Positions 1-64,000 of a stretch of DNA of 64,000 nucleotides are shown piece after piece. The DNA lies in NCBI GenBank assembly GCA_963754875.1, contig CAVWHO010000020.1, positions 175,374 through 239,373 of the forward strand, given 5' to 3'. The notes under the pieces are model-generated. The model was not told the DNA's origin. It searched no databases and saw only the letters and a list, made by a program, of their open reading frames with translations. The position numbers were made by a program, and so were the translations under genes. Every line of letters begins with the position of its first letter. Position 1 is the stretch's first letter. This DNA is from Nitrospirota bacterium. GTDB taxonomy: Bacteria > Nitrospirota > UBA9217.

Positions 1-95
1 CAAAACATAATAACCTTTCAAAACTAACGATCGCATCACGCGCCGCCATATGGGCGCGTCGCTGTGGACGCGATTGGTGTACCTTATATGTTCTA

Positions 96-1303
96 GTGTA
101 GTGTCTCTCAATTAACTGGTGTTATGCCATGACTTGTGATAGAATGCTGTTCATGGCACGACACGCTTTAATTATAGACCTTACGGCGTCAGATCGACAA
201 GAACTGGAGCAATGGGTACAAGCTCATCGCACCCCGCAACAAGTCGCTCAACGATGTCGAATTATTCTAGCAGCAGCGAGTGGCCAACAAGACAAGGCCA
301 TCGCAAAGCGAATTCAAATCAATTATAAAACGGCCGCATTATGGAGGCAGCGGTTCTGTAGCGAAGGTCCGGACTGCCTTTGGGAAGTTGCGGCAGGTCG
401 CGGACGTAAACCGGAGTTAACGACAACCAAAATTAATAAAATAATTAGATGCCACTCTGCAATCAAGGCCTGCTGGCGCGACCCACTGGAGTTGCCGAAC
501 AATGGCTGAAAAGCACGGCGTCAGCAAAGCAACGATCAATAGAATATGGCAGAGCCATAACATTAAACCGCACAGAACTAAGAGCTTCAAGTTGTCCCGC
601 GACCCACGGTTTTTGGAGAAGCTTACCGATGTAGTCGGTCTTTATCTGAATCCTCCAGCAAAAGCATTAGTGCTCTGCGTGGATGAGAAAAGCCAGATTC
701 AAGCGCTGGATCGCACACAACCTGGGTTGCCTTTGAAAAAAGGGCGTTGTGGAACAATGACCCATGATTATAAGCGCAACGGTACCACGACGCTATTTGC
801 GGCGCTCGAATTGGCACAAGGTAAAGTCATTGGTCAGTGTTACGCGCGGCATCGCCATCAGGAGTTTCTCAAGTTCTTGAAGCAACTGGACGCTGAGTTC
901 CCGGTCGAAAAGCAATTGCACCTGGTGATGGATAACTATGGAACCCATAAACATCCCAATGTCCAGAAATGGTTATCACGTCATCCACGCTTTGTGACGC
1001 ACTTCGTTCCGACCAGTTCAAGTTGGTTGAATCTTGTCGAGCGTTGGTTCGGAGAACTGACGGGAAAACGATTACGTCGTGGTGTCTTTGTCAGCGTGGA
1101 CGCGCTCAAGAGCGCGATCGAAGAGTATTTGGCTACTTGGAATAAAGACCCAAAACCGTTTGTATGGACCGCAACCGTCGAATCGATTGTTAAGAAACTT
1201 GGACGCTGCAAGCAGACATTGGAGAAAATTCAGCCAGGCTGCACGTTACCTCGCTCTCGCAAGAAAAAGGCTGATAACACCAGTCGTTTGTGAGACACTA
1301 CAC
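96..1303 (+). mobile_element. IS630-family insertion sequence, degenerate copy 1 (~1.2 kb) flanked by TA
   Basis: Left end GTGTAGTGTCTC at 96 and right end GAGACACTACAC ending at 1303, each preceded or followed by TA. About 90% identical in nucleotide sequence to the two intact copies downstream. The 33-nt leader before the ATG is conserved. Confidence 0.8.
129..1293 (+). pseudogene. IS630-family DDE transposase split by a +1 frameshift (ORFs 129..509 and 502..1293)
   Basis: The two ORFs together align with the intact 387-aa transposase of copies 2 and 3 ([19 protein letters not shown] motifs). Compared with the intact copies there is a one-base insertion near 437 (attaGatgcc versus attaatgcc) that shifts the frame, plus many substitutions. 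Confidence 0.75.
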
Positions 1304-1319
1304 TAGCTTATAAATAGAA

Positions 1320-1673
1320 TCACGGCTTCACTAAAGGCCACATCCGCAGAAAGCTTCGAATAAGAAATAGTACAAACAGTAGCACAACAGAATAGCGAAC
1401 GCGCCGCCAGTAACGCCAACCATCTGGGGTGAAGTTTTCTTGCCCTGCGCATAACTTCGACCAGAGAGTAATGTTCCAATATTCGTCTTGCCCCTCTGGT
1501 GATAATAATGTCATTGCTCTAAACCCCCAGTATGAGCCGAGGAGTATACTGCCCGCCATCATTAAGTCAATGATTGAAGCTGGTGGATTCCACGAAGTAA
1601 TTGCGGGTATAGCTAAAATGAGACTTACAAACAACATTCCGATGACATTCATTATTGCCACTGCTGCTCGCAT
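1320..1673 (-). CDS. hypothetical small membrane protein (about 3 TM helices) in an AT-rich island
   Basis: 117-aa ORF with hydrophobic segments. GGAG sits 5 nt upstream of the ATG on the minus strand. Local GC is far below the window average. Confidence 0.45.
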   Translation of the reverse strand: MRAAVAIMNVIGMLFVSLILAIPAITSWNPPASIIDLMMAGSILLGSYWGFRAMTLLSPEGQDEYWNITLWSKLCAGQENFTPDGWRYWRRVRYSVVLLFVLFLIRSFLRMWPLVKP

Positions 1674-1740
1674 ATTGACTCCGGTATAACGCGCGCGTGA
1701 GGAGCGTGGTTTTCGCGACTCACTCGACGCGCTCGTTATG

Positions 1741-2133
1741 TCATTTATGTGCCTTTAATTTCCTTAATGTGAGTGAGTATACGAGCAAGATGTTGCCGAT
1801 TAAGAAACTCAAAACGCAACCACCGCCGCAAATATTGCCTAACCAATCGAGCGATGGCCATACTGAAAGAAGAAGAGCAAGACCAGCAAGGAAGGAAGGT
1901 ATTATCCAGATAAAAAATAGCGATACTTTTAATAATATTTCGTTAACGAGTCTATCGTTCACAAGGAAGATGAAAAATACACTTTTTATGATAATAAATA
2001 ATCCACCGAAGATCTTTAGTTTTTCAAATACAGTTAGACCTGGAATGAAAATCAGAGAAAGGGCTATTATCGCTTCAGCAGATACCGCGATCACAGCTGA
2101 TTGGTAAATTCGCTTTTTGTTATGTGTTGTCAT
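1741..2133 (-). CDS. hypothetical membrane protein (about 4 TM helices) in an AT-rich island
   Basis: 130-aa ORF, strongly hydrophobic, with no recognisable motif and no clear RBS. Confidence 0.35.
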   Translation of the reverse strand: MTTHNKKRIYQSAVIAVSAEAIIALSLIFIPGLTVFEKLKIFGGLFIIIKSVFFIFLVNDRLVNEILLKVSLFFIWIIPSFLAGLALLLSVWPSLDWLGNICGGGCVLSFLIGNILLVYSLTLRKLKAHK

Positions 2134-2184
2134 TGTAGCGCCTCAGGAGGCAGCGTATAGACTTTCTGCCCAAATAATGTTAAG

Positions 2185-2217
2185 GCTTCTTTCTGAACGC
2201 ATTATTCAGAAAGAAGC
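2185..2217. repeat. perfect 13-bp stem hairpin (gcttctttctgaa-cgcatta-ttcagaaagaagc); possible end structure of the IS91-like element
   Basis: Perfect inverted repeat read directly from the sequence. It lies 270 bp beyond the 3' end of the IS91-family transposase gene. Confidence 0.6.
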
Positions 2218-2484
2218 TGGTTGGACTAAGCCGTAGCGCGCCACGTTGCTATGGGATTTCAAATGATTTTTCAGTTTAAAGCGAAGTCCGTGGAGGCGGC
2301 ATTGGCAGGGGCATGAGACTTGTTCGATTGAAAAGCGGCGATTCCGGACTGCTCCGCAAGCCCCTTTCGTAAATGACTATACAGGAAAAAGGGCTTTGGA
2401 GCAATAGAGTATCGTTGCGAAAAACAGGGCTGTTTTCGGGGGTGGATGTCGGGGCTGGGTTGTTCATTACAGTACTTGCGATAA

Positions 2485-3597
2485 TCATATTTGCGGCGGT
2501 CCTTTGCAGCGCGCGGGCTGCATGATCTCGATGGTACGCATTGTTCGTTCGCCGCAGGCAGGGCATTTGGCGACGTCGATGCCGGCGATCCTGAGCAGGG
2601 ATTCCTGCCACGTCTCGGTTTTCTGTTCCCCCTTGTTCTGCTCGGCGCAGGCTAGAAGCTCCCTGCAGCGATCGAGTTTCTTCTTACGGCATCTGTTGCC
2701 CAACAAACCGTAGTGCCTGATCTTCACGAACCTGTCGGGAAGGACGTGAAGCAGGAACCGCCTGATGAACTCATCGGGCTTAAGAGGCATGATTTTGGTT
2801 TTGTTGTTATCGGCGTAGTCGCGCCACCGGAAGGAAACTTCGTCTTTATCGATCTTCACGAGCCGGTGATTGCTGATCGCGATACGGTGAGTGTACCTGC
2901 CGAGATATTCAAGAACACCCTTGGTTCCGTCGAACGGCGGCTTGCAGTAAACGACCCATTTCTTCTTGTACAGATCGGTGATCAAAGCCTTGAATGCCCC
3001 CGGCGACGCAAAATGGCTTACGGCGCCGGGGTAAATGAGTTTATTTTCGGCACGGAGCTTTTCCAGATAAGCAATAAATTTTCCCCGAAAGAGCTTCGAC
3101 ATCACTTTGACCGGGAGGAAGAAGTCATTCTTGCATGACTTCCATTTCCGTCCATCACGGGACAAGCCTCCGCCGGTGACGATGTTGTGGAGGTGCGGAT
3201 GGTCCATGAGATTCTGTCCCCACGTGTGTAGGATCGAGATAAACCCGATGTCAGCGCCAAGATGCTTCCGGTTTTCCGAGAGCTGGGCCAGGGTTTCTGA
3301 GGCGGACTTGAACAGGATTCCGTAGAGAACTTCCTGATTCCGGAGCACCAGAGGATTGAGAAGATCGGGGAGGGTGAAGATAACATGGAAGTACGGGATG
3401 GGAAGCAGATCTTTCTCCCGAGCCTCTATCCACTGCTCTTTTTTGAGGAACTGGCACTTGGGACAATGCCGGTTTCTGCAGGAGTTGTACGAGATCACTT
3501 TCGTTCCGCAGTGCTCGCACTCGTCCACGTGGCCGCCTTGGTCGGCGGTACGGCAGGTTTCAATCGCCCGCATGGCGCGAAGACGATTCAAGGGCAT
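2485..3597 (-). CDS. IS91-family (rolling-circle, HUH Y2) transposase
   Basis: N-terminal zinc-binding CxxC...CPKC motif. LHTWGQNLMDHPHLHNIVTGGGL is the IS91 HxH motif region. The tyrosine region YLGRYTHRIAISNHRL follows. Confidence 0.8.
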   Translation of the reverse strand: MPLNRLRAMRAIETCRTADQGGHVDECEHCGTKVISYNSCRNRHCPKCQFLKKEQWIEAREKDLLPIPYFHVIFTLPDLLNPLVLRNQEVLYGILFKSASETLAQLSENRKHLGADIGFISILHTWGQNLMDHPHLHNIVTGGGLSRDGRKWKSCKNDFFLPVKVMSKLFRGKFIAYLEKLRAENKLIYPGAVSHFASPGAFKALITDLYKKKWVVYCKPPFDGTKGVLEYLGRYTHRIAISNHRLVKIDKDEVSFRWRDYADNNKTKIMPLKPDEFIRRFLLHVLPDRFVKIRHYGLLGNRCRKKKLDRCRELLACAEQNKGEQKTETWQESLLRIAGIDVAKCPACGERTMRTIEIMQPARCKGPPQI

Positions 3598-3699
3598 GGG
3601 ATGAGCGTTCCGGTAAAGAGGACCGTACCGGCGAAAGATGTCCGCGACTTCGATCTGTCGGCTATCTCGCGTCTACACGGCGGGTGTCGCGTGTGCAGG

Positions 3700-3921
3700 C
3701 TACGAGGGTTGCGAAGGATTTGAGAAGGGGCCTAAGTCCAGAGGGCTCACGATTTTCGAGAGGTTCTTTTTGCTCACGTGGAGATAAATGGTGGTCGTTC
3801 TCACCGACGCATGGCCGAGCAGAAGCTGAATATAGTGCAGATCAGCTCCCGACTCCAGCAGGTGTGTGGCGAAGCTGTGGCGGCTATTCCGCATGCGGAA
3901 TAGCCGCCATTCATTTGCCAC
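3700..3921 (-). pseudogene. C-terminal fragment of a tyrosine recombinase (phage-integrase/Xer family), upstream of and co-oriented with the IS91 transposase
   Basis: [18 protein letters not shown]...[16 protein letters not shown] carries the R-H...Y catalytic box. There is no N-terminal domain; it is truncated at the palindrome centre. Confidence 0.7.
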
Positions 3922-4060
3922 CCACCTTTTGCAGGCCGGCTATGACCTCCGCACGATCCAGGAACTGCTCGGGCACGCCGATATCCGGACGACGATGATC
4001 TACACCCACTGCGTGCCGAGCAAAACATTGAAAGAGATGAAGATCCCGTTGGATTTCTAG
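3866..4060 (+). pseudogene. second, diverged tyrosine recombinase C-terminal fragment in inverted orientation
   Basis: [28 protein letters not shown]...[14 protein letters not shown], about 70% identical to the minus-strand fragment. Confidence 0.65.
3878..3909. repeat. perfect 32-bp palindrome (tggcggctattccgca|tgcggaatagccgcca) at the centre of a ~190-bp imperfect inverted duplication of the integrase 3' end
   Basis: Arm-by-arm reverse complement verified base by base. The flanking ORFs encode near-identical peptides on opposite strands. Confidence 0.9.
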
Positions 4061-4513
4061 GAAGGGAACATACGACTGAAGCTTGTGAACCGCGATGGCG
4101 ACAGTTTATGCCGTGCCATGACAATAACAGGGAACAGGGTACTTTCGTGCAGAAAACGAATATGTGGTTCTCTGTGCGGGATAATGAGTAGTTGAATTTT
4201 ATCATGAATCGGATTATCATTGCTTACTATCATTCGTATCAGCATTTAACTGGAAAAACTTTTAATTGTGCATTATCAAAAACCATCAGTTAACGGCTCA
4301 CGTTTTGATCGATTTCATTTCATACTGCAATGCTGTTTACGCAATCCTTACGTTTTCTTTCATTAATGAAATATTCCTTTAAAGTTATTCGTCGTTTATG
4401 CCGATAAGTTAGATGAAGTGCGCGAGGTGCTTTTGCTCGAACAGGATGATCGGACGAGGCATTCAAGATGTCTGAATTCATTGTTTCTTTGCTCAAAAAA
4501 ACATCCTCTTCGG

Positions 4514-4542
4514 TTGACAACTAAACAAAATGATGCTTAATT
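4514..4542 (+). promoter_or_regulatory. candidate sigma-70 promoter (TTGACA-17-TTAATT) for the 4595 gene
   Basis: Hexamers and 17-bp spacing read in the AT-rich intergenic region 50 nt upstream of the RBS. Confidence 0.3.
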
Positions 4543-4594
4543 CCAGTCATCTGTTTTTTTATTTATTTAAAATCAATCGAGCCGGAGGTCGTAC

Positions 4595-5440
4595 ATGTAT
4601 ATTGTATTCCTCATCGCTGTAACTATGGGACTTATAGGCACCGCAGCCTACTTCTCGGTGTTCGGCATTGCCAGCATGTTCGCCTACAACTACATACCGG
4701 CCATGATCATGGGCATCACGCTCGAGGCGAGCAAGATCGGGGTTGCCGTTTACCTGTTTCGCTATTGGACGTTCATGTCCCGTCTGTTTAAAACGATTCT
4801 TATCGTATTTCTGGTGTCCCTCATGTTCATCACTTCTGTCGGCATTTTCGGCTTCCTGAGCCAGGGCTATCAGAAGACATCGGAGGATTTTAATCTCCTG
4901 TCCCTGGAACTGAAGAACCTCGAGGATGACTATAAAGTCAAAACAGCCCGTTTGGAGGACATTAATTCTCAGATCGCCCTTCTTCCTGCTCAATCGGTAA
5001 CCAACAAGATCCGCCTGTCCCGGGAGTTCAGCGACGAACAGGCCGAGATCCGGGACCGGCTGGCGGTGATCGGGCCGAAGGTCCAGGAACTGAAAGTCAA
5101 ACGGCTCGCCTTTGAAACCCACATCGGTCCCATTGCGTATGTGGCCCGCATGCTGAAAGCGCCCCAGGACACGGTCGTCTTTTTTGCGATCCTGATGCTG
5201 GTGTTTGTCGCCGATCCTCTGGCCATCACGCTCACGATTGCGAGCAATATGGTCCTCATCCGCTATTGGGAGCATGCCCGGCCGCAAGCCTCCAACCAGG
5301 CGTTCAAGTCTCCCATGGTGTTCAACAATATCCTGAACCGGGTGCAGACCATGGCAAAGGAATCCTATGAGCACACGTTCAAGAAGAAGCGGGTCCGCAA
5401 AAAAGCCGCCAAGACCAAGACGAGCAGAAAAAAGAAATAG
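4595..5440 (+). CDS. hypothetical membrane protein with 4 N-terminal TM helices, a central coiled-coil and a Lys-rich C-terminal tail
   Basis: GGAGG lies 7 nt upstream of the ATG. The translation is hydrophobic and heptad-like, whereas the antisense ORF 4559..5374 is compositionally junk. Confidence 0.6.
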   Translation: MYIVFLIAVTMGLIGTAAYFSVFGIASMFAYNYIPAMIMGITLEASKIGVAVYLFRYWTFMSRLFKTILIVFLVSLMFITSVGIFGFLSQGYQKTSEDFNLLSLELKNLEDDYKVKTARLEDINSQIALLPAQSVTNKIRLSREFSDEQAEIRDRLAVIGPKVQELKVKRLAFETHIGPIAYVARMLKAPQDTVVFFAILMLVFVADPLAITLTIASNMVLIRYWEHARPQASNQAFKSPMVFNNILNRVQTMAKESYEHTFKKKRVRKKAAKTKTSRKKK

Positions 5441-5461
5441 AAAAGGGAAGGCGGAGAATTC

Positions 5462-6169
5462 ATGAGGAAACTGCTGAGTATTGTTCTTCTCCTGACCGCG
5501 GCAGGCTGCGCCACAACACTCCGCGCACCGGAACCGGCGCCCCCGGAAACTGCTCAGGCGCCGCAGACGGTTCGTATCGAACCGGCGCCAGTGCCGCCTC
5601 TCGAAAAACCGGCCGCAATAATCACAGAACCTGCGTCACCTGTGCCAGGACACGGGGCGTCCCGGCCGCTTGCCGGGGAAAAAGAAAAACCGGAGCATCA
5701 TCCTGCAACGGCCCGGAAGCCTGGAGATCAGGCACAACCTCCCGTCGTCGCATCGAAACAACCGGGGACGCCGGCTGTAGAACAGAGAACAAGGCCCTCT
5801 GAGGAGTTACGGGAAAAACCCGTGCCTGACCATAAACTGCGGCCCCTGGCTGAGTTTGCCGCTGCCAACGACGATAAATTAATGAACGTGTACGTGGGAA
5901 TGTATAAGAAGACCGTGGAGACGATCATGGGCCCGGACCGCCGCAATCCTTACCGGAAGACGACGATCACGGGTAGAGAAGACCAGGTTTACGAGGTCCT
6001 GTTCTACCTCACGAGGGAACCGCGCCAGGGCAAGCCGATAACAGACCGGATGCTGTCGCCGGTCATTTTCAGGAAAGGCCGTGTTGTGGCAATGGGAAAC
6101 TATAAGCTCAAAAAGCTGATACGCGACGGAACGCTTGAGCGCCGGAGACCGGTGCTGAGCGTTCAATAA
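5462..6169 (+). CDS. lipoprotein with a Pro-rich linker and a C-terminal BamE/DUF3192-like domain
   Basis: Signal peptide with lipobox LTAAGC. AAGGGAAGG RBS is present. The C-terminal ~100 aa is globular. Confidence 0.6.
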   Translation: MRKLLSIVLLLTAAGCATTLRAPEPAPPETAQAPQTVRIEPAPVPPLEKPAAIITEPASPVPGHGASRPLAGEKEKPEHHPATARKPGDQAQPPVVASKQPGTPAVEQRTRPSEELREKPVPDHKLRPLAEFAAANDDKLMNVYVGMYKKTVETIMGPDRRNPYRKTTITGREDQVYEVLFYLTREPRQGKPITDRMLSPVIFRKGRVVAMGNYKLKKLIRDGTLERRRPVLSVQ

Positions 6170-6189
6170 TAAGCTTACGAAAAATTAAA

Positions 6190-6225
6190 AAGGCTGGGGA
6201 TTAAACACCCCCAACCTTTTTTTAT
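6190..6225 (+). terminator. rho-independent terminator candidate (ggctgggg...ccccaacc followed by a T7 run)
   Basis: Imperfect 8-bp stem followed by tttttttatttt, immediately after the lipoprotein gene stop. Confidence 0.5.
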
Positions 6226-6368
6226 TTTACTGCAGCAACGTCTCTTCCTCAATTTCTGAGATACTTCTCATAAAAAAAATTAGAATCAATTCCACAGGAG
6301 TAAAAGTCATTTTTTTGCGTCTCTGCGGCAAAAAAGGGTCTTGACGTGAAGTCCAAATAAACGGGCCT

Positions 6369-7733
6369 TTATGAGATCCCGAGTTTTTTCCTGAGTGTCA
6401 ACCTGTTGATGCCAAGCAGCCTGGCGGTCTCGGACTGGTTCTCCCGTGTATGAGACAGGAGATAGGCGAACACATGCCGGTCCACTTCGGTATGGACCTT
6501 GTCATAGATGTTTTTCTCCTTGTTGTCGAGCGCTTTTTTTACAAAGGGGACGAGTACGGCTGCAAGGGCGTCTGCATCGCCTGCCGGGGGCCTTGCCGTG
6601 GAATGCGAACCCAGGTCCCTCAGTTCCTGCGTAGTCAGGTAGTCTGTTTTGCAAAGGGCGATTGCCGACCGGAGGGTGTTTTCCAGCTCGCGAATGTTGC
6701 CCGGCCAGTCATAGGTGAGAAGCCGGTCCATGAAGGCCTTGGTCACTCCCTTGATCGGCTTCTGCGCCGTATGGGCATGGCGGTAGAACAGGCACTGGAC
6801 CAGCGGCGCGATGTCCTTCTTGCGTTCGCGAAGCGGCGGCACGTGGATCGATGCGACGCGGAGCCGGTGATAAAGGTCTTCCCGGAACTTTCCTTCGCGC
6901 ACCATGTCGGCAAGGTCGCGGTTCGTTGCCGAGATCACGCGTACGTTCACCTGTACCTCTTTCGTGCTGCCCACAGGATAAAATGTCTGGGTCTGAAGAA
7001 AGCGCAGGAGCTTTCCCTGGAGCTGCAGCGGAAGCTCTCCGATCTCGTCGAAGAACACGGAGCCTCCGTCGGCAGCTTTGAGCATGCCTTCTTTGGAGGC
7101 CACGGCGCCGGTGAATGCTCCGCGTTCATGGCCGAAGAGTTCCGATTCAAGCAAAGTGTCGGGCACGGCAGCTGAATTGATGACAACGAAGGGTTTGCCG
7201 AAGCGAAAAGAAAGCTGCGCAATCGCCTCGGCTACCAGTTCCTTTCCGGTGCCCGTCTCACCGGTGACGAGAACGGGGACCTCGACCTGAGCGATGCGCG
7301 CGATTTTTTCGCACAGGCTCATGACGAGCGTGGACCTGCCCACGATGACACACGTTGCGGCAGGCGCCAGCAGGTCCTTCGATATCGTTACGGTGTGCTC
7401 CATTTCCGTGGTGAGCCCCTGCAGCTCCGCCAGGAGCCGCTCGAACCGCTCCTTCCTGAGCGGCCTCCGCATGATTTCATAGGCGCCCCACGTGGCGGCC
7501 TCCATGACCGGACCGGTCCGTTCCTGGTCCGTGATAGCGATGACGAACGTCCGTTCGCTGTATCCCTTGATCACCTGGGCATCAATCGAATCGAGGTCCA
7601 CAAGAACGAAATATTCATCCCGGCCGGAGATCCCCGACTTACGGCCGGTCGTCAGCTTGTACCCTTTCGGCAGGATGGCGGAAACCTCCTGCTCCAGAGA
7701 CTGGTCTTTCGTCAACAGCAGCACTTTTTTCAT
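6369..7733 (-). CDS. sigma-54-dependent transcriptional regulator (degenerate receiver-like N-domain, AAA+ sigma-54 activator domain, Fis-type HTH)
   Basis: GETGTGKELVAEAIA Walker A, ESELFGHERGAFTGA (GAFTGA sigma-54 contact motif), C-terminal HTH. GGGAGG RBS present. Confidence 0.85.
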   Translation of the reverse strand: MKKVLLLTKDQSLEQEVSAILPKGYKLTTGRKSGISGRDEYFVLVDLDSIDAQVIKGYSERTFVIAITDQERTGPVMEAATWGAYEIMRRPLRKERFERLLAELQGLTTEMEHTVTISKDLLAPAATCVIVGRSTLVMSLCEKIARIAQVEVPVLVTGETGTGKELVAEAIAQLSFRFGKPFVVINSAAVPDTLLESELFGHERGAFTGAVASKEGMLKAADGGSVFFDEIGELPLQLQGKLLRFLQTQTFYPVGSTKEVQVNVRVISATNRDLADMVREGKFREDLYHRLRVASIHVPPLRERKKDIAPLVQCLFYRHAHTAQKPIKGVTKAFMDRLLTYDWPGNIRELENTLRSAIALCKTDYLTTQELRDLGSHSTARPPAGDADALAAVLVPFVKKALDNKEKNIYDKVHTEVDRHVFAYLLSHTRENQSETARLLGINRLTLRKKLGIS

Positions 7734-8072
7734 AGCGCCTCCCTAATGTTTAAATAATATACAGTATGTATATTTATAAATCAATTCTTTTTCTTTATTG
7801 CCTAGCCGGAACCAACGTTTTGGTTGCAACAGTGTGCCGTCGTCCGGACGCGATATCTCGCAGGTTGATCCACACTTTATTTCCTTTACGCATTATTACC
7901 GTTTAACTCCATCACGAGTTCGATATCTGTTATTTTCTGGCCTGTCCTGAATTGTTCTGCACTTTATTATTCAGCATATGGACACTAGTAATCGGGTTTC
8001 GTGGGGAAATGTTATAGTAATTATGAGGGCTCTTTTCAATGCGAGTGACATCTGATTGAGTGGAGGATTGAC

Positions 8073-9014
8073 ATGTTTGGATGCAGAACCATTTTGGGGT
8101 TTGTTCTCGCGTGCATTATCGGCTTGACCGGATGCAATGGAAAAGAAGCGCCGCGAAAAATTAGTCTTGAAAAGCGCCAAGAGACGCCCCGTCAAATTGA
8201 TCTTCGGGAGCTGCATCTCCGCATCGCCGTCGGAGGCATGATCACCCCAAAGGCCGGGTACGGGTATTACCGGCAGTTTTTGGACTACATCGGCGAAAAG
8301 GTCGGCATGCAGGTGGATTTTGTGGACCGCGATAATTATGCGGAGATCAACAAGCTGGTCAATACCGGCAACGTTGATGTCGCCTTTGTCTGCGGCGGCC
8401 CTTATGTGATAGGGCATGATAAATTCGGCATGGAGCTCCTGGCAGCGCCTCAGGCCTACGGCAAGACTGTCTACTATTCCTATATCATCGTTAACAGAGA
8501 CAGTACCATAAGCGGGTTCGAAGGTTTGCGAGGAAAAAGCTTTGCCTTTACCGATCCTCTTTCCAACTCAGGCACGCTCGTGCCCACCTATATGCTTGCG
8601 CGGATGCATGAAACACCAAACACCTATTTCAGCAAAACCATCTTCACACAGACCCACGATAAATCAATCAAGGCTGTTGCGCAGGGAATCGTGGACGGTG
8701 CGTCGGTGGACAGCCTCATCTGGGAATATGAGAACCGCGCGGATCCGGAATTTACTTCCCGGACAAGAATCATTAAAAAGTCTCTCCCCTACGGCATCCC
8801 GCCCGTTGTCGTTCGTCCGGGTTTAGACCCCAAATTGAAGGAACAAATTCGTGTGGTCTTACTGAACGCCCATCATGATCCTAAAGGAAAGGCAATTCTG
8901 GCGGGCATGATGATCGATAAGTTCGTTCCTATCGGGGACAGCGCTTACGACTCCATCAGGGAAATGGATAAATGGATCGCGGACCATAGAGAAAAAGGAA
9001 ACAAAAAACCGTAA
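8073..9014 (+). CDS. PhnD/SsuA-like periplasmic substrate-binding lipoprotein
   Basis: Lipobox LTGC; resembles the phosphonate-binding-protein fold often paired with sensor proteins. Confidence 0.6.
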   Translation: MFGCRTILGFVLACIIGLTGCNGKEAPRKISLEKRQETPRQIDLRELHLRIAVGGMITPKAGYGYYRQFLDYIGEKVGMQVDFVDRDNYAEINKLVNTGNVDVAFVCGGPYVIGHDKFGMELLAAPQAYGKTVYYSYIIVNRDSTISGFEGLRGKSFAFTDPLSNSGTLVPTYMLARMHETPNTYFSKTIFTQTHDKSIKAVAQGIVDGASVDSLIWEYENRADPEFTSRTRIIKKSLPYGIPPVVVRPGLDPKLKEQIRVVLLNAHHDPKGKAILAGMMIDKFVPIGDSAYDSIREMDKWIADHREKGNKKP

Positions 9015-9019
9015 GCATT

Positions 9020-10354
9020 ATGCAATCACTTCGACTCAAGACAAAATTTTTTATCGGAACGATCAGCATCGTCGTGCTCCTTGGCCTGGCGATGATCCTG
9101 TTTGTCGAGATTGTCGTGTATAAACAGTTGTATGCCAATCTTGAAAAAAGGGGCATATTCATGGCCCGCAAGATCGCAACGGACAGCATTGACCCCATTT
9201 TGACGGAAAAGTTTTTTGAGCTCCAGATGCTGATCAAGGACCAGAAAAACGCGGAAGATGATATAGAATATATTTTCGTTCAGAATGCACGAGGCGACGT
9301 CCTTGCGCACACGTTTGAACAGGGGTTCCCTGAAGACCTGCGACAGTTGGATGGCACCGGCAACGGCCGTACCAACGAAATCCAGCGTCTCTCCACCGAG
9401 CGGGGCGTAATCCTCGATTTCCCTTCTCCACTGCTCAATGGTACGATCGGTCGGCTGCACTTGGGGCTCTCGGAAGGGCCTGTCAGGGCAGGTGTGAATA
9501 AAGTCGTGGTTCTGTTGATGTGGACCATCGTTGCTGTGCTGATCCTCGGCGGAGGATCGGCCGTGGTCCTTGCCAGGTCGATAACAAAGCCGGTCCACCT
9601 CCTTGCCGTTGCAGCCCAGTCCCTCGAGCACGGCAATCTTAACACCAGGGTTCCGGTCCGCACACAGGACGAGGTAGGACAGCTGGCAATGGCCTTCAAC
9701 AGGATGGCCGAGACCTTGATGTTTGTAAATGATGCTCTTAGTGCCGGTGAAAAAAAGCTACGGGATATCACGTCGCATCTGGCGGAAGGACTCTATGTGA
9801 TGGACTTGAACGGGAAGATCACGTTTATGAATCCGGAGGCTGCGAATCTTCTGGGACGGAGCATGGACGAACTGAATGAGGGCGGACATTTTCTCATTCA
9901 TAACCGAAAAGCCGATGGAACGCCGTTGCCGCTGGAAGAGTGCCGGATGCATAACGTCATCCGTACCGGGATACGATTCGTTTCGACAGAGGAAGTGTTT
10001 ACCCGAAAGGACGGTACGGTCTTTCCGATAGCCGTTGTCAGCAGTCCCCTTTTTGAAGAAGGGAAAATTGTGGGGTCCGTGACAGCTTTCCGGGACATCA
10101 GCAGGCAGAAAGAGCTGGAGCAGGACCGGGACCAGTTGATTCTCGCCTACCGGGATGCCCTTGAACGCGTCAAGACCTTGAAAGGATTCATTCCGATCTG
10201 TTCTTCCTGCAAAAAAATCCGCAACGACAGCGGATTCTGGAGCCAGATCGAAGCATATATCAGCGAGCATTCAGATGTGGAGTTCAGTCACGGCATTTGT
10301 CCGGATTGTGCGCAAAAGCTTTATCCCGAATTTTACAAAGAAAAAGATCCTTAG
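9020..10354 (+). CDS. membrane signalling protein with TM, HAMP, PAS and a C-terminal 4-Cys module, and no kinase or other known output domain
   Basis: Two TM segments, HAMP (VHLLAVAAQSLEHGNLNTRV...), PAS (ITSHLAEGLYVMDLNGKITFMN...), ending IPICSSCKKIRNDSGFWSQIEAYISEHSDVEFSHGICPDCAQK. Starts 6 nt after the upstream stop (translational coupling). Confidence 0.7.
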   Translation: MQSLRLKTKFFIGTISIVVLLGLAMILFVEIVVYKQLYANLEKRGIFMARKIATDSIDPILTEKFFELQMLIKDQKNAEDDIEYIFVQNARGDVLAHTFEQGFPEDLRQLDGTGNGRTNEIQRLSTERGVILDFPSPLLNGTIGRLHLGLSEGPVRAGVNKVVVLLMWTIVAVLILGGGSAVVLARSITKPVHLLAVAAQSLEHGNLNTRVPVRTQDEVGQLAMAFNRMAETLMFVNDALSAGEKKLRDITSHLAEGLYVMDLNGKITFMNPEAANLLGRSMDELNEGGHFLIHNRKADGTPLPLEECRMHNVIRTGIRFVSTEEVFTRKDGTVFPIAVVSSPLFEEGKIVGSVTAFRDISRQKELEQDRDQLILAYRDALERVKTLKGFIPICSSCKKIRNDSGFWSQIEAYISEHSDVEFSHGICPDCAQKLYPEFYKEKDP

Positions 10355-10620
10355 CCTTGGACTTCTTGACCATGAAATAATCATGTCCAGATGCGCTGTT
10401 ATTATCACTAAGCCACGGGGCCCGTCTGTGTTCCACGTCATGCTGCTTTTTCCCGCCTCGCCATCTTCGTTGTCATTGCAAGATGCTTCGAGATAAAGGA
10501 CGTTTCCGATGCCGGCATTTGCTTTGTTCGACAGAATGTGATATTAATCGAATAGGGCAGGGTATGAAACAGGACCTGTGTCTCTTTCCGTCTTTCAAAC
10601 TGGGGGGAGGTATCCATATC

Positions 10621-12243
10621 ATGAAGGCGTCGGACTTGCTTGTCAAATGTCTCGAAAATGAAGGTGTGGAGTATATCTTCGGCATTCCCGGCGAAGAAAC
10701 ACTCGACCTCATGGAGTCGCTCAGGACCTCTCCCATAAAATTTATCATCACCCGTCATGAACAAGCCGCGGCCTTTATGGCGGACGCGTACGGCCGGCTT
10801 ACCGGCAGGGCCGGGGTCTGCATTGCGACGCTGGGACCGGGCGCTACAAACCTTTTGACGGGCGTAGCCGACGCCTATCTCGATGCTTCCCCCGTGGTCG
10901 CGATTACGGGACAGGCCGATCTCAAGCGGATCCACAAGGAATCGCATCAGTACATCAATATCGTCGATATTTACGAGAGCGTGACCAAGTGGAACGGCAG
11001 GATCGAGACGCCGGAAGTCATCCCCGAAATGGTACGGAAGGCCTTCAAACTTGCTGAAGCGGAAAAGCCGGGCCCTACGCACCTGGAGCTTCCCGAGAAC
11101 ATCGCCTCAATGAAAACGCATGAGATGTATGCGGCAATGATCCCGCCCATCAGGGCCAGGAGGAGCTCTCCTGACCGGCAGTCCCTCAGGAAAGCCGCTG
11201 ATTTGATAGAGTCGGCAAATTTCCCCGTCATCCTGGCAGGTCACGGCATTGTTCGCAAGGCGGCAAACGCCCAACTCCAGCAGTTCGCCGAACTGCTGTG
11301 CGTCCCCGTGGTAACAACCTTCATGGGTAAGGGGGCGATCAGCGCTAAAAGCCCGGCCTGCATCGGAAGCCTCGGCCTCTCGAACGACCTCCAGATCGAG
11401 GACGTTTTCAGCCGCGCCGACCTCATCATCGCCGCCGGGTACGGCCTCGTCGAATATGCTCCGAAAAACTGGAACCCGAAAATCGACAAGCGCATCATTC
11501 ACATTGATTTCACGTCGAGCGAGGTCGATCTCCACTACGTGCCCGAGGTCGAGATCGTTTCGGACATCCGGGAGAGCATTGAGCTCCTCGAGGGCATGCT
11601 CAGCACGAACAAGAAGAGCCAGTGCGCCATCGACCTCCATGCCAACTTCCGCGGGGAATTTGAACGCATCGGCTCGGAGAAGACCTGGCCCGTCCGGCCC
11701 CCGCAGGTGTTATACGGCATCAGGAAGGTGCTCGGAGATCCCGATATTTTGATCTCGGACGTGGGAACGTGCAAATTCTGGGCGGCGAAATTCTACCCCG
11801 TCTATGCCAACAATACGTTCATTTTGTCCAACGGATTCGCATCCATGGGGTTTTCCCTCCCGACAGCTATGGTAGCCAAGCTCGTGCACCCCGACCGCAA
11901 GGTGGTCGCCCTCTCCGGAGACGGCGGTTTTCTCATGAACCTGCAGGACCTCGAGACCGCGGTCCGGTTGAAGCTCAACATGGCCATTGTCGTTTTCAAC
12001 GACAGCAGCTACAACCTGATCAAATGGAAATCCATGAAGAAGTTCGGCGCCTCCTATGGCGTCGATTTCACGAACCCTGATTTTATCAAGGTTGCCGACG
12101 GTTTCGGCGCCATCGGCATGAGGCTGAAAACAGCTGAAGACTTTGAGCCCATGCTCCGTGAGGCCCTGACCAGGGACGTGCCGGTCATCATTGACGTTCC
12201 GATCGATTATTCGGACAATGAACTTATTTACAAACTCCTTTAG
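10621..12243 (+). CDS. alsS: thiamine-pyrophosphate enzyme, catabolic acetolactate synthase (AlsS)-like
   Basis: HEQAAAFMADAYGRLTGRAGVCIATLGPGATNL and C-terminal VPVIIDVPIDYSDN closely parallel B. subtilis AlsS. RBS GGGGGAGG is before the ATG at 10621; the ORF-track start at 10483 lacks an RBS. Confidence 0.75.
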   Translation: MKASDLLVKCLENEGVEYIFGIPGEETLDLMESLRTSPIKFIITRHEQAAAFMADAYGRLTGRAGVCIATLGPGATNLLTGVADAYLDASPVVAITGQADLKRIHKESHQYINIVDIYESVTKWNGRIETPEVIPEMVRKAFKLAEAEKPGPTHLELPENIASMKTHEMYAAMIPPIRARRSSPDRQSLRKAADLIESANFPVILAGHGIVRKAANAQLQQFAELLCVPVVTTFMGKGAISAKSPACIGSLGLSNDLQIEDVFSRADLIIAAGYGLVEYAPKNWNPKIDKRIIHIDFTSSEVDLHYVPEVEIVSDIRESIELLEGMLSTNKKSQCAIDLHANFRGEFERIGSEKTWPVRPPQVLYGIRKVLGDPDILISDVGTCKFWAAKFYPVYANNTFILSNGFASMGFSLPTAMVAKLVHPDRKVVALSGDGGFLMNLQDLETAVRLKLNMAIVVFNDSSYNLIKWKSMKKFGASYGVDFTNPDFIKVADGFGAIGMRLKTAEDFEPMLREALTRDVPVIIDVPIDYSDNELIYKLL

Positions 12244-12301
12244 AGTGAGCGTCGGGAATCATCAAAGAAATGACGCAAGAAGGCAAAGAGGTGCTTAAAC
12301 C

Positions 12302-12781
12302 ATGAAATGGGCTGTGCTTTTGCTTTTTGGAACTATCGGCTTGGCCTCGCTTGTCAGCGGGACAAGGTGGGGACTTGAATCCTACCCCCTTTATCGTGAC
12401 AGCGTGCCGACCCAGGGCACGGTCGTCGATCAGTACCAGAAAAAGGACGATAAAACATCGGAGGTCGTGTATTTCCCGGTGATAGAATTTTCCACTTCGG
12501 GCATGGAAAAAGTTCGCTTCCGGGGCAGTGCAGGGTCCTTCAGCAGCCCCGGATATGAGTTGGGAACTGTGGTCGATGTCCTTTATGATCCCCGCAATCC
12601 TGCGAACGCGAAGATGGGCAGCATTAAGCAATTGTGGATGGGACCCTTAACAGCAGCGGGCATCGGGCTTGTGCTTTTGCTGCTGAGCATAGTTCTTTTC
12701 GTGAAAATCGGAAGCTTTGAAAAACATCTCCGATCCATGCGACCTCGTACAAAAGAGGACAGGGGGGAGCGAACGGTTTAA
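12302..12781 (+). CDS. DUF3592-family membrane protein
   Basis: TM, beta-rich domain (EVVYFPVIEFSTSGMEKVRF...VVDVLYDPRNP), then TM; typical DUF3592 pattern. Confidence 0.6.
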   Translation: MKWAVLLLFGTIGLASLVSGTRWGLESYPLYRDSVPTQGTVVDQYQKKDDKTSEVVYFPVIEFSTSGMEKVRFRGSAGSFSSPGYELGTVVDVLYDPRNPANAKMGSIKQLWMGPLTAAGIGLVLLLLSIVLFVKIGSFEKHLRSMRPRTKEDRGERTV

Positions 12782-12980
12782 AAGGCCGTACAACCTTGTT
12801 CATCCACTTCAACGAGTTTTTTCCTTATCGAACACCGTTTCCCTCTCGAAGCCGCCATCCGACTGACTGTGCGCGGGTATTCATTGTATATATAAAAAAT
12901 AAACAAATTGTATAATAAATTAACAGATCTGAACGCTCCCCTTTGGTAAACCCTCTGAATTTGCCGTTGTTTTCGCTGGC

Positions 12981-13003
12981 ATGCACGTTGCTATAACGTG
13001 CAT
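12981..13003. promoter_or_regulatory. perfect 9-bp-arm palindrome (atgcacgtt-gctat-aacgtgcat), candidate operator ~115 nt upstream of the sulfite-reductase-like gene
   Basis: Read directly. It lies just downstream of a TGTATAAT-like -10 element at ~12905. Confidence 0.4.
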
Positions 13004-13116
13004 AGCATCAATGCCGCGATGTGCGAAAGCATGAAGTGGGCCCCTTCCTCCCCTTAGGCAGTTCTTGCTTCGTGCCTTCACAACGCTGCGGCATACTTCT
13101 CTGAGAGGTGACAAAA

Positions 13117-14261
13117 TGAGCGAAGTTGCTGCGCAGGTTTCCGTCGACGAACTGAAACGGGTCGGGATCATCGGCCAGAAACAGAAGGATTTTTATCTCA
13201 TTCGACTTCGGACCGTGGGCGGCGGAATGACCGCCGAGGAACTGAACACGGTCTCGGAGGTCTCGCGGAAATACGGGAACGGGCAGGTGCACCTCACGAC
13301 ACGCCAGGCAATCGAGATCCACAACATCCATGTCGAGAATCTTCAGGCCGCCCGTGAGGAAATAGAGGCGTGTGGGATCGTGCTTGGCGTATGCGGGCCG
13401 CGCGGCAGGGGGATCGTGGCCTGCCCCGGAAACGCAACATGCACCTCGGGTCTGATCGAAACCAGGGAACTGGCCGCAGAGTTCGACGAGGCCTATCTGC
13501 GCATGCCTGCTCCGCACAAGTTCAAAATCGGCATTTCCGGTTGCCCGAACAATTGTTCTAAACCTATTGAGAACGATGTCGGCATTATGGGCGGCGTACT
13601 GCCGCGTTGGCACAAGGACACCTGCACTGCCTGCCAGCTCTGCGTAAACATTTGTCCAACCAGGGCGATCGAGCAAAAAGGCGGGGATTTTGTCCTCGAC
13701 AGCGGCAAGTGCCTCCTGTGCGGGCTTTGCATCAGTAACTGCCCGTCGTCGACATGGACTGCAGAGAAGACCGGTTACACGCTCTATCTCGGCGGGACCA
13801 TGGGCAAGAAACCCCGCCTCGGGACCAGGGCAAAAGTATTAATTGAAACAAAGGAAGAGCTTGTAGCTGCGGTCCGCAAGGCGTTCGACTTTTACGTTGC
13901 CCACGGCAGGAAAAAAGAGCGTTTCGGCCACACCCTCGACAGGATCGGAGTGGACCAGGCTTTTGCCCAAATCTTTTCAGACAAGACTGAAAAGCCGGTG
14001 TCAGCACAGGATTCTACGGCAGCGTCACCAATAAAAAGGAACCTCCTCGACCTGAGAGGCGTCTGCTGTCCCATGAATTTCGTGAAGGCAAAACTTGCAA
14101 TGGACAAGATCAGGAACGGCGAAACGATTGAGTTTTACCTTGACGATGGGGAGCCGATCGTAAATGTCACCCGCAGTCTCAAAGATGAGGGACATCAGGT
14201 GCTGAGTGTAGTGCCGCAGGACGCATATTTCAAAGTACTGGTCGAGAAGAAGATCTCCTGA
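13117..14261 (+). CDS. sulfite/nitrite-reductase-family protein (ferredoxin-like half domain, siroheme-type 4Fe-4S site and 2x[4Fe-4S] ferredoxin insert; AsrC/DsrA-like) fused to a C-terminal TusA-like domain
   Basis: CPGNATCTSG...GCPNNC siroheme/FeS motifs. CTACQLCVNICP and CLLCGLCISNCP are ferredoxin motifs. C-terminal LDLRGVCCPMNFVKAKLAMDKIRNGETIEFYLDD is a TusA/SirA-like fold. RBS GAGAGGTG is before the ATG at 13117. Confidence 0.7.
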
Positions 14262-14458
14262 GAGGATGAACACCCTTTTGGTTTCCCCGCGGGAGTTCAG
14301 GGACGTTGGCGCAGAAATTGATTCTTTAGGGGTTCGACGTGCTGCGTTCGATTTTACCGGAACGGCCTGAAAGCGGGGGAAATCAAGGTGGACGGAGAAG
14401 GAGAAAAAGGCTGATTGTCTGTCGAATGCGGGGCCTGGGGTACTGAAGGCTGTCGCCG

Positions 14459-14998
14459 TTACAACACCTTTCCCATAAGCACTTCACTGATGAAATCCCT
14501 GCCCATCCGTATCCTGTTCTTCCTTACACCTTCTTCAATGAAGCCGGCCTTCTTGAACATGCTGAGAGAGCGCTGATTTGTCGTGAAGATATTTGCCTCC
14601 AGTTTTTTGAACCCCATCTCGGTGGCCCATTCTATCGAATAGTTGAGCAGGTTTGCCCCGATGCCGAGCCCCCGGAACTTCTCTTTCAAATGAAGCCCGA
14701 TGTGCAGAATGTGGGCTGTTTCCGGCCTCATCCCGGCATCTGCCTGCAAAGCCGCCAGGCAACCGACGACCTCATCGCCTGCTGAAGCAACGATGAGAAG
14801 GTTGCTCGTGCGCTCCAGTCCGCTTATATATTCTCTCTCCGACGCGGAATCCTTGCCATACTGCTCCATGAGGACATAACTGCGCTCATTTGCATTTGAT
14901 CGCACGGTGTCAATGATGGCGCAGGAATCATCAGGCTGGGCCGGCCTGATCGTTATTTCCGACCCGTCTTTTGCCATGAACGTCCTGATCGTGTGCAT
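14459..14998 (-). CDS. GNAT-family N-acetyltransferase
   Basis: Acetyl-CoA binding motif region (FRGLGIGANLLNYSIEWA). Confidence 0.7.
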   Translation of the reverse strand: MHTIRTFMAKDGSEITIRPAQPDDSCAIIDTVRSNANERSYVLMEQYGKDSASEREYISGLERTSNLLIVASAGDEVVGCLAALQADAGMRPETAHILHIGLHLKEKFRGLGIGANLLNYSIEWATEMGFKKLEANIFTTNQRSLSMFKKAGFIEEGVRKNRIRMGRDFISEVLMGKVL

Positions 14999-15041
14999 GG
15001 TCCCCTCCTTGCGGCCTCTATGAATTTGATTATATACCTGA

Positions 15042-15091
15042 ATCCCGCGACTTGCAATCCCCAGGCTCCTGCCGGAGGGGCTCCACTCGCA
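15042..15091 (+). repeat. ~50-nt dispersed repeat, copy A (atcccgcgacttgcaatccccaggctcctgccggagggg...)
   Basis: About 85% identical to 24279..24334, in the same orientation. Confidence 0.7.
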
Positions 15092-15342
15092 GCGATCACG
15101 ATGCGTAATGAGAAAAAATGATGCTCAACCGTTGAATGCCAATACCTCGGATCAACGGTCAAGCCATTGATCGACCTGATCGACCCGGCCCCGAGTATTA
15201 TTTTGGAATTTGCAACGGCTCGTCTACGGGGAAACTTTTGAGGGCATGCTCTTGGCGAGTACGGTGTACGGCTGGGATAAAATATCGCGGCAGGACGGGC
15301 GTTGAAAACAACACCCGGCCTGCCTTGTTCGGGGATCCTGTT

Positions 15343-15534
15343 TTACGGTTTCTTTTCTTCCAGTTTTTTCGCTTCTACCGTGTCTTCTTCCTTCTCAGAC
15401 ATGGCTTTCTTGAATCCCCGGATGCTTTTCCCGAGGCTTTCCCCGAGTGCCGGCAATTTCCCCGGGCCGAAGATGATCAAGACGATTACGAGAATCAAAA
15501 GCAAATGCATTGGCTGAAATAGTCCTCTACCCAT
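15343..15534 (-). CDS. tatA: twin-arginine translocase subunit TatA/E (paralog 1)
   Basis: MGRGLFQPMHLLLILVIVLIIFGPGKLPALGESLG is a TatA TM-hinge-amphipathic helix. GGAG RBS before the internal ATG; the ORF could begin 5 codons earlier. Confidence 0.85.
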   Translation of the reverse strand: MGRGLFQPMHLLLILVIVLIIFGPGKLPALGESLGKSIRGFKKAMSEKEEDTVEAKKLEEKKP

Positions 15535-15557
15535 GGTAGCACCCTCCAATATTCAGG

Positions 15558-15809
15558 TTACTTTTTTATATCGCGCGAAGATCGCGTCTTCTTTTTCAAC
15601 GACGTTAAAATAAACATCACGAGGATCAGTATCCAGACAAATTTTAATGTTAAAAGAGTGAACGATAAATAGATAAATTGCTTTATCGACTTTAACGCTA
15701 AACCTGCAGCCACGATGAGGCCGCCGATAAGTAATATTCTATCAAATTTCATATCACACAATGAGGAAAACGACGTGTATACTGTAAATCTTTTTCCTTT
15801 GTTCTGCAA
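15558..15809 (-). CDS. hypothetical small membrane protein
   Basis: 83-aa hydrophobic ORF directly downstream of tatA; AT-rich; no motif. Confidence 0.3.
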   Translation of the reverse strand: MQNKGKRFTVYTSFSSLCDMKFDRILLIGGLIVAAGLALKSIKQFIYLSFTLLTLKFVWILILVMFILTSLKKKTRSSRDIKK

Positions 15810-15870
15810 CCTCTTTTTTCACATTGAGAAACGCCTTTACAACGCACCCGGCAGTTTTATGTTCATACGC

Positions 15871-17232
15871 TCACTCGCTTTCTAACCCATACTTCTTGAG
15901 CTTTCTCCAGAGGGAGACGCGATCTATGCCCAGTATCTGAGCGGCGAGGGTCTTGTTGCCGCCGACCTCGTTCAGCACCCACTTGATATAGGCTTCTTCC
16001 TGTTCATCGAGCGACGGAATTTTGCCTTCCTTTTTTCGGAACGTTTTGATGCTGAGTTCCCGCAGGTCCTCGGGCAGGTGGCCGGTCTCGATCGCTCCGC
16101 CGTTCGCGAGCGCCACGCCCCGCTCCATGATGTTCTCTAGTTCCCGTACATTGCCGGGAAAGTCGTAGTGCATGAGCAGGGCGATCACTTCTTCCGCGAT
16201 TTCGGTGACCTCTTTCTTCATAAGCACCGCATATTTTTTGAGGAAGTAGTAGGAAAGGAGGGGGATATCGTCCTTGCGTTCGACGAGCGGCGGGATGCGA
16301 AGCGAAACGACGTTCAGCCTGAAGTACAGGTCCTGACGGAATGAACCGCTTTTCATCGAATCGTGAATGTCCCTGTTCGTTGCCGCTACGAACCGTACGT
16401 CTACCTTGAGCGGGTCAATGCCCCCGACGCGCAGCACTTCCTTCTCCTGGATCACGCGCAGCAGTTTTACCTGCATGGACTGCGGCATCTCGGTCACTTC
16501 GTCCATGAACAGGGTGCCGCCCGACGCCATCTCGATCAGTCCCTTTTTCATGGCGCTCGCGCCGGTGAAGGCGCCCTTTTCGTGCCCGAACAGCTCGTTT
16601 GACAACAGCTCCTCGGTGAAGGCCCCGCAGTTGATGGCAAAGAAGGGGCCTTCCATGCGCTTGCTGTTAAGGTGGATGTATCGCGCGAAGAGTTCTTTGC
16701 CGGTTCCACTTTCTCCGGTGATCAGCACATTGCAGTCCGTGGGCGCGATTTGGCGCGCGGTCTCAAGCAGCTTCTGCATCGACGGGTCCTGGGTGATGAT
16801 CTTGACCTTGCCCTGGTAGCTTTCGAGTTGCTCGCGGAGGTGACGGTTCTCGGTCTTGAGCCTCACCTTATGCACGGCCTCCGACACGACCTTTCGCACT
16901 TCCTCCAGTTTAAACGGTTTCGCAATGTAGTAGAACGCCCCATCCTTCATGGTCTCAACGGCAGAGTCGAGCGTTGCATAACCCGTGATCATGACGACTT
17001 CCGTGTCCGGGTAAAGCTCGCGGGTCTTTTTTAGGATCTGCATGCCGTCTACTTTTTCCATACGGAGGTCTGTGAGCACGACGTCGAACTGCCGGTCTTC
17101 GAGAAGTTTAAGGGCGTTTGTTCCGCTCTGCGTGGCCGTAACGTCGTATCCTTCTTTTTTCATCACGTGCTCAAGGTTCCTGAGGGCTATCCGTTCGTCG
17201 TCGATGATGAGCAACTTACCTGAATCGGGCAT
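15871..17232 (-). CDS. sigma-54-dependent two-component response regulator (NtrC family: REC-AAA+-HTH)
   Basis: Receiver domain with DDERIAL...VLTDLRMEKVDG. GESGTGKELFARYIH, GAFTGA, C-terminal Fis HTH. Confidence 0.9.
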   Translation of the reverse strand: MPDSGKLLIIDDERIALRNLEHVMKKEGYDVTATQSGTNALKLLEDRQFDVVLTDLRMEKVDGMQILKKTRELYPDTEVVMITGYATLDSAVETMKDGAFYYIAKPFKLEEVRKVVSEAVHKVRLKTENRHLREQLESYQGKVKIITQDPSMQKLLETARQIAPTDCNVLITGESGTGKELFARYIHLNSKRMEGPFFAINCGAFTEELLSNELFGHEKGAFTGASAMKKGLIEMASGGTLFMDEVTEMPQSMQVKLLRVIQEKEVLRVGGIDPLKVDVRFVAATNRDIHDSMKSGSFRQDLYFRLNVVSLRIPPLVERKDDIPLLSYYFLKKYAVLMKKEVTEIAEEVIALLMHYDFPGNVRELENIMERGVALANGGAIETGHLPEDLRELSIKTFRKKEGKIPSLDEQEEAYIKWVLNEVGGNKTLAAQILGIDRVSLWRKLKKYGLESE

Positions 17233-17349
17233 GAATATGACTCCTTGTCAAATCTTGTGAGGACCAGAGGAACGTCTATCTGGTTCATGATGCAATCTCT
17301 GTACTTCCCCTGCCTGTAACTGAGACATCTTCTGTGATTCGTTTCTTCT

Positions 17350-18874
17350 TTAGTACTTCATCGGCAGCCGGATTAAAAAGCTCGTCCCTTTACCGGCCTC
17401 GCTGTCAACGGCGATACACCCGTCATGTTCCTCGATGATCTCATGGACGATGTACAGGCCGAGGCCCGAACCCTTTCCCACGTCTTTGGTAGTGAAGAAG
17501 GGGTCGAAAATCTTGGGAATGATGTCGACCGGGATGCCGGGACCGGTGTCCCTGATCTCGATGTCGACGGTGTCCTGGTCAAGCGTGCACTTGCCGCCGT
17601 ATTTCAGGTAATTATAAATACCGATCTTTCCGTCTTCAACGTCGTCCAGTGCCCTGCGTTTCTCCGCCTTGATCGTTACCGACCCTTCGGCAGACGTTAT
17701 GGCTTCAATAGCGTTCTTGATCAGGTTCAGGAACGCCTGCTGGATCCGCTGCTTGTCCGCGAAGATCACGATATCGTCGGGAACTGCAACGGTGATTGCG
17801 ATCCTGGTCGGGACCTGGCCCTTGATGAACTGGATCGTTTCCTCAAAGATCTTTTTGAGTACCAGCGACTCTTTCGTGAACTCCCGGTCCCGGGAAAAGT
17901 CGAGCAGGGAGCGGACGATATTTCGCGCCCGGTCTGTTTGATCGTTGATCTGATTGATCAGTTCCTGAACAAAATCAGGGTCTACGGGCCAGGAGACGTC
18001 CGCCTGTTTGCCGCGTGCTTCTTTCACTTCTTCCGCCAGGATCTGGTTCGACGTCGAGATGTTCGAAAGCGGATTGTTCAGCTCGTGGGCCACGCCGGAG
18101 AGGAGCGTGCCCAGGGACGCGAGCTTCTCGGACTGGATGAGGTGCCGCTCGTGCAGCTCCAACTCCTTCAGCATCTTATTGAAGGCCCGTGTCAGCGAGG
18201 CGATTTCCCGGTCTTTCGAGTCAATGGCAATGCGTTCAAACTTGCCTTCCGCGATGATGCCCATGCTCTCTTCAAGAGATTTCAACGGCTTCACCACCAT
18301 CCGGGACAGGATCTGGCCGATGACGATCACGGCGACGGACAGGATCAGGATCGAGATGACCAGGATGAGCTGAGAGTTCTTCAGCAGCAGCTGCAGGCTC
18401 CTCCGTTCGGTTTTAGCGATATCTTCCGCGGCCGTGATGATGTCCTTGCCCGTAGCACGGATATTGCCGGCGAGCATGAGCTTCCGTGCACTGCTATGCC
18501 TGCCTGCGAGTGCGTACTCTTCCATGAGCTCCCGATAGGTTTTCAAGCCGACCTGAAGCGACGATATCTGTTGCGACGAAGCAAAAGCCCTGAACCCGCG
18601 GATGTTGCGGTCGATGAGGTCCTGTGCCCGGGCAACGTACTGCACGTTTTCGTCATAGTCCGATTGCTGCTCGTAGAGAAAGAAATTCTTCTCGAATCGC
18701 CTGATCTTCGAGCGTCGTATCGAAAAACTCGGAGATCGCCTCGCCGACGATGATCTTCCGTTCCACGAACCGGAGTTCGAGATAGGTGAAGATCGTCAGA
18801 CCGATGATCAGGGCGACGATCGCATAGTAGCCCAGGGTGATCTTCTGTCGTATGCTGGGTTGATAATTGAACAT
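17350..18874 (-). CDS. sensor histidine kinase (TM-periplasmic domain-TM-HAMP-HisKA-HATPase) whose reading frame is interrupted near 18646..18655
   Basis: HELNNPLSNIS H-box. DTGPGIP...GSGLGLYIV G-boxes. The 73-aa ORF 18653..18874 carries TM1 and the start of the sensor domain, and the 431-aa ORF carries the rest. The two are offset by a frame change, and the downstream ORF begins with GTG at 18643. Confidence 0.75.
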
Positions 18875-18896
18875 GGTTTTCGCAAAGAGAGCTTTA

Positions 18897-18957
18897 CGTC
18901 TCAGGTCTCAAGTTTCTGGTTTTAAACTTGAGACTTGAAACTGGAGACTTGAGACAT
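18897..18957. repeat. cluster of GTCTCAAGTTT / AAACTTGAGAC motifs, including an 11-bp-arm palindrome
   Basis: gtctcaggtctcaagtttctggttttaaacttgagacttgaaactggagacttgagac. It shares a 15-mer with 21981..22030. Confidence 0.7.
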
Positions 18958-20955
18958 CTAAATCAGCACCGCATGTACGGCGTCCATCACGTTGTCGACC
19001 AGGCGAAGCTCGATGTCCTTTTTTACTTCTTCATCCAGTTCATCCACGTCGTCGCGGTTGCGGGCGGGCACGATCATGGTCTTGACCTTTGCTCGCTTGG
19101 CTGCCAGGACCTTTTCCCTGATGCCGCCCACCGGAAGTACCCGTCCCGTGAGAGTGATCTCGCCGGTCACGGCGATGTCCTTTCGCGCCGGGCGCCCGGT
19201 GAGCAGCGAGGCAAGGGCAAGGAGGATGGTGATGCCGGCCGACGGGCCGTCTTTCTGGATCGCGCCGGAAGGCACATGGACGTGGATGTCTTTCTGCTCA
19301 AAAAAATTGTCAGGGATGCCGAAGGCCTCGGCATTGCTCCTGATATAGGATAGGGCCGCCTGCGCCGACTCACGCATGACGTCGCCGAGGGATCCGGTGA
19401 TGATCAACTCTTTCGTGCCGTTCATTTTTGCTGCTTCCACGAAAATGATGTCTCCGCCTGTTTCGGTCCGCACGAGTCCTGTTGCGACGCCGATGCGGTC
19501 TTGCTCCTCGACCACGTCGAAGTGGTACTTCCGTTTGCCGAGATACGTCTCGACCGCGGCCGGCGTAATCACGACGGTTTCCGGCAGACCATGCCGGTCG
19601 ACAGAGGATTTGGCGATCTTTCTGCAGATGGTAGCGATCGTGCGCTCGAGGTTCCGGATGCCTGCTTCCCGGGTGTACTCCCGGATGATTTTTGCTACGG
19701 CGTCACCGGTAAAAACGACGTCGTCCGGAGACAGACCTTTCTCGCGGATCTGTTTCGGACAGAGGAACCGTGAAGCGATAAGCGCTTTTTCCTCCTCTGT
19801 GTAACCCGAGAACTCGATTACTTCCATGCGGTCCCGAAGCGGGGCCGGGACGGTTTCAAGCACGTTCGCGGTCAGGATAAACATGACGCCTGAAAGGTCG
19901 AAGGGAGCGTCCAGATAGTGGTCCACGAACGCGCGGTTCTGCTCCGGATCGAGCACTTCGAGCAGCGCCGATGCAGGGTCGCCCTTGAAGTCACGTCCGA
20001 TCTTGTCAAGTTCGTCGAGCATGATCACCGGGTTGGCCGATTCGACGCGGCGGATCTCCTCTATCACCCTGCCGGGCTTCGCCCCGACGTACGTGCGGCG
20101 GTGCCCCCGGATGTCTGCTTCGTCCTTGAGGCCGCCGAGGGCGATGCGGGTGAACTTTCTGCCGAGGGCCCGCGCAATGGAACGGCCGAGGGACGTCTTG
20201 CCTGTACCCGGAGGACCGGCGAAACAGAGGACCGAGCCCTTCGTGTTTGCCCGCACTGTCTTTGTATCCAATGCCTTCTTGATGGTGTCACGGACTTCAT
20301 CGAGCTTAAAGGGCTTCGCAATATAGTGGAAAGCCCCTTTTTGCATTGCCTCGATGGCGGAGGGGACCGTGGCAAAGCCGGTTATCATGACGACCCGGGC
20401 GTCCGGGTACCGGACCTTGATCCGGTCCAGGAGGTCCATGCCGTCGATTTTCCCCATGCGAAGGTCGGTCAGCACTACATCGAACTCGTCCATGTCGAGC
20501 TCTTTGAGCGCATCTTCGCCGCCTGCTACGGCAACCACGTCATACTCTTCCTTCGTAAGCACGTGAGCAAGGTTCTTTCGCGCGATCTCTTCATCATCGA
20601 CGATCAGGATTCGTGCCTTTTTGCTCATCCTGAGCACCTTCACGGCCAGGTGCTCGAGGACCCGCTCCTTGATCGTGCTGAGGCCGTAGTGGTTTTCGTT
20701 CAGGATACGCTCGGCACGGGAGAGGTCGAGATTGTCTTCGGTCTTTTTGTTCCACGGCAGACAGGCGAGGTAGTCGATGTAGGTCACACCGATGGTGTAT
20801 TCGGCAGACGATGGGCTGATCTTTGCCAGGATCGAGAGCTCCTGATCAGCGATCTTCTCCACCGGCCCGGGCATGCCGGCGCGAGATATTTTCTGGCGCA
20901 GCTCGGCAATGATAAGTTCGTGCTCGTTGTCGTCCGATTTTTTAAAAAATTTCAT
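18958..20955 (-). CDS. Lon-family ATP-dependent protease lacking the N-terminal substrate domain and carrying an inserted response-regulator receiver domain (linker-REC-AAA+-protease)
   Basis: YIDYLACLPWNKKTEDNLDLSRAERILNENHYGLSTIKERVLEHLAV is the Lon pre-AAA helical linker. ARILIVDDEEIARKNL...VLTDLRMGKIDGMDLL...AKPFKL is a CheY-like REC. GPPGTGKTSLGRSIA...GHRRTYVGAKPGR is Lon AAA+. DGPSAGITIL...GGIREKVLAAKRA supplies the Ser-Lys dyad. The ORF track begins at 20988; the ATG at 20955 has GAAGG upstream. Confidence 0.8.
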   Translation of the reverse strand: MKFFKKSDDNEHELIIAELRQKISRAGMPGPVEKIADQELSILAKISPSSAEYTIGVTYIDYLACLPWNKKTEDNLDLSRAERILNENHYGLSTIKERVLEHLAVKVLRMSKKARILIVDDEEIARKNLAHVLTKEEYDVVAVAGGEDALKELDMDEFDVVLTDLRMGKIDGMDLLDRIKVRYPDARVVMITGFATVPSAIEAMQKGAFHYIAKPFKLDEVRDTIKKALDTKTVRANTKGSVLCFAGPPGTGKTSLGRSIARALGRKFTRIALGGLKDEADIRGHRRTYVGAKPGRVIEEIRRVESANPVIMLDELDKIGRDFKGDPASALLEVLDPEQNRAFVDHYLDAPFDLSGVMFILTANVLETVPAPLRDRMEVIEFSGYTEEEKALIASRFLCPKQIREKGLSPDDVVFTGDAVAKIIREYTREAGIRNLERTIATICRKIAKSSVDRHGLPETVVITPAAVETYLGKRKYHFDVVEEQDRIGVATGLVRTETGGDIIFVEAAKMNGTKELIITGSLGDVMRESAQAALSYIRSNAEAFGIPDNFFEQKDIHVHVPSGAIQKDGPSAGITILLALASLLTGRPARKDIAVTGEITLTGRVLPVGGIREKVLAAKRAKVKTMIVPARNRDDVDELDEEVKKDIELRLVDNVMDAVHAVLI

Positions 20956-21229
20956 GTGCCTTCGTAAAAAACAATAAAGTGGTTGCATTTTACAACGTTC
21001 AGATTATCAATGCAACACTCAAAAAATCTTTTTTATTCAACGCGTAGCATGACTTTAGAGATAAAGCATTGCATTCTAAAACAATGGTGGACGAAAGTAC
21101 GATTTTTTATATTTATGTATTGTATCATTTTTTCAATGCATTATGCCGAGAAAAGGTTTTGGCACGAAGGTTGTAATTAGGAATAGTGAAAGAGCACAAG
21201 AAAACATCACGGGAAAGGAGGAACAGAGT

Positions 21230-21406
21230 ATGAAAACCTTAATGGAGAAATTAGAAACCACCATGGCGGCAGCTGCATTTGCAGAGGAAGGCGAGTTCGA
21301 GACCGCCCTCCAGATCCTGAGGGAAGATCAGCCGAGAAAAACCGACAGGCCGTCTGTTCATGATTATAAGAGACCATCTGCCAGAAAAGAACTGCGAGCC
21401 GACTGA
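21230..21406 (+). CDS. small hypothetical protein with an N-terminal TMAAAAFAEEGEFETA motif
   Basis: AAAGGAGG RBS 8 nt upstream. Shares its motif with the next gene. Confidence 0.5.
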   Translation: MKTLMEKLETTMAAAAFAEEGEFETALQILREDQPRKTDRPSVHDYKRPSARKELRAD

Positions 21407-21464
21407 TATTGCTGGCAACGCCTCAAGCGACTGTGAAAAAGCTGCATTCGTCAATAGAGGGACC

Positions 21465-21971
21465 ATGGAAACGACAAAGATCAAAAAGATGATGAAAATG
21501 GTGGAGCAGGCCCTGACAGCAGCATCATTTGCCGAAGAAGGGGAAGCGGAGACCGCCAATGCATTACTGTGGGAATCGCGGCGGGTGCTGCTGGGGCTCA
21601 AGGCAGGGCAGATAGATCCCAAAACACTGAAATACGCTCTCAACTCAGCCAGGCGGATCAATGCGCATCTCGACATTCTCTACGTTACCGGAGCGGTCAG
21701 CCAGAGTAAGGGTACGATTGATCCCGTACTTGAGCCATTTGTGTCGGAACTAACTGCAGCAGGGATTCCTTTTCGCCTGATCCCCCGGTCCGGTTGTCTT
21801 AAACAGCAGATAATCGACTACTCGAACAGTGAGAAGGAAATCCTGTTCGCCGTCATTGAGTCCCCGGCTACATTGGACGATGACTGCAATAAGCGCGACA
21901 AGGTGCTTGCTGAACTGTGGCGCCAACTGAAGTGTCCGCTCGTCGTGGTTATGGACGGGGCTGGGGCGTAA
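21465..21971 (+). CDS. protein with the same N-terminal motif (LTAASFAEEGEAETA) followed by a Usp-like alpha/beta domain
   Basis: AGAGGGA RBS. The C-terminal region LDILYVTG...ILFAVIESP...VVVMDG resembles the universal stress protein / adenine-nucleotide alpha-hydrolase fold. Confidence 0.55.
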   Translation: METTKIKKMMKMVEQALTAASFAEEGEAETANALLWESRRVLLGLKAGQIDPKTLKYALNSARRINAHLDILYVTGAVSQSKGTIDPVLEPFVSELTAAGIPFRLIPRSGCLKQQIIDYSNSEKEILFAVIESPATLDDDCNKRDKVLAELWRQLKCPLVVVMDGAGA

Positions 21972-21980
21972 TTAAGATAA

Positions 21981-22030
21981 GTCTCAAGTTTCATGTCTCA
22001 GGTCTCAAGAAACTCAAGTTTCAAGTCAAA
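21981..22030. repeat. second cluster of GTCTCAAGTTT-type motifs
   Basis: gtctcaagtttcatgtctcaggtctcaagaaactcaagtttcaagtc. Lies directly after the stop of the Usp-like gene. Confidence 0.7.
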
Positions 22031-22076
22031 CCAGAAAACTCAATACAATATTATTTCAATTCAAGGAGGATTTATC

Positions 22077-22328
22077 ATGGCACACAGCACCACGAAGAAA
22101 AAGCCGGTCGCTGCGATGATCGTTATGGGCATCATATCCCTGGCGCTCTATGCGGCGCTCCTGCTCAAACAGGATATGGTAAACAGTATTTTTGCCAAGG
22201 GCGGGCTGTACGCGCTGCTGCCGATCATCACGGCATTCATTTTTTCGTTTTTCCACGGCTCGTTTACCGGGCATTTCTGGACCGTACTCGGCGTAGAAGC
22301 GTCAAAGAAAAAAATGGAGGTAAAATAA
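22077..22328 (+). CDS. small 2-TM membrane protein immediately upstream of the TauE/SafE permease
   Basis: AGGAGGA RBS. Its stop lies 1 nt before the next ATG, suggesting coupling. Confidence 0.55.
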   Translation: MAHSTTKKKPVAAMIVMGIISLALYAALLLKQDMVNSIFAKGGLYALLPIITAFIFSFFHGSFTGHFWTVLGVEASKKKMEVK

Positions 22329-22329
22329 C

Positions 22330-23412
22330 ATGGACGATATCGTGACGAATTTCATCAATCTTGACGCTATTACCATCCTCTATCTGTTCGGTGTCGGATT
22401 TGTCGGCGGTCTGGTCAGCGGATTTATCGGTTCGGGCGGCGCTTTTGTTCTCACGCCGGGCATGATGAGCCTGGGCGTCCCTGGTCTCGTTGCAGTGGCG
22501 AGCAATATGTGCCACAAGTTTCCCAAAGCGCTCGTGGGTTCAATCAAACGTGCAAAATACGGGCAGGTTGACGTAAAGCTCGGCATTGTACTGGGTATTT
22601 CGGCTGAAGCCGGCGTGCTCTACGGCGCCCAGATCCAGGAAAACATCAAAAAAGCCTTCGGTGATGCCGGTTCCAATCTGTACGTGAGCGTGGCTTTTGT
22701 TGTGATTTTGGCAACGGTCGGCGGCTTCGTTCTTTATGACGCGTGGAAAACCTACAAGGCCGGAAACTCCCATGCCGTGGAAACGACCGGGAAACTGGCC
22801 AAGTGGGTGCAGTCCATCAATATCCCCGGCACCATGGTCTATTTCAAGAGCATCAATGCACGCGTATCTATCCTCTTCACGATCCCCCTCGGGTTTGCCA
22901 CCGGCATGCTGGCAGCCACGATCGCGGTCGGCGGCTTCATCGGCGTCCCCTCTATGATCTACGTCCTCGGTGCACCCAGCCTCATGGCCTCGGCCACGGA
23001 GCTGGTGATCGCTTTCGTCATGGGCCTCGGCGGTTCGCTCAAGTATGCCATGCACGGCATGGTCGACATCCGCCTTGCCATGATCATCCTCGCGGGATCG
23101 CTCTTCGGCATTCAGCTCGGAGCAATCGGCACAACCTATGTGAAGCCCTTCATGATCAAGGTCGTCATGGGCCTGATCATGGTAATCGTATTGTTCAGCC
23201 GGGGCCTCATGGTCCCTGTGTATCTTGCCCAGCTCGGTCTCATTGATAAATTGGGCGAGGGAACGGTGTCGTTGCTCAAGACCACGAGCTTTGCGATAAT
23301 GATCTTTGCACTGATGCTCGGTGCCTTCATCGTCCTTCGTGCCATGTGGCAGGGACGCCAGGCCGAGAGATTACAGCATGCGACTGGAGCCCTGGAACGT
23401 GGGGAAGTATAG
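22330..23412 (+). CDS. TauE/SafE (TSUP) family anion (sulfite/sulfonate) exporter-type permease
   Basis: GFIGSGGAFVLTPGMM, the duplicated 4-TM repeats and an overall 8-10 TM topology. Confidence 0.75.
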   Translation: MDDIVTNFINLDAITILYLFGVGFVGGLVSGFIGSGGAFVLTPGMMSLGVPGLVAVASNMCHKFPKALVGSIKRAKYGQVDVKLGIVLGISAEAGVLYGAQIQENIKKAFGDAGSNLYVSVAFVVILATVGGFVLYDAWKTYKAGNSHAVETTGKLAKWVQSINIPGTMVYFKSINARVSILFTIPLGFATGMLAATIAVGGFIGVPSMIYVLGAPSLMASATELVIAFVMGLGGSLKYAMHGMVDIRLAMIILAGSLFGIQLGAIGTTYVKPFMIKVVMGLIMVIVLFSRGLMVPVYLAQLGLIDKLGEGTVSLLKTTSFAIMIFALMLGAFIVLRAMWQGRQAERLQHATGALERGEV

Positions 23413-24253
23413 GAAGATCCTTGTTGCTGTAGACGGATCGGAATCGAGCCGGAACGCCCTTCACCAGGCGTTCCGGTTTGCTATTGATGAGAAATGCTGG
23501 ATCACCGTGACGTCGGTGGTGCCCCCGTACGAGGGGGAGATAGAGATCCTTGGCGTCAGGGACATCCGCGCTGCCTTGCGGAAACCTTGTGAAGAGGCCC
23601 TGGATGATGCCCAACGGTTCGCGGACGAGGAGCGCGCTCTCATCAAGACGGTTTGCGAAGAAGGGGAGGCGCATGAGCGCATTGTCGAACTTGCCGACGC
23701 GGAGAACTGTGACCTCATCATCATGGGGCGGCGGGGGCTCCGGCCCGTCGAGCGCATGCTGGTCGGGCGCGTCACGGCGCGGGTCATCGGCCATACGCAT
23801 CTCGATGTCCTGGTTGTCCCGAACAATACGACCGTCGGCTGGAAAAAAATCGTGCTGGCGACCGACGGTTCGAAGTACAGCGCGGCAGCGGCAGAACGGG
23901 CGATCGCCTTTGCCAAATCCTACGGCGGGGAACTGAAAGTCCTGTCGGTTGCTGACCTGCCTCCGGAATTTTATGCCGAAGCCCCCCAAGCAGTAGAGGA
24001 TCTTGTGCACAAAGCGAAAGGGTTCGTGTCTGCTGTAAAAAAACAGGCCGAGGCTGTGGGAGTGCCGGCAGAGACCTTTGTGGGGGAGGCGGAAGCGTAT
24101 CAGGCGATCAATAACCTTAGGTGGGATCAGAAGGCCGACATCATCGTCCTGGGGTCGCATGGCAGGACCGGTCTGCGCCGTCTCCTCATGGGAAGCGTCA
24201 CTGAAAAAGTCATCGGATATGCGTCCTGTCCCGTGCTCGTTGTCAAAACGTAA
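23378..24253 (+). CDS. tandem universal stress protein (UspA) domain protein
   Basis: Two Usp repeats (KILVAVDGSESS... and KIVLATDGSKYS...GSHGRTGLRRLLMGSVTEKV). The start is uncertain (ATG 23378 or GTG 23399). Confidence 0.75.
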   Translation: MRLEPWNVGKYRKILVAVDGSESSRNALHQAFRFAIDEKCWITVTSVVPPYEGEIEILGVRDIRAALRKPCEEALDDAQRFADEERALIKTVCEEGEAHERIVELADAENCDLIIMGRRGLRPVERMLVGRVTARVIGHTHLDVLVVPNNTTVGWKKIVLATDGSKYSAAAAERAIAFAKSYGGELKVLSVADLPPEFYAEAPQAVEDLVHKAKGFVSAVKKQAEAVGVPAETFVGEAEAYQAINNLRWDQKADIIVLGSHGRTGLRRLLMGSVTEKVIGYASCPVLVVKT

Positions 24254-24278
24254 TGCCATTTAGATGTTAATCTCATGG

Positions 24279-24334
24279 ATCCCGCAACTTGCAATCCCCC
24301 GGCTCCTGCCTGCCGGAGGGTGCCCCATTCGCAC
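24279..24334 (+). repeat. ~50-nt dispersed repeat, copy B
   Basis: atcccgcaacttgcaatcccccggctcctgcctgccggagggtgccccattcgca; see copy A at 15042. Confidence 0.7.
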
Positions 24335-24495
24335 TCCCTGCTTATCCTGAATTTATTTGTCAGAACGATCTCTGTCAATGGGTACAACGACGCCGAAGGC
24401 TGGCTGGGAATAAAAAAAATCGGTTATGCTCTCTGCCTCATGTTCGTCGAGTAACCGTGAACAGGCGCCGGAGGCCTCCTTCGCCCATTTATGAA

Positions 24496-24524
24496 TTGAC
24501 AGCATGAAGAAAGGCCGGTATAAT
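24496..24524 (+). promoter_or_regulatory. consensus sigma-70 promoter (TTGACA-17 bp-TATAAT) for tatA paralog 2
   Basis: Perfect hexamers with a 17-bp spacer, 27 nt upstream of the tatA2 ATG. Confidence 0.75.
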
Positions 24525-24550
24525 AAATTGTCGTTAAGGAGGGGAACACC

Positions 24551-24751
24551 ATGTTTGAAGGCCTGTTTCAGCCCATGCATCTGATTCTTATCTTGCTTAT
24601 TGTGCTCATCATTTTTGGACCCGGCAAGCTTCCCGAACTCGGCGAGGGGCTCGGAAAAAGCATTAAAGCTTTTAAGAAGGCCATGAAGGACGAGAGCAGC
24701 GAAAAAACCGAAATACCAACCATAGAGCACAAGGAAGAAAAAAAGGCGTAG
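24551..24751 (+). CDS. tatA: twin-arginine translocase subunit TatA/E (paralog 2)
   Basis: MFEGLFQPMHLILILLIVLIIFGPGKLPELGEGLG; AGGAGGGG RBS. Confidence 0.9.
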   Translation: MFEGLFQPMHLILILLIVLIIFGPGKLPELGEGLGKSIKAFKKAMKDESSEKTEIPTIEHKEEKKA

Positions 24752-24796
24752 CCTACACCCCGCCATATCAGTTCCTTTTGAATATTCAGCATACCA

Positions 24797-24842
24797 AAGA
24801 CACGGGTTGAGGTAGTGATCCTCAATCCGTGTCTTTTTTGTG
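24797..24842 (+). terminator. rho-independent terminator after tatA2
   Basis: aaagacacgggttgagg...cctcaatccgtgtcttttttgtgttt: a long stem followed by a T-run. Confidence 0.8.
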
Positions 24843-24930
24843 TTTATCCCGTTGTTTACCGGCAACTCCAGGAACAACGATAGTAAACCGGATAGATTCG
24901 GTCATTGAATACTGTTTGTCCATTATCTTT

Positions 24931-26745
24931 ATGCCTGACACAACCTCCTCGTTCAGAGGAATCATAAAGTCTCTCGGCCTGGTCTTCGGCGACATCGGCA
25001 CAAGCCCGATCTACACCCTCACGGTCATTATCCTGCTCACCCCGCCGACGATGGAAAACGTGATCGGCGTACTATCGCTCATCGTCTGGACTCTCATCAT
25101 ATTGGTGACCGTGGAGTATGCATGGCTCGCCATGAGTCTGGGCAAGCGCGGCGAGGGCGGGACCATAGTGCTTAGGGAGCTACTGGTGCCGCTGCTGAAG
25201 ACAGGCCGGCAGGTGAGCCTTGTAACGCTGCTCTCCTTTATCGGCATTTCGCTCATCATCGGAGACGGTGTCATCACTCCTGCCATCAGTATCCTATCCG
25301 CTGTGGAAGGCATGCTTCTGATCAAGGGGCTTGAGGGGATAAGCCAGACGTCCCTCGTGGTCATCGCCGGTGCCATCGCCATCCTGCTCTTTTCATTTCA
25401 AAAAAAGGGAACCGAGCGCGTTGCCGGCGCTTTTGGCCCCCTGATGCTGGTTTGGTTTGCTGCCTTGAGTGTGTCGGGCCTGGCCTCCATCGTCCAGGTA
25501 CCTGTGGTGATCAAGGCGATCAACCCTTACTACGCCCTTGTCTTCCTCGTCAAAAACGGAATAGGCGGGTTCTTCGTACTCTCCGAGGTTATTCTGTGCG
25601 CAACGGGCGGTGAAGCACTTTATGCCGACATGGGCCATCTCGGCCGTGAGCCCATCGTCCGGGCATGGTACTTCGTTTTCATTGCACTCGTGCTCAATTA
25701 TCTCGGCCAGGGCGCCTTTTTGATCCAGCATCCCGATGCCAAGAACGTGCTGTTCGAAATGGTCTATCACCAGGCACAATTCCTCTACATCCCGTTCCTT
25801 GTCCTCTCCATCATTGCAACGGTCATTGCGTCACAAGCGATGATCAGCGGCATGTTCTCGATCGTCTATCAGGGTATCACGACGCGGATCATGCCCATGT
25901 TCAAGGTCGATTACACGTCCGAAGAACGACACTCCCAGATATATATCGGCTTCGTAAACTGGTTCCTGCTCTTCTGTGTGCTCTACATTATCAAAGAGTT
26001 CCGCGAATCAAGCAAGCTGGCTGCCGCCTACGGTCTGGCTGTCACCGGCACCATGACCCTTACCGGCATCTTCATGACCTGGATTTTCATGCTCCGGAAA
26101 AAATACGGACATGCGGCCGTTTCCCTGCTCGTCACGTTCGTAACTTTCACCTTTCTGTTGTCCAATACCTACAAGATACCGCACGGCGGGTATTGGTCCA
26201 TCATTATTGCAGCCATCCCGTTTTCTATCATCATGCTCTACCGCGTGGGGCAGCGGAAGCTCTACAATGCGCTCCAACCTCTGCCGATCGATGTTTTTTT
26301 GCTGAGCTACAATCAAATTTATCAAAGGGCGAGCAAGATCAACGGTACGGCGCTTTATTTTGCCAAGGATGCCAAAGAAATACCGCCCTACATCGTCCAT
26401 ACGATGTTCAAGAACAATATCCTTTACGAAGACAATATTATTGTTTCAATCGTAAAGCGGGAAGACCCCTTCGGCGTTACCGGATTTTTCAAAGGGGAGC
26501 TTGCCCAGGGCCTGCGCGCCTTCGAGATTCAGATGGGATACATGGAAGTGCCCGATGTTGAGGAGATTCTTAGGGAGGCGGGGATCCAGGAGAAGACGAT
26601 TTTCTACGGCGTCGAGGACATCCTGCCGAGCAACCTTATCTGGCAGATTTTTTCGTTGATCAAGAGGCTGACGCCGAACATCGTCCAGTTCTACAAACTT
26701 CCTTACAATAAACTTCACGGTGTCGTGACGAGGATTGAGTTATAA
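24931..26745 (+). CDS. kup: KUP/HAK/KT family potassium uptake transporter
   Basis: GLVFGDIGTSPIYT signature near the N-terminus, ~12 TM helices, and a C-terminal cytoplasmic domain. The start is taken at the internal ATG that precedes the conserved motif. Confidence 0.85.
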   Translation: MPDTTSSFRGIIKSLGLVFGDIGTSPIYTLTVIILLTPPTMENVIGVLSLIVWTLIILVTVEYAWLAMSLGKRGEGGTIVLRELLVPLLKTGRQVSLVTLLSFIGISLIIGDGVITPAISILSAVEGMLLIKGLEGISQTSLVVIAGAIAILLFSFQKKGTERVAGAFGPLMLVWFAALSVSGLASIVQVPVVIKAINPYYALVFLVKNGIGGFFVLSEVILCATGGEALYADMGHLGREPIVRAWYFVFIALVLNYLGQGAFLIQHPDAKNVLFEMVYHQAQFLYIPFLVLSIIATVIASQAMISGMFSIVYQGITTRIMPMFKVDYTSEERHSQIYIGFVNWFLLFCVLYIIKEFRESSKLAAAYGLAVTGTMTLTGIFMTWIFMLRKKYGHAAVSLLVTFVTFTFLLSNTYKIPHGGYWSIIIAAIPFSIIMLYRVGQRKLYNALQPLPIDVFLLSYNQIYQRASKINGTALYFAKDAKEIPPYIVHTMFKNNILYEDNIIVSIVKREDPFGVTGFFKGELAQGLRAFEIQMGYMEVPDVEEILREAGIQEKTIFYGVEDILPSNLIWQIFSLIKRLTPNIVQFYKLPYNKLHGVVTRIEL

Positions 26746-26875
26746 AGTTCGAATGCCGGTTGGGACCGTTTCAAGTTGAACCAGAGTGGTCATCAGTCCA
26801 ATCGGGGGTCGTTTTCTGACCCATAGTAATCTTTTTTCGGCTGTGGTATAGTATTCTCGAAGGTGGTGAACTTTT

Positions 26876-27181
26876 ATGGTGGACAACATCAATAATGCAC
26901 CGTTAACAGCGCTTAATGCTTATAGCACTCTGCTGAACAATACGGCCAATAATGTTGCCAATATGAATACCGATACCTATCGACCTCTTGAAACCACCAT
27001 GCAGGATTCCACTCCTTCAGGCGTCACGGCAATAACGTCGCGGAACGAAAATGGAGACCGTGTCGATCTTTCAAGGGAGGCGGTGAGTCTGATCACCGCG
27101 GAGACCGGTTTCAAGGCAAACATCGACGTTTTAAAAACCGTTCAAAAAATGCAGAAGAGCGTTATTGACATAATTGCATAG
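26876..27181 (+). CDS. short flagellar basal-body-rod-family (FlgB/FlgC-like) protein, orphan
   Basis: N-terminal ANNVANMNTDTY matches the rod N-terminal signature (ANNiANanTpGY), and the C-terminus is DVDLSREAVSLITAETGFKANIDVLKT. An upstream -10 tatagt is present. Confidence 0.45.
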   Translation: MVDNINNAPLTALNAYSTLLNNTANNVANMNTDTYRPLETTMQDSTPSGVTAITSRNENGDRVDLSREAVSLITAETGFKANIDVLKTVQKMQKSVIDIIA

Positions 27182-27215
27182 GTTCGTGAGAGGGTAGGCG
27201 TTGTTGGGGAAGGGG

Positions 27216-28316
27216 TTATAGCGGAAGTTTCGTTGTCTCCTCGATTACGGCGTGGGATTCCGTCCCGCTTAAAGACTGCAGCCGGTCCCCGAACTTTTCC
27301 AATCTCTTGTCCGCATCATCGTATTTCGATTTCGTATTTGTCAGATGTTTTCCCACCAGTTCAAAATCCGCCCTGAACTTCTCAAAATCACCGGACAGTC
27401 TCGCCAGGCTTTTCAGGATCTCCTGCGCCTGTTCTTCGACGTGCATTCCTTTAAGACCGAGAAGTATCGTCTGGAGATAAGCATAGAAACTGTTCGGCGA
27501 CACGGGGATAACGCGTTTCGTAAAAGCGTAGTTCAGCAGAGCCTTGTCCGTGTCCACTGCCTCGTCTTTAATGATGAGCTCGTAATAGACATTTTCCGCC
27601 GGGATGTACATAAGTGCGAAGTCAAAGGTCCCTTCGTCGGGCAGGATGTACTTGCCTGCAATGGCATCGATATGTTTTTTCACGTCGCTGATGAACTTCT
27701 TTTTTGCGGCCTTGCGATCCTCTTCCGTGGCCGTCTCCACGACGCGCTTGAAATTCTCCAGAGGAAACTTGGCGTCAATCGGCACAAGGTTGTGGCCGAG
27801 CCTGATGACGGCGTCTACGGCCTCGCCGCTCTTGAACCGGTGTTGAAGCGAGTAGTGGGCCGGCGGAAAGATTTGCGCCAGCAGGTCGCCGAGGAACAAC
27901 TCCCCGAGCCCGCCGCGAAGTTTTGGCGACCGCAGGATCTCCTGCAGGCTTGCGATGTCCTTCCCCACGTCGAACACCTTTTTCGTGGCCTCAGAGAGGC
28001 TGCCCAGTCCCTTGCTTACCTCCTGGACCACGCGCGCCGCGTTATCGAGCCGCGTATTCAGGTCTCCCGTTGATTTCTGGAGTTGCTGCGTCACCTGGCC
28101 GAGCTGCGAGTTGACCTGGAGCGTTATTTGGCCGAGTTGCTGGTTCACGGTCTCCTGGCTTTTGAGCATGGCCTCCGTCAGCTGACCGCGGAGGGATTGC
28201 ACTTCCTGTTGGAGCATCCCGACCGTAGGATCGATGCTCTTCTTCTGCGACTGGAGTACGAGCCAGAGAAGGATGAAGACGACTGCTGCAAGGAGTATGA
28301 GGATGGCGGTAAGCAT
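27216..28316 (-). CDS. rmuC: DNA recombination protein RmuC
   Basis: N-terminal TM, a long coiled-coil, and the C-terminal RmuC nuclease-like region (YILPDEGTFDFALMYIPAENVYYE). Confidence 0.75.
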   Translation of the reverse strand: MLTAILILLAAVVFILLWLVLQSQKKSIDPTVGMLQQEVQSLRGQLTEAMLKSQETVNQQLGQITLQVNSQLGQVTQQLQKSTGDLNTRLDNAARVVQEVSKGLGSLSEATKKVFDVGKDIASLQEILRSPKLRGGLGELFLGDLLAQIFPPAHYSLQHRFKSGEAVDAVIRLGHNLVPIDAKFPLENFKRVVETATEEDRKAAKKKFISDVKKHIDAIAGKYILPDEGTFDFALMYIPAENVYYELIIKDEAVDTDKALLNYAFTKRVIPVSPNSFYAYLQTILLGLKGMHVEEQAQEILKSLARLSGDFEKFRADFELVGKHLTNTKSKYDDADKRLEKFGDRLQSLSGTESHAVIEETTKLPL

Positions 28317-28400
28317 AGGTACGTTCGGAGTATTACCTTCGGAGTGATGAGTGCCGAGTCTGGAGCGCTGATTAAATTTGCTCCGAACTCTGGACCGCTA

Positions 28401-29607
28401 GTGTAGTGTCTCACAAACGACTGGTGTTATCAGCCTTTTTCTTGCGAGAGCGAGGTAATGTGCAGCCTGGCTGAATTTTCTCCAATGTTTGTTTGCAGCG
28501 TCCAAGTTTCTTAACGATCGATTCAACGGTTGCGGTCCATACAAACGGTTTTGGGTCTTTGTTCCAAGCAGCCAAATACTCTTCGATAGCGCTCTTGAGC
28601 GCGTCCACGCTGACAAAGACTCCGCGACGTATTCGTTTTCCCGTCAGTTCTCCGAACCAACGCTCAACAAGGTTCAACCAGCTTGAACTGGTCGGGACGA
28701 AGTGGGAAACAAAACGTGGATGCCGTGTTAACCATCTCTGGACTTTGGGGTGCTTATGCGTGCCATAGTTATCCATCACTATGTGCAGCTGCTTTTCGAC
28801 CGGGAATTCAGCATCCAGTTGCTTTAAAAACTTGAGAAATTCCTGATGGCGATGCCGAGCATAACATTGACCGATCACTTTACCTTGCGCCAATTCGAGC
28901 GCAGCAAAAAGGGTTGTCGTGCCGTTACGCTTATAGTCATGAGTCATGGTACCGCAACGCCCTTTTTTTAAAGGAAGTCCCGGTTGTGTACGATCTAACG
29001 CTTGAATCTGGCTTTTCTCATCCACACACAGCACTAATGCTTTTTCTGGAGGATTGAGATAGAGCCCGACGACATCGGTAAGCTTTTCCAAGAACCGTGG
29101 ATCGCGTGACAACTTAAATCCCGTGGTTCTGTGCGGCTGAATATGATGACTTTGCCAGATCCTATTGATCGTTGCTTTGCTCACGCCCTGCTGTTCAGCC
29201 ATCGTTCGGCAACTCCAATGGGTGGCTCCAGCAGGCTTCGTTTGCAGTGTGGCATTAATTATTTTATTAATTTTGGTTGCCGTTAACTCTGGCTTACGTC
29301 CGCGACCTGCCGCAACTTCCCAAAGGCAGTCCGGACCTTCACTACAGAACCGCTGCCTCCATAATGCAGCCGTTTTATAATTGATTTGCATTTGCTTTGC
29401 GATGGCCTTGTCTTGTTGGCCATTCGCAGCGGCTAGAATAATTCGACACCGTTGAGCAACTTGTTGCGGGGTGCGATGAGCCCGCACCCATTGCTCTAGT
29501 TCTTGTCGATCAGACTCAGTAAGGTTTATGGTTAAAGCGTGTCGTGCCATGAACAGCATCCTATCACAAATCATGACATAACACCAGTTAATTGAGAGAC
29601 ACTACAC
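28401..29607 (-). mobile_element. IS630-family insertion sequence, intact copy 2 (1207 bp, TA target duplication)
   Basis: Ends GTGTAGTGTCTC...GAGACACTACAC flanked by TA on both sides. Identical to copy 3. Confidence 0.9.
28411..29574 (-). CDS. IS630-family DDE transposase (387 aa)
   Basis: HTH N-terminus. DDE region VDEKSQ...VMDNYGTHK...[12 protein letters not shown]. Confidence 0.9.
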   Translation of the reverse strand: MICDRMLFMARHALTINLTESDRQELEQWVRAHRTPQQVAQRCRIILAAANGQQDKAIAKQMQINYKTAALWRQRFCSEGPDCLWEVAAGRGRKPELTATKINKIINATLQTKPAGATHWSCRTMAEQQGVSKATINRIWQSHHIQPHRTTGFKLSRDPRFLEKLTDVVGLYLNPPEKALVLCVDEKSQIQALDRTQPGLPLKKGRCGTMTHDYKRNGTTTLFAALELAQGKVIGQCYARHRHQEFLKFLKQLDAEFPVEKQLHIVMDNYGTHKHPKVQRWLTRHPRFVSHFVPTSSSWLNLVERWFGELTGKRIRRGVFVSVDALKSAIEEYLAAWNKDPKPFVWTATVESIVKKLGRCKQTLEKIQPGCTLPRSRKKKADNTSRL

Positions 29608-30605
29608 TAGTGTATCTCCAGCATCCTGTCCAGCGCACGCTTGGCAGGGATACGAATGTCTTCCGGTACTTTTATCACGTACTGCATCTTTTCCATGGCC
29701 GCGAGCACGCTTTCGAGTTTGGTCCGTTTCATATTGGGGCAGACCATTTCCTTGTTCAGGACATAGAACCGTTTGTCAGGGCTTTCTTTTTTGAGACGAT
29801 GGAGGATTCCTTCTTCGGTGCCGATAATGAATTCTTTATGATTTGACTCTCTGCAGAAACGGAGCATGCCCGACGTGCTCGTGATCTGATCAGCCATGTC
29901 CTGGACTTCAGGCGGGCATTCGGGGTGTACGACCAGGACCGCGTCGGGGTGTTCCGCCCTGGCGCGTTTCACATCGTCCACATCGAGATGAGCGTGATGC
30001 ACGTTGCAGAACCCGTCCCAGGAAATGATTTTCTTTTTTGTCCGCTTCGCTGCATAGGCAGAGAGGTTGCGGTCGGGGATGCAAATGACGGTGTCTGCCT
30101 TCAGGGATTCGACGACCTTGACGACATTGGAAGAGGTGCAGCAGATATCGCTTTCGGCCTTGACCGCCGCCGATGTGTTCACGTAGGCCACGACGGGCAC
30201 GCCGGGATATTTTTTCTTCATGTCCAGGAGCGTGAAATCATCGGCAAACTGAAAGGTTATTCCCATGACGTCCGAGTAGAGGTCTCTCCGCGTCTTGCGC
30301 GGTCCTTTGACCGTGACCATGTCCGCCATGGGACAACCGGCACTTATCTCCGGGAGCAACACGGTCTTGTCCGGGGAGAGAATCGATGCGCTTTCGGCCA
30401 TGAAATGTACGCCGCAGAACACGATCACGTCGTAGTCAGTCTTCGCAGCTGCGCGCGACAGTTCCAGGGAATCTCCGGTGATGTCGGCGATGTCCTGCAC
30501 CTCGGGGCGCTGATAATTGTGGGCGAGGATGACGGCATTCAGATCTTTTTTCCGTTTCCGAATTTTGTCGTGGAGGATGTCGATGTCCGATGCATGGGCA
30601 GTCAT
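29607..30605 (-). CDS. nadA: quinolinate synthase NadA
   Basis: The translation matches NadA throughout ([13 protein letters not shown]..., three Cys ligands). The stop codon TAG is formed by the last base of the IS plus the TA target duplication. Confidence 0.85.
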
Positions 30606-30727
30606 AAGTACGCTGATAATACCGATAATCGCTGCCGCTTGTCAAATGGAAAGTACTGAAGAGAAGTTGAATGGCAGGGCTTGCACGTCCGCCCGAAAGG
30701 AGGCGTTTTCCCGCGTTTATAAAAACA

Positions 30728-31268
30728 TCCTGAAATACCCAGCAGCTCTGCTGCTGGGATGAAAAGGATATCCTGACGAAGTCAGGATGAGAATCTGTTA
30801 CAATACGGGCCATGAGCCCATTGAGAAGAAGCAAACATAGCGTCTATGATCTGAAGTACCATTTTGTATGGATACCAAAATATCGAAGGAAGCTGTTCAG
30901 CGATCGAATGACGACGAGACTGAAAGAGATATTTCGTGAGATCGCAGAGCGATATGAATTTGAAATAGATACGATGGAAGCAATGGATGATCATGTGCAT
31001 TTGTTTTTGGTTGTGCCACCGAAGTATGCTCCAGCGAGGGTAGTACAGATAATCAAAAGCATATCGGCAAAGATGATGTTTCGAGAATTCCCCGAGATAA
31101 AGAAAAAACTTTGGGGAGGAGAACTCTGGAATGACGGCTACTTTGTCCGTTCGGTTGGCGACAAAGTAACGGCAGAAGTTATAAGAAAGTATATTCGGTA
31201 TCAGCATGATGAGCAAGTTGGCTTTAGGTTCTAGCGCATTTAGGATGCCCCGCAGCTCTGCTGCGGGG
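30728..31268 (+). mobile_element. IS200-like element (tnpA only) bounded by related hairpins CCCAGCAGC-TCT-GCTGCTGGG and CCCCGCAGC-TCT-GCTGCGGGG
   Basis: Two 9-bp-stem hairpins sharing a TCT loop flank a Y1 HUH transposase gene. Confidence 0.75.
30812..31234 (+). CDS. tnpA: IS200/IS605-family Y1 (HUH) transposase TnpA
   Basis: YHFVWIPKYRRK, the HVHLFL HUH motif, and the C-terminal Tyr region; 140 aa. Confidence 0.85.
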   Translation: MSPLRRSKHSVYDLKYHFVWIPKYRRKLFSDRMTTRLKEIFREIAERYEFEIDTMEAMDDHVHLFLVVPPKYAPARVVQIIKSISAKMMFREFPEIKKKLWGGELWNDGYFVRSVGDKVTAEVIRKYIRYQHDEQVGFRF

Positions 31269-31272
31269 TAAT

Positions 31273-33756
31273 TCACTCGCGAACCTTTCCGGATGCATCA
31301 GCCGGGCCGGCCGCGGATTTCGTGCGGAGCGGAACCGTGACGCGGACGCACGTCCCCTCATCCGTCGAGACAGTGACTGTCCCCCCGATCTCATTTGCCC
31401 GGTTTTTCATATTGGTCAACCCCCTGCCTCGGTTCAGGGTGGCAGAACGATCCCGTCCCCGGCCGTTGTCCTGCACGGTCAAAGTCAGGTCCTCCATGCC
31501 GATCCGGAAACTGACGACGACTTTGGTTGCCTGAGAATGCTTTACGATATTGGTGAGCGCTTCACGGTAAATCCTGAATAGGTTCAAATATAAAATGCTT
31601 CCGGGCTCGCCGCTGACGTCATCAATTTGTGAAGTCATGTCAAAGGATATCTTGTGGGCCTTGACGATCGACATGCCCTGGTTTCTCAATTCCGCGACGC
31701 AAGCATGCCAGCTCAGGTCCTTACTGTCAAGGCTGTGCATGAGGCTTCTTATCTCTCCCAAACCCTCCCGCGACAGGCTCGCGATGGTGGCGAGCGCCCT
31801 GTTGACGTCTTCCGGGGACTGCGCCTTCCGGGCGACCTCGGACAGCAGGCTGATATTGGTCGTTATGCCGCCGATCCCGTCATGAATGTCCATGAGTATC
31901 TTCTCTTTCTCCCGCTGGTGTCTCTTTTCCTCTTCGACCCTCTCACGGTATTGACTGACATTTTGTTCGTTCAGGCGTGCACGCTCATCATCCGCCTGTT
32001 TGTGCTCCGTGATGTCTAGGAGCGCCGCGATGGTCGCGGGTTCCCGCCCAAAATCGATGAGCCCCGCCGTGGCCAGCAGCCACCGTTCTTTGCCGTTTTT
32101 CCTGATGATCTTGAACTCATACTGGCTGGGGACGGGCTCCCCCTGGAGCCGTGCGATGACACGCTGGCGCACCAGGTCCAGATAGTCCGGATGGATGATA
32201 TTGCTGAAGTTCAGCCCGAGGAATTCTGCATGAGTATACCCCGTAATGGATTCAGTTGCGGGATTGATGTAGAGGAACTTATCGTCCCGGTAGATAACGA
32301 TCCCCACCTTAATGGTTTCCGCAAGGGTCCTGAATTTCTGTTCGCTCTCCTTGAGTGATTCCTTCACAAGACGGGCCTCTTCGTACAGCGCTGCATTTTC
32401 GATAGCCAGGGCCGCTTGCCCGGCCAGCGTCTGCAGGAGGTCGACGTCGCTTTTCACATAGGGTCTCCCGTTTCCCTTCGGTCCAAGCGCCAATATCCCC
32501 TGTATCTTACCCTTATAAATGAGGGGGATGAGGATTTCAGCGCCCATCTGCACCATCGCGGCGTGCAGTCTGGCTGGCTCCCCCTCGCCGGAGGCTCCTT
32601 CGAGTTCCTCCCTGATGATGATTTCGCGGACCTTTCCCAACCACAGCATGATCTCGTTGGTCCGGGCCTCAGTATTCGAGACACCGTCACCTTGCAGGGG
32701 TGTACTACGACCGGCCTCGTTCATCAGAAAAAGGTGGACCGTAACGACCTTCAGGCTCTTTTTGATGCTGTCGATGATGGTATTCAGAAGGATATCCCGG
32801 TCGAGGATCGTGATGATTGCCTGGGTGGAGTCTTTCAAAATCTGTTGATAGTCATACCTGCCCCGAAGGACAAGCGCATTTATCCAGACGATGATGGTTT
32901 GCGCAAAAGGCGTTGCAATCAAAACCAGGCCGATAAGGGTGAGCGAAACCAGGTCAGCCGGCATGTCACCCATGGCCGGTCCTAAAATTCTGTCCAGTCC
33001 GAGATGGATGCTCTCAAAGAGAGACAGAAGCAGTACGACACTGATGACTTTCGAGACCATAAGCGGTATGTCGAACAGGCGGTAGCGGGTTATAGCGTAG
33101 AACGTAAGCAGCACCCAGGGGAAGCTGAAATAGGAGGAGAGGGTAGGGTCGAACTTCCCCCAACCGAAGACGTGCAGAAAAGCGCCGATCATCGATCCGC
33201 CGAGGGCGAATACGAGGGTGCCGTAGAAAAAGTAATCGAGCTGCGCTTTTTTCATGCCGCTGACTTTTTTCCTGAACAGATATATCTCGACGATCAACCA
33301 CAGAATCAGGCTCCCGTCGAGGATACGGGCCGGTGTATCGAGGAAACCGGGATTGTAAATGAAGGGTACCAGCGTATACGGGCCGGCAACGATCCAGTTC
33401 GTCAGGAGCGAGATCAGCAGGATAAGCGACATGAGGGGATACAGGACCAGTCCGATAATCCGCGCCTTCCGGCTCTTTTCATTCTTGAGATAGGAGATAA
33501 ACTGGAGCGCGGGAGGGATGCAGAGCCAGCCGACCCACGTCGCTTTGGCGAAGGGAAGGAAGTCGAGGCCGAGGGAAGCTCGGAGGTACATGATTGCCGT
33601 CAACAGAGAAAAGGCGGACGAGAAAAAGGAAAAAGCGGCGACCGCTTTATTGATGGGGCTGTTGCGCGGATTGTGCCTGATGAGAATGATCCCGAGGACG
33701 ATCTCCAACGCCGCAACGAAAAACAGCGGATATCCGATTATTTCATGCAGGTTCAT
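31273..33756 (-). CDS. membrane sensor histidine kinase (multi-TM N-domain, GAF, PAS, HisKA_3, HATPase), orphan
   Basis: ~8 N-terminal TM helices; GAF and PAS segments; the HisKA_3 H-box HDGIGGITTNISLL; HATPase TVQDNGRGRD...GRGLTNM. Confidence 0.8.
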   Translation of the reverse strand: MNLHEIIGYPLFFVAALEIVLGIILIRHNPRNSPINKAVAAFSFFSSAFSLLTAIMYLRASLGLDFLPFAKATWVGWLCIPPALQFISYLKNEKSRKARIIGLVLYPLMSLILLISLLTNWIVAGPYTLVPFIYNPGFLDTPARILDGSLILWLIVEIYLFRKKVSGMKKAQLDYFFYGTLVFALGGSMIGAFLHVFGWGKFDPTLSSYFSFPWVLLTFYAITRYRLFDIPLMVSKVISVVLLLSLFESIHLGLDRILGPAMGDMPADLVSLTLIGLVLIATPFAQTIIVWINALVLRGRYDYQQILKDSTQAIITILDRDILLNTIIDSIKKSLKVVTVHLFLMNEAGRSTPLQGDGVSNTEARTNEIMLWLGKVREIIIREELEGASGEGEPARLHAAMVQMGAEILIPLIYKGKIQGILALGPKGNGRPYVKSDVDLLQTLAGQAALAIENAALYEEARLVKESLKESEQKFRTLAETIKVGIVIYRDDKFLYINPATESITGYTHAEFLGLNFSNIIHPDYLDLVRQRVIARLQGEPVPSQYEFKIIRKNGKERWLLATAGLIDFGREPATIAALLDITEHKQADDERARLNEQNVSQYRERVEEEKRHQREKEKILMDIHDGIGGITTNISLLSEVARKAQSPEDVNRALATIASLSREGLGEIRSLMHSLDSKDLSWHACVAELRNQGMSIVKAHKISFDMTSQIDDVSGEPGSILYLNLFRIYREALTNIVKHSQATKVVVSFRIGMEDLTLTVQDNGRGRDRSATLNRGRGLTNMKNRANEIGGTVTVSTDEGTCVRVTVPLRTKSAAGPADASGKVRE

Positions 33757-34127
33757 GTCCTCTCCGATCGCGGGAGTACTATTACTGTTACTATCGCAAA
33801 AGACAGGCTAAGCGTCAAGAGGATTCTTCACCGGGGCCGCGATTTCAGCGGTTGTTGCGCTCAAGCCGCGTGTCATCGGAGCGCCGCTCACTCTTGCGGA
33901 GTGCGTCTCATCTGGGGAAGATCTTACCGTGGAATACGATTGGTTCCGGTCTGCCCAGTCAGGCACACCGTCAAAGATACTCCTCGAAGCTCTTGCAATC
34001 GTGAAACGATTGTAGTACGCTCGACGCACTGGGAAAAGCATCGGCCTGAAGGGCTTTTCACAGACCGTAGACGACCTGTCATGAACGATACAGTCATGCA
34101 AAATGGAATCAGCATTCGAACGTTGCC

Positions 34128-34646
34128 ATGCGCAAGATCATTCTTTTCATAGCGTCAAGCCTCGACGGGTTCATAGCAAGGAAGTCCGGTGGGATCGACT
34201 GGCTGTTCACTGACCAGGATTACGGGTACACTGAATTTTTCAAGACCATCGGCGTAGTCATCATGGGAAGAAAGACCTATGATCAGACCTTGACCTTCGG
34301 CGAATATCCCTTCAAAGGGAAAGAGGCCTTCGTCTTCTCACGGTCCCGCGCAGGAGCAACGGATGGGAACGCGAGGTTCATTTCCGGAGATGTGGAAATC
34401 TTCATGGACTCTCTCAAGTCCAAACAAGGGAAGGATATCTGGCTCGTAGGCGGGTCCGAACTCATTCAGCAATTCCTAAAGCATGATCTCATTGATGAGT
34501 TCGTTATCTCCATCCATCCCATTATCCTCGGCGAGGGCATTCCCCTGTTTCTTGCCCCGACCCCCCAGAAAGCATTGCATCTGGAGCAGTGCAAGACATT
34601 TGACACGGGACTCGTCCAGATAACGTATAGCCGGAAATCTTTTTAA
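34128..34646 (+). CDS. dihydrofolate reductase-like / RibD C-terminal domain protein
   Basis: IILFIASSLDGFIA...GRKTYDQ...IWLVGGSELIQQFL pattern. Confidence 0.7.
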   Translation: MRKIILFIASSLDGFIARKSGGIDWLFTDQDYGYTEFFKTIGVVIMGRKTYDQTLTFGEYPFKGKEAFVFSRSRAGATDGNARFISGDVEIFMDSLKSKQGKDIWLVGGSELIQQFLKHDLIDEFVISIHPIILGEGIPLFLAPTPQKALHLEQCKTFDTGLVQITYSRKSF

Positions 34647-34672
34647 TTATCACATAAACGGGAAAAACCTCT

Positions 34673-35149
34673 ATGCTGCGCTCAAAGTTCATGATAGCGT
34701 TTCTGTTCCTAAGTTTGTCTCTTTTGACCCACGGCCAGGCATCCGCTGCCGGGCTGGGCGATTTCACCAGCGACGGCTGCAGTCTGTTCCCCGATGGAAC
34801 GATCGCGGACCGTGTGCTCTGGTGCGACTGCTGTCTTGCTCACGATATCGCTTACTGGCAGGGAGGAACTAAGAAAGAACGCCTGGCTGCGGACCGGATG
34901 TTGAGCGAATGCGTGTACGATCGTACGCACAACAAAGCTCTGGCAGACATGATGTATGACGGCGTCCGTGCAGGCGGTCATCCCGCATTTCCCACCTGGT
35001 ACCGTTGGGCCTACGGCTGGAAATACGGCAAGGGATATGCTCCTCTTACGGAGGAGGAGAAAAAACAGGTCCAGGAAAAGCTTGGCGCTTACCATGCAAA
35101 ACATCCGGCTGGCTATTGCCGTGAAAAGCACGGCGAGACGAAGCAGTAG
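34673..35149 (+). CDS. secreted protein with a prokaryotic phospholipase A2-like motif
   Basis: Signal peptide. SDGCSLFPDG...WCDCCLAHDIAYW parallels the bacterial PLA2 motif DLCTQAPD...ACARHDFGY. Confidence 0.45.
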   Translation: MLRSKFMIAFLFLSLSLLTHGQASAAGLGDFTSDGCSLFPDGTIADRVLWCDCCLAHDIAYWQGGTKKERLAADRMLSECVYDRTHNKALADMMYDGVRAGGHPAFPTWYRWAYGWKYGKGYAPLTEEEKKQVQEKLGAYHAKHPAGYCREKHGETKQ

Positions 35150-35272
35150 TGCGGCGGGAAAAGGAAATCAACGCTTTTTTCTGGGGTGATTCGTTATTAC
35201 GTTAAAAAACAGGCCGGCGGATTTGGACAACGCCGGCCTCTGCGAAAGGAAATCAGCAACGGACCACGCTTA

Positions 35273-35611
35273 CTACGACGGCCCGTCCATCGGCCCCATG
35301 TGCTGCCTGCCTGGTCCGCCATTGCGCCTGCCGCCGGGACCCATTCCTTCAGGCCGCTCGGGACGGCATTTTCTCAATGCGTCATTGTTCGTTGCAGCTT
35401 CTATGCATGTCTTTGCCTGATCGAGCTTCGCCCTGCGCTCCTCAATCATCTGGAGGATGCGGGCTTTTCTCTCCTGGAATTGCTCCGGCGTGACCGTCTT
35501 CCCGGTCCCTCCCGGCGCTGCTTGGGAGCCGGGGCCCTGCTGGGCCAGCGCGACCTGCGAAATCCCTGCTAAAAAAAGTATAATAACAGCAAAACGCAAT
35601 ATGCCTCTCAT
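35273..35611 (-). CDS. periplasmic Spy/CpxP/ZraP-family (LTxxQ) protein
   Basis: Signal peptide, VTPEQFQERKARIL LTxxQ-like motif, Gly/Pro-rich C-terminus. Confidence 0.5.
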   Translation of the reverse strand: MRGILRFAVIILFLAGISQVALAQQGPGSQAAPGGTGKTVTPEQFQERKARILQMIEERRAKLDQAKTCIEAATNNDALRKCRPERPEGMGPGGRRNGGPGRQHMGPMDGPS

Positions 35612-35801
35612 CGTATGCCCCTCCTTTTCAGATGAATGCCTTGTGCTGTATGAGACTCTCGATCAAGAAAAAGGTTGAACGCGTGGTTTGAGAAATGGCT
35701 AAAGATGACCGGAAAACCCCGGGCATACGGTATTCTTATAAAAGACCTTCGCGTCGCTGAGCTTTTTATGCTTTTTACAGTTGTTTACATGCGTACAACA
35801 A

Positions 35802-36101
35802 TCATCCTTTGTTTTTGTAGATAAACCCGAGAAATATCCGGTAGGGACCCGGTGTGCCCCATGGTACGAATGCCACGCGGTCTCCCGGCTGGATAGCATA
35901 GCTCAAAGACTGGGTGTAACCGTTGACAATTATTACTTCAATTTCTTCCCGGGCAAGTTCCAGCTTGTGGGCCAAAGCAGTACCCGTGATCGGCCCTTCG
36001 ATGTCAAGCAGGAGAGGGGTTGGTAAACCTCTTTTCTCGAAGATCCCGGATAAATGACCGAATGCTCTCACTTCAACTGGTTTCTTTGCAGGTTCTGGCA
36101 T
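35802..36101 (-). CDS. MoaD/ThiS-like beta-grasp protein lacking a C-terminal Gly-Gly
   Basis: VEVRAFGHL...IIVNGYTQSLSYAIQPGDRVAFVP follows the MoaD pattern but ends ...PWGTPGPYRIFLGFIYKNKG. GGAGGG lies 10 nt upstream of the internal ATG. Confidence 0.4.
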   Translation of the reverse strand: MPEPAKKPVEVRAFGHLSGIFEKRGLPTPLLLDIEGPITGTALAHKLELAREEIEVIIVNGYTQSLSYAIQPGDRVAFVPWGTPGPYRIFLGFIYKNKG

Positions 36102-36288
36102 TGATTGAAAACCCTCCGATCTCGTAATGTACACCTCTAGTATAGCAAACGAAATCCTGCGCAATTTCGAAATCGCACATTGGAAGGTTCATTGCATACA
36201 CCTTGGTCGGAACGCAACGCATCTGTATATTCCGTTGGTTCCGGCTTTTCTGTTGCGTGCAGCATGCATTTCGGGTATTCTGTCTTCC

Positions 36289-37188
36289 ATGGCAGGGGAA
36301 AAACCATTCAAATCAGGATTCATCTCGATCATCGGCAGACCGAATGTGGGCAAGTCCACGCTTTTGAACGCCCTTCTCGGCGAGAAGATCGCCATCATCT
36401 CCGACAAACCCCAGACAACGAGGAACCGTATCCTCGGCATCGTGAACAAGCCGGGGGCGCAGATGGTGTTCATGGACACGCCGGGCATCCACAAGCCCAT
36501 GCACAAGATGAACGAGTTCATGGTGCAGACCGCGCTCCGGACGTACAACGAAGTCGACATCATCCTCATGCTTGTTGAGGCAACCACGCCGGCCGGGTCA
36601 GGGGACCAGTTTATCATCGAGACTCTATCGAAGGTGAAGACGCCGGTCTTTCTCTTGATCAACAAAATCGATCTTATCAGTAAAGAAGCGCTCCTACCGC
36701 TTATCCAGCAATACAGCAACCTCTATCATTTCGCCGAGATCATTCCGATTTCCGCGCTCAAGAACGATCTCAGCAGCCTCCTTGACGCGATCCTGAAACG
36801 CCTTCCGCAGGGGCCTCAGTATTTCCCCGACGACCAGCTGACGGACCAGCCTGAACGGTTCGTCGTGGCTGAACTTGTCCGAGAGAAGGTCTTCGAACTC
36901 ACGAAAGAGGAGATTCCGTATTCCACGGCCGTGGTCATCGAGGAAATGAAAGAGGAACCGGACATCACGCGCATCCATGCGATGATCATCGTGGAACGGG
37001 ACTCGCAAAAGGGCATCCTGATCGGCAAGGGCGGCGGCATGCTCAAGCAGATCGGAACGCTTGCCCGGCAGGACGCGGAAAAACTGCTCGGGACCAAGAT
37101 ATTCCTGAAACTCTACGTCAAGGTCAAAAAGGGGTGGCGCGAAGACGAGCGGCTGCTCAAGAACTTCGGGATTATCGAAGAAAAATAG
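36289..37188 (+). CDS. era: GTPase Era
   Basis: GRPNVGKSTLLN (G1), DTPG (G3), NKID (G4), C-terminal KH domain. Confidence 0.9.
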   Translation: MAGEKPFKSGFISIIGRPNVGKSTLLNALLGEKIAIISDKPQTTRNRILGIVNKPGAQMVFMDTPGIHKPMHKMNEFMVQTALRTYNEVDIILMLVEATTPAGSGDQFIIETLSKVKTPVFLLINKIDLISKEALLPLIQQYSNLYHFAEIIPISALKNDLSSLLDAILKRLPQGPQYFPDDQLTDQPERFVVAELVREKVFELTKEEIPYSTAVVIEEMKEEPDITRIHAMIIVERDSQKGILIGKGGGMLKQIGTLARQDAEKLLGTKIFLKLYVKVKKGWREDERLLKNFGIIEEK

Positions 37189-37323
37189 AAAGCGGATGAG
37201 GGAGATGCGGCCCTGCGTAGCCGCCTATTTCAGGACAACACCCTGCTCTTGCGAAGGCGCGGGTGCGAGACCACACAGGGTTGCCTCTCCATTCGGATTT
37301 CGTACCTGGAAGGGAATAAATAA

Positions 37324-37947
37324 ATGCATGAACTGATCAACTGGCTCGTTCAAACCATCGGCGCCCTGGGCTATCCCGGTATCTTCCTCCTTATGGCCTT
37401 GGAGAGCTCGGTCATTCCGATCCCGAGCGAGTTGGTGATGCCGCCGGCTGGATATCTTGCCCAGCAGGGGCAGATGAACATGGCGATCGCTATCCTCTGC
37501 GGCACTGCCGGCAGCCTCATCGGCGCTTACGTGAATTACTTCGCGGCCCATTATCTCGGCAGACCACTCATCCTGAAATACGGCAAGTACGTCTGGATCA
37601 CCGAGGAGAAATTCTCCCGGGTAGAGGGTTTTTTCAAGGACCACGGCGAGATATCGACCTTCATTGCGAGGCTCCTGCCGGTGGTTCGGCACCTTATTTC
37701 GCTCCCTGCAGGACTCGTCGGCATGAACCACCTGAAGTTCTCGCTCTACACCGTGCTCGGAGCCGGCATCTGGGTCACCGTGCTCTCGTATATCGGCTAT
37801 ATCATCGGCGCGAATCAGGAGCTCATCATGAAGTATTCTCACCAGGCGGTCATCGGCGTGGTAATCGTGAGCGGATTCATCATCGCCGTGTATGTCCGGA
37901 ACCACCGGAAAAAAAAACAAAAGGCCGGAGTTGTTGATAGCCAGTAG
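37324..37947 (+). CDS. dedA: DedA-family membrane protein
   Basis: GYPGIFLLMALESSVIPIPSE and the conserved DedA core. Confidence 0.8.
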   Translation: MHELINWLVQTIGALGYPGIFLLMALESSVIPIPSELVMPPAGYLAQQGQMNMAIAILCGTAGSLIGAYVNYFAAHYLGRPLILKYGKYVWITEEKFSRVEGFFKDHGEISTFIARLLPVVRHLISLPAGLVGMNHLKFSLYTVLGAGIWVTVLSYIGYIIGANQELIMKYSHQAVIGVVIVSGFIIAVYVRNHRKKKQKAGVVDSQ

Positions 37948-38479
37948 GCGGTCTTCTTGTATGACTCTCCAAAATATGATGCGTTCAAATAACGTCATGA
38001 TACAAACGAACCCAGTTCTGGATAAATTCCATGCTTCCATTTCAGTATCTCCTGGCGTGAACGAATCAGGGGAAAACTGTGACAGAATGCCAAGTGGGGA
38101 TGGGCCTCGACAATAAGCGCAATCCCCGATACCTGCGTCAGGGAAGAGGTCTTGAAAAACATCTCCAAAAGATAGCAGCCCGGGATTCGGATCGCGCGGT
38201 TGGGTTCTTTTACCTGGAACTCTGTACTCTGAACGCTGTACTCTGTACTGCAGTAAGCTCCTACCCCGAAAATACCCCATTTTTCCCCTTTATCTCCTTT
38301 CGAAAATTCATTATACTTTACACAATCTTTCCAGCAGCACGTTCTAGCCTTTTTTACCCTGCATGCAGTATCAATGCAGAGATGATAGCAGCTCATTTCT
38401 GCTCGTAACTGAAAAACCAAGTCTCGCCGTTATTGCGTTAACAACACAACCGACAGCAGCCAAACAGGAGAGATATATC

Positions 38480-41400
38480 ATGAATGTCAAAACAGTCTTG
38501 GGAGTGATTCTGGGATTTTGCATCACCCTGGGGCAGGCAGGCGCGGAAGAAGCGTCAATCGATATGTTCAGCCCTCAGGGAGAAGTGAAGAACGTACGCC
38601 AAGTGACAGCCCGATTCACTGAACAGATGGTACCCTTCGGAGAGCCACGGCTTACGGAGCCTTTTGACATCACCTGCCCGGGAAAGGGGCAAGGCAGGTG
38701 GGTTGACGGCAGAAACTGGGCGTACGACTTCGATCGCGATCTTCCCGCAGGGGTCGTCTGTGAATTCACCATCAAACCTGATCTCAAAACACTTGCCGGC
38801 AAAAAGATCGGCGGGCAGCAGAGGTTTACTTTTACCACGGGAGGGCCGGCAGTGAAGCGATCCAACCCGGCCGAAGGATGGCAAATTGACGAGGAACAGG
38901 CGTTCGTGCTGGCACTCGATGCAGAAGCGAAAGAAGAATCAATGCTCCAGAACGCTTACTGCTCCGTGGACGGGATCGCGGAGAGGATCGGGATCAAAAT
39001 CCTGAAGGGCGACGACCGTGAAGAAATACTCAAGAACGAGGGGCGGCATTTCAGCTTCGGAATTTCCCGCGAAGAAGCAAAGGGCTTTCCGCTTGTGGTC
39101 GTTCAATGCAAGCAGCGTTTCCCCAGCAACGCAACGATGCGACTTGTCTGGGGCAAGGGCATCGAATCCCTGAACGGCGTGAAAACGTCGGCTGATCAGG
39201 TGCTGTCCTACAAGGTCCGCGAGCCGTTCAGGGCAACCTTCAGCTGTGACCGCGAGAATGAAAAGGCCGACTGCATTCCTATTCTGCCTTTTCAAATATA
39301 TTTTACGAGCGCGGTCTCCGGTGAATACGCAGAAAAGATCGTCATGCGGGGCCCGAACAATACCATCTTCAAACCTGTGCAGTCCAGGTCTGGAGAGGAG
39401 GGCGAGGGCACTGCAAAAAAGCCGGATTTCGTGAACCGCCTTGTGTTTGCTGCGCCGCTGCCGCCTCTTGCCTCGTTCACCATCGAGTTCCCGAAGGATC
39501 TTAAGGATGATGCGGGTAGGTCTCTGTCGAACGCGGACAAGTTCCCGCTTACGGTGAAGACAGCGGACTATCCGCCGCTTGCCAAATTTGCTGCGGACTT
39601 CGGCATTGTCGAACGGGCAGATCCGTTCCTTCCGGTGACCCTGCGTAACATCGAGGCCGAAGTTAAGGCGCATGTGTTCGATGCACGAGATGCCAAGAAC
39701 ATCGCTGAGAAAGCTGCAGATGGCGTCTCCGGCACTATCAAGAATTTGATTTCCGGCCAAGTCACGGGCAAGGTCAGGACCTTCGCTGCTGATACAGACA
39801 TCATGATCTGGCTGGACCGTGTGGAAGGCAAGTGGGAACGACCTGGACAAACCCTGTTTCCTGGTACCGAGGCGGAAACCAAGGCAACGGAGCTGACTCT
39901 GCCCAAACCCAATGGGCCCAAGGCATTCGAAGTGATCGGCATCCCGCTCAAACAACCGGGGTTCTACGTTGTCGAATTGGAGAGCCGTATCCTCGGTGAA
40001 TCGCTGTTAGCAGAACCAAGACCCTACTATGCTTCCGCGGCCGCGCTGGTGACGAACCTTTCAGCGCATTTTAAACGCGGCCGTGAATCGTCCCTGGTCT
40101 GGGTCACGACGCTCGATAAAGCGGAGCCGGTGAAGGACGCCCAGGTCACTATCCGTGACTGCGGGGGCACGGTCCATTGGGAAGGAAAGACCGATGCATC
40201 CGGCGTCGCGTACGTGAATAAGGAACTGCCGCAGGAGAAAAGCTGCAGGAACTCCCGGACGTGGGGGTACTACATTTTTGCTCGAACGTCCGATGACATG
40301 ACCTTTGTGCGTTCTGATTGGAACAAGGGCATCGAATCCTGGCGTTTCAATCTGCCGGAGGCGTCTTACGAGGGGCCGGTGATCGCCCACACAATCCTCG
40401 ACCGCAGCCTCTTGCGCGCGGGCGAAACAATCTCCATGAAGCATCTCATCCGAAAACACACGACCTCGGGCTTCTCACAGGTGAAGGATTTGCCCAATGC
40501 CGTCGTGATCCAGCACCAGGGCAGCGATCAACGATACGAGTTTCCCCTGGCATGGGACCAGAGCGGCATCGCCGAGACGACCTGGCAGATCCCGAAAGAC
40601 GCAAAGCTCGGGACTTACACCATTACTCTGCTTAAGAAGGCGAGTGCTAAGACGAAGCAGAGGACATCAGTGGGAGGTTATGAAGAGGGCGACGAGGAGT
40701 ATTTCAGCGCCGATGGCTGGCAATCCGGCACCTTCCGGGTGGAGGAATTCCGGGTGCCGCTCATGAAAGGGATCATCCAGCCGCCCAAAGAGCCGCTCGT
40801 GAATGCGCGTGAGGCAACGGTTGATCTCTTCGTAAAGTATTTGGCCGGAGGAGGTGCCTCCAATGCTTCGGTCAAGTTCAGGACACTGACTTCACCGAAA
40901 CAGGTGAGCTTCGACCAGTATGAGGATTTTCTGTTTGCCAACGGAAAGGTCAAGGAAGGGCTCACCAGCCGCGAGCAAGAACGGAATTATGAGGAAGAAT
41001 ATGAGGGGGGTGAAGGCGAAGCTGAGGAGGTGTCGCCCCGCACAAGAAGGATTGCGGTCCTTAAGGAGGCAAGGACCAGAGAACTTATGTTGGATATGAC
41101 CGGCGCTGTAAGAACGACGATCATTGATCTGCCGAAGGCTGCGGTTCCGCAGGACATCCAGGCTGAGATGGAGTTCAGGGACCCGAACGGAGAGGTGCAG
41201 ACCGTGTCTTCACGCATTCCTCTCTGGCCCTCGGCCATTCTCGTGGGCATCAAACCCGACTCCTGGGTCGCATCGAAAGAGTCCTTCAAATTCCATGTTC
41301 TTGTCGTTGACCTGGCAGGCAAGCCGCTGTCGAACCGCCCGGTAACAGCCGACCTCTTCGAACGAAAGACCTATTCTCATCGCAAGAGGCTGATCGGAGG

Positions 41401-44279
41401 CTTCTATGCCTATGAGCATACAACCGAAACAAAAAAGGTAACGCAGGTCTGTGAAGGGAAGACTGATTCCAAAGGTCTTCTTATCTGCGAGTCGAAGTCT
41501 CCCGTGTCCGGGAACGTGATCATCCAGGCGCGGGCAACAGATGATGCCGGCAACGAATCAATCAGCCACCGGGACATCTGGATAGCGGACAAGGGCGAGT
41601 GGTGGTTCGATGTGTCCGACAACGACCGCATCGACCTGCTGCCGGAGCAGAGACACTATGAACCGGGCGAGACAGCGCGATTCCAGGTCCGGATGCCATT
41701 CCGCGAGGCAACGGCCTTGGTGACCGTGGAACGAGAGGGAGTCATGGAGACCTTTGTCAGACACCTTTCGGGAAAGATGCCCGTAGTAGAAGTTCCTGTC
41801 AAAGGAAACTATGCACCGAATGTATTCGTTTCCGTACTAGTCGTGCGCGGACGGGTCGGAGACATAAAACCTACGGCATTGGTGGATCTGGGAAGACCTG
41901 CATACAAACTCGGCATCGCCGAGATCAACGTGGGCTGGCGCGCGCATGAGCTCAGGGTTTTCTTAACCCCGGAAAAGCAGGTCTACCGCATTCGCGACAA
42001 AGCAAAGGTCTTCATAAAAGTCCGTCAGAGGGACAGAAATAATCCCTGGCCCCCGAAAAGCACGGAACTGGCAATTGCTGTCGTGGATGAGGGACTTCTG
42101 GAACTCATGCCGAACAAAAGCTGGAAGCTTCTCGATGCCATGATGGGACGCCGGGGCTATGAGGTGCATACGTCCACTGCCCAGATGCAGGTCGTGGGCA
42201 AGCGGCATTACGGGCTCAAGGCATTCCCGCCGGGCGGCGGAGGCGGCAGGACGGTAACGCGCGAAATGTTCGACACGCTGCTTTTATGGAAAGGCAGGGT
42301 CAAGCTGAACGAGAACGGAGAGGCAACTGTCGATATTCCTCTGAACGACGCACTCACCAGTTTCAGGATCGCTGCGGTCGCGAACGCCGAATCAGGACTC
42401 TTCGGCAGCGGCGAAACCTCGATCCGCACGACCCAGGACCTGATGCTCCTTTCCGGTCTGCCGCCGGTCCTCCGTGAAGGGGATAAATATAAAGCAGGGT
42501 TTACGGTCCGGAATGCCTCGGACCACAAGATGGATGTCGACATCACAGCATCGGTAAGCGGCGCATCGATCAAGCCTGAATTGAAAACAGAAAGCCTCGG
42601 CCCCGGCGAGGCTCGGGAGATTTTCTGGGACGCAACAGCGCCGCTCAATATCGACTCGGTCCTCTGGGAAGTTTCTGCGACAGAGAAGAATGGCGGAGCA
42701 GCAGACAGGCTCAAGATCAAGCAGAAGATCGTCGAAGCAGTACAGGCTCGCGTGTTCCAGGCAACTATCACTCAGGTGGACAAGGTCCATACGCTCACAA
42801 TCGAAAAGCCGAAAGACGCGATGCCGGGCAAGGGTGGCGTGAACGTCTCGTTTAGGAAGAAGTTGTCGAACGGCCTTGGCGGTGTAACGTGGTACATGAA
42901 GAACTATCCTTACACGTGCATGGAGCAGAAGACTTCCCGTGCGATTGCTCTCCGGGATGAAGCGCTCTGGAAAGCGGTGATAGCGGAACTACCAGCGCAT
43001 CTCGACAGTGACGGCCTGGTCAAGTACTTCCCGACCTGTCTTGTGGGGAGCGATACCCTTACCGCATATATGCTATCGATTTCAAACGAGGCAGGCTGGG
43101 CAATACCCGACGATCTCCAGAATAAAATGATTGAAGGCCTGCGCGGGTTCATCGAGGGAAAGGTCATCCGCTGGTCTGCGCTTCCCACTGCCGATGTCTC
43201 GATCAGGAAGATGGCGGCGCTTGAGGCCCTTTCCCGCTATAACAAAGCAGAGTCGGGTCTCCTGAGCTCGATCATGCTCGAACCGAACCTGTGGCCGACG
43301 TCAGCGGTGATCGACTGGCTGAATGTGCTCGTGCGCGTGCCGGACATGCCGGACCGCGAAAAGCGCATCAACGAGACTGAGCAGATCATCCGCTCGCGCC
43401 TCAACTTCCAGGGGACCACGATGGGCTTCTCAACGGAGAAGACCGACTACTTCTGGTGGCTCATGGTATCGACAGACGTGAATGCAGTCCGCACCGTGCT
43501 CACCTTCCTCGACAGGGACCAGTGGAAGGACGACATTCCGCGGCTTGTGCGCGGCGCCATCAACAGGCAGTACCACGGCGCGTGGGGCACGACCACTGCA
43601 AATGCCTGGGGCGTTCTGGCCATGGAAAAATTCTCGAGGAAATTCGAGAATGTTCCGGTTACGGGCAAAACATCTGCCAAAATTGGGGACAAAGCAAAAA
43701 GCGTTGACTGGCAGGCTGCCGCAGAAGGAGCGGCATTGATGTTCAACTGGCCGGCCAAAGAGACCGATCTCACGGTAAACCACCAGGGCACGGGCAAGCC
43801 CTGGGCCACGATCCAGAGTATCGCAGCGATCCCGCTTGAAGGAGCCGTTCTCGAGCGGGTATACGATCAAGAAGACAGTGACGCCCGTAGAGCAGAAACA
43901 GCAGGGTGTCTGGTCGCGCGGCGACGTAGCGCGCGTCAAGCTTGAGCTCGATTCCCAGGCGGACATGACCTGGGTAGTGGTGAACGACCCGATTCCTGCG
44001 GGATCGACGATCCTCGGAAGCGGTCTGGGCGGAGATTCAAAAATGCTCACGAGCAATGAACAGAAAGCCGGTTGGGCCTGGCCGGTCTTTACGGAACGCA
44101 CTTTCACGGCATACCGCGCCTATTATGAATATGTCGCAAAAGGCAAGTGGTCACTGGAATACACCGTGCGTTTGAACACGAGCGGCGCCTTCCAACTTCC
44201 CGAGACCCGCGTGGAGGCGCTCTATGCCCCGGAAATGTTCGGGGAGATGCCGAATGCAGGAATGACGATCAATCCTTAA
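38480..44279 (+). CDS. bacterial alpha-2-macroglobulin family protein (~1930 aa) with an apparent +1 frame change near 43836..43845
   Basis: Signal peptide after an AGGAGA RBS. Thioester motif YTCMEQ (CxEQ). The protein continues as ...LSISNEAGW... typical of the A2M domains. The C-terminal domain continues in another frame (ORF 43836..44279, ...YTIKKTVTPVEQ...). Confidence 0.8.
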
Positions 44280-44404
44280 TGATACGATGGATGTGTCTTC
44301 GCTGGTTCAGGCGTGCAGCCCGAACCGGTTGTTAATGTGTGGTTCAATCTTCAAGATTGAACCAGCGAAGAGTCCATAGCAACGCATTGTATGGGTAAAA
44401 GAAC

Positions 44405-46492
44405 ATGAGATACACCTGGACCATAATAGTTTTGTTCCTGCTGGCCGGCCAATCCTTCGGGATGTCCTCGTTTGACGAAGTGAATGCCGCCTATCATTCG
44501 TCCGACGCGGTCCTTCTTGACCGTCACGGCGAGGTGATCCATGAACTGCGCGTTGATCCGAATTCCCGAAAGCTTCAGTGGACGAGGCTTGCTGATATTT
44601 CTCCGGCGCTCGTGAAGGCGGTTATCAGGTCCGAGGACAAGCGGTTCTACCTGCATCACGGCGTTGACTGGACAGCCTTGTCGTCTGCTGCAGTAGGGAG
44701 CATATTCTCGGGCAGGCCGCGTGGCGCGAGCACGATCACGATGCAGCTTGCTTCACTCATTGACGCGAAGGTGAAATCGAGGAGAGGCCGGCGCACCATC
44801 GGTGAGAAGTGGGAACAGATAAAGGCTGCTCAATCGATCGAAACTACCTGGACAAAAGACCAGGTGCTCGAAGCCTATCTGAACCTCGTGAGCTTTCGGG
44901 GAGAACTGCAGGGGATCGCGGCTGCGTCGCGCGGTATTTTCGACAAGGCACCGGCTGGATTGGATGATACTGAGTCGGCGATTCTTGCTGCGTTGATCCG
45001 GTCACCCAATGCTTCTCCTGAAAAAGTCGGAGAACGGGCCGAGCAGCTTGCCGCGTCCCTGGGGAACTCTCTCCCGGCAGGAAAGATCAGACAACTTGCA
45101 ATTGACCGGTTGTCCAAAGCATATTCTGTGCGAAAGAGCATTGACCTTGCGCCGCATGTCGCGAAGATGCTCTTGCGAAAAAGTGTCAGGACTGCAAAAA
45201 CGACGCTTGATGCCTCTATCCAGCGTTTCGCGGGGGAAGCTCTCAGCCAGGCAATCAGAGCCCTTGCTGAACAGAATGTGCAGGACGGCGCCGCCCTGGT
45301 CGTGGACAACAAAACCGGCGACGTTCTCGCCTATGTCGGCAATGTAGGCAGTGGTTCTTCGGCCGCCTATGTTGACGGCATTCAAGCGAGGAGGCAGGCA
45401 GGTTCTACGCTTAAACCGTTTCTCTACGGTCTCGCCATCGAGAAGAAGATTGTTACAGCAGCCTCGCTCATCGAGGATTCTCCGCTGGACTTGCAGACCG
45501 GGCGCGGCGTTTACCGGCCTGAGAACTACGACAAAAACTTTCGCGGCTTTGTTCCTGTCAGGACCGCTCTTGCCTCGTCCCTCAATATCCCGGCAGTAAA
45601 AACGCTGAATCTCGTGGGGGTGAGTGAATTCGCTTCAAAGCTTCGCCAGTTCGGATTCAGCGGGCTTAGGGATTCGGAATACTACGGCCCTTCTCTTGCG
45701 CTCGGAAGTGCTGATATCACGCTCCTTGAACTGGTGAACGCATACAGAACGCTTGCAAACGACGGGGTCTGGAGCAGGCTGCGGATGTCGCCCGGCGATA
45801 GCAGACATCTTCGCAGACGCGCTCTTTCCCCGGAGGCGGCCTTTATTATTTCCTCCATCCTCTCCGACCGCGAGGCAAGAAGCGCGACCTTCAGCCTCGA
45901 AAGCCCGCTCTCCACGCGCTTCTGGACTGCGGTAAAGACCGGTACGAGCAAGGACATGCGGGACAATTGGTGTGTGGGCTTTTCCGACCGCTACACCGTG
46001 GGCGTCTGGGTGGGGAACTTTTCAGGCGCAGCCATGTGGAACGTATCAGGGGTGAGCGGGGCAGCGCCGGTATGGCTCGAGATCATGAATTTTCTCCATC
46101 AGGACTCTCCGAGCCGCGCGCCTGCTGTTCCTGCCGGCGTTACATCACGGCTCGTCACGTTCGCTGATAAGGGATCGTCCGTGCGAAAACAAGAGTGGTT
46201 CATCAAAGGTACGGAACAGGACCGGGTCAGGACCGACGTCGCACTAGTGCAACCGAAGATCATCTATCCCGCACCGGATATGGTGATTGCTCTTGATCCG
46301 GACATCCCGCATGATGTGCAGAAAATCTTTTTCGAAGCATCATCAGATTCAACCATGCGATTCGTTCTGGACGACCGCCTCATCGGGTCAGCGCCTCTCG
46401 CATCGTGGCGGCCCGTACGAGGCATGCATAGAATTTCGCTTACAGGCGGGAATGGCGCTGTTATTGACCGGGTTACTTTTGAGGTGCGATGA
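44405..46492 (+). CDS. pbpC: penicillin-binding protein 1C (transglycosylase + transpeptidase)
   Basis: Glycosyltransferase-51 motifs (RSEDKRFYLHHGVD). Transpeptidase STLKP at SxxK. Confidence 0.85.
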   Translation: MRYTWTIIVLFLLAGQSFGMSSFDEVNAAYHSSDAVLLDRHGEVIHELRVDPNSRKLQWTRLADISPALVKAVIRSEDKRFYLHHGVDWTALSSAAVGSIFSGRPRGASTITMQLASLIDAKVKSRRGRRTIGEKWEQIKAAQSIETTWTKDQVLEAYLNLVSFRGELQGIAAASRGIFDKAPAGLDDTESAILAALIRSPNASPEKVGERAEQLAASLGNSLPAGKIRQLAIDRLSKAYSVRKSIDLAPHVAKMLLRKSVRTAKTTLDASIQRFAGEALSQAIRALAEQNVQDGAALVVDNKTGDVLAYVGNVGSGSSAAYVDGIQARRQAGSTLKPFLYGLAIEKKIVTAASLIEDSPLDLQTGRGVYRPENYDKNFRGFVPVRTALASSLNIPAVKTLNLVGVSEFASKLRQFGFSGLRDSEYYGPSLALGSADITLLELVNAYRTLANDGVWSRLRMSPGDSRHLRRRALSPEAAFIISSILSDREARSATFSLESPLSTRFWTAVKTGTSKDMRDNWCVGFSDRYTVGVWVGNFSGAAMWNVSGVSGAAPVWLEIMNFLHQDSPSRAPAVPAGVTSRLVTFADKGSSVRKQEWFIKGTEQDRVRTDVALVQPKIIYPAPDMVIALDPDIPHDVQKIFFEASSDSTMRFVLDDRLIGSAPLASWRPVRGMHRISLTGGNGAVIDRVTFEVR

Positions 46493-46564
46493 TCAGTTGC
46501 CTCCTGGTTGATTCCGCAGTATTGGGTTGTTTTTTTCCTTCTTTGCTCTCTTCCCCCGACAGTG

Positions 46565-46570
46565 TATAAT
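46565..46570 (+). promoter_or_regulatory. candidate -10 element (gTGTATAAT) for recO, implying a near-leaderless transcript
   Basis: TATAAT hexamer 10 nt upstream of the recO ATG. Confidence 0.25.
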
Positions 46571-46580
46571 GTCGTCACCC

Positions 46581-47333
46581 ATGAAATCCAAAACCGAAGC
46601 CATCATTATCAGCAGCATGAACCTGGGCGAAGCGGACAAGCTCGTTACGTTCTTCTCCCTTGACCGGGGCATGCTCAAAGGCGTAGCCAAGAACGCGCGA
46701 AAATCGTTCAAACGCTTCGGTGCAGGGCTCGAGAGTTTTACCCTCGTCCGGCTCCATCTCTACGAACGCGAGCACCAGGAACTTGCACGGATCGAATCTG
46801 CCGATATCATCGAGCAGCACTCCGGGATCAGCGCAGACCTCGGCCGCACTGCCGCCGGGGCAGTGATGCTGGAAATGGTGCGGGAAATGTCCCCGCTCGG
46901 CGAGCGGAATGCCGCGGCATTCCTGCTCCTCTCCCACGTGTTCCATCTTCTCGACGAAAGCGTAGACCCGCTTTTTCTGCTCAGCATCTTCAAAATAAAG
47001 TTCCTGTCGCTTTTGGGATATCAGCCCAAGCTCGACCACTGTCTGTCCTGCGGGAACCAGCCGAAAGGGGAGATCATTTTCCTCAGCATGAAGGGAGGCA
47101 TTCTCTGCCCGGACTGCATGGTGTCTTCCGGCGAACCGCAGGTGAAACTGTCTCCCGGAGCGGTCGGCTTTTATTACCAGGCGCTCAGGATGGAGATGGA
47201 CAAAATATCCCGGCTCAAGCCTTCATTGGGCATCGTGCAGGAGCTTGATAAGACGTTCACTGCCCACACCTTCCACATTCTCGGCAAACGGCTCAAAGCA
47301 ACGGAGTTTCTGAAAACAATAACGGCATTGTAA
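46581..47333 (+). CDS. recO: DNA repair protein RecO
   Basis: N-terminal OB-fold region and a C-terminal Zn motif CLSCGN...CPDC. Confidence 0.8.
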   Translation: MKSKTEAIIISSMNLGEADKLVTFFSLDRGMLKGVAKNARKSFKRFGAGLESFTLVRLHLYEREHQELARIESADIIEQHSGISADLGRTAAGAVMLEMVREMSPLGERNAAAFLLLSHVFHLLDESVDPLFLLSIFKIKFLSLLGYQPKLDHCLSCGNQPKGEIIFLSMKGGILCPDCMVSSGEPQVKLSPGAVGFYYQALRMEMDKISRLKPSLGIVQELDKTFTAHTFHILGKRLKATEFLKTITAL

Positions 47334-47364
47334 GGTTAGTTTCGCCACGGAGTCGCTGCGAATG

Positions 47365-48939
47365 TCAGGATGCTTTTTCCCGAATTTTTGCGGCCTTTTT
47401 GGAGAGGGCAGTGGCTTTTCTCGGGATTTTTGCCAGCAGGATCAGGCTTAAAATCACGCAGGCATAGGAGAAGAGGTCGCCGTACCGGGTATAGAAGGAG
47501 TGTTCGGTCCCCGGTACGAGCTTGTGCGTAAGGTATGCTTCGGTGAAGATCCCTGAGGTTTCGAGGATCCTTCCCCGTGAATCGATAAACCCCGAAATGC
47601 CGGTATTCGCAGCTCGGGCGACCGGCACGCGGTTCTCCACGGCACGGAAAACCGCCATAGAAAAGTGCTGGTAGGGGGCCGCGGTCCTGCCGAACCAGGC
47701 ATCGTTCGTGATCGTTGTCACGATCTCGGCCCCTCGATCGACAAATCTTCTGACGAGATCGGGGAAAATGATCTCATAACAAATGACCGTACAGAGCTTT
47801 GTTTCTTTCCGCTGCCCCGGCTCTCCATAAGGCAGCGTCATCACCGTGTACTCGTTTCCGCCCTGGAAGTCGCCGATTGCCTGCACCATCTTTTCGATAA
47901 AGAACAGGACTTTTTTGAGCGGCACGTATTCACCGAAGGGGACCAGGTGCATCTTATGGTACACGGCGTCGATGTTGCCGTCTCCCGAGATTAGAAACGC
48001 TGAGTTCCTTCCGATGATCCGCCTGTTGGGTTGTATTTCGTACGTCGGGCTGCCCGTGAGCAGCGGCACATGGTTCTGCCTCACGAATTCAATGAGGTCG
48101 GCAGTCATAACGCGGTCGGTCGTACCGACTCCCGTGAAGTAGAACGGTGTAGCGGTCTCAGGCCAGATGACCAGATCAGGACGCTGCCTGAGTGCTTCCT
48201 GCGTGAGCCGCTTGTAGGTCGAGATCACTTCTGACTGGTAGGCAGGGTCCCATTTTTTGTCCTGCTCGATGTTTCCCTGAATGACGGAGATCGAAACCCC
48301 ATCGGACGCCTGAGGAGCGCGAAGCTTCGCGAACCCGTAGCCCAGAACGAGGATCACCACGAGGGAAGCCGTGATGATAGGAACATGGTTTTTCCTGTCC
48401 ATGATGGCTGACGCCAGGGCGGCATTCACCAGTACGATAAAAAACGAGACCCCGTACACGCCGGTGATGTCAGAGATCTGTATGACCGGAAGCACGGAGT
48501 ATTGCGAGTAACCGAGCAATGACCAGGGGAAGCCGCTGAATACATAAGTCCGCGCAAGTTCAAGGGCGGTCCAGATCAAAGGTGCTGCGACGAAAAACAG
48601 TTTCGGATGATTGTACCTGATGTTGACCATGCAGGCGCCGAACAAGGCCGGGTAGAGCGCGAGATAAGCGCAGAGGGACAAGGTGATGAGGGATGCGGGA
48701 ATGAGCGGAAAACCGCCATAAAAATGAATTGAATTCGTGACCCAGTGGACGGTGCCGCTAAAGAACACTATTCCCGTAATTCCGCCGAGCCAGAAGCCGG
48801 TCTTGACGTTCAGTTCCCTGAGCGCAAAGAAAAGCGGAATAAAGGCAATCCAGGCAAGGAAATGGAGATTGAAGAGAGGGAAGGCTGCGGCGAGGAGAAG
48901 ACCGGACAGCGCGGCGAGGGCCGTGGAACGGAGGTTCAT
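47365..48939 (-). CDS. lnt: apolipoprotein N-acyltransferase
   Basis: Multi-TM N-terminus plus CN-hydrolase domain (catalytic E-K-C context). Confidence 0.85.
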   Translation of the reverse strand: MNLRSTALAALSGLLLAAAFPLFNLHFLAWIAFIPLFFALRELNVKTGFWLGGITGIVFFSGTVHWVTNSIHFYGGFPLIPASLITLSLCAYLALYPALFGACMVNIRYNHPKLFFVAAPLIWTALELARTYVFSGFPWSLLGYSQYSVLPVIQISDITGVYGVSFFIVLVNAALASAIMDRKNHVPIITASLVVILVLGYGFAKLRAPQASDGVSISVIQGNIEQDKKWDPAYQSEVISTYKRLTQEALRQRPDLVIWPETATPFYFTGVGTTDRVMTADLIEFVRQNHVPLLTGSPTYEIQPNRRIIGRNSAFLISGDGNIDAVYHKMHLVPFGEYVPLKKVLFFIEKMVQAIGDFQGGNEYTVMTLPYGEPGQRKETKLCTVICYEIIFPDLVRRFVDRGAEIVTTITNDAWFGRTAAPYQHFSMAVFRAVENRVPVARAANTGISGFIDSRGRILETSGIFTEAYLTHKLVPGTEHSFYTRYGDLFSYACVILSLILLAKIPRKATALSKKAAKIREKAS

Positions 48940-48940
48940 G

Positions 48941-49354
48941 CTACTTTGCCGCTTTCTGTTCCTGCATCCATTTCAAGAGTCCGTCCTTCATGCTGCTGTT
49001 GATGGGCTCGCCCGCAGATGCTGAAAGCGCCGGTTGCTGGTGCATTGGCCGCGGTTTGCGTGCAACACTTTTCCCAGATTTTGGATTTGGAGCTACGGAC
49101 GGTTTCCTCGCCGCGGGCCGCTGCTGCGCCGGCGGCCGTTTCTGCTCCTCCTGCACAGCGGGGCTGAGCGTAGAAATCGCATGGCGATACAGAATTTCCC
49201 GCTTCGGGCCTTCCATGATAATGACGTAGCCGTCGAATGCCTTGATTTTTCCCGAAACACGGATCTTGTTCTGGAGCGTTACGGTTACGGGCGTCTGCTC
49301 GGTCAGATAGGTATTCAGCATCCGGTCGAGGAGATTTGTTTCCATGGAAAACAC
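48941..49354 (-). CDS. hfq: Hfq paralog 2 (single Sm domain with a basic Pro-rich tail)
   Basis: LLDRMLNTYLTEQTPVTVTLQNKIRVSGKIKAFDGYVIIMEGPKREILYRHAISTLSP matches the Hfq Sm1/Sm2 consensus. Confidence 0.8.
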   Translation of the reverse strand: MFSMETNLLDRMLNTYLTEQTPVTVTLQNKIRVSGKIKAFDGYVIIMEGPKREILYRHAISTLSPAVQEEQKRPPAQQRPAARKPSVAPNPKSGKSVARKPRPMHQQPALSASAGEPINSSMKDGLLKWMQEQKAAK

Positions 49355-49363
49355 CTCATGCTA

Positions 49364-49861
49364 CTACCGATTGATCGTTGTGATCGAATGTTTATAGTAC
49401 AAGTGCTGCTTGCCGCTTTCTTTCAGAAGGAGCGTGAAACTGTCATATGCTTCTATATTCCCCTTGATTCGTTGCCCGTTGATCAGATACAGCGTAAGGA
49501 CCTGGTTTTCTCTGATAGCTTTATCGAGAAACTCCTGTTGAATGTTCGGCCGTCCTGACGCCGCCTCGGATGAGGATTGCGTCTGATCAGAAACTGCCGG
49601 GACCGCTTGTGATGCGGGAAACGTGAGGAGCGTCTGCGGAGCGGTGAGGTAGGATATTTCCTGTTTCAAAAGAGTGATGATCTTGCCGCCTGCGTCAAGA
49701 TTTATTTCGTACCTGCCGATCTCGCGGATGATTCCCTCAAATTCGGTTTTGTTCATCTGGCCGATACGAAGCTTGATGCCGCTTGCTAAAGCCTGAGACA
49801 GGAACTGAGGTTCGACGGTTGCCTTTGTTTCTTCCTTCAATACTTCCATTGAGAAAATCAT
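49364..49861 (-). CDS. hfq: Hfq paralog 1 with two Sm-like repeats (degenerate N-terminal repeat plus canonical C-terminal Hfq domain)
   Basis: C-terminal IQQEFLDKAIRENQVLTLYLINGQRIKGNIEAYDSFTLLLKESGKQHLYYKHSITTI is canonical Hfq. The N-terminal FEGIIREIGRYEINLDAGGKIITLLKQEISYLTAP repeats the Sm pattern. Confidence 0.75.
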   Translation of the reverse strand: MIFSMEVLKEETKATVEPQFLSQALASGIKLRIGQMNKTEFEGIIREIGRYEINLDAGGKIITLLKQEISYLTAPQTLLTFPASQAVPAVSDQTQSSSEAASGRPNIQQEFLDKAIRENQVLTLYLINGQRIKGNIEAYDSFTLLLKESGKQHLYYKHSITTINR

Positions 49862-50135
49862 ATCTGAAATTATTTACTTTTGCAAGAAAATTGTGCGGAC
49901 CGCTTTTTCTTCTCCTTCAAGAAAAATGACCCGTCACGGTCGTTCGCGATGAAGGTCGAAATATGGCACGATCATTCTTCCGGGGTGCCGGCTTTCCTCT
50001 GGTTCAGCGCGAACCGAAAGTGAAAAAGAACATCCCCCGCGTTCAATATTCATGCGGAAAATATCACTTTTCCGCCGCGGCAGAAAGCTTTTTCCTTATT
50101 GACTTTTCGACGTGTATGGCCTATTATCCAACGCT

Positions 50136-50504
50136 ATGTATGAACTTATGGTTGAATCAAAATTTGCAGCGGCCCATCAACTGCGGGGATATCAGGGCAA
50201 GTGCGAAAAACTCCACGGCCACAACTGGCGCGTGACGATTGCCGTGACCGCCGAACGGCTGGACGAAGTTGGGCTTGCAATCGATTTTCACGAATTGAAA
50301 GATTCGCTCCGCGAAGTGCTCGACCAGCTCGAACATACGTTTTTGAACGAAATATTCCCTTTTACGCAGATCAACCCGTCATCGGAAAACCTGGCCAAGT
50401 GGATCTACGACAACATGGCGAAAAAAATCGATGACGAGAATGTCGAAGTCGCGAGCGTGACTGTCTGGGAGTCCGACACGGCGTCGGCGAGTTACTTCGA
50501 GTAA
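50136..50504 (+). CDS. queD: 6-carboxytetrahydropterin synthase QueD / PTPS family
   Basis: SKFAAAHQL, CEKLHGHNW zinc-binding motif, 6-pyruvoyl-tetrahydropterin synthase (PTPS) fold signature. Confidence 0.8.
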   Translation: MYELMVESKFAAAHQLRGYQGKCEKLHGHNWRVTIAVTAERLDEVGLAIDFHELKDSLREVLDQLEHTFLNEIFPFTQINPSSENLAKWIYDNMAKKIDDENVEVASVTVWESDTASASYFE

Positions 50505-50543
50505 GATCCGTTATGCTTTACCGCAGGGCGCAGAGGAGGCACC

Positions 50544-51881
50544 ATGGAAAGAAACACTGCGGAAAAGATTCTCTCTTTTGCCCGATCCCATAAGGCCGAT
50601 GCAGCTGAAGTCTTTCTCCGGGCCTATTCCTCCACATCCATTGAAGTAAAAGACCAAAAGGTTGATGCCTTCGACCGCGCTAAGGACATCGGGGCCGGGC
50701 TCCGTCTCCTCGTCGGGACGCGCATGGGTTTTGCCTTCACGACCGACCTCTCCGAAAATTCGCTCAAGACGCTTGCCCAGGCTGCGGTCACGAACGCGCA
50801 AAACACGGAGCCCGATCCGTTCCATTCTCTCCCCAACAAACCTGCAACGGCTTATCACAAGGTAAATATCTTTGATTCCGAAATCGTCAACCTGGGCGAG
50901 AAGGAAAAAATTGAACGGGTGATGGCCATGGAACGGGAAGCTTTCGCCGTCGATGCGCGGATCAAGCGCATCCGCAAAGCATCAGCAACCTTCTCTGATG
51001 CCGAGACCCTGATCATGAATACCAATGGCGCTGAATCGTCGTACCGGAGCACTGCATGCTCATCGAGCATCGAGGTCGTTGCCGAGGACAAGGGCGAAGC
51101 GCAGGCGGGTTCCGACTTCGACGTAAACCGCTTTTACCGGAAACTCCGGATTGAGGAAGTAGGCCGGAAGGCCGCGCAGAATGCCCTCGACCTGCTCGGC
51201 GCAAAGCACATCGATTCAATCAAAGCTCCCGTCATCCTTGAAGCGACGGTGGCCCAGGAGTTCCTCTCGATGATGGCAAGCGGCTTCTCTGCGGAGAGCG
51301 TACAGAAGAAGCGGTCGCTCTTCATGGGCAAGCTTGACCAGGAGGTAGCATCTTCGGTCATCACGGTGTTCGATGACGGGCTGCTTGAGGGCGGGCTCGG
51401 GACCGCGCCATCGGACGACGAGACCGTGCCGATGATAAAAAAAACCGTGATCGAACGGGGCTGGCTGGCCATGTTCCTTTATAATACGTACACGGCGAAC
51501 AAAGACAAGACCGTATCAACGGGAAACGGCATGCGCGGCGGGTTTAAGGGCATCCCCGGCGTGGGTCTGACGAACCTTTATGTTGATCCGGGAAAGCAAT
51601 CTCTTGAAGACCTGATCGGTTCAATCGACAAGGGCCTTTACGTGACGGAAGTCATGGGCATGCATACCGCCAATCCGATCTCCGGGGACTTTTCCGTGGG
51701 GGCGATCGGGTTCTGGATCGAGAAGGGCAGGAAAGCCTATCCCGTGCGCGAGATCACGCTCGCAGGAAACATCCTCGATCTCATGAAACACGTAGATGCC
51801 GTGGGCAGCGACCTTCGCTTTTCCGGAAGGCTCGGCAGCCCGTCGCTTCGAATCAGGGAACTTTCGATAGGCGGGAAGTAG
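50544..51881 (+). CDS. pmbA: TldD/PmbA-family metalloprotease
   Basis: Typical PmbA N-terminal and C-terminal regions (GSDLRFSGRLGSPSLRI). Confidence 0.8.
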   Translation: MERNTAEKILSFARSHKADAAEVFLRAYSSTSIEVKDQKVDAFDRAKDIGAGLRLLVGTRMGFAFTTDLSENSLKTLAQAAVTNAQNTEPDPFHSLPNKPATAYHKVNIFDSEIVNLGEKEKIERVMAMEREAFAVDARIKRIRKASATFSDAETLIMNTNGAESSYRSTACSSSIEVVAEDKGEAQAGSDFDVNRFYRKLRIEEVGRKAAQNALDLLGAKHIDSIKAPVILEATVAQEFLSMMASGFSAESVQKKRSLFMGKLDQEVASSVITVFDDGLLEGGLGTAPSDDETVPMIKKTVIERGWLAMFLYNTYTANKDKTVSTGNGMRGGFKGIPGVGLTNLYVDPGKQSLEDLIGSIDKGLYVTEVMGMHTANPISGDFSVGAIGFWIEKGRKAYPVREITLAGNILDLMKHVDAVGSDLRFSGRLGSPSLRIRELSIGGK

Positions 51882-51889
51882 GTTGCGTC

Positions 51890-53260
51890 CTGAACCAGCG
51901 TTTTGTTCCATAATTAAGTTGAGTGATCTACCCCACGCCTGAAGGCGGGGGCTTCTCAGGTCAACGAAGGGCTTTAGTACGCCGATTCTCACTGAGCGTT
52001 ACTTTCGGGCGATCCGCCCGTAGTTAAATTTGTCCGAAAAGGAGAATGTTTTGAGCAGCATTGAAATCACGGTCAACGATTTCTCTGCAACCTTGACAAG
52101 TCCACTCTCGATCTTTGAGTGTAAGCCCGTCGTTGATCCAGCCGCACGTTGCATGCCGCTTAGACGATGGGAAAAACCTGTCGATTTGACCGAACATGGT
52201 TCCACTCCATTCGGATTTGTACGCAACCTGACGGATGAATTCAGACCAGCCAGCATCGCAAACGCTTTTTGCAATGCAGTGGTTCGCCGTCATGCCCTTC
52301 ACATTCAAGTCCTCGGCAAAGATAGCTTGGTTCTCGCTTACCAGCCGGGAACTCAATTTGTGAAGGAAATCTTTTCTTTGATTCGCAATTTTTTCATGAA
52401 GCAGCGCGACCTTGTGACGCGCTTTGTTCCGGTTCGCGCTGCCCTTTACCTTGCGGGAAAGACGGCACTGAAAGAACTTCAAGCGATCTTCGGACTTGCG
52501 GAGAAACTTTGGGGACTCAACCCGTTCACCATTGGAGGTTACGAGAAACGATTTGAGCCCCAGGTCGATGCCGATCTGATTACCAGACTTTTTCGGCTTT
52601 ATTTTCTTTTCGACTTCACAAAGAACGGAGGCAAAATACTTTCCGGTCGTTGTCTTCGAGATCGTAATGCTCTTCAATGCGCCTTCAATCTTGCGGTGAA
52701 GAACGGCCTTGATCGGAGCGAACTTCGGAATACTGATAGTCCCAGAGTCAGTATCGACGGAAAAATGTTGAGGCACCAGAAACGATTGTCTGTCATGCTT
52801 GCTCTTGAACTTCGGGAACTCCGATCGCTTGTTAAAAAAGTTGTTGTATGCAACATCAAGACGACGCAGGGACTGTTGAAGCGCCTGAGAATTTACAGCG
52901 TTCAGCCACACAAATTCAGGGCTCTTTTTGAGATCAGTCAGCATCTTCGCCGTGTCATTGTACGTCAATCCCTGTTTCTTCTTGCCCTTATTCGTAGCGT
53001 AGTAATCAATGCGCTCACGCAGAAATCGGTTGTAGACGAAACGGCAGGACCCGAAATGATGAGCGAGAAATTCGGACTGCTTCGCTGTCGGGTTAAGCCG
53101 AAAACTGTAAGCTTTATTGATGAGCATGATTTACAATATATCATGGTTTAATGTAAAAGGCAACTAAATTCTTAGCCCGCTTTGCGGGATGCGGCTTATA
53201 TCCCCATAGCTAAAGCAAGGGGTCTTACGCCGCGAGGTGATAAATAAGTATGAGATAGGC
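51890..53260 (-). mobile_element. IS605-family (IS1341-type, tnpB-only) element; boundaries approximate
   Basis: A TnpB gene with hairpins near both its 3' end (ccccacgcc-tgaa-ggcgggggc, cgggcg-atc-cgcccg) and its 5' flank (cccgc-tttg-cggg). Confidence 0.5.
52024..53127 (-). CDS. tnpB: TnpB (IS605 OrfB, RuvC-like RNA-guided nuclease family)
   Basis: MLINKAYSFRLNPT N-terminus; RuvC motifs IGIDLG, AIFAEDLN, DRDFNAAQNI; zinc finger CGWIND...CQGC. Confidence 0.85.
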   Translation of the reverse strand: MLINKAYSFRLNPTAKQSEFLAHHFGSCRFVYNRFLRERIDYYATNKGKKKQGLTYNDTAKMLTDLKKSPEFVWLNAVNSQALQQSLRRLDVAYNNFFNKRSEFPKFKSKHDRQSFLVPQHFSVDTDSGTISIPKFAPIKAVLHRKIEGALKSITISKTTTGKYFASVLCEVEKKIKPKKSGNQIGIDLGLKSFLVTSNGERVESPKFLRKSEDRLKFFQCRLSRKVKGSANRNKARHKVALLHEKIANQRKDFLHKLSSRLVSENQAIFAEDLNVKGMTANHCIAKSVCDAGWSEFIRQVAYKSEWSGTMFGQIDRFFPSSKRHATCGWINDGLTLKDREWTCQGCREIVDRDFNAAQNILLFGQI

Positions 53261-53846
53261 CAATCGTACTTCGAGCCGTTTAACCCCGCCCGTCACACGT
53301 CACGTATATCCAGATCACTGAGGGAAGCCCCCGAAGCGAGGCGTAGTTGTGGTTCCGCCTAACCTGTGCTTAACTATCCAGTGCGGCGGCCCCATGACAT
53401 GGAGTCGCTTATACCGCGGCCACTGGTGACAGTTCTGCCGCCAGCAGTTGCTGGATTTCCAAAGAAGCATGGCCGAATTCGAGTAGAAGAACATTCGGAT
53501 CATCGCGGCTTCGTCTGATCCCTTGAATAAGCTGCCAAGACTGTCGAACATTACGGTTTGACCTTTGCCGTGGGGTACGGCCTCGTCCCTAGAGCAGTGT
53601 CATCAATCACCGGGGCTTTCTGCAATCCCGCGAAAAACTTCCTCCATGCAACTGGATTTATCATCAGCCCGGGAGGAAAGATTGAGAACGCAGTATACAG
53701 CAGCAGGTCTATTGGAAGGCTCAGGCCCAAGTCTGCCTCGCTTTTATCAATACTTAGCACACCTCGATGAACAAAGGACGAATTTTCCCCCAAGGACCGC
53801 TAATGTATTCTCGAAGGAAAGTTTGTACCCACCGCAGAAGAATCTA

Positions 53847-55053
53847 GTGTAGTGTCTCACAAACGACTGGTGTTATCAGCCTTTTTCTTGCGAGAGCGAG
53901 GTAATGTGCAGCCTGGCTGAATTTTCTCCAATGTTTGTTTGCAGCGTCCAAGTTTCTTAACGATCGATTCAACGGTTGCGGTCCATACAAACGGTTTTGG
54001 GTCTTTGTTCCAAGCAGCCAAATACTCTTCGATAGCGCTCTTGAGCGCGTCCACGCTGACAAAGACTCCGCGACGTATTCGTTTTCCCGTCAGTTCTCCG
54101 AACCAACGCTCAACAAGGTTCAACCAGCTTGAACTGGTCGGGACGAAGTGGGAAACAAAACGTGGATGCCGTGTTAACCATCTCTGGACTTTGGGGTGCT
54201 TATGCGTGCCATAGTTATCCATCACTATGTGCAGCTGCTTTTCGACCGGGAATTCAGCATCCAGTTGCTTTAAAAACTTGAGAAATTCCTGATGGCGATG
54301 CCGAGCATAACATTGACCGATCACTTTACCTTGCGCCAATTCGAGCGCAGCAAAAAGGGTTGTCGTGCCGTTACGCTTATAGTCATGAGTCATGGTACCG
54401 CAACGCCCTTTTTTTAAAGGAAGTCCCGGTTGTGTACGATCTAACGCTTGAATCTGGCTTTTCTCATCCACACACAGCACTAATGCTTTTTCTGGAGGAT
54501 TGAGATAGAGCCCGACGACATCGGTAAGCTTTTCCAAGAACCGTGGATCGCGTGACAACTTAAATCCCGTGGTTCTGTGCGGCTGAATATGATGACTTTG
54601 CCAGATCCTATTGATCGTTGCTTTGCTCACGCCCTGCTGTTCAGCCATCGTTCGGCAACTCCAATGGGTGGCTCCAGCAGGCTTCGTTTGCAGTGTGGCA
54701 TTAATTATTTTATTAATTTTGGTTGCCGTTAACTCTGGTTTACGTCCGCGACCTGCCGCAACTTCCCAAAGGCAGTCCGGACCTTCACTACAGAACCGCT
54801 GCCTCCATAATGCAGCCGTTTTATAATTGATTTGCATTTGCTTTGCGATGGCCTTGTCTTGTTGGCCATTCGCAGCGGCTAGAATAATTCGACACCGTTG
54901 AGCAACTTGTTGCGGGGTGCGATGAGCCCGCACCCATTGCTCTAGTTCTTGTCGATCAGACTCAGTAAGGTTTATGGTTAAAGCGTGTCGTGCCATGAAC
55001 AGCATCCTATCACAAATCATGACATAACACCAGTTAATTGAGAGACACTACAC
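53847..55053 (-). mobile_element. IS630-family insertion sequence, intact copy 3 (identical to copy 2, TA-flanked)
   Basis: Same ends and TA duplication. The encoded 387-aa protein is identical to copy 2. Confidence 0.9.
53857..55020 (-). CDS. IS630-family DDE transposase (387 aa)
   Basis: Identical translation to the ORF at 28411..29574. Confidence 0.9.
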   Translation of the reverse strand: MICDRMLFMARHALTINLTESDRQELEQWVRAHRTPQQVAQRCRIILAAANGQQDKAIAKQMQINYKTAALWRQRFCSEGPDCLWEVAAGRGRKPELTATKINKIINATLQTKPAGATHWSCRTMAEQQGVSKATINRIWQSHHIQPHRTTGFKLSRDPRFLEKLTDVVGLYLNPPEKALVLCVDEKSQIQALDRTQPGLPLKKGRCGTMTHDYKRNGTTTLFAALELAQGKVIGQCYARHRHQEFLKFLKQLDAEFPVEKQLHIVMDNYGTHKHPKVQRWLTRHPRFVSHFVPTSSSWLNLVERWFGELTGKRIRRGVFVSVDALKSAIEEYLAAWNKDPKPFVWTATVESIVKKLGRCKQTLEKIQPGCTLPRSRKKKADNTSRL

Positions 55054-55090
55054 TAGGAAATTACACAGCGACCAGAGCAAGAAATTGTGC

Positions 55091-55137
55091 TTGACATTTA
55101 TGTAAAAGTATAATAATATTTGCATACTTTTATGTAA
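55091..55137 (+). promoter_or_regulatory. promoter (-35 TTGACA at 55091) overlapping a 14-bp-arm imperfect inverted repeat (ttatgtaaaagtat-N12-atacttttatgtaa); candidate ArsR-family operator
   Basis: Hexamer and inverted repeat read 40-80 nt upstream of the arsR ATG. Confidence 0.45.
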
Positions 55138-55172
55138 ATTGTTTTTCGTTTCGATATAAGGAGAAAAACAAA

Positions 55173-55514
55173 ATGCTCCCCATGGACAAGAGAATCGATC
55201 TCCTCAAAGTCATCGCCCACCCCATGCGCATCAAGATTCTCGAAGAGCTTACTCAAGGTGTGAAATGCGTAAGCGATTTCGAAGACTCCCTCGACATCAG
55301 CCAGCCGAATGTGTCACAGCACTTGACCCTCCTCCGAACGAACGGAATCATCGATTTCTTCGTTGACGGAAGGCTCAAGTGCTATTTCCTCAAAGAACCT
55401 CTCATCCCTGATCTCCTGGGACTTCTCAAAAAAAAGTATAAAGAAGACATACCCGCACCGGCCTGTTGTCCGGTGACGAAAAAAGGAACTTACCCTGGCG
55501 AAAGGAGAAGATAA
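55173..55514 (+). CDS. ArsR/SmtB-family transcriptional regulator with a C-terminal Cys pair
   Basis: HTH region CVSDFEDSLDISQPNVSQHLTLL. C-terminal PAPACCP. AAGGAGAAAAA RBS. Confidence 0.8.
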   Translation: MLPMDKRIDLLKVIAHPMRIKILEELTQGVKCVSDFEDSLDISQPNVSQHLTLLRTNGIIDFFVDGRLKCYFLKEPLIPDLLGLLKKKYKEDIPAPACCPVTKKGTYPGERRR

Positions 55515-55520
55515 GTCTGC

Positions 55521-55790
55521 ATGAAAAAGCACACAATTACTCTCTACGTGAACGACCCCATGGGCAAGCGCTGATTGTCCAATATGGATGCCGCTCGTGT
55601 GGCGGAGAAAGAGTTCGGCGCAGAAGTCGTCGTAATCAAGAAGACCTCGAAGGAGTATCAGGGGCAGCGAGACCCGCTTCCCTGTCCTTCCGTTGTCTTG
55701 AACGGGCGGCTCATCGCAAAGAAAGATACCATTACGTACCAAAGCTTGAAGACATCGATCATGTGCGACTGTGAAATAACACTCGTATAA
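55521..55790 (+). CDS. candidate thioredoxin-fold (redox-active-disulfide-protein-2-like) selenoprotein with an in-frame TGA at 55572..55574
   Basis: The ATG at 55521 has AAAGGAGAAG 9 nt upstream. Its 17 codons run in frame into the ORF 55575..55790, which has no RBS of its own. The translation MKKHTITLYVNDPMGKR-U-LSNMDAA...PCPSVVLNGRLIAKKD aligns with small Trx-like proteins, with U at the second position of the CxxC motif. Confidence 0.45.
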
Positions 55791-55801
55791 AGGAGGGTGC
55801 C

Positions 55802-56158
55802 ATGCCAAAAACCGTAACTCTATATTTATCAACATCGCCGTATTCCTACGAGAACACGCTGACGAGCGCCCGCATTGCCGAATCCGCTTTGAACAAGGGC
55901 CATACCGTCAACCTCATCGCATCGGCTGACGGCATCTACTGCTTTCTGACAAAGCAGAAGGCGAAAGGGATCCTGAATGCCGAAGAGGAATTCACCAGGC
56001 TCATACAAAAAGGCTTGAAGGTGTATCTCTGAGGCGGGTGCCTCAACTTTCGCCGTGCGGCGAAAGACGACTATCTTGCAGGTACAGAAGTAGGCTCGCT
56101 TAAAGGCCTGTTTGCAACCATGGGCGAGACGGACGTGTGGATTAATCTAGGTGCATAG
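55802..56158 (+). CDS. dsrE: DsrE/TusD-like sulfurtransferase with an in-frame TGA (probable selenocysteine) at 56030..56032
   Basis: AAGGAGGG RBS. The ORF through TGA and 42 further in-frame codons gives ...KVYL-U-GGCLNFRRAAKDDYL...GETDVWINLGA, which aligns with TusD ...NICVAAALRRGV...LTCDRVVQF with U at the active-site Cys78 position. A hairpin cuuucgcc-GUGC-ggcgaaag begins 14 nt after the UGA. The next gene starts 10 nt after the extended stop and has its own RBS. Confidence 0.7.
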
Positions 56159-56167
56159 GAGGAGCAT

Positions 56168-56521
56168 ATGTCAAATGTTGCGATGATCTTAAAGAGATCT
56201 CCCTACGGCGATATCAACGCGGCCGAGGCTGTACGCCATGCCCTTGGCGCTGTGTCCGGTGAACTTAGCGTTGATCTCATCCTGATCGACGGCGGGGTGC
56301 TGCTTGCAAAGAAGGGGCAGGACGACAAGGGTACGGGTTTCACAAATCTCGAAGGCACTCTCAAGGACTGCGTCGAAATGGGAGTCGCCGTCTATGCCGA
56401 CACTGCTTCGCTCAAAACGCAGGGTGTCCCGTCAAACGAGGTCGTCGAAAACGTCAAACTGGTCGGTGCCAAAGAGATCGCGGGACTGTTGAAGGAAGCA
56501 AAATCGACCATGATATTCTAG
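56168..56521 (+). CDS. dsrF: DsrF/TusC-like protein
   Basis: The DsrE/DsrF-family fold pattern (MILKRSPYGD...LILIDGGVLLAKKGQ). AGGAGG RBS. Confidence 0.7.
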   Translation: MSNVAMILKRSPYGDINAAEAVRHALGAVSGELSVDLILIDGGVLLAKKGQDDKGTGFTNLEGTLKDCVEMGVAVYADTASLKTQGVPSNEVVENVKLVGAKEIAGLLKEAKSTMIF

Positions 56522-56532
56522 AGGAGGCTGCT

Positions 56533-56814
56533 ATGTTCGTGATGATAAAGAGCGCGCCGGATACGACTGATGGAGCACTCGGATTGACCCTTGCGAAAGA
56601 AAGCGGGGCCGATCTTATCCTGCTGCAGAACGGCGTGTATTTTGCGAAAAAAGAACGGCTCGGCGATTTTGCCAGGACAGTGTATGTCCTGGATGACGAC
56701 AAGAGGCTCCGGGGTCTCAAGGATTCCGAAATGGATGGGCGTGCAAAAAACATCGACTACGACAAGCTGACCGACATCATTACGGGCGGCGACAAGGTGG
56801 TCGGGATGTTTTAA
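56533..56814 (+). CDS. dsrH: DsrH/TusB-like protein
   Basis: MFVMIKSAPD...LILLQNGVY pattern of TusB/DsrH. GAGGAGG RBS. Confidence 0.65.
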   Translation: MFVMIKSAPDTTDGALGLTLAKESGADLILLQNGVYFAKKERLGDFARTVYVLDDDKRLRGLKDSEMDGRAKNIDYDKLTDIITGGDKVVGMF

Positions 56815-56839
56815 ATCTTGTTGTACAGGGGAGGTTATT

Positions 56840-58030
56840 ATGTCAAGGATCGTTGTGGTAGGGGGATCGTTCGGGGGATTGACAGCGGCCTTCGAGCTTA
56901 AACGACTGCTTGGGAAGAAAGCCGACGTGACCGTGGTGAGCGACGATGACCGGTTTGTGTTCCTGCCGTCGCTGCCGTGGCTCATCATGGGGTGGAGAAA
57001 GCCGGAAGATATTACCCTTAAGGTGAGCGAGATCCTGAAGCCCAAGGGGATCGAGTTCGTTCATGACGCGGCAAAGCAGATCGACGCCGATTCATCGAAG
57101 GTAACAACCTCAAAAGGAAAAGAGCTGCCCTATGACTTTCTCGTAATATCTACGGGACCGTATCTTTCCTTTGATGAGATTCCCGGGCTGGGACCTGATA
57201 AGGGCCATACCGACTGTACGTTTACACTTGATCATGCATTAAGAGCCAGAGAATCGTGGAAAAAGATCCTGGAGAACCCCGGTCCGATAGTCGTCGGTTC
57301 GTCGCAGATGGTGAGCTGTTTCGGCCCGTCCTACGAGCTGGCGTTTGAGATGGACACCGAGCTTCGCCGTCGAAAAATGCGCCACAAAGTACCCATCCTC
57401 TATCTCACGTCTGAACCCTATCTCGGCCACATGGGGGTCGGTGGTCTCGGCAAATCAAAGCGCTTCATGGAAGACGAATTTGCCGAGCGGGACATCAAAC
57501 CCGTCATCAGCCAAGCCATTGAAGAGGTAACGCCCGGAGAAATCAAACTCAAGGACGGCACAAAGCTACCCTTCAAACTTGCCATGATCGCGCCGCCGTT
57601 CAAAGGCGTGCCTGCCGTCATGCCGTTGGGAAATCCCCGCGGGTTCATCCCGGTTGACAAGAACTATCGTCATACGAAATTTAAAAATATTTTTGCCATC
57701 GGTGTTACCATGGCCATCGCACCGCCGGAGGCGACGCCGGTGCCGACGGGCGTTCCCAAGACCGGATTTATGACGGTGAAGATGGCGAAGATTGCCGCGG
57801 CAACTATCGCTGCCGGCATCACCGGGAAGACCCCGCCTCCTCCGTCGGAAATCGGCGTGGTTTGTCTCATGGACATGGGAAACACAGCCGCATACATGAA
57901 GGCCTATCCCGTGCTTCCGCCGCGCCAGAGTTCCTATACGAGGAAGACCATCTGGGCGAAGTGGATGAAGGTCCGGTTCGAGAAATACTTCCTCTGGAAG
58001 ATGAAGAGGGGGCTCAGCAATCTGCCATGA
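56840..58030 (+). CDS. sqr: sulfide:quinone oxidoreductase-like FAD-dependent pyridine nucleotide-disulfide oxidoreductase
   Basis: VVVGGSFGGLTAA Rossmann motif. The length and the Cys positions (VSCFGP, VVCLMDMG) fit SQR/FCSD-type flavoproteins. GGGGAGG RBS. Confidence 0.65.
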   Translation: MSRIVVVGGSFGGLTAAFELKRLLGKKADVTVVSDDDRFVFLPSLPWLIMGWRKPEDITLKVSEILKPKGIEFVHDAAKQIDADSSKVTTSKGKELPYDFLVISTGPYLSFDEIPGLGPDKGHTDCTFTLDHALRARESWKKILENPGPIVVGSSQMVSCFGPSYELAFEMDTELRRRKMRHKVPILYLTSEPYLGHMGVGGLGKSKRFMEDEFAERDIKPVISQAIEEVTPGEIKLKDGTKLPFKLAMIAPPFKGVPAVMPLGNPRGFIPVDKNYRHTKFKNIFAIGVTMAIAPPEATPVPTGVPKTGFMTVKMAKIAAATIAAGITGKTPPPPSEIGVVCLMDMGNTAAYMKAYPVLPPRQSSYTRKTIWAKWMKVRFEKYFLWKMKRGLSNLP

Positions 58031-58173
58031 AGAAAGAGATATTGAAGCTGCACGCTGATTTTTGCAAGATATTTTCCAATCCCACGAGGCTTGAGATACT
58101 CTGCCTGCTTAGAGAAGGCGAACTGACTGCCGGCGAGATCACTGAGAAGCTCGGCGTGTCACATGGCTATTAA
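58027..58173 (+). pseudogene. second arsR-family gene truncated after the first HTH helix by inserted DNA
   Basis: MKKEILKLHADFCKIFSNPTRLEILCLLREGELTAGEITEKLGVS then HGY-stop. Homologous to the 55173 protein up to the recognition helix. Confidence 0.6.
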
Positions 58174-58180
58174 ACTTACA

Positions 58181-58798
58181 TCATAGGTGCAGGGCCAGGC
58201 GGTTATGTCGCCGCGATACGTGCAGCGCAGGCTCTTTCGTTCTTTGAGCTTCGGTGTAGATTTCATGGCTGAAAAGGTCAATGACATGCAGCGCATAGAA
58301 CCTACGGTCATCTTTGATGTAGCGCGGCCCCACCAAGCCCATCTGGTGGATATTGTTGCACCCCAAGGCCTCGGTGAAGTAAGGGTATTCGACTCCTTTG
58401 GACGCATAGGCTGTTTTTTTAACGAGCCCTTTGCGTTTCAGCACTCGGTTTATCGTGCTGTCCGAAGGAAATGGTAGCCCCTGCTTCTTGAGCTCCCATT
58501 TGATGGCGGAAACGCCGATCTGGGCATAAGGCGCATCCACCAGTTGCTGCCTGGTCAAAAGGATGCGCTTTTTCGCTCCCTCGTCGATCTCCGAGGGCCT
58601 TGTTTTGGGAGCCCGAGATTGTTCTTTGAACCAGCCTGCTGCTCCGGTTCGATATCGTATCAGCCATTTGAAGAACCACTTCTTGGATCGGTTCAGGCTG
58701 GTATAAACATCTTTGGGTGATTCGCCTCTTTGGATGTGTCGTTTGATAGGGGTCTGTCTGAGTGCGCTCTCCTTTAGTAATCTGAATAAGGAGAGCAT
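58181..58798 (-). pseudogene. IS481-like transposase N-terminal fragment (HTH plus the start of an rve integrase core)
   Basis: Transposase-type HTH. GPRYIKDDRRFYALHVIDLFSHEIY begins the DDE core, but the ORF ends after 205 aa. Confidence 0.55.
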
Positions 58799-58840
58799 GA
58801 ATTGGGCCGAGAAGATGCTCTAGCCTAATAAACACGATTT

Positions 58841-58879
58841 CGGGTAACCGATGTCTTGACCAGCCGGGTAACCGATGTC
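58841..58879. repeat. two copies of the 15-mer cgggtaaccgatgtc separated by 9 bp
   Basis: Exact direct repeat read beside the IS481-like fragment. Confidence 0.7.
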
Positions 58880-58912
58880 CTGAAACTTGTCAGCTATACC
58901 ATAATCCCTGCA

Positions 58913-60601
58913 CTACGAGTCTTGTTTCTTTTCATCCTCCCACACTTTTTTCTCGATCTCTTTTAACAAGCCTTCGAACGAACCCTGATTGATCGCTGAA
59001 CAGACAACGCCCCTGAACCGGTTTGCCATGGCTTTTGCCCAGAGGGGGTTTACGAGGTCCACCTTGTTCAGAACAACAATCTGGGGAATGTGTTCAAGGC
59101 CGATCTCCCTCAAGAGATTGTTCACCGAGTCCATCTGCTGCTCGAACCGGGGATTGCTGATATCAACTACGTGCAGGATCAGGTCGGCGTCCTGCATTTC
59201 GTCGAGCGTGGCACGGAACGCTCCGAGCAGGTCCTTCGGCAGGTCCTTGATGAATCCTACGGTGTCGGTGATGACGACCTCTCGGTCGCGCGGAAAGCGT
59301 AGTCTCCGCGTGGCCGTGTCGAGCGTGGCGAATAAAAGGTTTTCCGCCTTGACCTCCGATTTCGTCAGCGCATTAAAGAGCGTTGACTTGCCGGCATTGG
59401 TGTACCCGGCAATCGAAACGATGGGGATCTCGCTTTTGATGCGCCGCTCGCGCCGCTGGTCTCTGGCCTTCCCGAGGGCATCGAGCTGCTTCTCCAGCCT
59501 CCGGATCTTGTCCCGCGCCCTGCGCATGTCGACCTCGAGCCGCGTTTCGCCCGGGCCTCTTCCGCCGATGCCGCCTGTGAGCCGGGAAAGGGCAGTGGAA
59601 CGTTCCGATAATCTCGGCAGGCGGTATTTGAGCTGGGCAAGCTCGACCTGCACCTTGCCGTCGCCGCTGTGGGCACGGCGCGCGAAGATGTCGAGGATGA
59701 GCTGGGTGCGGTCGATGACGCGCATCTCGGTGATGTCGCCGATGGCCTTGACCTGGGCAGGAGACAGGTTCTGGTCGAACACGATCAGGTCCGCGCCGAG
59801 TTGCTGAGAACGGATGATGAGCTCCTTGAGTTTTCCTTCACCGAGCAGATACTTCGGGTTGATGTCATGCAGCCGCTGGATCACGGTATCCAGCACCGTG
59901 ATGCCGTCCGTTCGTGCGAGTTCCTTCAGTTCCTCGACGGATTCCTCCTGCTCGTGCCTGCTCTTTTTCGATACGCTCACGAGGATGGCGCGGTCTTTTT
60001 TGGCTACTTCACGTGCTTCCTGTGCCCTCTCCATCTGGCGCTCGATGTCCGCGATGAATTCCGCGGCATCCAGCGCGATCGCATGTACGGAACGCGGCGG
60101 CATGACCTCATAAATTTTCTCTTCGGGATTGGGCGGGACGAGATAGGCGATCGAGATGTTTCCGGGCAGCCCGTCGGCCTGGACCGCGAGTGCAGCCATG
60201 AAATCCAGCCGGAGCAGGGCAAGGTCCGTCAGGTCTTCCTGGTTCAGCGGCTGGCCCTTAAGATGGGTGTGGATGAAGCGGACGCCCCGCAGCCGTTTCG
60301 CGCCCAGGCGGTGCTCGGACAAGTCGGGAATGAGGATGTCCTTGTTCGTGCCGACAAGCACGTTGCGAACGCTGCCGGAGCGGTCGATGATGAGACCGAT
60401 CTGCCTGCCCGTCTCTGCAGAGGCCTCGGAAAGAGCCCTCGCTGCCTCGGGAGTGATAACCGCGTCCGGCGGCATTCTCCTTCGATAGAGACGCTCGAGC
60501 AGTTTTACTTCAGCAGGTTTAAGACCTGTTGTTTCGCCGTGAATAGTTGGGATGACGGTCTCCTCGGGATTTTCCTGTGTAAAAAGATACAGCGCAGGCA
60601 A
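58913..60601 (-). CDS. hflX: GTPase HflX with a ~195-aa N-terminal extension
   Basis: HflX N-domain (FVGEGKLKEL...VIDRTQLILDIFARRA), G-domain (GYTNAGKSTLFNALT, DTVGF, NKVD) and C-terminal domain. The start is uncertain. Confidence 0.8.
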   Translation of the reverse strand: MPALYLFTQENPEETVIPTIHGETTGLKPAEVKLLERLYRRRMPPDAVITPEAARALSEASAETGRQIGLIIDRSGSVRNVLVGTNKDILIPDLSEHRLGAKRLRGVRFIHTHLKGQPLNQEDLTDLALLRLDFMAALAVQADGLPGNISIAYLVPPNPEEKIYEVMPPRSVHAIALDAAEFIADIERQMERAQEAREVAKKDRAILVSVSKKSRHEQEESVEELKELARTDGITVLDTVIQRLHDINPKYLLGEGKLKELIIRSQQLGADLIVFDQNLSPAQVKAIGDITEMRVIDRTQLILDIFARRAHSGDGKVQVELAQLKYRLPRLSERSTALSRLTGGIGGRGPGETRLEVDMRRARDKIRRLEKQLDALGKARDQRRERRIKSEIPIVSIAGYTNAGKSTLFNALTKSEVKAENLLFATLDTATRRLRFPRDREVVITDTVGFIKDLPKDLLGAFRATLDEMQDADLILHVVDISNPRFEQQMDSVNNLLREIGLEHIPQIVVLNKVDLVNPLWAKAMANRFRGVVCSAINQGSFEGLLKEIEKKVWEDEKKQDS

Positions 60602-60647
60602 ACACCTGCGCTGTTTTCATTGTATCATAGTTTTGTGCGACGCAACG

Positions 60648-61124
60648 TTACTTCACAAGAAACACGATATCATGTTCCCGGGCGTGGTCTTTTACTTTGA
60701 GGCCGACGCTCTGGCCTGCCGAGGCCTGGTCTACGTGCTGGTGTTCATACTCCATGGATTCCACTGCTTGCGTAAAGTCTGTCACGTGTCCTTTTATGTG
60801 GATGGTAGCGCCGGTTTTGAGCTCTCCTTTATTGAGCTGGACAACCGCCACGCTGAGATGGCTGTAATAATGGGTCACCGTGCCGATGGCCTCCTCATTG
60901 GAGACAGGTTCTTCCAAAGGCGGCATGCTGCGCGGAGGCGGGCCTGGCTCTACGGTGGTCGGCTTCAGCGGAACAGCTTGCTCGAGCGAAGGCACTCTCT
61001 TTTTCGCAGCTTTTTTCTTAATGATTTTCTTTTTAGCAAGTTTTTTCTTGATTGTTTTCTTGGCGGGTTTTCGGGAAGCGGCTTTCTTTTTTGTTTTCTC
61101 GCCTTTTACTTTTTTTTTCGGCAT
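60648..61124 (-). CDS. Lys/Ala-rich histone-like N-terminus fused to a beta-barrel domain resembling EF-Tu domain 2
   Basis: The N-terminal 60 aa are a KKKxAxK low-complexity region. The C-terminus GTVTHYYSHLSVAVVQLNKGELKTGATIHIKG...SVGLKV resembles the EF-Tu domain 2 (EFTu_D2) fold. Confidence 0.5.
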   Translation of the reverse strand: MPKKKVKGEKTKKKAASRKPAKKTIKKKLAKKKIIKKKAAKKRVPSLEQAVPLKPTTVEPGPPPRSMPPLEEPVSNEEAIGTVTHYYSHLSVAVVQLNKGELKTGATIHIKGHVTDFTQAVESMEYEHQHVDQASAGQSVGLKVKDHAREHDIVFLVK

Positions 61125-61321
61125 TCGATAACCTCCTCCGTATTCTTTCTCGCATTACAAGAATTCTACGTCATGAATCTTCTGATTGTTTTGCGTGGTT
61201 GTGAGCCACATCCAGTCGAGATATCTCCTGACAGAAAAACTGTCAGAATTCTAGCAAAAAAACCGCAAAATGCAAGTGCAAAAGAAGTTAAAATCGTAAG
61301 TTGAGGGCCGTGAATGTTAGC

Positions 61322-61350
61322 TTGACAGCTTCTGATAAATGTGAAATAAT
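61322..61350 (+). promoter_or_regulatory. sigma-70-like promoter (TTGACA-17-AATAAT) in the leader of the FadL-family OMP gene
   Basis: Hexamers and spacing read from the sequence. Confidence 0.5.
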
Positions 61351-61371
61351 CGCCCAACAAATAGGAGGCCT

Positions 61372-61403
61372 CTCCCGCCGAAGTTCGACGGGGAGCTTTT
61401 TTT
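61372..61403 (+). terminator. intrinsic terminator-like hairpin plus T8 inside the 5' leader (candidate attenuator)
   Basis: ctccc...gggag stem followed by cttttttttgg, ~20 nt after the predicted transcription start and 90 nt before the ATG. Confidence 0.5.
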
Positions 61404-61489
61404 TGGTCCATATAGTTTAGTAGTATCGAAACATCATTACGAGTAGGGGTACTGGCCGAGTGCCAGATTGAGAAAGGAGAGGAGGGCGT

Positions 61490-62971
61490 ATGAAAAAAGG
61501 GATATCTGTAATGTTGTTTGCTCTGATCGTTGGAAGTGTGTCACTGTTTGTGCCTGCTACAGTCTTTGCAACCGATGGTATGAATCTTGAGGGATACGGT
61601 CCGATTGCGACGGGTATGGGCGGCGCGTCCATGGCCTACGACAACGGCACCGCGGCAATGATGAACAACCCTGCAACACTCGGCCTTATGCCGGAGGGGA
61701 ACCGGCTCGATGTGGCTTTTGGTTATCTGGGACCGAACATCAAGGTGAGTGTGCCCGGTCAGGAGACCACATCGCAATTGAATGCCTTCTATATGCCGGC
61801 CATCGGTTGGGTACAGAAGAGTGGGCAGTCGTCATACGGCGTTGGTGTGTTCGCTCAGGGCGGCATGGGAGCGCAATATTCGGCGGATTCATTCATGGCG
61901 GCGGGATCAGGTGACAAAGTCCGTTCCGAGTTGAGTGTCGGACGACTGATCATTCCGTATGCCTATCAGGTAGACAAGAACTTGATTTTGGCCGCGTCCG
62001 TTGATTATGTGTGGGCCGGTCTGGACCTGAAGATGGCGCTTCCGGGGGCAGCATTTCTTGACATGGCCGCTTTTCCGGGATCAACGCAAACCTACGGTAC
62101 GGTGTCAGGAAGCATGATGGACGCCTTTGGCAGTCTGGTTTTTGGCGGCGGCGCGTTTCCAGCTGGTACGGTCAATCCTGCCAACCCGGTGAACTATGGT
62201 CGCTTTGATTTCTCCGATAACGACCCATTTACTGGCAAGGCCATGGGATCCGGCTTTGCCGGCAAGCTCGGCGGCGTCTACAAGATAAACGATGCAGTAT
62301 CCGTTGGTTTGACTTATCACAGCAAAACCTGGCTCGGAGATCTGGAAACAAATGGCGCTCAGGTAAGCTTTAATGCGAATGTCGACTCGGGTGTTGCCGG
62401 CGGTGGTGCGCCAAACGGCGTATACGTCCCTGCCACAATCCCGCTCACGGGCAAGATCCAGATCAAGGATTTTCAGTGGCCCCAGATGATAGGCGCCGGC
62501 GTCTCTTATCAAGCGTCAGACAATCTGATGGTCGTATTCGATTATAAGTGGATCAACTGGGCAGACGTGATGAAGAACTTTAAAATGGTTTTCACCGCGG
62601 ACTCGACTCAGTCCAATCCTATGGCGCAGGCGGCTTTTGGCGGTACGGAACTTGATGCCACTCTGTTCCAAAAATGGAGGGACCAGCATGTGTTCATGAT
62701 CGGCGCAGGCTACAAGGTTAGTCCCGACTGGATACTGCGCGCGGGGTTGAATATCACCAACAATCCGATCCCTGACACCTATTTAAATGCATTGTTCCCG
62801 GCCATCGAAAAGAACCATGTGACGTTGGGCGCGGGCTATATGATCACCAAGGCCTCGAGCGTAGACGCATCCTTCACCTATGCTCCCGAGGTCAAGGCGA
62901 CCAACGGTCAGGGCCAGACCATAACCCACAGTCAGACCAATTCACAGGTCATGTACAGCTATCGTTTCTAG
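61490..62971 (+). CDS. outer-membrane transport protein, OmpP1/FadL/TodX family
   Basis: Signal peptide, beta-barrel composition, and a C-terminal ...YSYRF ending in Phe. GGAGAGGAGGG RBS. Confidence 0.75.
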   Translation: MKKGISVMLFALIVGSVSLFVPATVFATDGMNLEGYGPIATGMGGASMAYDNGTAAMMNNPATLGLMPEGNRLDVAFGYLGPNIKVSVPGQETTSQLNAFYMPAIGWVQKSGQSSYGVGVFAQGGMGAQYSADSFMAAGSGDKVRSELSVGRLIIPYAYQVDKNLILAASVDYVWAGLDLKMALPGAAFLDMAAFPGSTQTYGTVSGSMMDAFGSLVFGGGAFPAGTVNPANPVNYGRFDFSDNDPFTGKAMGSGFAGKLGGVYKINDAVSVGLTYHSKTWLGDLETNGAQVSFNANVDSGVAGGGAPNGVYVPATIPLTGKIQIKDFQWPQMIGAGVSYQASDNLMVVFDYKWINWADVMKNFKMVFTADSTQSNPMAQAAFGGTELDATLFQKWRDQHVFMIGAGYKVSPDWILRAGLNITNNPIPDTYLNALFPAIEKNHVTLGAGYMITKASSVDASFTYAPEVKATNGQGQTITHSQTNSQVMYSYRF

Positions 62972-63006
62972 TAGAAAATAGTTTTGTAAAGACTGGTTTA
63001 GCAAAG

Positions 63007-63045
63007 GAGCAATCCTCCCGAAAATGGAGGATTGCTCTTTTTTTC
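63007..63045 (+). terminator. rho-independent terminator after the OMP gene
   Basis: ggagcaatcctcc-cgaaaat-ggaggattgctc followed by tttttttc. Confidence 0.85.
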
Positions 63046-63132
63046 TACTCTTAATCCGAATCGGGTGTCTTGCGTCTGTTTTCGAGTTGACTGCGTCCAG
63101 TGATTGGATTATCATTGCTGAACGTCCGCACT

Positions 63133-64000
63133 ATGAAAATTCTTATCATCAAACTTTCCGCGATCGGCGATGTTGTCCAGACTTTGCCTGCACTCGAAGC
63201 AATCAAAAAAACCTATCCCGACAGCGAAATAACGTGGGTGGTCGAGGAGGCCGCGGCAGGCATTCTGGAAGGGCATCCGCTCATCGACCGGCTGCTGGTA
63301 TCGCACAGGAGAGCCTGGCTGCACTTGTTCAAAAATCCCTTCACTGCATGGCGGGGCCTGAGCGGTATCACCAGGTTCGTCCGCGAGCTGCGCAGCATCC
63401 GCTTCGACATCGCCATAGATTTCCAGGGGCTCTTCAAGAGCGGCGTCCTTATCGGTCTTGCCCATGGGGACCGAAAAATCGGATTCGACCGTACGCGCGA
63501 ATTTTCTTACCTGTTCCTGAATGAGCGCTTGCCGGCCTATGACATCGAAAAACATGCGCTCGAGCGGTATCTCGACATCGCGCGGTACCTCGGCGCGAGG
63601 GATGTTTCTACGGCCTGTGCGCTGCCGATCGAAGGGGAGCGGGAAAAGATCAAGCGGCGAATTGACGCAGTGAAGCCGGCGGGACGGCGTTTCGTGGTCA
63701 TGAATCCCGGAGCGCGCTGGACAACAAAGCTCTGGCCGGAGAGAAACTTCGCAGAACTTGCGGACCGGTTGATTCAGGAAAAAAATGCAGTAGTCATCTT
63801 TACCGGAGGTCCGGACGACCGCAGGATGATCGAGCGGGTAATTACTCTGATGAAGCACGGTGACGCTTTGAACTGGGGAGGGGAAACTACGCTCAAGGAA
63901 CTGGCAGCGCTCGCGTCGCTATCCGATCTGTTTATCACGACGGATACCGGCTCCATGCACCTTGCGGCGGCTGTCGGAGCGAAGGTCCTTGCGCTCTTCG
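63133..64000 (+). CDS. ADP-heptose:LPS heptosyltransferase (glycosyltransferase family 9), 5' partial running off the window
   Basis: MKILIIKLSAIGDVVQTLPALEAIKK is the classic WaaC/WaaF N-terminus. The open frame continues to the window end and is absent from the ORF track because it has no stop. Confidence 0.75.
   Translation, partial: MKILIIKLSAIGDVVQTLPALEAIKKTYPDSEITWVVEEAAAGILEGHPLIDRLLVSHRRAWLHLFKNPFTAWRGLSGITRFVRELRSIRFDIAIDFQGLFKSGVLIGLAHGDRKIGFDRTREFSYLFLNERLPAYDIEKHALERYLDIARYLGARDVSTACALPIEGEREKIKRRIDAVKPAGRRFVVMNPGARWTTKLWPERNFAELADRLIQEKNAVVIFTGGPDDRRMIERVITLMKHGDALNWGGETTLKELAALASLSDLFITTDTGSMHLAAAVGAKVLALF

Follow-up and report, generated by a model that had tools for sequence, protein, structure and literature searches.

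RIT (recombinase-in-trio) elements occur commonly on plasmids and in genomic islands; Ricker (2013) is said to have described them as ritA-ritB-ritC with inverted repeats, and we know of no experimental reproduction of their transposition to date. The arrangement of ritA-ritB-ritC flanked by inverted repeats is documented (Van Houdt 2009/2012; PMC3414803; PMC5737581), with palindromic repeats of 47-51 bp reported at the RIT ends (PMC5737581), and a mobilome study found RIT DNA to be resistant to exonuclease and did not find circle junctions (PMC5737581). Both the way RITs move and their specificity for targets are entered as "not tested" in PMC10214605, and radC is also given as a RIT neighbour in the literature. 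Our literature search for RIT target sites, with Ricker et al. 2013 lying outside it, yielded only descriptions of insertions at radC and in transposase genes.

The window, by which we mean the whole 64,000-nt stretch of DNA analysed here, resembles RIT elements in that the 22-nt core of its palindrome is identical to the outermost site of RIT ends in two related contigs (L014 and L015) and the arms of this core are RIT repeat subsites, but it carries the site alone, without rit genes or a terminal inverted repeat. It also resembles IS91-family elements with an upstream tyrosine recombinase (YR) gene (annotated int-tnp pair, pNGR234a, L031 142-2224), which combine a Y2 HUH transposase and N-terminal Zn domain with a 278-aa YR upstream and an end hairpin downstream of tnp; intact copies lack a target duplication and have CATT or TGTT as left flank. 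Unlike these, the window copy lacks the left end and three quarters of int, and the long form of its transposase has a stop at codon 2. The right arm shares the IntI-type tail ...RTTMIYTH...PLD with the IntI remnants of degenerate integrons, but only 51 codons are left, attI is probably gone, and the cut falls precisely at the catalytic Arg-His and is joined to a RIT site, unlike random decay. Taken together, we consider that the palindrome in this window is probably an empty ("solo") RIT attachment site joining the remains of a divergent IS91-type int (minus strand) and an integron integrase (plus strand). The features on which this reading draws are the following.

2176..3882, minus strand: 5'-truncated IS91-family int-tnp element, delimited by BLASTN against the intact copies L001-L006
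2185..2217, no strand: terminal hairpin with a 13-bp stem and 7-nt loop, 9 nt inside the end at 2176
2221..2245, no strand: sub-terminal inverted repeat TTGGACTAAGCCGTAGCGCGCCACG, matching the left-end repeat TTGAACTAAGCCGCTACGCGGCGG of intact copies
2485..3678, minus strand: IS91-family Y2 transposase gene, from Pfam, NCBIfam and N-terminal comparison with relatives
3700..3882, minus strand: C-terminal 60 codons of the IS91-associated integrase (...SPLDL...; stop at 3700-3702), starting at the Arg-His codons 3877-3882
3877..3910, no strand: putative solo RIT attachment site with 6-22-6 layout; exact 22-mer in 9 other contigs, layout at 14 junctions
3905..4060, plus strand: C-terminal 51 codons and stop of an integron-type integrase (ending ...IPLDF), starting at the same Arg-His codons

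The palindrome and its two arms

An earlier note on this DNA had pointed to a perfect 32-bp palindrome at 3878..3909, which was confirmed (sequence TGGCGGCTATTCCGCATGCGGAATAGCCGCCA) and proved to be the one palindrome of at least 20 bp in the 64-kb window, with a chance expectation estimated at ~64000 x 4^-16, or ~1e-5; its single-stranded fold gave z = -6.5. The AT-rich surroundings described in the same note were also found, with a GC content of 38% at both 1800-2175 and 4061-4594 versus 53% for the whole window. An Rfam search of the whole window returned zero families. The recO gene also contains an 18-bp palindrome, at 46906, which has no relation to the junction palindrome.

As had been claimed, two YR C-terminal fragments point outward from the palindrome on opposite strands, each with RH...GH...Y present. 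The accompanying description of a ~190-bp imperfect inverted duplication stood only in part: inverted similarity extends over 3809-3978 (69% over 170 nt), but the word duplication does not apply, because each arm is coding sequence of a different gene, and the two coding regions are homologous. Counted from the palindrome centre, identity between the arms is 100% for 16 nt and then drops to ~62-65%. Both fragments start immediately at the equivalent catalytic Arg-His codons, and the 22 bp between them (GCTATTCCGCATGCGGAATAGC, 3883-3904) are foreign to both genes; native relatives read CHTL/RHSF (L001, L006) and, on the integron-type side, SHTF/RHSF, versus RNS/RHSF on both sides in the window (the slash precedes the Arg-His pair).

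Against Pfam Phage_integrase, ORF 3700-3921(-) matched profile positions 132-171 of 172 (E = 1e-12) and ORF 3866-4060(+) matched positions 132-168 (E = 1e-14). The best NCBIfam match of the plus-strand fragment was TIGR02249 integron integrase (profile positions 265-313 of 315), with XerD at 67.4 bits; the TIGR02249 score of 72.8 bits is below the cut-off (265) because just 51 residues are left. The nearest relatives read ...KRVTSHTF/...SPLDF, and some carry the name integron integrase. L007, the closest relative of full length, is frameshifted, lies beside an array of small ORFs and contains the IntI-specific WQWFIPQ...RRYHLH segment; the region of the IntI-specific additional domain is found in L007 and in longer fragments and is deleted in the window.

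The IS91-type remnant

The IS91-family assignment made earlier holds, the gene being one for a Y2 HUH rolling-circle transposase with an N-terminal Zn-binding domain; ORF 2485-3597(-) matched Y2_Tnp PF04986 (E = 5e-66), Zn_Tnp_IS91 PF14319 (E = 1e-29) and, in NCBIfam, NF033538 transpos_IS91 (456 bits, cut-off 125). This ORF encodes 370 aa from ATG 3597, homologous transposases have 370-397 aa with identity up to 90%, and the long form (start 3678; 397 aa in relatives) has a TAG at codon 2 (3673-3675). BLASTN matches to L001-L006 span 3879/3882 to 2172/2176 at 77-83% identity, and the element end was set at 2176 by comparing three insertion sites of one element. The element retains its right end, tnp and the last 60 int codons and has lost the left end and int codons 1-215. 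At the three insertion sites of intact relatives the left flank is CATT or TGTT and a target duplication is absent; the left end of intact copies (CATT, then GAACTAAGCCGCTACGCGGCGG) lies 170-270 nt upstream of the complete int, and the window has the right end alone.

The minus-strand YR fragment had been noted to occupy the position of the accessory recombinase gene of some IS91-family members, in agreement with the 278-aa int that L001-L006 have 14-23 bp upstream of tnp. At the aa level the fragment is 72% identical to the intact integrase of L006 over residues 216-275 of the latter, and it occupies the matching place relative to tnp, and the native upstream ...CHTL of this int was not present in the window. 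Both the hairpin reported in the earlier note and its suggested place at the element terminus were upheld, with a perfect 13-bp stem (2185-2197/2205-2217), a 7-nt loop and z = -5.1, an element end 9 nt beyond the stem, and a stem kept by compensatory changes (in L001 and L006, G-C to A-T at the stem base and A-T to G-C beside the loop). BLASTN of 2100-4300 against plasmids returned only distant IS91 genes, and exact-protein look-ups of the window transposase and the 64-aa ORF P0247 returned no record. The IS91 copy is an inactive remnant that keeps tnp and the hairpin-bearing end, and both recombinase genes of the window are dead.

A 22-nt site shared with RIT ends

The junction can be divided into an S box GTGGCG (3877-3882), the 22-nt site p (GCTATTCCGCATGCGGAATAGC, 3883-3904), which consists of two inverted CTATTCCG subsites around CATG, and a second S box CGCCAT (3905-3910). 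The exact 22-mer was found in nine other unrelated contigs (one genome contig and eight metagenome contigs; chance predicts far fewer than one), with identity in L014, L015, L013 and L008-L012. A common layout recurs at 14 junctions, namely a 6-nt Arg-His box, a 22-nt site made of the RIT's own repeat subsites and another 6-nt box; among sequence variants the site length is constant at 22 nt, and the breakpoints fall at the equivalent codon in at least five YR families. Among the best 119 short proteins of a profile search, 93 have the palindrome-encoded peptide directly before R-H. In L014, three tandem YR genes recognized by Pfam, 57-75% identical to the trios of pHG1, EbN1 plasmid 2 and pNGR234a, are flanked on both sides by the 22-mer, and the internal repeats CTATTCCGAG and CTATTACCGAG correspond to the palindrome arms. 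RIT ends bear repeated 8-9-nt subsites on sequence comparison; in L015 the 22-mer is the outermost part of the RIT end, and in L015 and L025 RIT ends are connected via p to int_C fragments.

The window has the parts by which a RIT attachment site is defined here, with a p of two inverted RIT subsites and inverted S boxes on R-H codons. Three adjacent ritA-ritB-ritC genes were not found in the 64 kb, where tblastn with RitA, RitB and RitC matched the two C-terminal fragments alone, so the window holds a RIT site and not a RIT. RIT terminal inverted repeats with repeated subsites were likewise absent here, the flanks of the S boxes being integrase coding sequence and not ...CACTATTCCGAGTCCCGGACTATTACC....

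The earlier suggestion of a foldback or junction scar was not borne out, nor was an origin by replication slippage, since the central 22 bp are the RIT terminal site in unrelated contigs. A replication or repair error between inverted, diverged integrase genes, leaving a private palindrome, would draw on arms that are homologous and inverted (69% over 170 nt) and on the tendency of quasi-palindromes, which are hot spots of template switching, to undergo it; we nevertheless regard such an error as extremely unlikely, because a private error cannot yield an identical 22-mer in nine unrelated contigs as part of RIT ends, the breakpoints lie at an equivalent codon in at least five YR families, and the site keeps its 22 nt across variants.

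The window junction is known here from assembled sequence alone, and a chimeric join of two integrase contigs at a palindromic k-mer (32 bp = k+1, k = 31) would be a conceivable origin, given that IS-type repeats often break or misjoin metagenome assemblies and that several related contigs end inside the palindrome (L014). However, the central 22 bases belong to neither gene and cannot be made by a gene-gene k-mer overlap, and the 6-22-6 head-to-head layout is present in finished EbN1 plasmid 2, pNGR234a and a Paraburkholderia plasmid, which makes an artefact unlikely as a class of explanation. In addition, one locus was assembled independently in five JGI samples, and another in both an NCBI MAG and a Logan assembly. 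We therefore hold a join of this kind to be highly improbable.

The IS91 neighbourhood offers another reading, in which the palindrome would be an IS91-type terminus (ter/ori) or the target of the element's own integrase; hairpins do occur in IS91 ends, and IS91 int-tnp neighbours are found in the window, L014, L022, L025 and L029. Yet the intact left end has a different sequence and position, the site occurs without a nearby IS91 in L013, L018 and EbN1, and its arms are RIT repeat subsites rather than IS91 sequence, which leaves this reading very unlikely.

The reading frame through the site could also suggest a function of its own, as a programmed shufflon-like switch or as a source of divergent mini-proteins, since on either strand ATG CGG AAT AGC reads in frame into R-H and gene-calling programs return "MRNSRH..." ORFs of 60-75 aa. 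The Met position is nonetheless G, H, P, A, V, Q, F or Y in site variants, which means that the start codon is not conserved, and a switch is contradicted by arms from different YR families and by 64 kb without an N-terminal partner. We give such a function hardly any credence.

Tn554 and the strand-biased circularizing elements (SEs) have 6-bp "coupling" sequences, and 6-bp flanks travel with YR transposons (PMC10214605); the S boxes are similar in that they vary between copies and co-vary across p. Unlike in those elements, the RIT box is duplicated and inverted around a 22-nt site and lies on conserved target codons. A derivation of the 22-mer from integrase "box I" (10-mer CTATTCCGCA, which matches the TYSAG codons of L001) was considered and rejected, as the closer relative L006 has no match and the 22-mer is RIT sequence.

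RIT insertion and its predicted products

Inserted RITs have an extra 22-nt p on one side, between two 6-nt S boxes that coincide with the Arg-His codons of the target (CGNCAY), and in YR genes the insertion point lies exactly between HxL and RH. A simple insertion has the order T_N..HTL-S-[IR..ritABC..IR]-S-p-S-T_C, as in L029, where an IS91-type int is split at aa 214/216 and a tnp pseudogene lies directly downstream, and in L030 and L031, where ritC of another RIT is split. Besides these, N-N arrangements in which a RIT lies between two N-terminal fragments without p were found in pHG1 and EbN1, and L028 represents a C-C arrangement with a RIT between 33-nt direct repeats S-p-S, which is what the docking of a circle into a solo site should give. 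Solo C-C sites occur in L013, L018-L021 (five samples), L022/L023 (NCBI MAG and Logan assembly) and finished EbN1 plasmid 2. Some RIT ends adjoin non-YR genes, namely a HipA-like gene (L008), the "GH" codon pair of a phosphoesterase gene (L009) and an IS66 tnp (pHG1), so the preference for YR genes is not absolute.

These arrangements suggest a route to the window junction. A RIT would first have inserted at the RH site of one of two divergent genes, and the RH site in the second gene would then have served as the partner for recombination with the spare internal core of the RIT (IR arm, S, p arm). If the genes pointed away from each other, their RH sites would have been in direct orientation and the event would have been a deletion, taking with it the RIT, the N-terminal portions of the two genes, the left end of the IS91 element and the intervening DNA, probably including attI, and leaving rc(int_C)-S-p-S-intI_C. 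The lack of RIT genes and of N-terminal integrase pieces, none of which was found within the 64-kb window, is as such a deletion predicts. In a variant of this route, the RIT would have been excised later from an already formed C-C site, and this one window would fit deletion, inversion and later excision alike. What is left should still be able to accept a RIT circle with the same p. From the junction sequences we infer a RIT circle with two mirror-image cores and a 6-bp crossover in S.

Exonuclease-resistant RIT DNA without detected circle junctions (PMC5737581) would also permit a hairpin-type intermediate. The site's owner would still be a RIT, but with protelomerase-like resolution to hairpin telomeres, and a solo site would represent fused flank hairpins. 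The palindromic sites with a 4-6-nt centre fit this chemistry, and inverted predicted binding arms around a short central spacer, perfectly symmetric in the window, are a likeness to loxP/FRT core sites and protelomerase palindromes that is drawn from sequence; unlike those, many RIT-site variants are asymmetric. Asymmetric centres (AATG, GTTCAA) or non-identical arms (L029, L031) in many p variants are not what an origin by hairpin replication would give, the direct repeats of asymmetric S-p-S around the L028 RIT fit circle integration, and N-type junctions lack p entirely, so that we consider hairpin resolution unlikely, with somewhat more in its favour than an IS91 origin of the site.

A broader joint reading, which we advance tentatively and with less than even confidence, is that RITs may be specialised "recombinase-gene hunters" whose site recombines with the Arg-His-coding DNA of other tyrosine recombinases. 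Targets would comprise IS91-associated integrases, integron integrases and the rit genes of other RITs, and the spare mirror-image core would produce deletions and inversions that result in N-N RITs and in RIT-less, palindromic C-C sites serving as reusable docking sites. If so, the window would record one such event, in which one mobile element knocked out the recombinases of two further ones; RITs would then account, widely and in a way so far undescribed, for the inactivation of integrons and IS91 elements and for the many 60-90-aa "integrase" ORFs of environmental genomes. Two common annotation puzzles, short "integrase" ORFs starting at R-H and integron integrases truncated at a fixed position, would thereby gain a candidate cause. 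The window alone carries a modest message, namely two dead remnants, one an IS91 copy and one an integron integrase, and a palindrome that is apparently an empty transposon site. The pattern recurs widely and suggests how RITs may choose targets and disable rival mobile elements, and the junction and its relatives give a testable picture, with a 6-22-6 site, a preferred HxL/RH target and a limited range of predicted products, all of them observed. In the literature examined we found no description of the proposed 6-22-6 site, of HTL/RH insertion in other YR genes or of the putative N-N, C-C and solo products.

With attI and attC cassettes in view, an imperfect hairpin at 1676-1745 was noted left of the IS91 remnant, between two small ORFs of the minus strand.

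The junction and its two truncated arms

The perfect 32-bp palindrome TGGCGGCTATTCCGCATGCGGAATAGCCGCCA at 3878-3909, the sole perfect palindrome of at least 20 bp in the whole 64-kb window, lies at the origin of two outward-running tyrosine recombinase (YR) tails, and the feature as a whole reads as an empty attachment site of a recombinase-in-trio (RIT) transposon (ritA-ritB-ritC with terminal inverted repeats, IR) at which what is left of an IS91-type element meets what is left of an integron integrase, both dead.

Features of the region
129-509 and 502-1293: IS630-family transposase in two overlapping frames (HTH ORF and DDE_3 ORF), adjoining the cassette-like ORFs
1320-1673 and 1741-2133, minus strand: small membrane-like ORFs within low-GC DNA
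1676-1745: imperfect hairpin of ~60 nt between the two small ORFs, ATAAC...GTTAT ends, z about -3.5 to -3.8
2185-2197/2205-2217: terminal hairpin, exact stem pairing
2485-3597, minus strand: IS91-type transposase ORF, Y2_Tnp and Zn_Tnp_IS91 domains (NCBIfam transpos_IS91, 456 bits), 3' of the minus-strand YR tail
3700-3921, minus strand: YR tail ORF, outward from the palindrome, last 40 positions of Pfam Phage_integrase
3866-4060, plus strand: YR tail ORF, outward from the palindrome, same part of the Phage_integrase profile

The anatomy given in the earlier note (palindrome, outward integrase tails, IS91-type transposase, hairpin and low-GC flanks) was verified throughout: the palindrome and the hairpin at 2185-2217 fold far better than shuffled sequence, and GC content is 38% in the flanks (1800-2175 and 4061-4594) compared with 53% window-wide. 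Its ~190-bp inverted duplication holds as inverted similarity (BLAST 69% over 170 nt) and not as a duplication, the arms being different genes; identity is 100% for 16 nt from the centre and ~62-65% thereafter, a pattern due to two different genes encoding one conserved motif.

The left arm is a truncated IS91-type element. Its transposase has thousands of homologues (identity up to 90%, usual length 370-397 aa), and in six related loci (L001-L006) the gene 14-23 bp upstream of the transposase encodes a 278-aa integrase (SAM_4 and Phage_integrase domains). Element ends were set from one IS91-type element at three insertion sites, with one copy interrupting a sulfate-transporter gene and no target duplication at any of the three; in intact copies a flank ending CATT is followed by GAACTAAGCCGCTACGCGGCGG... 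at the left end, while the right end runs ...hairpin...AAGCATT into the flank. The window aligns with intact copies between 3879/3882 and 2172/2176, which places the right end of the element at 2176 and the hairpin 9 nt inside it, and the hairpin pairing is kept in L001 and L006 through compensatory substitutions. The window copy lacks its left end as well as the first 215 codons of the integrase (codons 1-215). The long (397-aa) transposase form carries TAG at codon 2 (3673-3675, start at 3678) where relatives have TGC, and only the 370-aa form is open, from the ATG at 3597, some database relatives being likewise annotated at 370 aa. Separately, the left flanks of intact int-tnp copies (L001 3972-6515, L002 and L005) always end in CATT or TGTT and the element ends in ...CATT, which suggests that the element targets a tetranucleotide other than GTTC/CTTG, the one used by IS91 proper.

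The right arm is most probably an integron-integrase tail. TIGR02249 is its best family, and its nearest relatives, some of them named integron integrase, read ...KRVTSHTF/(19 residues)...SPLDF (slash, break point). A 90%-identical relative (L007), full-length but frameshifted, contains the IntI-specific WQWFIPQ...RRYHLH segment and adjoins an array of small ORFs. In the window, the ORFs at 1320-1673 and 1741-2133 and their hairpin resemble integron cassettes with attC, and they point the way that the intI remnant at 3905-4060 would predict. The IS630-family copy at 129-1293 is a second, unrelated insertion sequence.

The central 22 bp and their RIT owner

The native order at the break is CHTL/RHSF in IS91-type integrases and SHTF/RHSF in the IntI type, whereas the window reads RNS/RHSF on both sides; both genes were thus cut directly before the same catalytic Arg-His (RH) codons. 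Between the two cuts lie 22 bp, GCTATTCCGCATGCGGAATAGC, that are foreign to both genes; the shared continuation CGCCA on either side is all that lengthens the palindrome to 32 bp. The earlier reading as a foldback or junction scar is accordingly revised, the centre being a recurrent 22-mer identical to RIT ends.

Exact searches recovered this 22-mer from nine contigs, eight of them metagenomic and the ninth from a genome (an Acidobacteriota MAG), with far fewer than one occurrence expected by chance. It lies between two outward integrase tails (RHTFGT... and RHTVGT...) in L013, and abuts R/RTATRNMVRAG... in L012, RHAWATHLL in L014 and RHAFAVHLL in L015. On its other side in L008, L010, L014 and L015 is a conserved stretch, CGNCAC TATTCCGAGTCCCGGACTATTACC..., followed in L014 by three tandem overlapping YR genes with 57-75% identity to RitA, RitB and RitC of classical trios (pHG1, EbN1 plasmid 2 and pNGR234a), and beyond ritC by the mirror-image stretch and the 22-mer again. 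The palindrome arms, CTATTCCG, are subsites repeated within the RIT inverted repeat, and in L015 and L025 a site of this kind links the ritC-side RIT end to the int tail and transposase of an IS91-type element. These comparisons clearly point to a RIT element as owner of the 22-mer, the central 22 bp being identical to RIT ends.

At L010 7785-7850 and L024 8930-9000, the 22-nt site and ~35 nt of RIT inverted repeat remain, while the rit genes are missing or reduced to an N-terminal ritA remnant, so RITs also decay in place beside their sites. Elsewhere in the window, an 18-bp perfect palindrome, GGAATGCCGCGGCATTCC, at 46906-46923 inside a recO-like ORF (46527-47333) bears a superficial likeness to RIT subsites, with no recombinase fragments and no 6-nt boxes (S) of the kind found at RH codons beside it.

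Junction layout and target preference

The 14 junctions compared, drawn from metagenomes and finished plasmids, share a constant layout and fall into two types. In N-type junctions, the N-terminal part of the target (T_N...HxL) is followed by S (CGNCAY, the RH codons) and the RIT inverted repeat, with no palindrome; in C-type junctions, the repeat is followed by inverted S, the 22-nt site p, S and the C-terminal part (T_C). The site p has a fixed length of 22 nt, in which two inverted subsites enclose a centre of 4-6 nt, and its sequence varies by RIT family, matching the repeat subsites of that family. The compared loci clearly support a fixed break codon with a shared 6-22-6 layout, and all four predicted arrangements evidently exist.

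Arrangements (C-C or N-N, two T_C or two T_N flanks; solo, S-p-S without RIT)
Simple insertion, one gene split at HTL/RH, N-type and C-type junctions on opposite sides: L029 (Paraburkholderia plasmid; target int of an IS91-type element, tnp pseudogene directly after); L030 and L031 (L031 on pNGR234a; target in both, ritC of another RIT)
N-N, two N-type junctions and hence no p: pHG1 and EbN1 plasmid 2
C-C with RIT: L028, RIT flanked by a 33-nt direct repeat of asymmetric S-p-S
C-C solo: the window and L013; L018-L021 (one chromosomal locus, five samples); L022/L023 (NCBI MAG and Logan assembly; right arm IS91-type int tail and tnp); finished EbN1 plasmid 2 (RitC tail, GTGTCG CCTATCTCTTCAGCGACATAGG AGGCAT, RitB tail)

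In L028, the swap between inner and outer S boxes is exactly the one that circle integration into a solo site would predict. Solo sites are stably present across samples, each at a single chromosomal locus, linking RitC-type and IntI-type tails in L017-L021 (five JGI samples) and a RitC-type tail to an IS91-type int tail and tnp in L022/L023; beside the RitC tail are TTATGTGGCG repeats resembling the end of a different RIT family. The published recombinase-gene 'maze' of pHG1 (L026, NC_005241.1 128150-138109) is a RIT inserted at the RH codons of a second RIT's ritC, the second occurring twice, in identical copies of opposite orientation (A1-B1-C1_N -> RIT2 <- C1_N-B1-A1), with a 36-bp perfect palindrome at one of its ends inside an IS66 transposase gene.

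A profile from seven short YR fragments retrieved thousands of short proteins. Among the best 119, the palindrome-encoded peptide x-R-L-[F/C]-R-x-R-[N/H]-x stands directly before RH, at the start or within, in 93, in many sequence variants, and native HxLRH occurs in only 17. In at least 19 of these proteins, what stands upstream is another YR tail translated in antisense, the mark of a solo C-C site; in at least eight it is a translated RIT repeat. Six of nine plasmid RITs, a small and unsystematic sample, abut a YR gene at RH; RIT ends also lie at non-YR genes (L008, L009 and the IS66 tnp in pHG1), so the YR preference is strong, not absolute.

RIT insertions have been reported in radC and transposase genes (PMC2864759, PMC3414803) and palindromic repeats at RIT ends (PMC5737581). 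Neither the RH-codon target nor solo sites turned up in the literature covered, Ricker et al. 2013 lying outside that scope. For the window alone the feature is a relic; as a class, such sites reveal a RIT target rule and rearrangement logic, apparently undescribed so far.

A possible course of events

No RIT has been mobilised experimentally, and a review of such elements lists both the movement of RITs and their choice of target as not tested (PMC10214605); RIT DNA was exonuclease-resistant, with circle junctions undetected (PMC5737581). The mobile form would carry IR-S-p-S-IR, with p common to two mirror-image cores. If one core crossed over with an HxL/RH site within the 6-nt S, a simple insertion would result, the second core remaining intact within the inserted unit. 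Where the replicon holds another YR gene, this spare core could then recombine with the RH site of that gene. Inverted sites would yield an inversion, producing an N-N RIT and a C-C solo site, and sites in direct orientation a deletion. We infer the circular intermediate, the crossover in S and the order of events in this genome from the compared loci.

The two window genes are divergent, which would put the spare core and the second site in direct orientation; a single deletion would then have taken out the RIT together with the N-termini of both genes, the left end of the IS91-type element and the intervening DNA, leaving exactly rc(int_C)-S-p-S-intI_C. A deletion fits both the absence of rit genes and N-terminal integrase pieces from the 64-kb window and the position of the cassette-like ORFs and attC-like hairpin, left of the remnant in integron orientation. 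RIT excision from a pre-formed C-C site would lead to an identical junction and is indistinguishable from deletion here. For the deletion, the Paraburkholderia plasmid locus L029 represents the predicted precursor state.

What the first reader, a model, noticed from the sequence alone, without database searches (positions are those of the whole stretch)
8073..10354. PhnD-like binding lipoprotein coupled to a HAMP-PAS protein ending in a 4-Cys module, with no kinase or GGDEF output
The 444-aa membrane protein has TM-periplasmic-TM-HAMP-PAS, then stops with ...IPICSSCKKIRNDSGFWSQIEAYISEHSDVEFSHGICPDCAQK (CxxC...CxxC, zinc-ribbon-like) and no catalytic output domain. It is translationally coupled to a PhnD-type substrate-binding lipoprotein and is divergent from a sigma-54 EBP with a degenerate receiver. 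Signal output must occur through the Cys module, either by protein-protein contact or by metal or redox chemistry, in an architecture different from classical two-component or chemoreceptor systems.
Basis: partly seen in the sequence, partly recalled or inferred. Interest (0 to 1): 0.5.

Follow-up and report, generated by a model that had tools for sequence, protein, structure and literature searches.

The report
Kinase-less sensor with four-cysteine tail
A membrane sensor, paired with an arsenic-sensor-like binding protein, ends in a small four-cysteine module instead of a kinase; that module belongs to a very large, widespread family that the libraries and papers I could search do not describe, and it sits where signalling proteins normally carry their output domain.

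Summary
Genes 8073-9014 and 9020-10354 encode a lipoprotein binding protein and a TM-periplasmic-TM-HAMP-PAS sensor of 444 aa that ends in CxxC-29-CxxC. It has no kinase, GGDEF or MCP domain and no frameshift; more than 60 orthologues end at the same point.

Three corrections:
- The binding protein is closest to the arsenic-oxyanion sensors ArrX and AioX, not transport PhnD. All seven AioX pocket residues are conserved.
- The tail is not a local oddity. A profile finds about 24,000 protein clusters in many phyla.
  - It is essentially always C-terminal.
  - It follows a coiled coil of fixed register after PAS, REC, HAMP, GAF or MASE6 domains.
  - No known output domain was seen with it.
  - It has no Pfam, NCBIfam, PDB or literature match.
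- The sigma-54 activator is a neighbour only in close relatives. Its own conserved partners are sulfite-reductase-like/TusA genes carrying a sigma-54 promoter.

Best reading: a three-component-type sensor whose kinase core was replaced by a probably zinc-stabilised dimeric output module that acts by protein contact. The mechanism is inferred, not shown. This is an interesting lead on an undescribed output domain.

The parts
8073..9014 (+). Periplasmic sensory binding lipoprotein of the AioX/ArxX/ArrX subfamily (313 aa). The lipobox LTGC is at nt 8124-8135.
   Evidence: PF12974 at E 6.6e-63. Nearest solved structures are ArrX 6x6b (E 3.5e-56) and AioX (about 1e-44), against PtxB/PhnD at 1e-20 to 1e-12. 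All seven AioX pocket residues (Y88, C106, Y131, S161, S163, H192, D210) are conserved in the HMMER alignment. It is 35-41% identical to annotated aioX genes.
9020..10354 (+). Membrane sensor of 444 aa: TM1, periplasmic domain, TM2, HAMP, PAS, coiled coil, Cys4 tail.
   Evidence: ORF; Pfam domains; full-length AF2 model with mean pLDDT 81; more than 100 full-length orthologues.
9047..9118 (+). TM helix 1 (about residues 10-33).
   Evidence: Hydrophobic stretch FIGTISIVVLLGLAMILFVEIVV; a continuous helix at 6-61 in the model.
9119..9505 (+). Periplasmic sCache_3_2-like alpha/beta domain (about residues 34-162), the presumed docking site for the binding protein.
   Evidence: Weak sCache_3_2 hit at E 1.4e-4, below the cut-off in the window protein, but E 1.5e-9 in orthologue L003. 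Helix plus five strands in the model. 30% identity over residues 1-251 to a Bacillus plasmid histidine kinase that follows an SBP of the same type.
9506..9577 (+). TM helix 2 (about residues 163-186).
   Evidence: Hydrophobic stretch VVVLLMWTIVAVLILGGGSAVVLA; helix 153-203 in the model.
9566..9718 (+). HAMP domain (residues 183-233).
   Evidence: PF00672 at E 5.2e-18.
9758..10120 (+). PAS domain (residues 247-367). H290, H294 and C308 are invariant among orthologues.
   Evidence: PAS_9 at E 5e-12 and TIGR00229 at E 1.6e-16; invariant columns in A7.
10100..10189 (+). Coiled-coil (signalling-helix-type) linker, residues 361-390.
   Evidence: Single helix 361-390 in the model. Heptad a/d pattern of conserved hydrophobic residues up to 3 residues before the first Cys. 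The distance from the PAS 'DIT.RK' Asp to the first Cys is 35 residues here (D359 to C394) and in 119 of 122 unrelated family members.
10190..10330 (+). C-terminal Cys4 module (residues 391-437): PIC-SS-C-KKIRNDSGFW...H417...H424-GI-C-PD-C...YP.
   Evidence: Sequence. Family profile finds 24,369 hits. C, C, R, G, W, C, C are 100% conserved and H 99% in 326 distinct tails. No Pfam, NCBIfam or PDB match.
6369..7733 (-). Divergent sigma-54 activator with a pseudo-receiver. It is a neighbour and probably not a dedicated partner.
   Evidence: Sigma54_activat at E 6e-66 with no Response_reg hit. Alignment to a bona fide receiver. Adjacent to the cassette only in L082. Orthologues of its N-terminal domain lie next to DsrE and NIR_SIR-TusA genes.
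12977..12992 (+). Sigma-54 promoter-like site TGGCATGCACGTTGCT upstream of the sulfite-reductase-like/TusA gene (ATG at 13117). It is the likely target of the activator and is context only.
   Evidence: One mismatch to TGGCAC-N5-TTGCW. A near-identical site lies upstream of the orthologous gene in L090, and a perfect site in L091; sequence. Window-wide, matches to the pattern are no more frequent than chance, so the case rests on conserved position.

Best explanation
This is a two-gene sensory cassette.

Input (inferred): an AioX/ArrX-type periplasmic lipoprotein binds an oxyanion. The pocket is arsenite/arsenate-like, but the ligand is unknown. The loaded protein docks on the sCache-like periplasmic domain of the membrane sensor, as proposed for AioX-AioS.

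Transmission (inferred): the signal passes through TM2, HAMP and PAS into a register-fixed coiled coil.

Output: where related sensors carry the DHp/ATPase kinase core, this one carries a module of about 47 residues with two CxxC pairs, most likely holding one structural Zn per chain.
- Shown: the module belongs to a very large, highly conserved family. It is essentially always C-terminal and is attached to many kinds of input domains.
- Shown: it behaves in sequence data like a generic output domain.
- Inferred: helix rotation or scissoring changes how the two modules of the dimer sit against each other. That switches binding of a cytoplasmic partner encoded elsewhere in the genome. This is a non-phosphorelay, protein-contact output shared by all paralogues.
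For: Output position:
- The homologue P0370 (51% identity through PAS) continues into HisKA-HATPase-REC at the point where the window protein has the linker and tail.
- A Bacillus plasmid carries SBP + HK + RR. Its SBP is 34% identical to the window SBP, and its HK is 30% identical to the window sensor over TM1, the periplasmic domain, TM2 and HAMP.

Generality:
- 24,369 representatives at E<=1e-3 and 20,284 at E<=1e-10.
- More than 591 confirmed genomic stretches across Nitrospirota, Desulfobacterota, Spirochaetota, Verrucomicrobiota, Acidobacteriota, Chloroflexota, Bacteroidota and others.

C-terminal position:
- The first Cys lies 45-76 residues from the stop codon in all 83 occurrences found in 80 loci.
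- A median of 8 residues follows the module.

Domain partners are all input or transmitter domains:
- Sample 1 (81 proteins): PAS 32, REC 20, HAMP 8, plus HisKA_7TM, Tll0287-like, VUPS, MASE3 and dCache.
- Sample 2 (139 proteins): PAS 81, MASE6 18, REC 11, GAF 6, HAMP 5.
- No HATPase, GGDEF, EAL or MCPsignal appears among the listed families.
- 0 of 75 have a HATPase core by my own HMM; 4 of 14 REC-module genes have a kinase gene within two genes.

Rigid coupling:
- PAS-to-Cys distance is 35 residues in 119 of 122.
- REC-to-Cys distances are 41, 48 or 55, which are heptad steps.
- The heptad a/d pattern runs to position -3.

Shared target rather than a private partner:
- Surface residues are near-invariant across paralogues and phyla.
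- No conserved neighbouring gene family was found in 80 loci.

The median net charge of -2 argues against nucleic-acid binding.

The SBP-sensor pair is conserved in all eight other orthologous loci examined.
Against: - No partner has been identified, and no experiment bears on metal content or binding.
- The fold is not robustly predicted. The tail-only model has pLDDT 82, but the same residues score 42-64 in the full-length model and take a different secondary structure.
- Only the 25 most frequent Pfam families per sample were visible, so rare fusions to catalytic domains cannot be excluded.
- The samples are top-scoring hits and are not random.
- A variable stripe on the putative helix (positions 10, 14, 18, 21, 22, 25) could encode specificity for different targets. 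That would fit DNA binding or private partners.
- The SBP pocket points to arsenic oxyanions, yet no arsenic-metabolism genes lie nearby.
Confidence: 0.45

Rival explanations
1. The Cys4 module is a small zinc-finger nucleic-acid-binding domain. On this reading the family consists of one-component regulators and response regulators that bind DNA or RNA directly, and the window sensor is a membrane-tethered transcription or RNA regulator.
For: - Two CxxC pairs with a conserved KK.R and a conserved KK.
- 10-25% of members are REC-tail proteins, the commonest layout of DNA-binding response regulators.
- Some REC-tail genes sit next to kinase genes.
- Variable neighbourhoods are normal for transcription factors.
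- A variable helical stripe could read bases.
- Galperin et al. predicted nucleic-acid binding for HalOD2, an archaeal output domain with two CXXC motifs (PMC5847659).
Against: - Net charge of the module is negative: median -2, and -3 in the window protein.
- Linkers are rigid and heptad-phased rather than flexible.
- Many members place the module about 20-25 residues from a multi-pass membrane domain.
- There is no similarity to any DNA-binding zinc-finger family in Pfam or PDB.
Confidence: 0.2
2. The module is a redox or metal sensor: a thiol/zinc switch, a rubredoxin-like Fe(Cys)4 site or an Fe-S site. It would be a second input that gates the protein, not an output.
For: - Four invariant Cys and two near-invariant His.
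- The CxxC-29-CPxC spacing equals that of rubredoxin. This comparison is from my own knowledge and was not tested.
- The family is abundant in anaerobic Desulfobacterota and Nitrospirota.
- There is a marginal match to the Rad50 zinc hook, where CxxC pairs from two chains share one metal (E 0.0097).
Against: - REC-tail, GAF-tail and PAS-tail proteins would then have no output at all.
- The family also occurs in lineages I take to be largely aerobic, from my own knowledge: Verrucomicrobiota, Gemmatimonadaceae, Bryobacteraceae, Caldilineaceae.
- No rubredoxin or Fe-S family match.
- Register-fixed coiled-coil coupling to upstream sensor domains is the signature of effector domains.
Confidence: 0.13
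3. In this lineage the tail talks directly to the pseudo-receiver of the divergently encoded sigma-54 activator. That would make an AioX-AioS-AioR-like three-component system without phosphotransfer, controlling the sigma-54 promoter of the sulfite-reductase-like/TusA gene.
For: - The canonical XSR systems pair this SBP subfamily with a kinase and a sigma-54 activator (PMC5908839; NT-26 locus).
- Here the kinase is missing and the activator's receiver is degenerate, which is a coherent pair of losses.
- The arrangement is kept in the 75%-identical relative L082.
- A sigma-54-type promoter lies 5 kb away on the same side.
Against: - The activator is absent next to the cassette in seven loci of more distant orthologues (L002, L003, L004, L083-L086).
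- Orthologues of the activator's N-terminal domain (62-75% identity) lie next to DsrE and NIR_SIR-TusA genes with no SBP-sensor pair between them.
- The tail is shared by thousands of proteins with no such neighbour.
Confidence: 0.1
4. The tail is only a zinc-stabilised dimerisation cap that replaces the DHp bundle. The protein would be a kinase-less decoy that titrates the binding protein, or that heterodimerises with kinase-bearing paralogues to tune them.
For: - Kinase-bearing paralogues with the same input half exist (P0370).
- The module sits at the end of a coiled coil, like the Rad50 hook.
- It is very small.
Against: - A mere cap would not need near-invariant polar surface residues across phyla: K4, R7, D9, W13, E17, Y19, H23, H30.
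- It would not be expected after REC, GAF and MASE6 domains in about 24,000 clusters.
- No kinase paralogue is adjacent in the orthologous loci.
Confidence: 0.08

Closest known systems
AioX-AioS-AioR, ArxXSR and ArrXSR three-component arsenic-sensing systems (Badilla et al. 2018, PMC5908839)
   Same: - A periplasmic binding protein of the same subfamily. ArrX and AioX are the nearest solved structures (E 3.5e-56 and about 1e-44), and all seven pocket residues are conserved.
- It is encoded immediately upstream of a two-TM, HAMP-containing membrane sensor.
- In the window, a sigma-54 activator lies nearby.
   Different: - The sensor has no DHp or ATPase core and ends in the Cys4 module.
- It resembles AioS only in the HAMP region.
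- The activator has a pseudo-receiver and is not a conserved neighbour.
- No aio, arx or arr genes are nearby.
SBP-coupled sensor histidine kinases with the same input half (Bacillus sp. DX3.1 plasmid phnD-HK-RR; metagenomic P0370)
   Same: - Homologous binding protein.
- Homologous TM1, periplasmic domain, TM2 and HAMP, and PAS in P0370 (30% and 51% identity).
- Same gene order.
   Different: They continue into HisKA/HATPase (plus REC, or a separate response regulator) at the point where the window protein has the coiled coil and Cys4 module.
Sensors with small non-enzymatic outputs that act by protein contact: RpBphP1 two-helix output sensor domain binding PpsR2 (PMC6899989); Cache_heme-HAMP receptor binding a Ser/Thr kinase (bioRxiv 10.64898/2026.05.25.727664)
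   Same: A sensor with no catalytic output whose C-terminal helical or small domain is proposed to signal by binding another protein (abstracts seen).
   Different: - Those domains are unrelated in sequence and have no Cys4 motif.
- Their partners are known and encoded nearby.
- Here the partner is unknown and there is no conserved neighbour.
HalOD2, an archaeal response-regulator output domain with two CXXC motifs (Galperin et al. 2018, PMC5847659)
   Same: A predicted helical segment followed by a C-terminal pair of CXXC motifs, attached to a receiver domain, with function unknown.
   Different: HalOD2 is restricted to a few halobacteria and its CXXC spacing is 20-25 residues, against 29 here. 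Homology was not tested because no HalOD2 sequence was available to me.
Rad50 zinc hook (PDB 1l8d, 6zff)
   Same: A coiled coil running into K-G-x-x-P-x-C-x-x-C. It is the best PDB profile match (E 0.0097). In Rad50, two chains share one Zn (my own knowledge).
   Different: The match is marginal and mostly coiled coil. Rad50 has a single CxxC at a hairpin apex, whereas this module has two CxxC pairs and about 30 more conserved residues at a chain terminus.
Chemoreceptor (MCP) signalling tip
   Same: By analogy only, from my own knowledge: many differently sensing receptors share one extremely conserved cytoplasmic module because all dock on the same downstream proteins.
   Different: No MCPsignal domain is present, and the module is about 47 residues with Cys4 rather than a long helical hairpin.

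Membership tests
AioX/ArxX/ArrX sensory periplasmic binding proteins | Phosphonate-bd (PF12974) fold, closer to ArrX/AioX than to the transport proteins PhnD/PtxB/HtxB | tested here: met
   PF12974 at E 6.6e-63. ArrX E 3.5e-56 and AioX about 1e-44, against PtxB 2.7e-20 and PhnD 1.1e-12.
AioX/ArxX/ArrX sensory periplasmic binding proteins | Conserved binding pocket Y88, C106, Y131, S161, S163, H192, D210 (AioX numbering), including the Cys that PhnD lacks | tested here: met
   The pocket list comes from PMC5908839. In the HMMER alignment to AioX the window protein has NYAE, FVCGG, TVYYS, LSNSG, QTHDK and SVDS at these positions.
AioX/ArxX/ArrX sensory periplasmic binding proteins | Encoded directly upstream of its membrane sensor, with no ABC permease or ATPase genes alongside | tested here: met
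   5-nt gap to the sensor gene. The pair is conserved in 8 other loci. No transporter genes are adjacent.
AioX/ArxX/ArrX sensory periplasmic binding proteins | Located beside the aio, arx or arr arsenic bioenergetic genes it regulates | tested here: not met
   No molybdoenzyme or ars genes were seen in the window ORFs scanned or in the orthologous loci.
AioX/ArxX/ArrX sensory periplasmic binding proteins | Binds arsenite or arsenate | not testable with these tools
   Requires ITC or crystallography.
Two-component sensor histidine kinase (AioS-type) | DHp/HisKA domain with a phospho-accepting His, plus a HATPase_c domain | tested here: not met
   No HisKA or HATPase_c hit in Pfam. NCBIfam kinase models align only to residues up to about 381, all far below their cut-offs. 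Only 77 residues remain after the PAS domain.
Two-component sensor histidine kinase (AioS-type) | Two-TM periplasmic sensor domain followed by HAMP (and PAS) transmitter domains | tested here: met
   30% identity over residues 1-251 to a bona fide kinase.
Methyl-accepting chemotaxis protein | MCPsignal cytoplasmic hairpin domain | tested here: not met
   No MCPsignal hit; only the HAMP region aligns to the CtpM model.
Known C4 zinc-ribbon, zinc-finger or rubredoxin families | Two CxxC pairs able to form one tetrahedral site | tested here: met
   C394, C397, C427 and C430 are invariant in 68 orthologues and in 326 unrelated tails.
Known C4 zinc-ribbon, zinc-finger or rubredoxin families | Significant sequence or structure match to a curated family or a solved structure | tested here: not met
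   - Pfam: best E 0.01, noise.
- NCBIfam: 0 hits.
- PDB phmmer and profile: best E 0.0097, the Rad50 hook, mostly coiled coil.
- Foldseek against PDB: no hit at E<=0.001.
Known C4 zinc-ribbon, zinc-finger or rubredoxin families | Bound metal (Zn or Fe) | not testable with these tools
   Requires ICP-MS or spectroscopy.
Uncurated C-terminal Cys4 output-module family (defined here) | Motif G-x-x-P-I-C-x2-C-K-K-I-R-D-D-x-G-x-W ... H ... F-S-H-G-I-C-P-x-C ... Y-P within about 75 residues of the C-terminus | tested here: met
   The window tail matches all invariant positions, with one conservative difference (N for D at +8, as in 20% of members). The first Cys is 51 residues from the stop codon.
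Uncurated C-terminal Cys4 output-module family (defined here) | Joined to the preceding PAS domain by a heptad-phased helix of fixed length (35 residues from the DIT.RK Asp to the first Cys) | tested here: met
   D359 to C394 is 35 residues. The family-wide figure is 119 of 122.
NtrC-type response regulator (the neighbouring activator) | Receiver domain with an acidic pocket (DD), a phospho-Asp, T/S and K | tested here: not met
   No Response_reg hit. The alignment shows DD changed to TK, a shortened loop after the Asp and K changed to R. The AAA+ and HTH_8 parts are intact.

The most novel reading that the evidence does not exclude
The Cys4 tail is a previously undescribed, major class of bacterial signal-output domain. 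Tens of thousands of sensors with PAS, REC, HAMP, GAF, MASE6 or 7TM inputs, across many phyla, would converge through one near-invariant zinc module on a common, still unknown cellular hub or chemistry. That would be a signalling route parallel to phosphorelay, c-di-GMP and chemotaxis. The window cassette would be an AioXSR-type oxyanion sensor rewired into that route.
Probability: 0.3. Interest if true: 0.85.

Novelty: new variant of a known kind. Interest (0 to 1): 0.62.

Why it matters
If the tail is a true output domain, a large share of sensors now annotated only as 'PAS domain S-box protein' or 'response regulator' use an output nobody has characterised. These include many in sulfate reducers, Nitrospirota, spirochaetes and Verrucomicrobia. 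Regulatory maps of these organisms would be missing a whole channel.

The window cassette is a convenient entry point for three reasons:
- Its input half has a well-studied relative, AioX/ArrX with solved structures.
- A kinase-bearing homologue with the same input half exists for domain-swap experiments.
- The fixed 35-residue linker gives a clear handle for register mutants.

It also shows that the AioX-type binding proteins are used outside arsenic gene clusters.

Tried and rejected
Searches for a known identity of the tail, all negative:
- Pfam and NCBIfam scans of the tail alone at E<=10 gave noise or nothing.
- PDB sequence and profile searches gave only a marginal Rad50-hook hit and an insignificant PerR hit, so I dropped the idea of a Fur-family dimerisation-domain relationship.
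- The afdb50 fold library was unavailable.
- Literature searches for the motif strings found nothing relevant. Keyword searches on output domains, zinc ribbons, signalling helices, MASE6 and Tll0287 found no description of this module. The papers I opened did not mention it.

Other lines that led nowhere or were rejected:
- Conserved-neighbour analysis of 80 loci gave a largest non-self cluster of 6 loci, ABC ATPases.
- A window-wide sigma-54 promoter scan found no more matches than chance and none in the two intergenic regions flanking the cassette. Sigma-70 and terminator scans were uninformative.
- An HNH or His-Me nuclease reading was rejected by comparing motifs by eye and by the lack of a Pfam hit.
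- The frameshift or hidden-kinase idea was rejected.
- The plasmid search with the tail found only an IS-disrupted GAF-tail remnant.
- Cluster names were generic.
- The full-length AF2 model did not reproduce the tail fold of the tail-only model, so I make no fold assignment.


Full report
**1. Observation**

The two ORFs are present as described: 8073-9014 (313 aa) and 9020-10354 (444 aa) on the + strand.
- The first hits Phosphonate-bd PF12974 at E 6.6e-63 and begins with a lipobox (LTGC).
- The second has HAMP (183-233) and PAS (247-367) domains, and a weak sCache_3_2 match (35-162) between two hydrophobic helices.
- A full-length AlphaFold2 model (mean pLDDT 81) gives TM1, an alpha/beta periplasmic domain, TM2, HAMP, PAS, and then one long helix at 361-390.
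- No kinase, GGDEF, EAL or MCP domain is detected.

The genes are 5 nt apart. That makes them operonic, but true translational coupling is not shown.

The protein is not truncated. Over 100 homologues of about 444 aa (43-88% identity) have the same Pfam architecture. In an alignment of 68 of them the four Cys are conserved and the proteins end at the same point. The next gene starts 266 nt downstream.

**2. Input half**

The binding protein is not a generic PhnD.
- Its nearest solved relatives are the arsenate sensor ArrX (E 3.5e-56) and the arsenite sensor AioX (about 1e-44). PtxB, HtxB and PhnD are far weaker, at 1e-20 to 1e-12.
- Badilla et al. (PMC5908839) define the AioX/ArxX/ArrX pocket as Y88, C106, Y131, S161, S163, H192 and D210. 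All seven are conserved in the HMMER alignment.
- It is 35-41% identical to annotated aioX genes.

In the canonical systems this protein signals to the kinase AioS and the sigma-54 activator AioR.

Kinase-bearing counterparts of the window sensor exist.
- On a Bacillus plasmid a sensor kinase follows an SBP that is 34% identical to the window SBP. It is 30% identical to the window sensor over TM1, the periplasmic domain, TM2 and HAMP, and a response regulator follows it.
- Metagenomic P0370 is 51% identical through the PAS domain and then continues into HisKA-HATPase-REC.

So the Cys tail sits exactly where relatives carry the kinase core.

No arsenic-metabolism genes are near the cassette in the window or in orthologous loci. 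The ligand is therefore open.

**3. The tail**

*Size and spread of the family.*
- The 76-residue tail retrieves 195 proteins at 55-78% identity.
- A profile of 46 of them finds 24,369 representatives of 50%-identity clusters at E<=1e-3, and 20,284 at E<=1e-10.
They cover Nitrospirota, Desulfobacterota, Spirochaetota, Verrucomicrobiota, Acidobacteriota, Chloroflexota, Bacteroidota/Ignavibacteria, Gemmatimonadota and others.

*Position in the protein.*
- In all 83 occurrences found in the 80 loci kept, the first Cys lies 45-76 residues from the stop codon. Host proteins range from 53 to 1172 aa.
- Exceptions among the top hits are tandem head-to-tail duplications of whole units.

*Domains it accompanies.*
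- Sample of 81 proteins: PAS 32, REC 20, HAMP 8, plus HisKA_7TM, Tll0287-like, VUPS, MASE3 and dCache.
- Sample of 139 proteins: PAS 81, MASE6 18, REC 11, GAF 6, HAMP 5, PocR 2.
- All of these are input or transmitter domains.
- No known output domain appears among the listed families. My own HMM finds a HATPase core in 0 of 75.
- Caveat: only the 25 commonest families per sample were displayed.

*Linker.*
- The distance from the PAS 'DIT.RK' Asp to the first Cys is 35 residues in 119 of 122 non-orthologous members, and in the window protein.
- From the REC 'KP' Lys it is 41, 48 or 55 residues, which are heptad steps, in 11 sequences.
- Conserved hydrophobic residues follow an a/d heptad pattern up to three residues before the first Cys.

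*Conservation.* In 326 distinct tails, P-2, C0, C3, R7, G11, W13, C33 and C36 are about 100% conserved. H30 is 99%, K4 and D9 98%, E17 97%, Y19 96% and H23 90%.

*No known identity.*
- No Pfam or NCBIfam model matches the tail.
- No PDB sequence matches beyond a marginal Rad50 zinc-hook hit at E 0.0097.
- The tail-only model (pLDDT 82, beta-alpha-alpha-beta-alpha) is not reproduced in the full-length model (pLDDT 42-64). I assign no fold.
- Source annotations name these proteins only by their N-terminal domains.

**4. Context**

The SBP-sensor pair is conserved in all eight other orthologous loci examined: L002, L003, L004 and L082-L086. In L002 and L004 the tail follows the HAMP domain directly, with no PAS.

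The divergent sigma-54 activator and the acetolactate-synthase-type gene are adjacent only in the 75%-identical relative L082.

The activator's N-terminal domain is a pseudo-receiver: DD changed to TK and K changed to R. Orthologues of that domain (62-75% identity) lie divergent to DsrE and NIR_SIR-Fer4-TusA genes in L090 and L091.

A sigma-54-type promoter, TGGCATGCACGTTGCT, lies at window 12977-12992. That is about 125 nt upstream of the ATG at 13117 of the window's NIR_SIR-TusA gene. A near-identical site is found in L090 and a perfect one in L091.

The activator therefore belongs primarily to that sulfur-related unit. Its adjacency to the cassette is lineage-specific.

Across 80 unrelated tail-bearing loci no neighbouring gene family recurs.

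**5. Mechanism**

Shown:
- The tail occupies the output position.
- It is a generic, terminal module joined by a register-fixed coiled coil to many input types.
- Its surface is conserved across paralogues.
- It has no conserved neighbour.
- Its net charge is negative, median -2.

Inferred:
- The loaded binding protein docks on the periplasmic domain, by analogy with the model proposed for AioX-AioS.
- Helical signals reposition the two tail modules of the dimer.
- The modules, each probably holding one structural Zn, gain or lose affinity for a partner encoded elsewhere and shared by all paralogues.

I give this 0.45. The rivals are:

| Rival | Confidence |
|---|---|
| Nucleic-acid binding | 0.20 |
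| Redox or metal input | 0.13 |
| Direct contact with the neighbouring pseudo-receiver activator | 0.10 |
| Passive dimerisation cap or decoy | 0.08 |

**6. Comparison with what is known**

The input half is a member of the AioX/ArrX sensory binding-protein subfamily by sequence and pocket, but not by genomic association.

The sensor fails the defining tests for a histidine kinase and for an MCP.

The tail meets the CxxC...CxxC criterion of zinc ribbons but matches no curated family. The nearest concepts are:
- non-enzymatic protein-contact outputs: the RpBphP1 HOS domain (PMC6899989) and a Cache_heme-HAMP receptor (bioRxiv 10.64898/2026.05.25.727664);
- HalOD2 (PMC5847659);
- the Rad50 hook.

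**7. Novelty and caveats**

The cassette is a new variant of the SBP-sensor(-regulator) kind.

The tail family may be a new class of output domain. I cannot exclude that InterPro, CDD or paywalled literature already names it. My samples are top-scoring hits rather than random draws.

Noticed in passing
window 18958-20988 (-): A Lon-type protease (AAA, Lon_lid, Lon_C) carries a response-regulator receiver domain at residues 127-236. This would be a phosphorylation-controlled Lon.
   Followed up: no
window 13065-14261 (+), likely start ATG 13117; promoter-like site 12977-12992: A small sulfite/nitrite-reductase-like protein (NIR_SIR_ferr, NIR_SIR, 2x Fer4) is fused to a C-terminal TusA domain. 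It is preceded by a sigma-54-type promoter that is conserved in L090 and L091, where a DsrE gene and the pseudo-receiver activator are adjacent.
   Followed up: partly
window 9887-9945 (sensor residues 290-308): The PAS domain has invariant H290, H294 and C308 across 68 orthologues, and the same residues appear in the kinase-bearing homologue P0370. This could be a cofactor or metal site.
   Followed up: no
proteins P0121-P0130 and others flagged '2 stretches': Some proteins are head-to-tail duplications of a whole unit, such as REC-tail-REC-tail or TM-tail-TM-tail. They could be real tandem fusions or read-through of tandem paralogues.
   Followed up: partly
L049 2244-4439, 4618-6228 and 9522-9683; L075 5101-6231 and 6104-7345: Several tail-bearing genes cluster in one locus. 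Two loci (L030, L054) come from the same MAG. The family is multi-copy per genome, as GGDEF proteins are.
   Followed up: no
L087 (Dongshaea marina plasmid NZ_CP028898.1), match at 4001-4138: An unannotated remnant of the Cys4 tail lies downstream of an IS21 transposase that appears to have split a GAF-domain gene.
   Followed up: no
tail residues 400-418 (window 10217-10273): The segment IRxDxGxWxxIExYxxxHS resembles the 'IRRDDGSWEVIEGYRAQHS' segment near the N-terminus of glutamate dehydrogenases (E about 0.2-0.5, not significant). If meaningful, this part of the tail may be a hairpin rather than the helix AF2 drew.
   Followed up: no
window 15871-17232 (-): A second sigma-54 activator, this one with a canonical receiver domain, lies 1.6 kb beyond the sulfite-reductase-like/TusA gene. 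Which activator drives the 12977 promoter is open.
   Followed up: no
window 38363-43945 and 44405-46492 (+): A bacterial alpha-2-macroglobulin is followed by a PBP1C-type penicillin-binding protein. From my own knowledge this is the known paired arrangement.
   Followed up: no

What the first reader, a model, noticed from the sequence alone, without database searches (positions are those of the whole stretch)
13117..14261. AsrC/DsrA-like sulfite-reductase-family protein fused to a TusA-like sulfur-carrier domain
One polypeptide combines the nitrite/sulfite-reductase ferredoxin-like half domain, the siroheme-coupled 4Fe-4S Cys cluster (CPGNATCTSG, GCPNNC), a two-cluster ferredoxin insert and a C-terminal ~75-aa TusA/SirA-like domain (GVCCPMNF... 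rather than the canonical CPxP). It is stand-alone, with no asrAB or dsrB partner. It is preceded by a perfect 9-bp-arm palindrome and a DUF3592 membrane protein. Fusion of a sulfite-reductase-like catalytic unit to a persulfide carrier hints at direct hand-off of a sulfur intermediate. It may be functionally linked to the DsrEFH/SQR island 40 kb away.
Basis: partly seen in the sequence, partly recalled or inferred. Interest (0 to 1): 0.6.

Follow-up and report, generated by a model that had tools for sequence, protein, structure and literature searches.

The report
Sulfite reductase fused to TusA carrier
This is a real, conserved gene of uncultured Nitrospirota in which a small biosynthetic-type sulfite reductase is joined by a flexible linker to a TusA sulfur-carrier domain; the fusion makes permanent a partnership that other anaerobes encode as two adjacent genes in their sulfate-assimilation operons.

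Summary
Window 13116-14261 (+; the start is one base earlier than reported) is one 381-aa ORF. It carries a siroheme sulfite-reductase module with a two-cluster ferredoxin insert, a variable 20-aa linker and a TusA domain (motif GVCCPMNF).

The fusion is not an artefact. More than 120 sequence clusters from independent assemblies share it.

The interpretation needs correcting. The catalytic part is neither AsrC nor DsrA/B. [quoted passage not shown]

The context is assimilatory. In Nitrospirota relatives cysK usually follows directly. In Bacillota, Deltaproteobacteria, Chlorobiales and Methanosarcinaceae the reductase and TusA are separate, overlapping genes next to cysH, cysC, cysDN and sat. 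The same TusA subtype (C-P-x-N-[FY]) also ends about 780-aa NirA/Sir-type reductases.

I found no evidence of a link to the DsrEFH/SQR genes 42 kb away.

New regulatory parts emerged: a dedicated sigma-54 activator, an AT-rich upstream site, the window's only consensus sigma-54 promoter, and a covarying 5'-UTR hairpin absent from Rfam.

What TusA does chemically remains inferred. Verdict: new variant of a known kind, moderate interest.

The parts
6369..7733 (-). Dedicated sigma-54 enhancer-binding activator (454 aa): N-terminal pseudo-receiver-like domain, AAA+ sigma-54 interaction domain and HTH_8
   Evidence: Pfam Sigma54_activat E 6e-66 and HTH_8. Its N-terminal 128 aa has orthologues (46-85% identity; L023 38%) divergently upstream of the reductase-TusA gene in 20 loci. 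The orthologue lies within 150-520 nt in most loci and 3.4-5.9 kb away in L001, L006, L010 and the window.
12885..12925 (+). AT-rich upstream activating sequence (TGTATATATAAAAAATAAACAAATTGTATAATAAATTAACA; family consensus TGTATA-N7-TATACA-N3-4-TGTATA...AAxCA), the presumed binding site of the activator
   Evidence: This is the most conserved non-coding block in the alignment of 17 upstream regions. The pattern search finds it only here in the window. Binding itself is inferred.
12977..12992 (+). Sigma-54 (-24/-12) promoter TGGCATGCACGTTGCT
   Evidence: It is the only match to TGGCAY-N5-TTGCW in the 64 kb window, against 0.15 expected by chance. A near-consensus match (TGG[CT][AT][CT]-N5-[TC]TGC[AT]) lies 55-213 nt upstream of the start codon in all 20 fused-gene loci tested, the window included. 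It is absent from the split-gene loci L024-L026.
12981..13003 (.).
   Evidence: the repeat finder pair I2, 100% complementary. It is only partly kept in L001 and lost in more distant loci.
13019..13085 (+). Conserved 5'-UTR hairpin: 15 base pairs and an apical loop containing CUCCCCUU. It is a candidate cis-regulatory RNA.
   Evidence: RNAalifold finds 13 of 15 pairs with compensatory changes. 89.7% of cells are paired, against 37-52% with slid partners, and 0 of 500 shuffles reach the observed values. The covariance model scores 65 bits here. It finds five further copies not used to build it (L011, L020, L034, L014, L008), each directly upstream of the same gene. Nothing else in 714 kb matched except one weak hit at E 0.03. 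There is no Rfam match.
13103..13110 (+). Shine-Dalgarno sequence GAGAGGTG
   Evidence: Read directly from the sequence. GAGGTG is conserved in the alignment of upstream regions.
13116..14261 (+). Coding sequence of the reductase-TusA fusion protein (381 aa plus stop)
13173..13370 (+). NIR_SIR ferredoxin-like half domain (aa 20-85), containing Arg30 and Arg63
   Evidence: Pfam E 1.6e-19. Arg30 aligns with Fsr Arg355 and Arg63 with Fsr Arg388, the assimilatory hallmark.
13395..13988 (+). NIR_SIR siroheme/[4Fe-4S] domain (aa 94-291). It holds Cys103/109/143/147 (CX5C...CX3C) and Arg98, Lys135 and Lys137. The extra invariant Cys93 lies immediately N-terminal of it.
   Evidence: Pfam E 1e-30. Alignment to Fsr 7NP8 maps Arg423, Lys460 and Lys462. 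Invariant columns are listed.
13605..13763 (+). Ferredoxin insert (aa 164-216) with two CX2CX2CX3CP motifs, predicted to bind two [4Fe-4S] clusters
   Evidence: Two Fer4 matches. All eight cysteines are invariant.
13977..14039 (+). Variable flexible linker (aa 288-308)
   Evidence: Mean identity to the query is 21%, against 62-84% in the domains. AlphaFold pLDDT is below 50 for residues 290-307.
14040..14249 (+). TusA domain (aa 309-378). The conserved cysteine Cys318 is encoded at 14067-14069, within GVCCPMNF.
   Evidence: Pfam TusA 67.2 bits. Cys318, Pro319, Asn321 and Phe322 are invariant or nearly so. Mean identity is 79%. Foldseek matches the YeeD part of the YeeE-YeeD structure 8K1R (rmsd 1.3 A over 72 columns).

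Best explanation
The gene encodes a biosynthetic (assimilatory) siroheme sulfite reductase of the Group IIId Dsr-like-protein / Fsr-C type, permanently tethered to its TusA partner.

Proposed working:
1. A dedicated sigma-54 activator bound at the AT-rich upstream site switches on the -24/-12 promoter. The transcript carries a structured leader.
2. The protein probably dimerises through its reductase domain, as Fsr does.
3. Low-potential electrons from an unidentified donor enter through the two [4Fe-4S] clusters of the ferredoxin insert. They pass to the siroheme-coupled cluster.
4. Sulfite, held by Arg30, Arg98, Lys135 and Lys137, is reduced there.
5. The TusA domain swings on a roughly 20-residue flexible linker. 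Its Cys318 takes up the reduced sulfur at the mouth of the active-site channel as a protein-bound (persulfide-type) species.
6. TusA passes that sulfur to biosynthetic acceptors. These are cysteine synthase CysK in most Nitrospirota relatives, ThiS-type thiocarboxylate carriers with MetY/CysM in other lineages, and possibly NifU/NifS.

Shown here: the domain make-up, the catalytic residues, conservation of the fusion, the split-gene ancestors, the assimilatory gene contexts, and the promoter, upstream site and leader.

Inferred: dimerisation, the electron donor, the direction and chemical form of sulfur on TusA, and the acceptor.
For: Reductase type:
- The best solved relatives are Fsr 7NP8/7NPA, by sequence (166 and 159 bits, E 1e-47 and 1e-45) and by fold (Foldseek E about 1e-22).
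- All four sulfite-binding residues and the aSir-hallmark arginine are conserved, and the cluster motif is CX5C...CX3C.
- A Group IIId Dsr-LP works as a sulfite reductase in vivo and lets Methanococcus maripaludis use sulfite as sole sulfur source (bioRxiv 10.1101/2024.03.05.583561).

Assimilatory context:
- The downstream neighbour in relatives is cysK (TIGR01139, 464 and 453 bits against a cut-off of 351). It follows within about 1.5 kb in 13 distinct Nitrospirota loci.
- cysH follows directly in L021, and metY-metX follow cysK in L016 and L019.
- In L024-L027, L029-L031, L041 and L043 the reductase (about 287 aa) and TusA (about 76-84 aa) are separate genes, overlapping or 4 nt apart.
- All of these except L043 also carry cysC, cysH, cysD/cysNC, sat or an ABC transporter.

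A dedicated TusA subtype:
- The signature G-V-x-C-P-x-N-[FY] is shared by the fused domain and by the C-terminal TusA of about 780-aa two-repeat NirA/Sir-type reductases. These make up 35 of the 150 best 50%-identity representatives.
- The stand-alone partner in L030 has CPMN followed by Met.
- One such long protein (L040) sits in cysH-cysD-cysNC-metY-ThiS-ThiF-JAB-[Sir-TusA]-PALP.

Precedent:
- Iyer, Burroughs and Aravind 2006 (PMC1779556) found that sulfate-assimilation neighbourhoods with ThiS, JAB and a rhodanese-less E1 always contain SirA (= TusA). They proposed a rhodanese-like role for it. They also found ThiS fused to the C-terminus of sulfite reductase in some actinobacteria.
- Rhodanese is fused to NirA/Sir in Halobacteria (PMC11237513).
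- So acceptors of reduced sulfur are recurrently fused to assimilatory sulfite reductases.

Tether:
- The linker is 21% identical and has pLDDT below 50. TusA is 79% identical, as conserved as the catalytic core.

Regulation.
Against: - In the window itself no cys gene flanks the ORF. A GNAT gene follows, where the 85%-identical locus L001 has cysK-nifU-nifS.
- Fully reduced sulfide cannot form a persulfide on a thiol without an oxidant, so the product hand-off needs either release at the S(0) level or further chemistry.
- The Fsr active site is described as buried, and the aSir-type arginine argues for complete six-electron reduction to free sulfide. CysK uses free sulfide, so TusA would then be dispensable for it.
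- AlphaFold gave no confident docking of TusA on the reductase (pTM 0.63).
- No experiment on any reductase-TusA pair was found in the searchable literature.
Confidence: 0.55

Rival explanations
1. TusA works on the substrate side. Cys318 would carry an oxidised sulfur group, either thiosulfate or an S-sulfonate taken from a thiosulfate importer or from the CysH thiosulfonate intermediate. It would present this group to the siroheme, so that free, toxic sulfite never accumulates. This would be a modern version of the old 'carrier-bound sulfite' assimilation pathway.
For: - The TusA model superposes best on YeeD of the YeeE-YeeD thiosulfate-uptake complex 8K1R.
- The best NCBIfam hit of the domain is YedF.
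- TusA/DsrE homologues that bind thiosulfate are documented (Liu et al. 2014, cited in PMC10504309).
- cysH lies directly after TusA in L029-L031, L041 and L021.
- The ABC-transporter ATPase of the same operons in L024 and L026 carries a TusA-like C-terminal domain.
Against: - Fsr, the closest characterised relative, does not reduce thiosulfate, and its substrate pocket fits free sulfite.
- All four sulfite-binding residues are unchanged.
- The other domains found fused at the same position of sulfite reductases (ThiS, rhodanese) are acceptors of reduced sulfur.
- No YeeE-type gene was seen beside the fused genes.
Confidence: 0.15
2. The protein is mainly a sulfite (or nitrite) detoxification enzyme, as shown for Fsr and proposed for Dsr-LP in methanogens. 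It would protect an anaerobe that handles sulfite as an intermediate, with TusA playing an accessory or regulatory part.
For: - Fsr and M. maripaludis Dsr-LP confer sulfite resistance.
- Fsr also reduces nitrite with a low Km.
- The window's own copy has no cys neighbour.
- A TauE/SafE-family anion exporter lies 8 kb downstream.
Against: - The conserved neighbours are biosynthetic: cysK, cysH, metY/metX, sat and cysC.
- The nitrite-specialised Group II Fsr has two of the arginines replaced, whereas both are kept here.
- Detoxification does not explain a strongly conserved sulfur-carrier domain.
- This rival is not exclusive of the best explanation.
Confidence: 0.15
3. One reading: the fusion belongs to dissimilatory or oxidative sulfur metabolism. 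It would work with the DsrEFH/SQR genes 42 kb away, for example by oxidising TusA-bound sulfane sulfur to sulfite as reverse DsrAB does with DsrC.
For: - TusA feeds DsrEFH and DsrC in sulfur oxidisers (established knowledge, cited).
- The window does encode DsrE, DsrF and DsrH-like proteins and an SQR-like flavoprotein at 55802-58030.
Against: - No dsr, apr, qmo or hdr gene is a conserved neighbour in any of about 45 loci.
- The protein has the aSir-type arginine and the CX5C motif, not DsrB features.
- Fsr shows no sulfide oxidation even at 10 mM.
- The distance of 42 kb, with IS elements in between, gives no operon logic.
- The split-gene relatives occur in methanogen-related archaea and in fermenters or syntrophs, inside cys operons.
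Confidence: 0.05
4. The fusion is an assembly or annotation artefact joining two adjacent genes.
For: In other phyla the two parts are separate genes. One Nitrospirota locus (L032) shows the TusA part in another frame.
Against: - The reading frame is continuous in the window.
- The same architecture is found in 120 of the 120 best clusters, from four independent data sources.
- TusA is in frame in 24 Nitrospirota loci.
- A linker of conserved length but free sequence joins the parts.
Confidence: 0.01

Closest known systems
Fsr, the F420-dependent sulfite reductase of Methanococcales (C-terminal half, PDB 7NP8/7NPA), and free-standing Group IIId Dsr-like proteins (Susanti & Mukhopadhyay 2012; Day et al. 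2024)
   Same: - Same fold.
- Same CX5C...CX3C siroheme-cluster motif.
- Two extra [4Fe-4S] motifs in a ferredoxin insert.
- Four conserved sulfite-binding Arg/Lys residues and the assimilatory-type arginine (Fsr Arg388 = Arg63).
- About 31-38% identity over 265 residues.
   Different: - It has no N-terminal F420H2-oxidase half, so the electron donor is unknown.
- It carries a C-terminal TusA domain that Fsr and the described methanogen Dsr-LPs lack.
- It has an invariant Cys93 where Fsr has Glu418.
- It is bacterial and sigma-54 regulated.
The SirA(TusA)-containing sulfate-assimilation / ThiS-JAB-E1 gene neighbourhoods of Iyer, Burroughs & Aravind 2006, and the protein-thiocarboxylate route to methionine in Wolinella succinogenes (Krishnamoorthy & Begley 2011; own knowledge, paper not held)
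   Same: A sulfite reductase and a TusA/SirA protein encoded together with sat, cysC, cysH, an ABC transporter and metY/cysM. The same logic applies: a cysteine-bearing carrier stands between the reductase and the biosynthetic acceptors.
   Different: Here the carrier is covalently fused to a Dsr-LP-type (not NirA/Sir-type) reductase. The Nitrospirota loci show cysK rather than ThiS/ThiF/JAB beside it. No role of SirA in those pathways has been tested, as far as I could find.
The ~780-aa two-repeat NirA/Sir-type reductases with a C-terminal TusA, annotated only as 'sulfurtransferase TusA family protein' or 'sulfite reductase (ferredoxin)'
   Same: The same TusA subtype (G-V-x-C-P-x-N-[FY]) at the same C-terminal position of an assimilatory siroheme reductase.
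   Different: The reductase scaffold differs: a monomeric pseudo-dimer of two NIR_SIR repeats without a ferredoxin insert. This makes it an independent fusion event.
DsrAB with DsrC (dissimilatory sulfite reductase and its cysteine-bearing sulfur acceptor)
   Same: A siroheme reductase with a ferredoxin insert that works with a small cysteine-bearing protein. It is a possible analogy for capture of a partly reduced sulfur.
   Different: - It fails the DsrA and DsrB models (93 and 99 bits against cut-offs of 393 and 342).
- There is no A/B paralogue pair and no DsrB-type CXnCCX3C motif.
- It has arginine instead of the DsrA threonine.
- TusA is unrelated in fold to DsrC and lacks its C-terminal arm.
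- The context is assimilatory.
AsrC of the anaerobic sulfite reductase AsrABC
   Same: It is the best-scoring NCBIfam model (150.6 bits), with the same Group III architecture and two extra clusters.
   Different: The score is far below the cut-off of 324.1 and there are no asrA/asrB neighbours. JGI's automatic name 'anaerobic sulfite reductase subunit C' is therefore misleading.

Membership tests
Siroheme sulfite/nitrite reductase superfamily (NIR_SIR) | NIR_SIR_ferr and NIR_SIR domains above the Pfam gathering scores | tested here: met
   69.8 bits (cut-off 24) and 106.7 bits (cut-off 27).
Siroheme sulfite/nitrite reductase superfamily (NIR_SIR) | Four cysteines CX5C...CX3C that ligate the siroheme-coupled [4Fe-4S] cluster | tested here: met
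   C103-x5-C109 and C143-x3-C147, invariant in 55 sequences.
Siroheme sulfite/nitrite reductase superfamily (NIR_SIR) | Bound siroheme and sulfite-reducing activity | not testable with these tools
   Needs purified protein, a UV-vis spectrum and an activity assay.
Group IIId Dsr-like protein / Fsr-C clade | Peripheral plus additional [4Fe-4S] motifs in a ferredoxin insert | tested here: met
   C170-x2-C173-x2-C176-x3-C180-P and C199-x2-C202-x2-C205-x3-C209-P. The definition is taken from PMC3448663.
Group IIId Dsr-like protein / Fsr-C clade | All four sulfite-binding Arg/Lys residues present (subgroup d) | tested here: met
   R30, R98, K135 and K137 align with Fsr R355, R423, K460 and K462.
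Group IIId Dsr-like protein / Fsr-C clade | Closest solved relative is Fsr-C rather than DsrA/B or aSiR | tested here: met
   Fsr 166 bits against DsrA 60 and CysI 31.5. Foldseek ranks Fsr first. No formal phylogeny was built.
Fsr (F420-dependent sulfite reductase) | N-terminal F420H2-oxidase (FrhB-like) half | tested here: not met
   The protein starts 19 residues before the NIR_SIR_ferr domain, and no such domain is found.
AsrC (anaerobic sulfite reductase subunit C) | Score above the TIGR02912 cut-off | tested here: not met
   150.6 bits against a cut-off of 324.1.
AsrC (anaerobic sulfite reductase subunit C) | Encoded with asrA and asrB | tested here: not met
   The neighbours are DUF3592, acetolactate synthase and a GNAT gene. 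No asrAB was seen in related loci.
DsrA / DsrB (dissimilatory sulfite reductase) | Scores above the TIGR02064 / TIGR02066 cut-offs, and a paralogous partner subunit | tested here: not met
   92.9 bits against 392.85 and 99.5 against 341.5. There is no second NIR_SIR gene in the window.
DsrA / DsrB (dissimilatory sulfite reductase) | DsrA active-site threonine, or the DsrB CXnCCX3C motif | tested here: not met
   Arg63 occupies the position of Fsr Arg388 (the aSir hallmark). The motif is CX5C...CX3C.
TusA / SirA sulfur-carrier family (PF01206) | Domain model above the gathering score | tested here: met
   67.2 bits against 28.6, covering 68 of 70 model positions. The fold matches YeeD in 8K1R.
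TusA / SirA sulfur-carrier family (PF01206) | Conserved cysteine followed by proline at the start of helix 1 | tested here: met
   C318-P319 is invariant in 55 sequences. Helix 320-330 is present in the model.
TusA / SirA sulfur-carrier family (PF01206) | Canonical CPxP motif (second proline) | tested here: not met
   The motif is CPMN. Asn321 is near-invariant, and the variant C-P-x-N-[FY] defines the reductase-associated subtype.
TusA / SirA sulfur-carrier family (PF01206) | Carries persulfide or thiosulfonate sulfur on the cysteine | not testable with these tools
   Needs mass spectrometry of the protein during turnover.
Assimilatory sulfate-reduction / cysteine-methionine biosynthesis gene cluster | Co-located with cysK, cysH, cysC, cysDN, sat or metY | tested here: inconclusive
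   Met in most relatives: cysK follows in 13 Nitrospirota loci, and cysH, cysC and sat lie in the split-gene loci. Not met in the window itself or in L004, where a GNAT gene follows.
Sigma-54-dependent gene with dedicated enhancer-binding protein | A -24/-12 consensus promoter conserved in orthologues, plus an adjacent activator gene | tested here: met
   The transcription start and the dependence on RpoN were not tested.

The most novel reading that the evidence does not exclude
The enzyme does not release free sulfide. The siroheme stops at, or is intercepted at, the zero-valent stage after four electrons. The sulfur is captured by a cysteine relay, possibly the invariant Cys93 next to the substrate-binding loop and then Cys318 of the tethered TusA.

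That would give a protein persulfide made directly from sulfite. It would be a DsrAB/DsrC-like mechanism operating in biosynthesis: a sulfide-free route from sulfate to cysteine, thiocarboxylates and Fe-S clusters. The recurrent fusion of TusA, ThiS and rhodanese to assimilatory sulfite reductases would be its genomic footprint.
Probability: 0.15. Interest if true: 0.75.

Novelty: new variant of a known kind. Interest (0 to 1): 0.45.

Why it matters
How reduced sulfur leaves an assimilatory sulfite reductase and reaches its users is usually assumed to be diffusion of free sulfide. A reductase covalently tied to a TusA carrier gives a one-polypeptide system for testing whether sulfur is handed on in protein-bound form. 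The system has natural split-gene versions in several phyla and a parallel fusion on a different reductase scaffold.

It also assigns a physiological context, cysteine and methionine biosynthesis, to bacterial members of the Group III Dsr-like proteins. This group was still called biochemically uncharacterised in 2018-2024 papers.

It shows that two automatic names hide the real function: 'anaerobic sulfite reductase subunit C' and 'sulfurtransferase TusA family protein'.

The dedicated sigma-54 activator and the covarying leader RNA give handles for finding the signal that controls sulfur assimilation in uncultured Nitrospirota.

Tried and rejected
- Translating from the reported start 13117 gave stop codons. 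The start was corrected to 13116.
- An exact look-up of the window's own protein on contigs found nothing.
I used six single-protein look-ups instead.
- I tested whether the extra active-site-proximal Cys93 tracks the presence of a TusA partner.
  - All fused or TusA-adjacent proteins have it, and P0125 and P0130 (Cys) have an adjacent TusA.
  - P0133 (Cys) has none.
  - Of the non-Cys proteins, P0127 and P0139 lack a TusA neighbour, and the P0153 contig is too short to tell.
  - This is a trend only and is reported as inconclusive.
- AlphaFold gave no confident placement of TusA on the reductase (pTM 0.63). The tool returns no coordinates, so the distance from Cys318 to the active site could not be measured.
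- Rfam searches, at gathering scores over the whole window and at E up to 10 over 12850-13150, found nothing for the leader.
- Literature searches for a described reductase-TusA fusion found none. The Krishnamoorthy & Begley 2011 paper was not held.
- Ideas considered and rejected: the palindrome as an independent operator, DUF3592 as a functional partner, AsrC or DsrA identity, and a gene-fusion artefact.
Full report
**1. The observation**

The ORF runs from ATG 13116 to the stop at 14261 on the + strand (381 aa). The reported start, 13117, is one base off, and translating from it gives 16 stop codons. A GAGAGGTG ribosome-binding site lies 6-13 nt upstream of the ATG. The N-termini of homologues (MSE...) agree with this start and not with the longer TTG ORF at 13065.

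Pfam finds four elements:
- NIR_SIR_ferr, residues 20-85, E 1.6e-19.
- NIR_SIR, residues 94-291, E 1e-30.
- Two 4Fe-4S ferredoxin motifs, residues 164-212.
- TusA, residues 311-378, E 1.2e-18, 67 bits against a gathering score of 28.6.

The first refutation criterion, a C-terminal domain failing TusA models, is therefore not met.

**2. The fusion is real**

- A search of 5.8 billion proteins gave 1090 hits. All 120 listed (66-100% identity, about 380 aa, from JGI, ENA, NCBI and Logan assemblies) contain the same three modules. Where named, they come from Nitrospirota MAGs.
- In 24 Nitrospirota loci fetched from species-representative genomes and metagenomes, the TusA part is in the same frame as the reductase part.
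- Domain-wise conservation is that of a two-domain protein with a free linker. The catalytic core is 78-84% identical, TusA 79%, and the linker (residues 288-308) only 21%.
- AlphaFold (55-sequence alignment) gives pLDDT below 50 for residues 290-307 and an overall pTM of 0.63. TusA is therefore tethered rather than confidently docked.

**3. What kind of reductase it is**

NCBIfam scores are far below the cut-offs for AsrC (150.6 against 324.1), DsrB (99.5 against 341.5) and DsrA (92.9 against 392.85). There is no asrAB or second NIR_SIR gene nearby or anywhere in the window.

The closest solved structures are the F420-dependent sulfite reductases Fsr 7NP8/7NPA. This holds by sequence (166 and 159 bits; DsrA scores 60 and E. 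coli CysI 31.5) and by fold.

In the HMMER alignment, the key residues map as follows:

| This protein | Fsr | Role (Jespersen et al.) |
|---|---|---|
| Arg30 | Arg355 | binds sulfite |
| Arg98 | Arg423 | binds sulfite |
| Lys135 | Lys460 | binds sulfite |
| Lys137 | Lys462 | binds sulfite |
| Arg63 | Arg388 | hallmark of assimilatory enzymes; DsrA has Thr here |

The coupled-cluster motif is CX5C...CX3C, as in aSiR and Fsr, not the DsrB type. Both CX2CX2CX3CP motifs of the ferredoxin insert are complete and invariant.

In the scheme of Susanti and Mukhopadhyay (PMC3448663) this is a Group IIId Dsr-like protein. Papers from 2018 to 2024 call Group III biochemically uncharacterised. However, a Group IIId member of Methanococcus maripaludis confers sulfite resistance and allows growth on sulfite as sole sulfur source. 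Being 'stand-alone' is normal for this group, since Fsr's reductase domains homodimerise.

**4. Genomic context**

I fetched 36 loci from species-representative genomes and further loci from metagenomes. I then clustered and mapped their genes.

In Nitrospirota the fused gene has two conserved neighbours.
- **A divergent sigma-54 activator upstream.** Its N-terminal 128 residues are orthologous across 20 loci.
- **Cysteine synthase A downstream.** The neighbour scores 464 and 453 bits on TIGR01139 against a cut-off of 351. It follows within about 1.5 kb in 13 distinct loci, often only 10-15 nt after the stop codon.

Variants occur. cysH follows directly in L021. metY-metX follow cysK in L016 and L019. 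nifU-nifS follow in L001, L005, L006 and L009, and nifS in L015.

Relatives with 42-61% identity come from MAGs labelled Pseudomonadota and Deltaproteobacteria, from Pelotomaculum propionicicum, from a Chlorobiales MAG and from Methanosarcinaceae MAGs. In these the reductase (about 287 aa) and a 75-84-aa TusA are separate genes that overlap by about 11 nt or lie 4 nt apart. With one exception (L043), they sit among APS kinase, PAPS/APS reductase, CysD/CysNC, ATP sulfurylase, an ABC transporter, MetY and ThiF.

The Nitrospirota gene is thus a 'Rosetta-stone' fusion of a pre-existing, probably translationally coupled, pair from assimilatory sulfate-reduction operons.

The window's own copy is an exception. 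Like L004, it lacks cysK-nifUS, and a GNAT gene follows. A periplasmic binding protein, a HAMP-PAS protein, an acetolactate synthase and DUF3592 separate it from the activator.

**5. A dedicated TusA subtype and a second fusion class**

An exhaustive HMMER scan of 1.84 billion cluster representatives showed that most relatives are unfused proteins of about 290 aa.

35 of the 150 best representatives are instead proteins of about 660-900 aa (mostly about 780). The four scanned with Pfam have two NIR_SIR repeats (NirA/Sir-type) and a C-terminal TusA. Their TusA shares the signature G-V-x-C-P-x-N-[FY] with the fused domain here. The stand-alone partner in L030 has CPMN followed by Met. Only the second cysteine of the window's 'CC' pair is conserved across these groups.

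One such gene (L040) lies in cysH-cysD-cysNC-DUF2061-metY-ThiS-ThiF-JAB-[Sir-TusA]-PALP.

This matches an observation of Iyer, Burroughs and Aravind (2006, PMC1779556). Sulfate-assimilation neighbourhoods with ThiS/JAB and a rhodanese-less E1 'always contain a SirA' protein, which they predicted to play a rhodanese-like role. They also found ThiS fused to the C-terminus of sulfite reductase in some actinobacteria. Halobacterial NirA/Sir fused to rhodanese has been reported too (PMC11237513).

I found no paper describing the Dsr-LP-TusA fusion or testing any reductase-TusA pair.

**6. Regulation**

- **Promoter.** The only TGGCAY-N5-TTGCW match in the window is at 12977-12992, 139 nt before the ATG, against 0.15 expected by chance. 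A near-consensus -24/-12 match is present upstream of the gene in all 20 fused-gene loci tested and absent from split-gene loci.
- **Palindrome.** It is not conserved as a palindrome.
- **Upstream site.** About 55-90 nt upstream of the promoter lies the best-conserved non-coding block, an AT-rich TGTATA/TATACA repeat at 12885-12925. It is presumably the activator's binding site.
- **Leader hairpin.** The 5'-UTR contains a 15-bp hairpin at 13019-13085 with a C-rich loop (CUCCCCUU).
  - 13 of 15 pairs show compensatory changes.
  - 89.7% of cells pair, against 37-52% for slid controls, and 0 of 500 shuffles reach the observed values.
  - A covariance model built from 13 copies found five further copies, each directly upstream of the same gene.
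  - Nothing convincing turned up elsewhere in 714 kb.
  - Rfam has no match.
  - The loop is complementary to the ribosome-binding site, so translational control is possible, but this is untested.

**7. Mechanism**

The best-supported reading is an assimilatory sulfite reductase whose tethered TusA acts as a sulfur relay towards CysK, thiocarboxylate carriers or Fe-S assembly.

The reductase identity and the assimilatory context are well supported. The role of TusA is inferred from three things:
- the gene-pair and fusion pattern;
- the parallel ThiS and rhodanese fusions;
- its strong conservation.

There are chemical difficulties. Sulfide cannot become a persulfide without an oxidant. The Fsr active site is buried and performs a full six-electron reduction.

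This leaves room for a substrate-side role, with TusA carrying thiosulfate or an S-sulfonate. It also leaves room for a more novel possibility: the sulfur is intercepted at the zero-valent stage, perhaps through the invariant Cys93 that lies five residues before substrate-binding Arg98 (Fsr has Glu there). My test of a Cys93-TusA association gave only a weak trend.

**8. The DsrEFH/SQR island**

The genes exist: DsrE-like at 55802-56152, DsrF-like at 56168-56521, DsrH-like at 56533-56814 and an SQR-like flavoprotein at 56840-58030. No conserved linkage, operon logic or shared regulation connects them with the reductase-TusA gene. The proposed link is unsupported.

**9. Verdict**

The feature is a new variant of a known kind: a Group IIId Dsr-like sulfite reductase fused to its TusA partner, with a Nitrospirota-specific sigma-54 control region and leader RNA. 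Interest is moderate. It offers a compact experimental system for the open question of how sulfur leaves assimilatory sulfite reductases.

Noticed in passing
window 13019-13085 (+); also L001 7904-7970, L003 7907-7968, L005 585-651, L011 9807-9869, L020 4244-4304, L034 4298-4359 and others: A conserved 63-position hairpin RNA with a C-rich apical loop (CUCCCCUU) lies in the 5'-UTR of the reductase-TusA mRNA. It shows strong covariation, is specific to this gene in Nitrospirota and is absent from Rfam. It may be a new cis-regulatory RNA. The loop is complementary to the ribosome-binding site.
   Followed up: yes
window 55802-56152 (+), in-frame TGA at 56030-56032: The DsrE-like gene is interrupted by a TGA (context VYL-TGA-GGCLNF), roughly where I recall the DsrE active-site cysteine to lie (not tested). 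Reading through it extends the Pfam DsrE match from 76 to 112 of 116 positions (32 to 53.7 bits). Two stable hairpins begin at the TGA and continue downstream (-21.9 kcal/mol, z -3.1). It could be a selenocysteine-containing DsrE, or else a pseudogene.
   Followed up: partly
P0163-P0269 (35 proteins); L040 8001-10346: A large, unnamed class of proteins of about 660-900 aa (mostly about 780) ends in the same C-P-x-N-[FY] TusA subtype; the four scanned have two NIR_SIR repeats (NirA/Sir-type). In L040 the gene sits in a cysH-cysD-cysNC-metY-ThiS-ThiF-JAB operon. This is a second, independent reductase-TusA fusion.
   Followed up: partly
L026 15125-16177 (+), and the equivalent gene in L024: The ATPase subunit of the ABC transporter in the split-gene sulfate-assimilation operons carries a C-terminal TusA-like domain (Pfam TusA, 33.7 bits) without the Cys-Pro motif. 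I expected a TOBE-type regulatory domain at this position.
   Followed up: no
window residue Cys93 of the ORF (codon 13392-13394): An invariant extra cysteine (GVCGPRGRG) lies five residues before the substrate-binding Arg98, where Fsr has Glu418. It is present in all TusA-fused or TusA-adjacent relatives and in about half of the unfused ones. Its association with a TusA partner is suggestive but not strict.
   Followed up: partly
window 129-1293, 28411-29574, 53857-55020 (and fragment 58181-58798); 2485-3597: Three copies share the N-terminus MICDRMLFMARHAL...; the copy scanned with Pfam (53857-55020) has DDE_3 and HTH domains typical of an IS630-like transposase. One copy is split into two ORFs. 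There is also an HTH fragment and an IS91-type Y2 transposase. One IS copy lies immediately upstream of the DsrEFH-like genes.
   Followed up: no
P0123, P0135, P0194, P0203: Other fusions of the same Dsr-LP module occur: with a JAB domain (P0123), with a MetY fragment (P0135, possibly a gene-calling merger) and with pyridine-nucleotide-disulfide oxidoreductase, with or without rhodanese domains (P0194, P0203). The last would supply candidate built-in electron donors or sulfur carriers.
   Followed up: no
window 15871-23412; L002 9241-16753: A block is syntenic between the window and L002. It comprises an NtrC-type response regulator, a HAMP histidine kinase, a Lon protease with an N-terminal receiver domain, small ORFs and a TauE/SafE-family anion exporter (22330-23412). 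Whether the exporter relates to sulfite is unknown.
   Followed up: no
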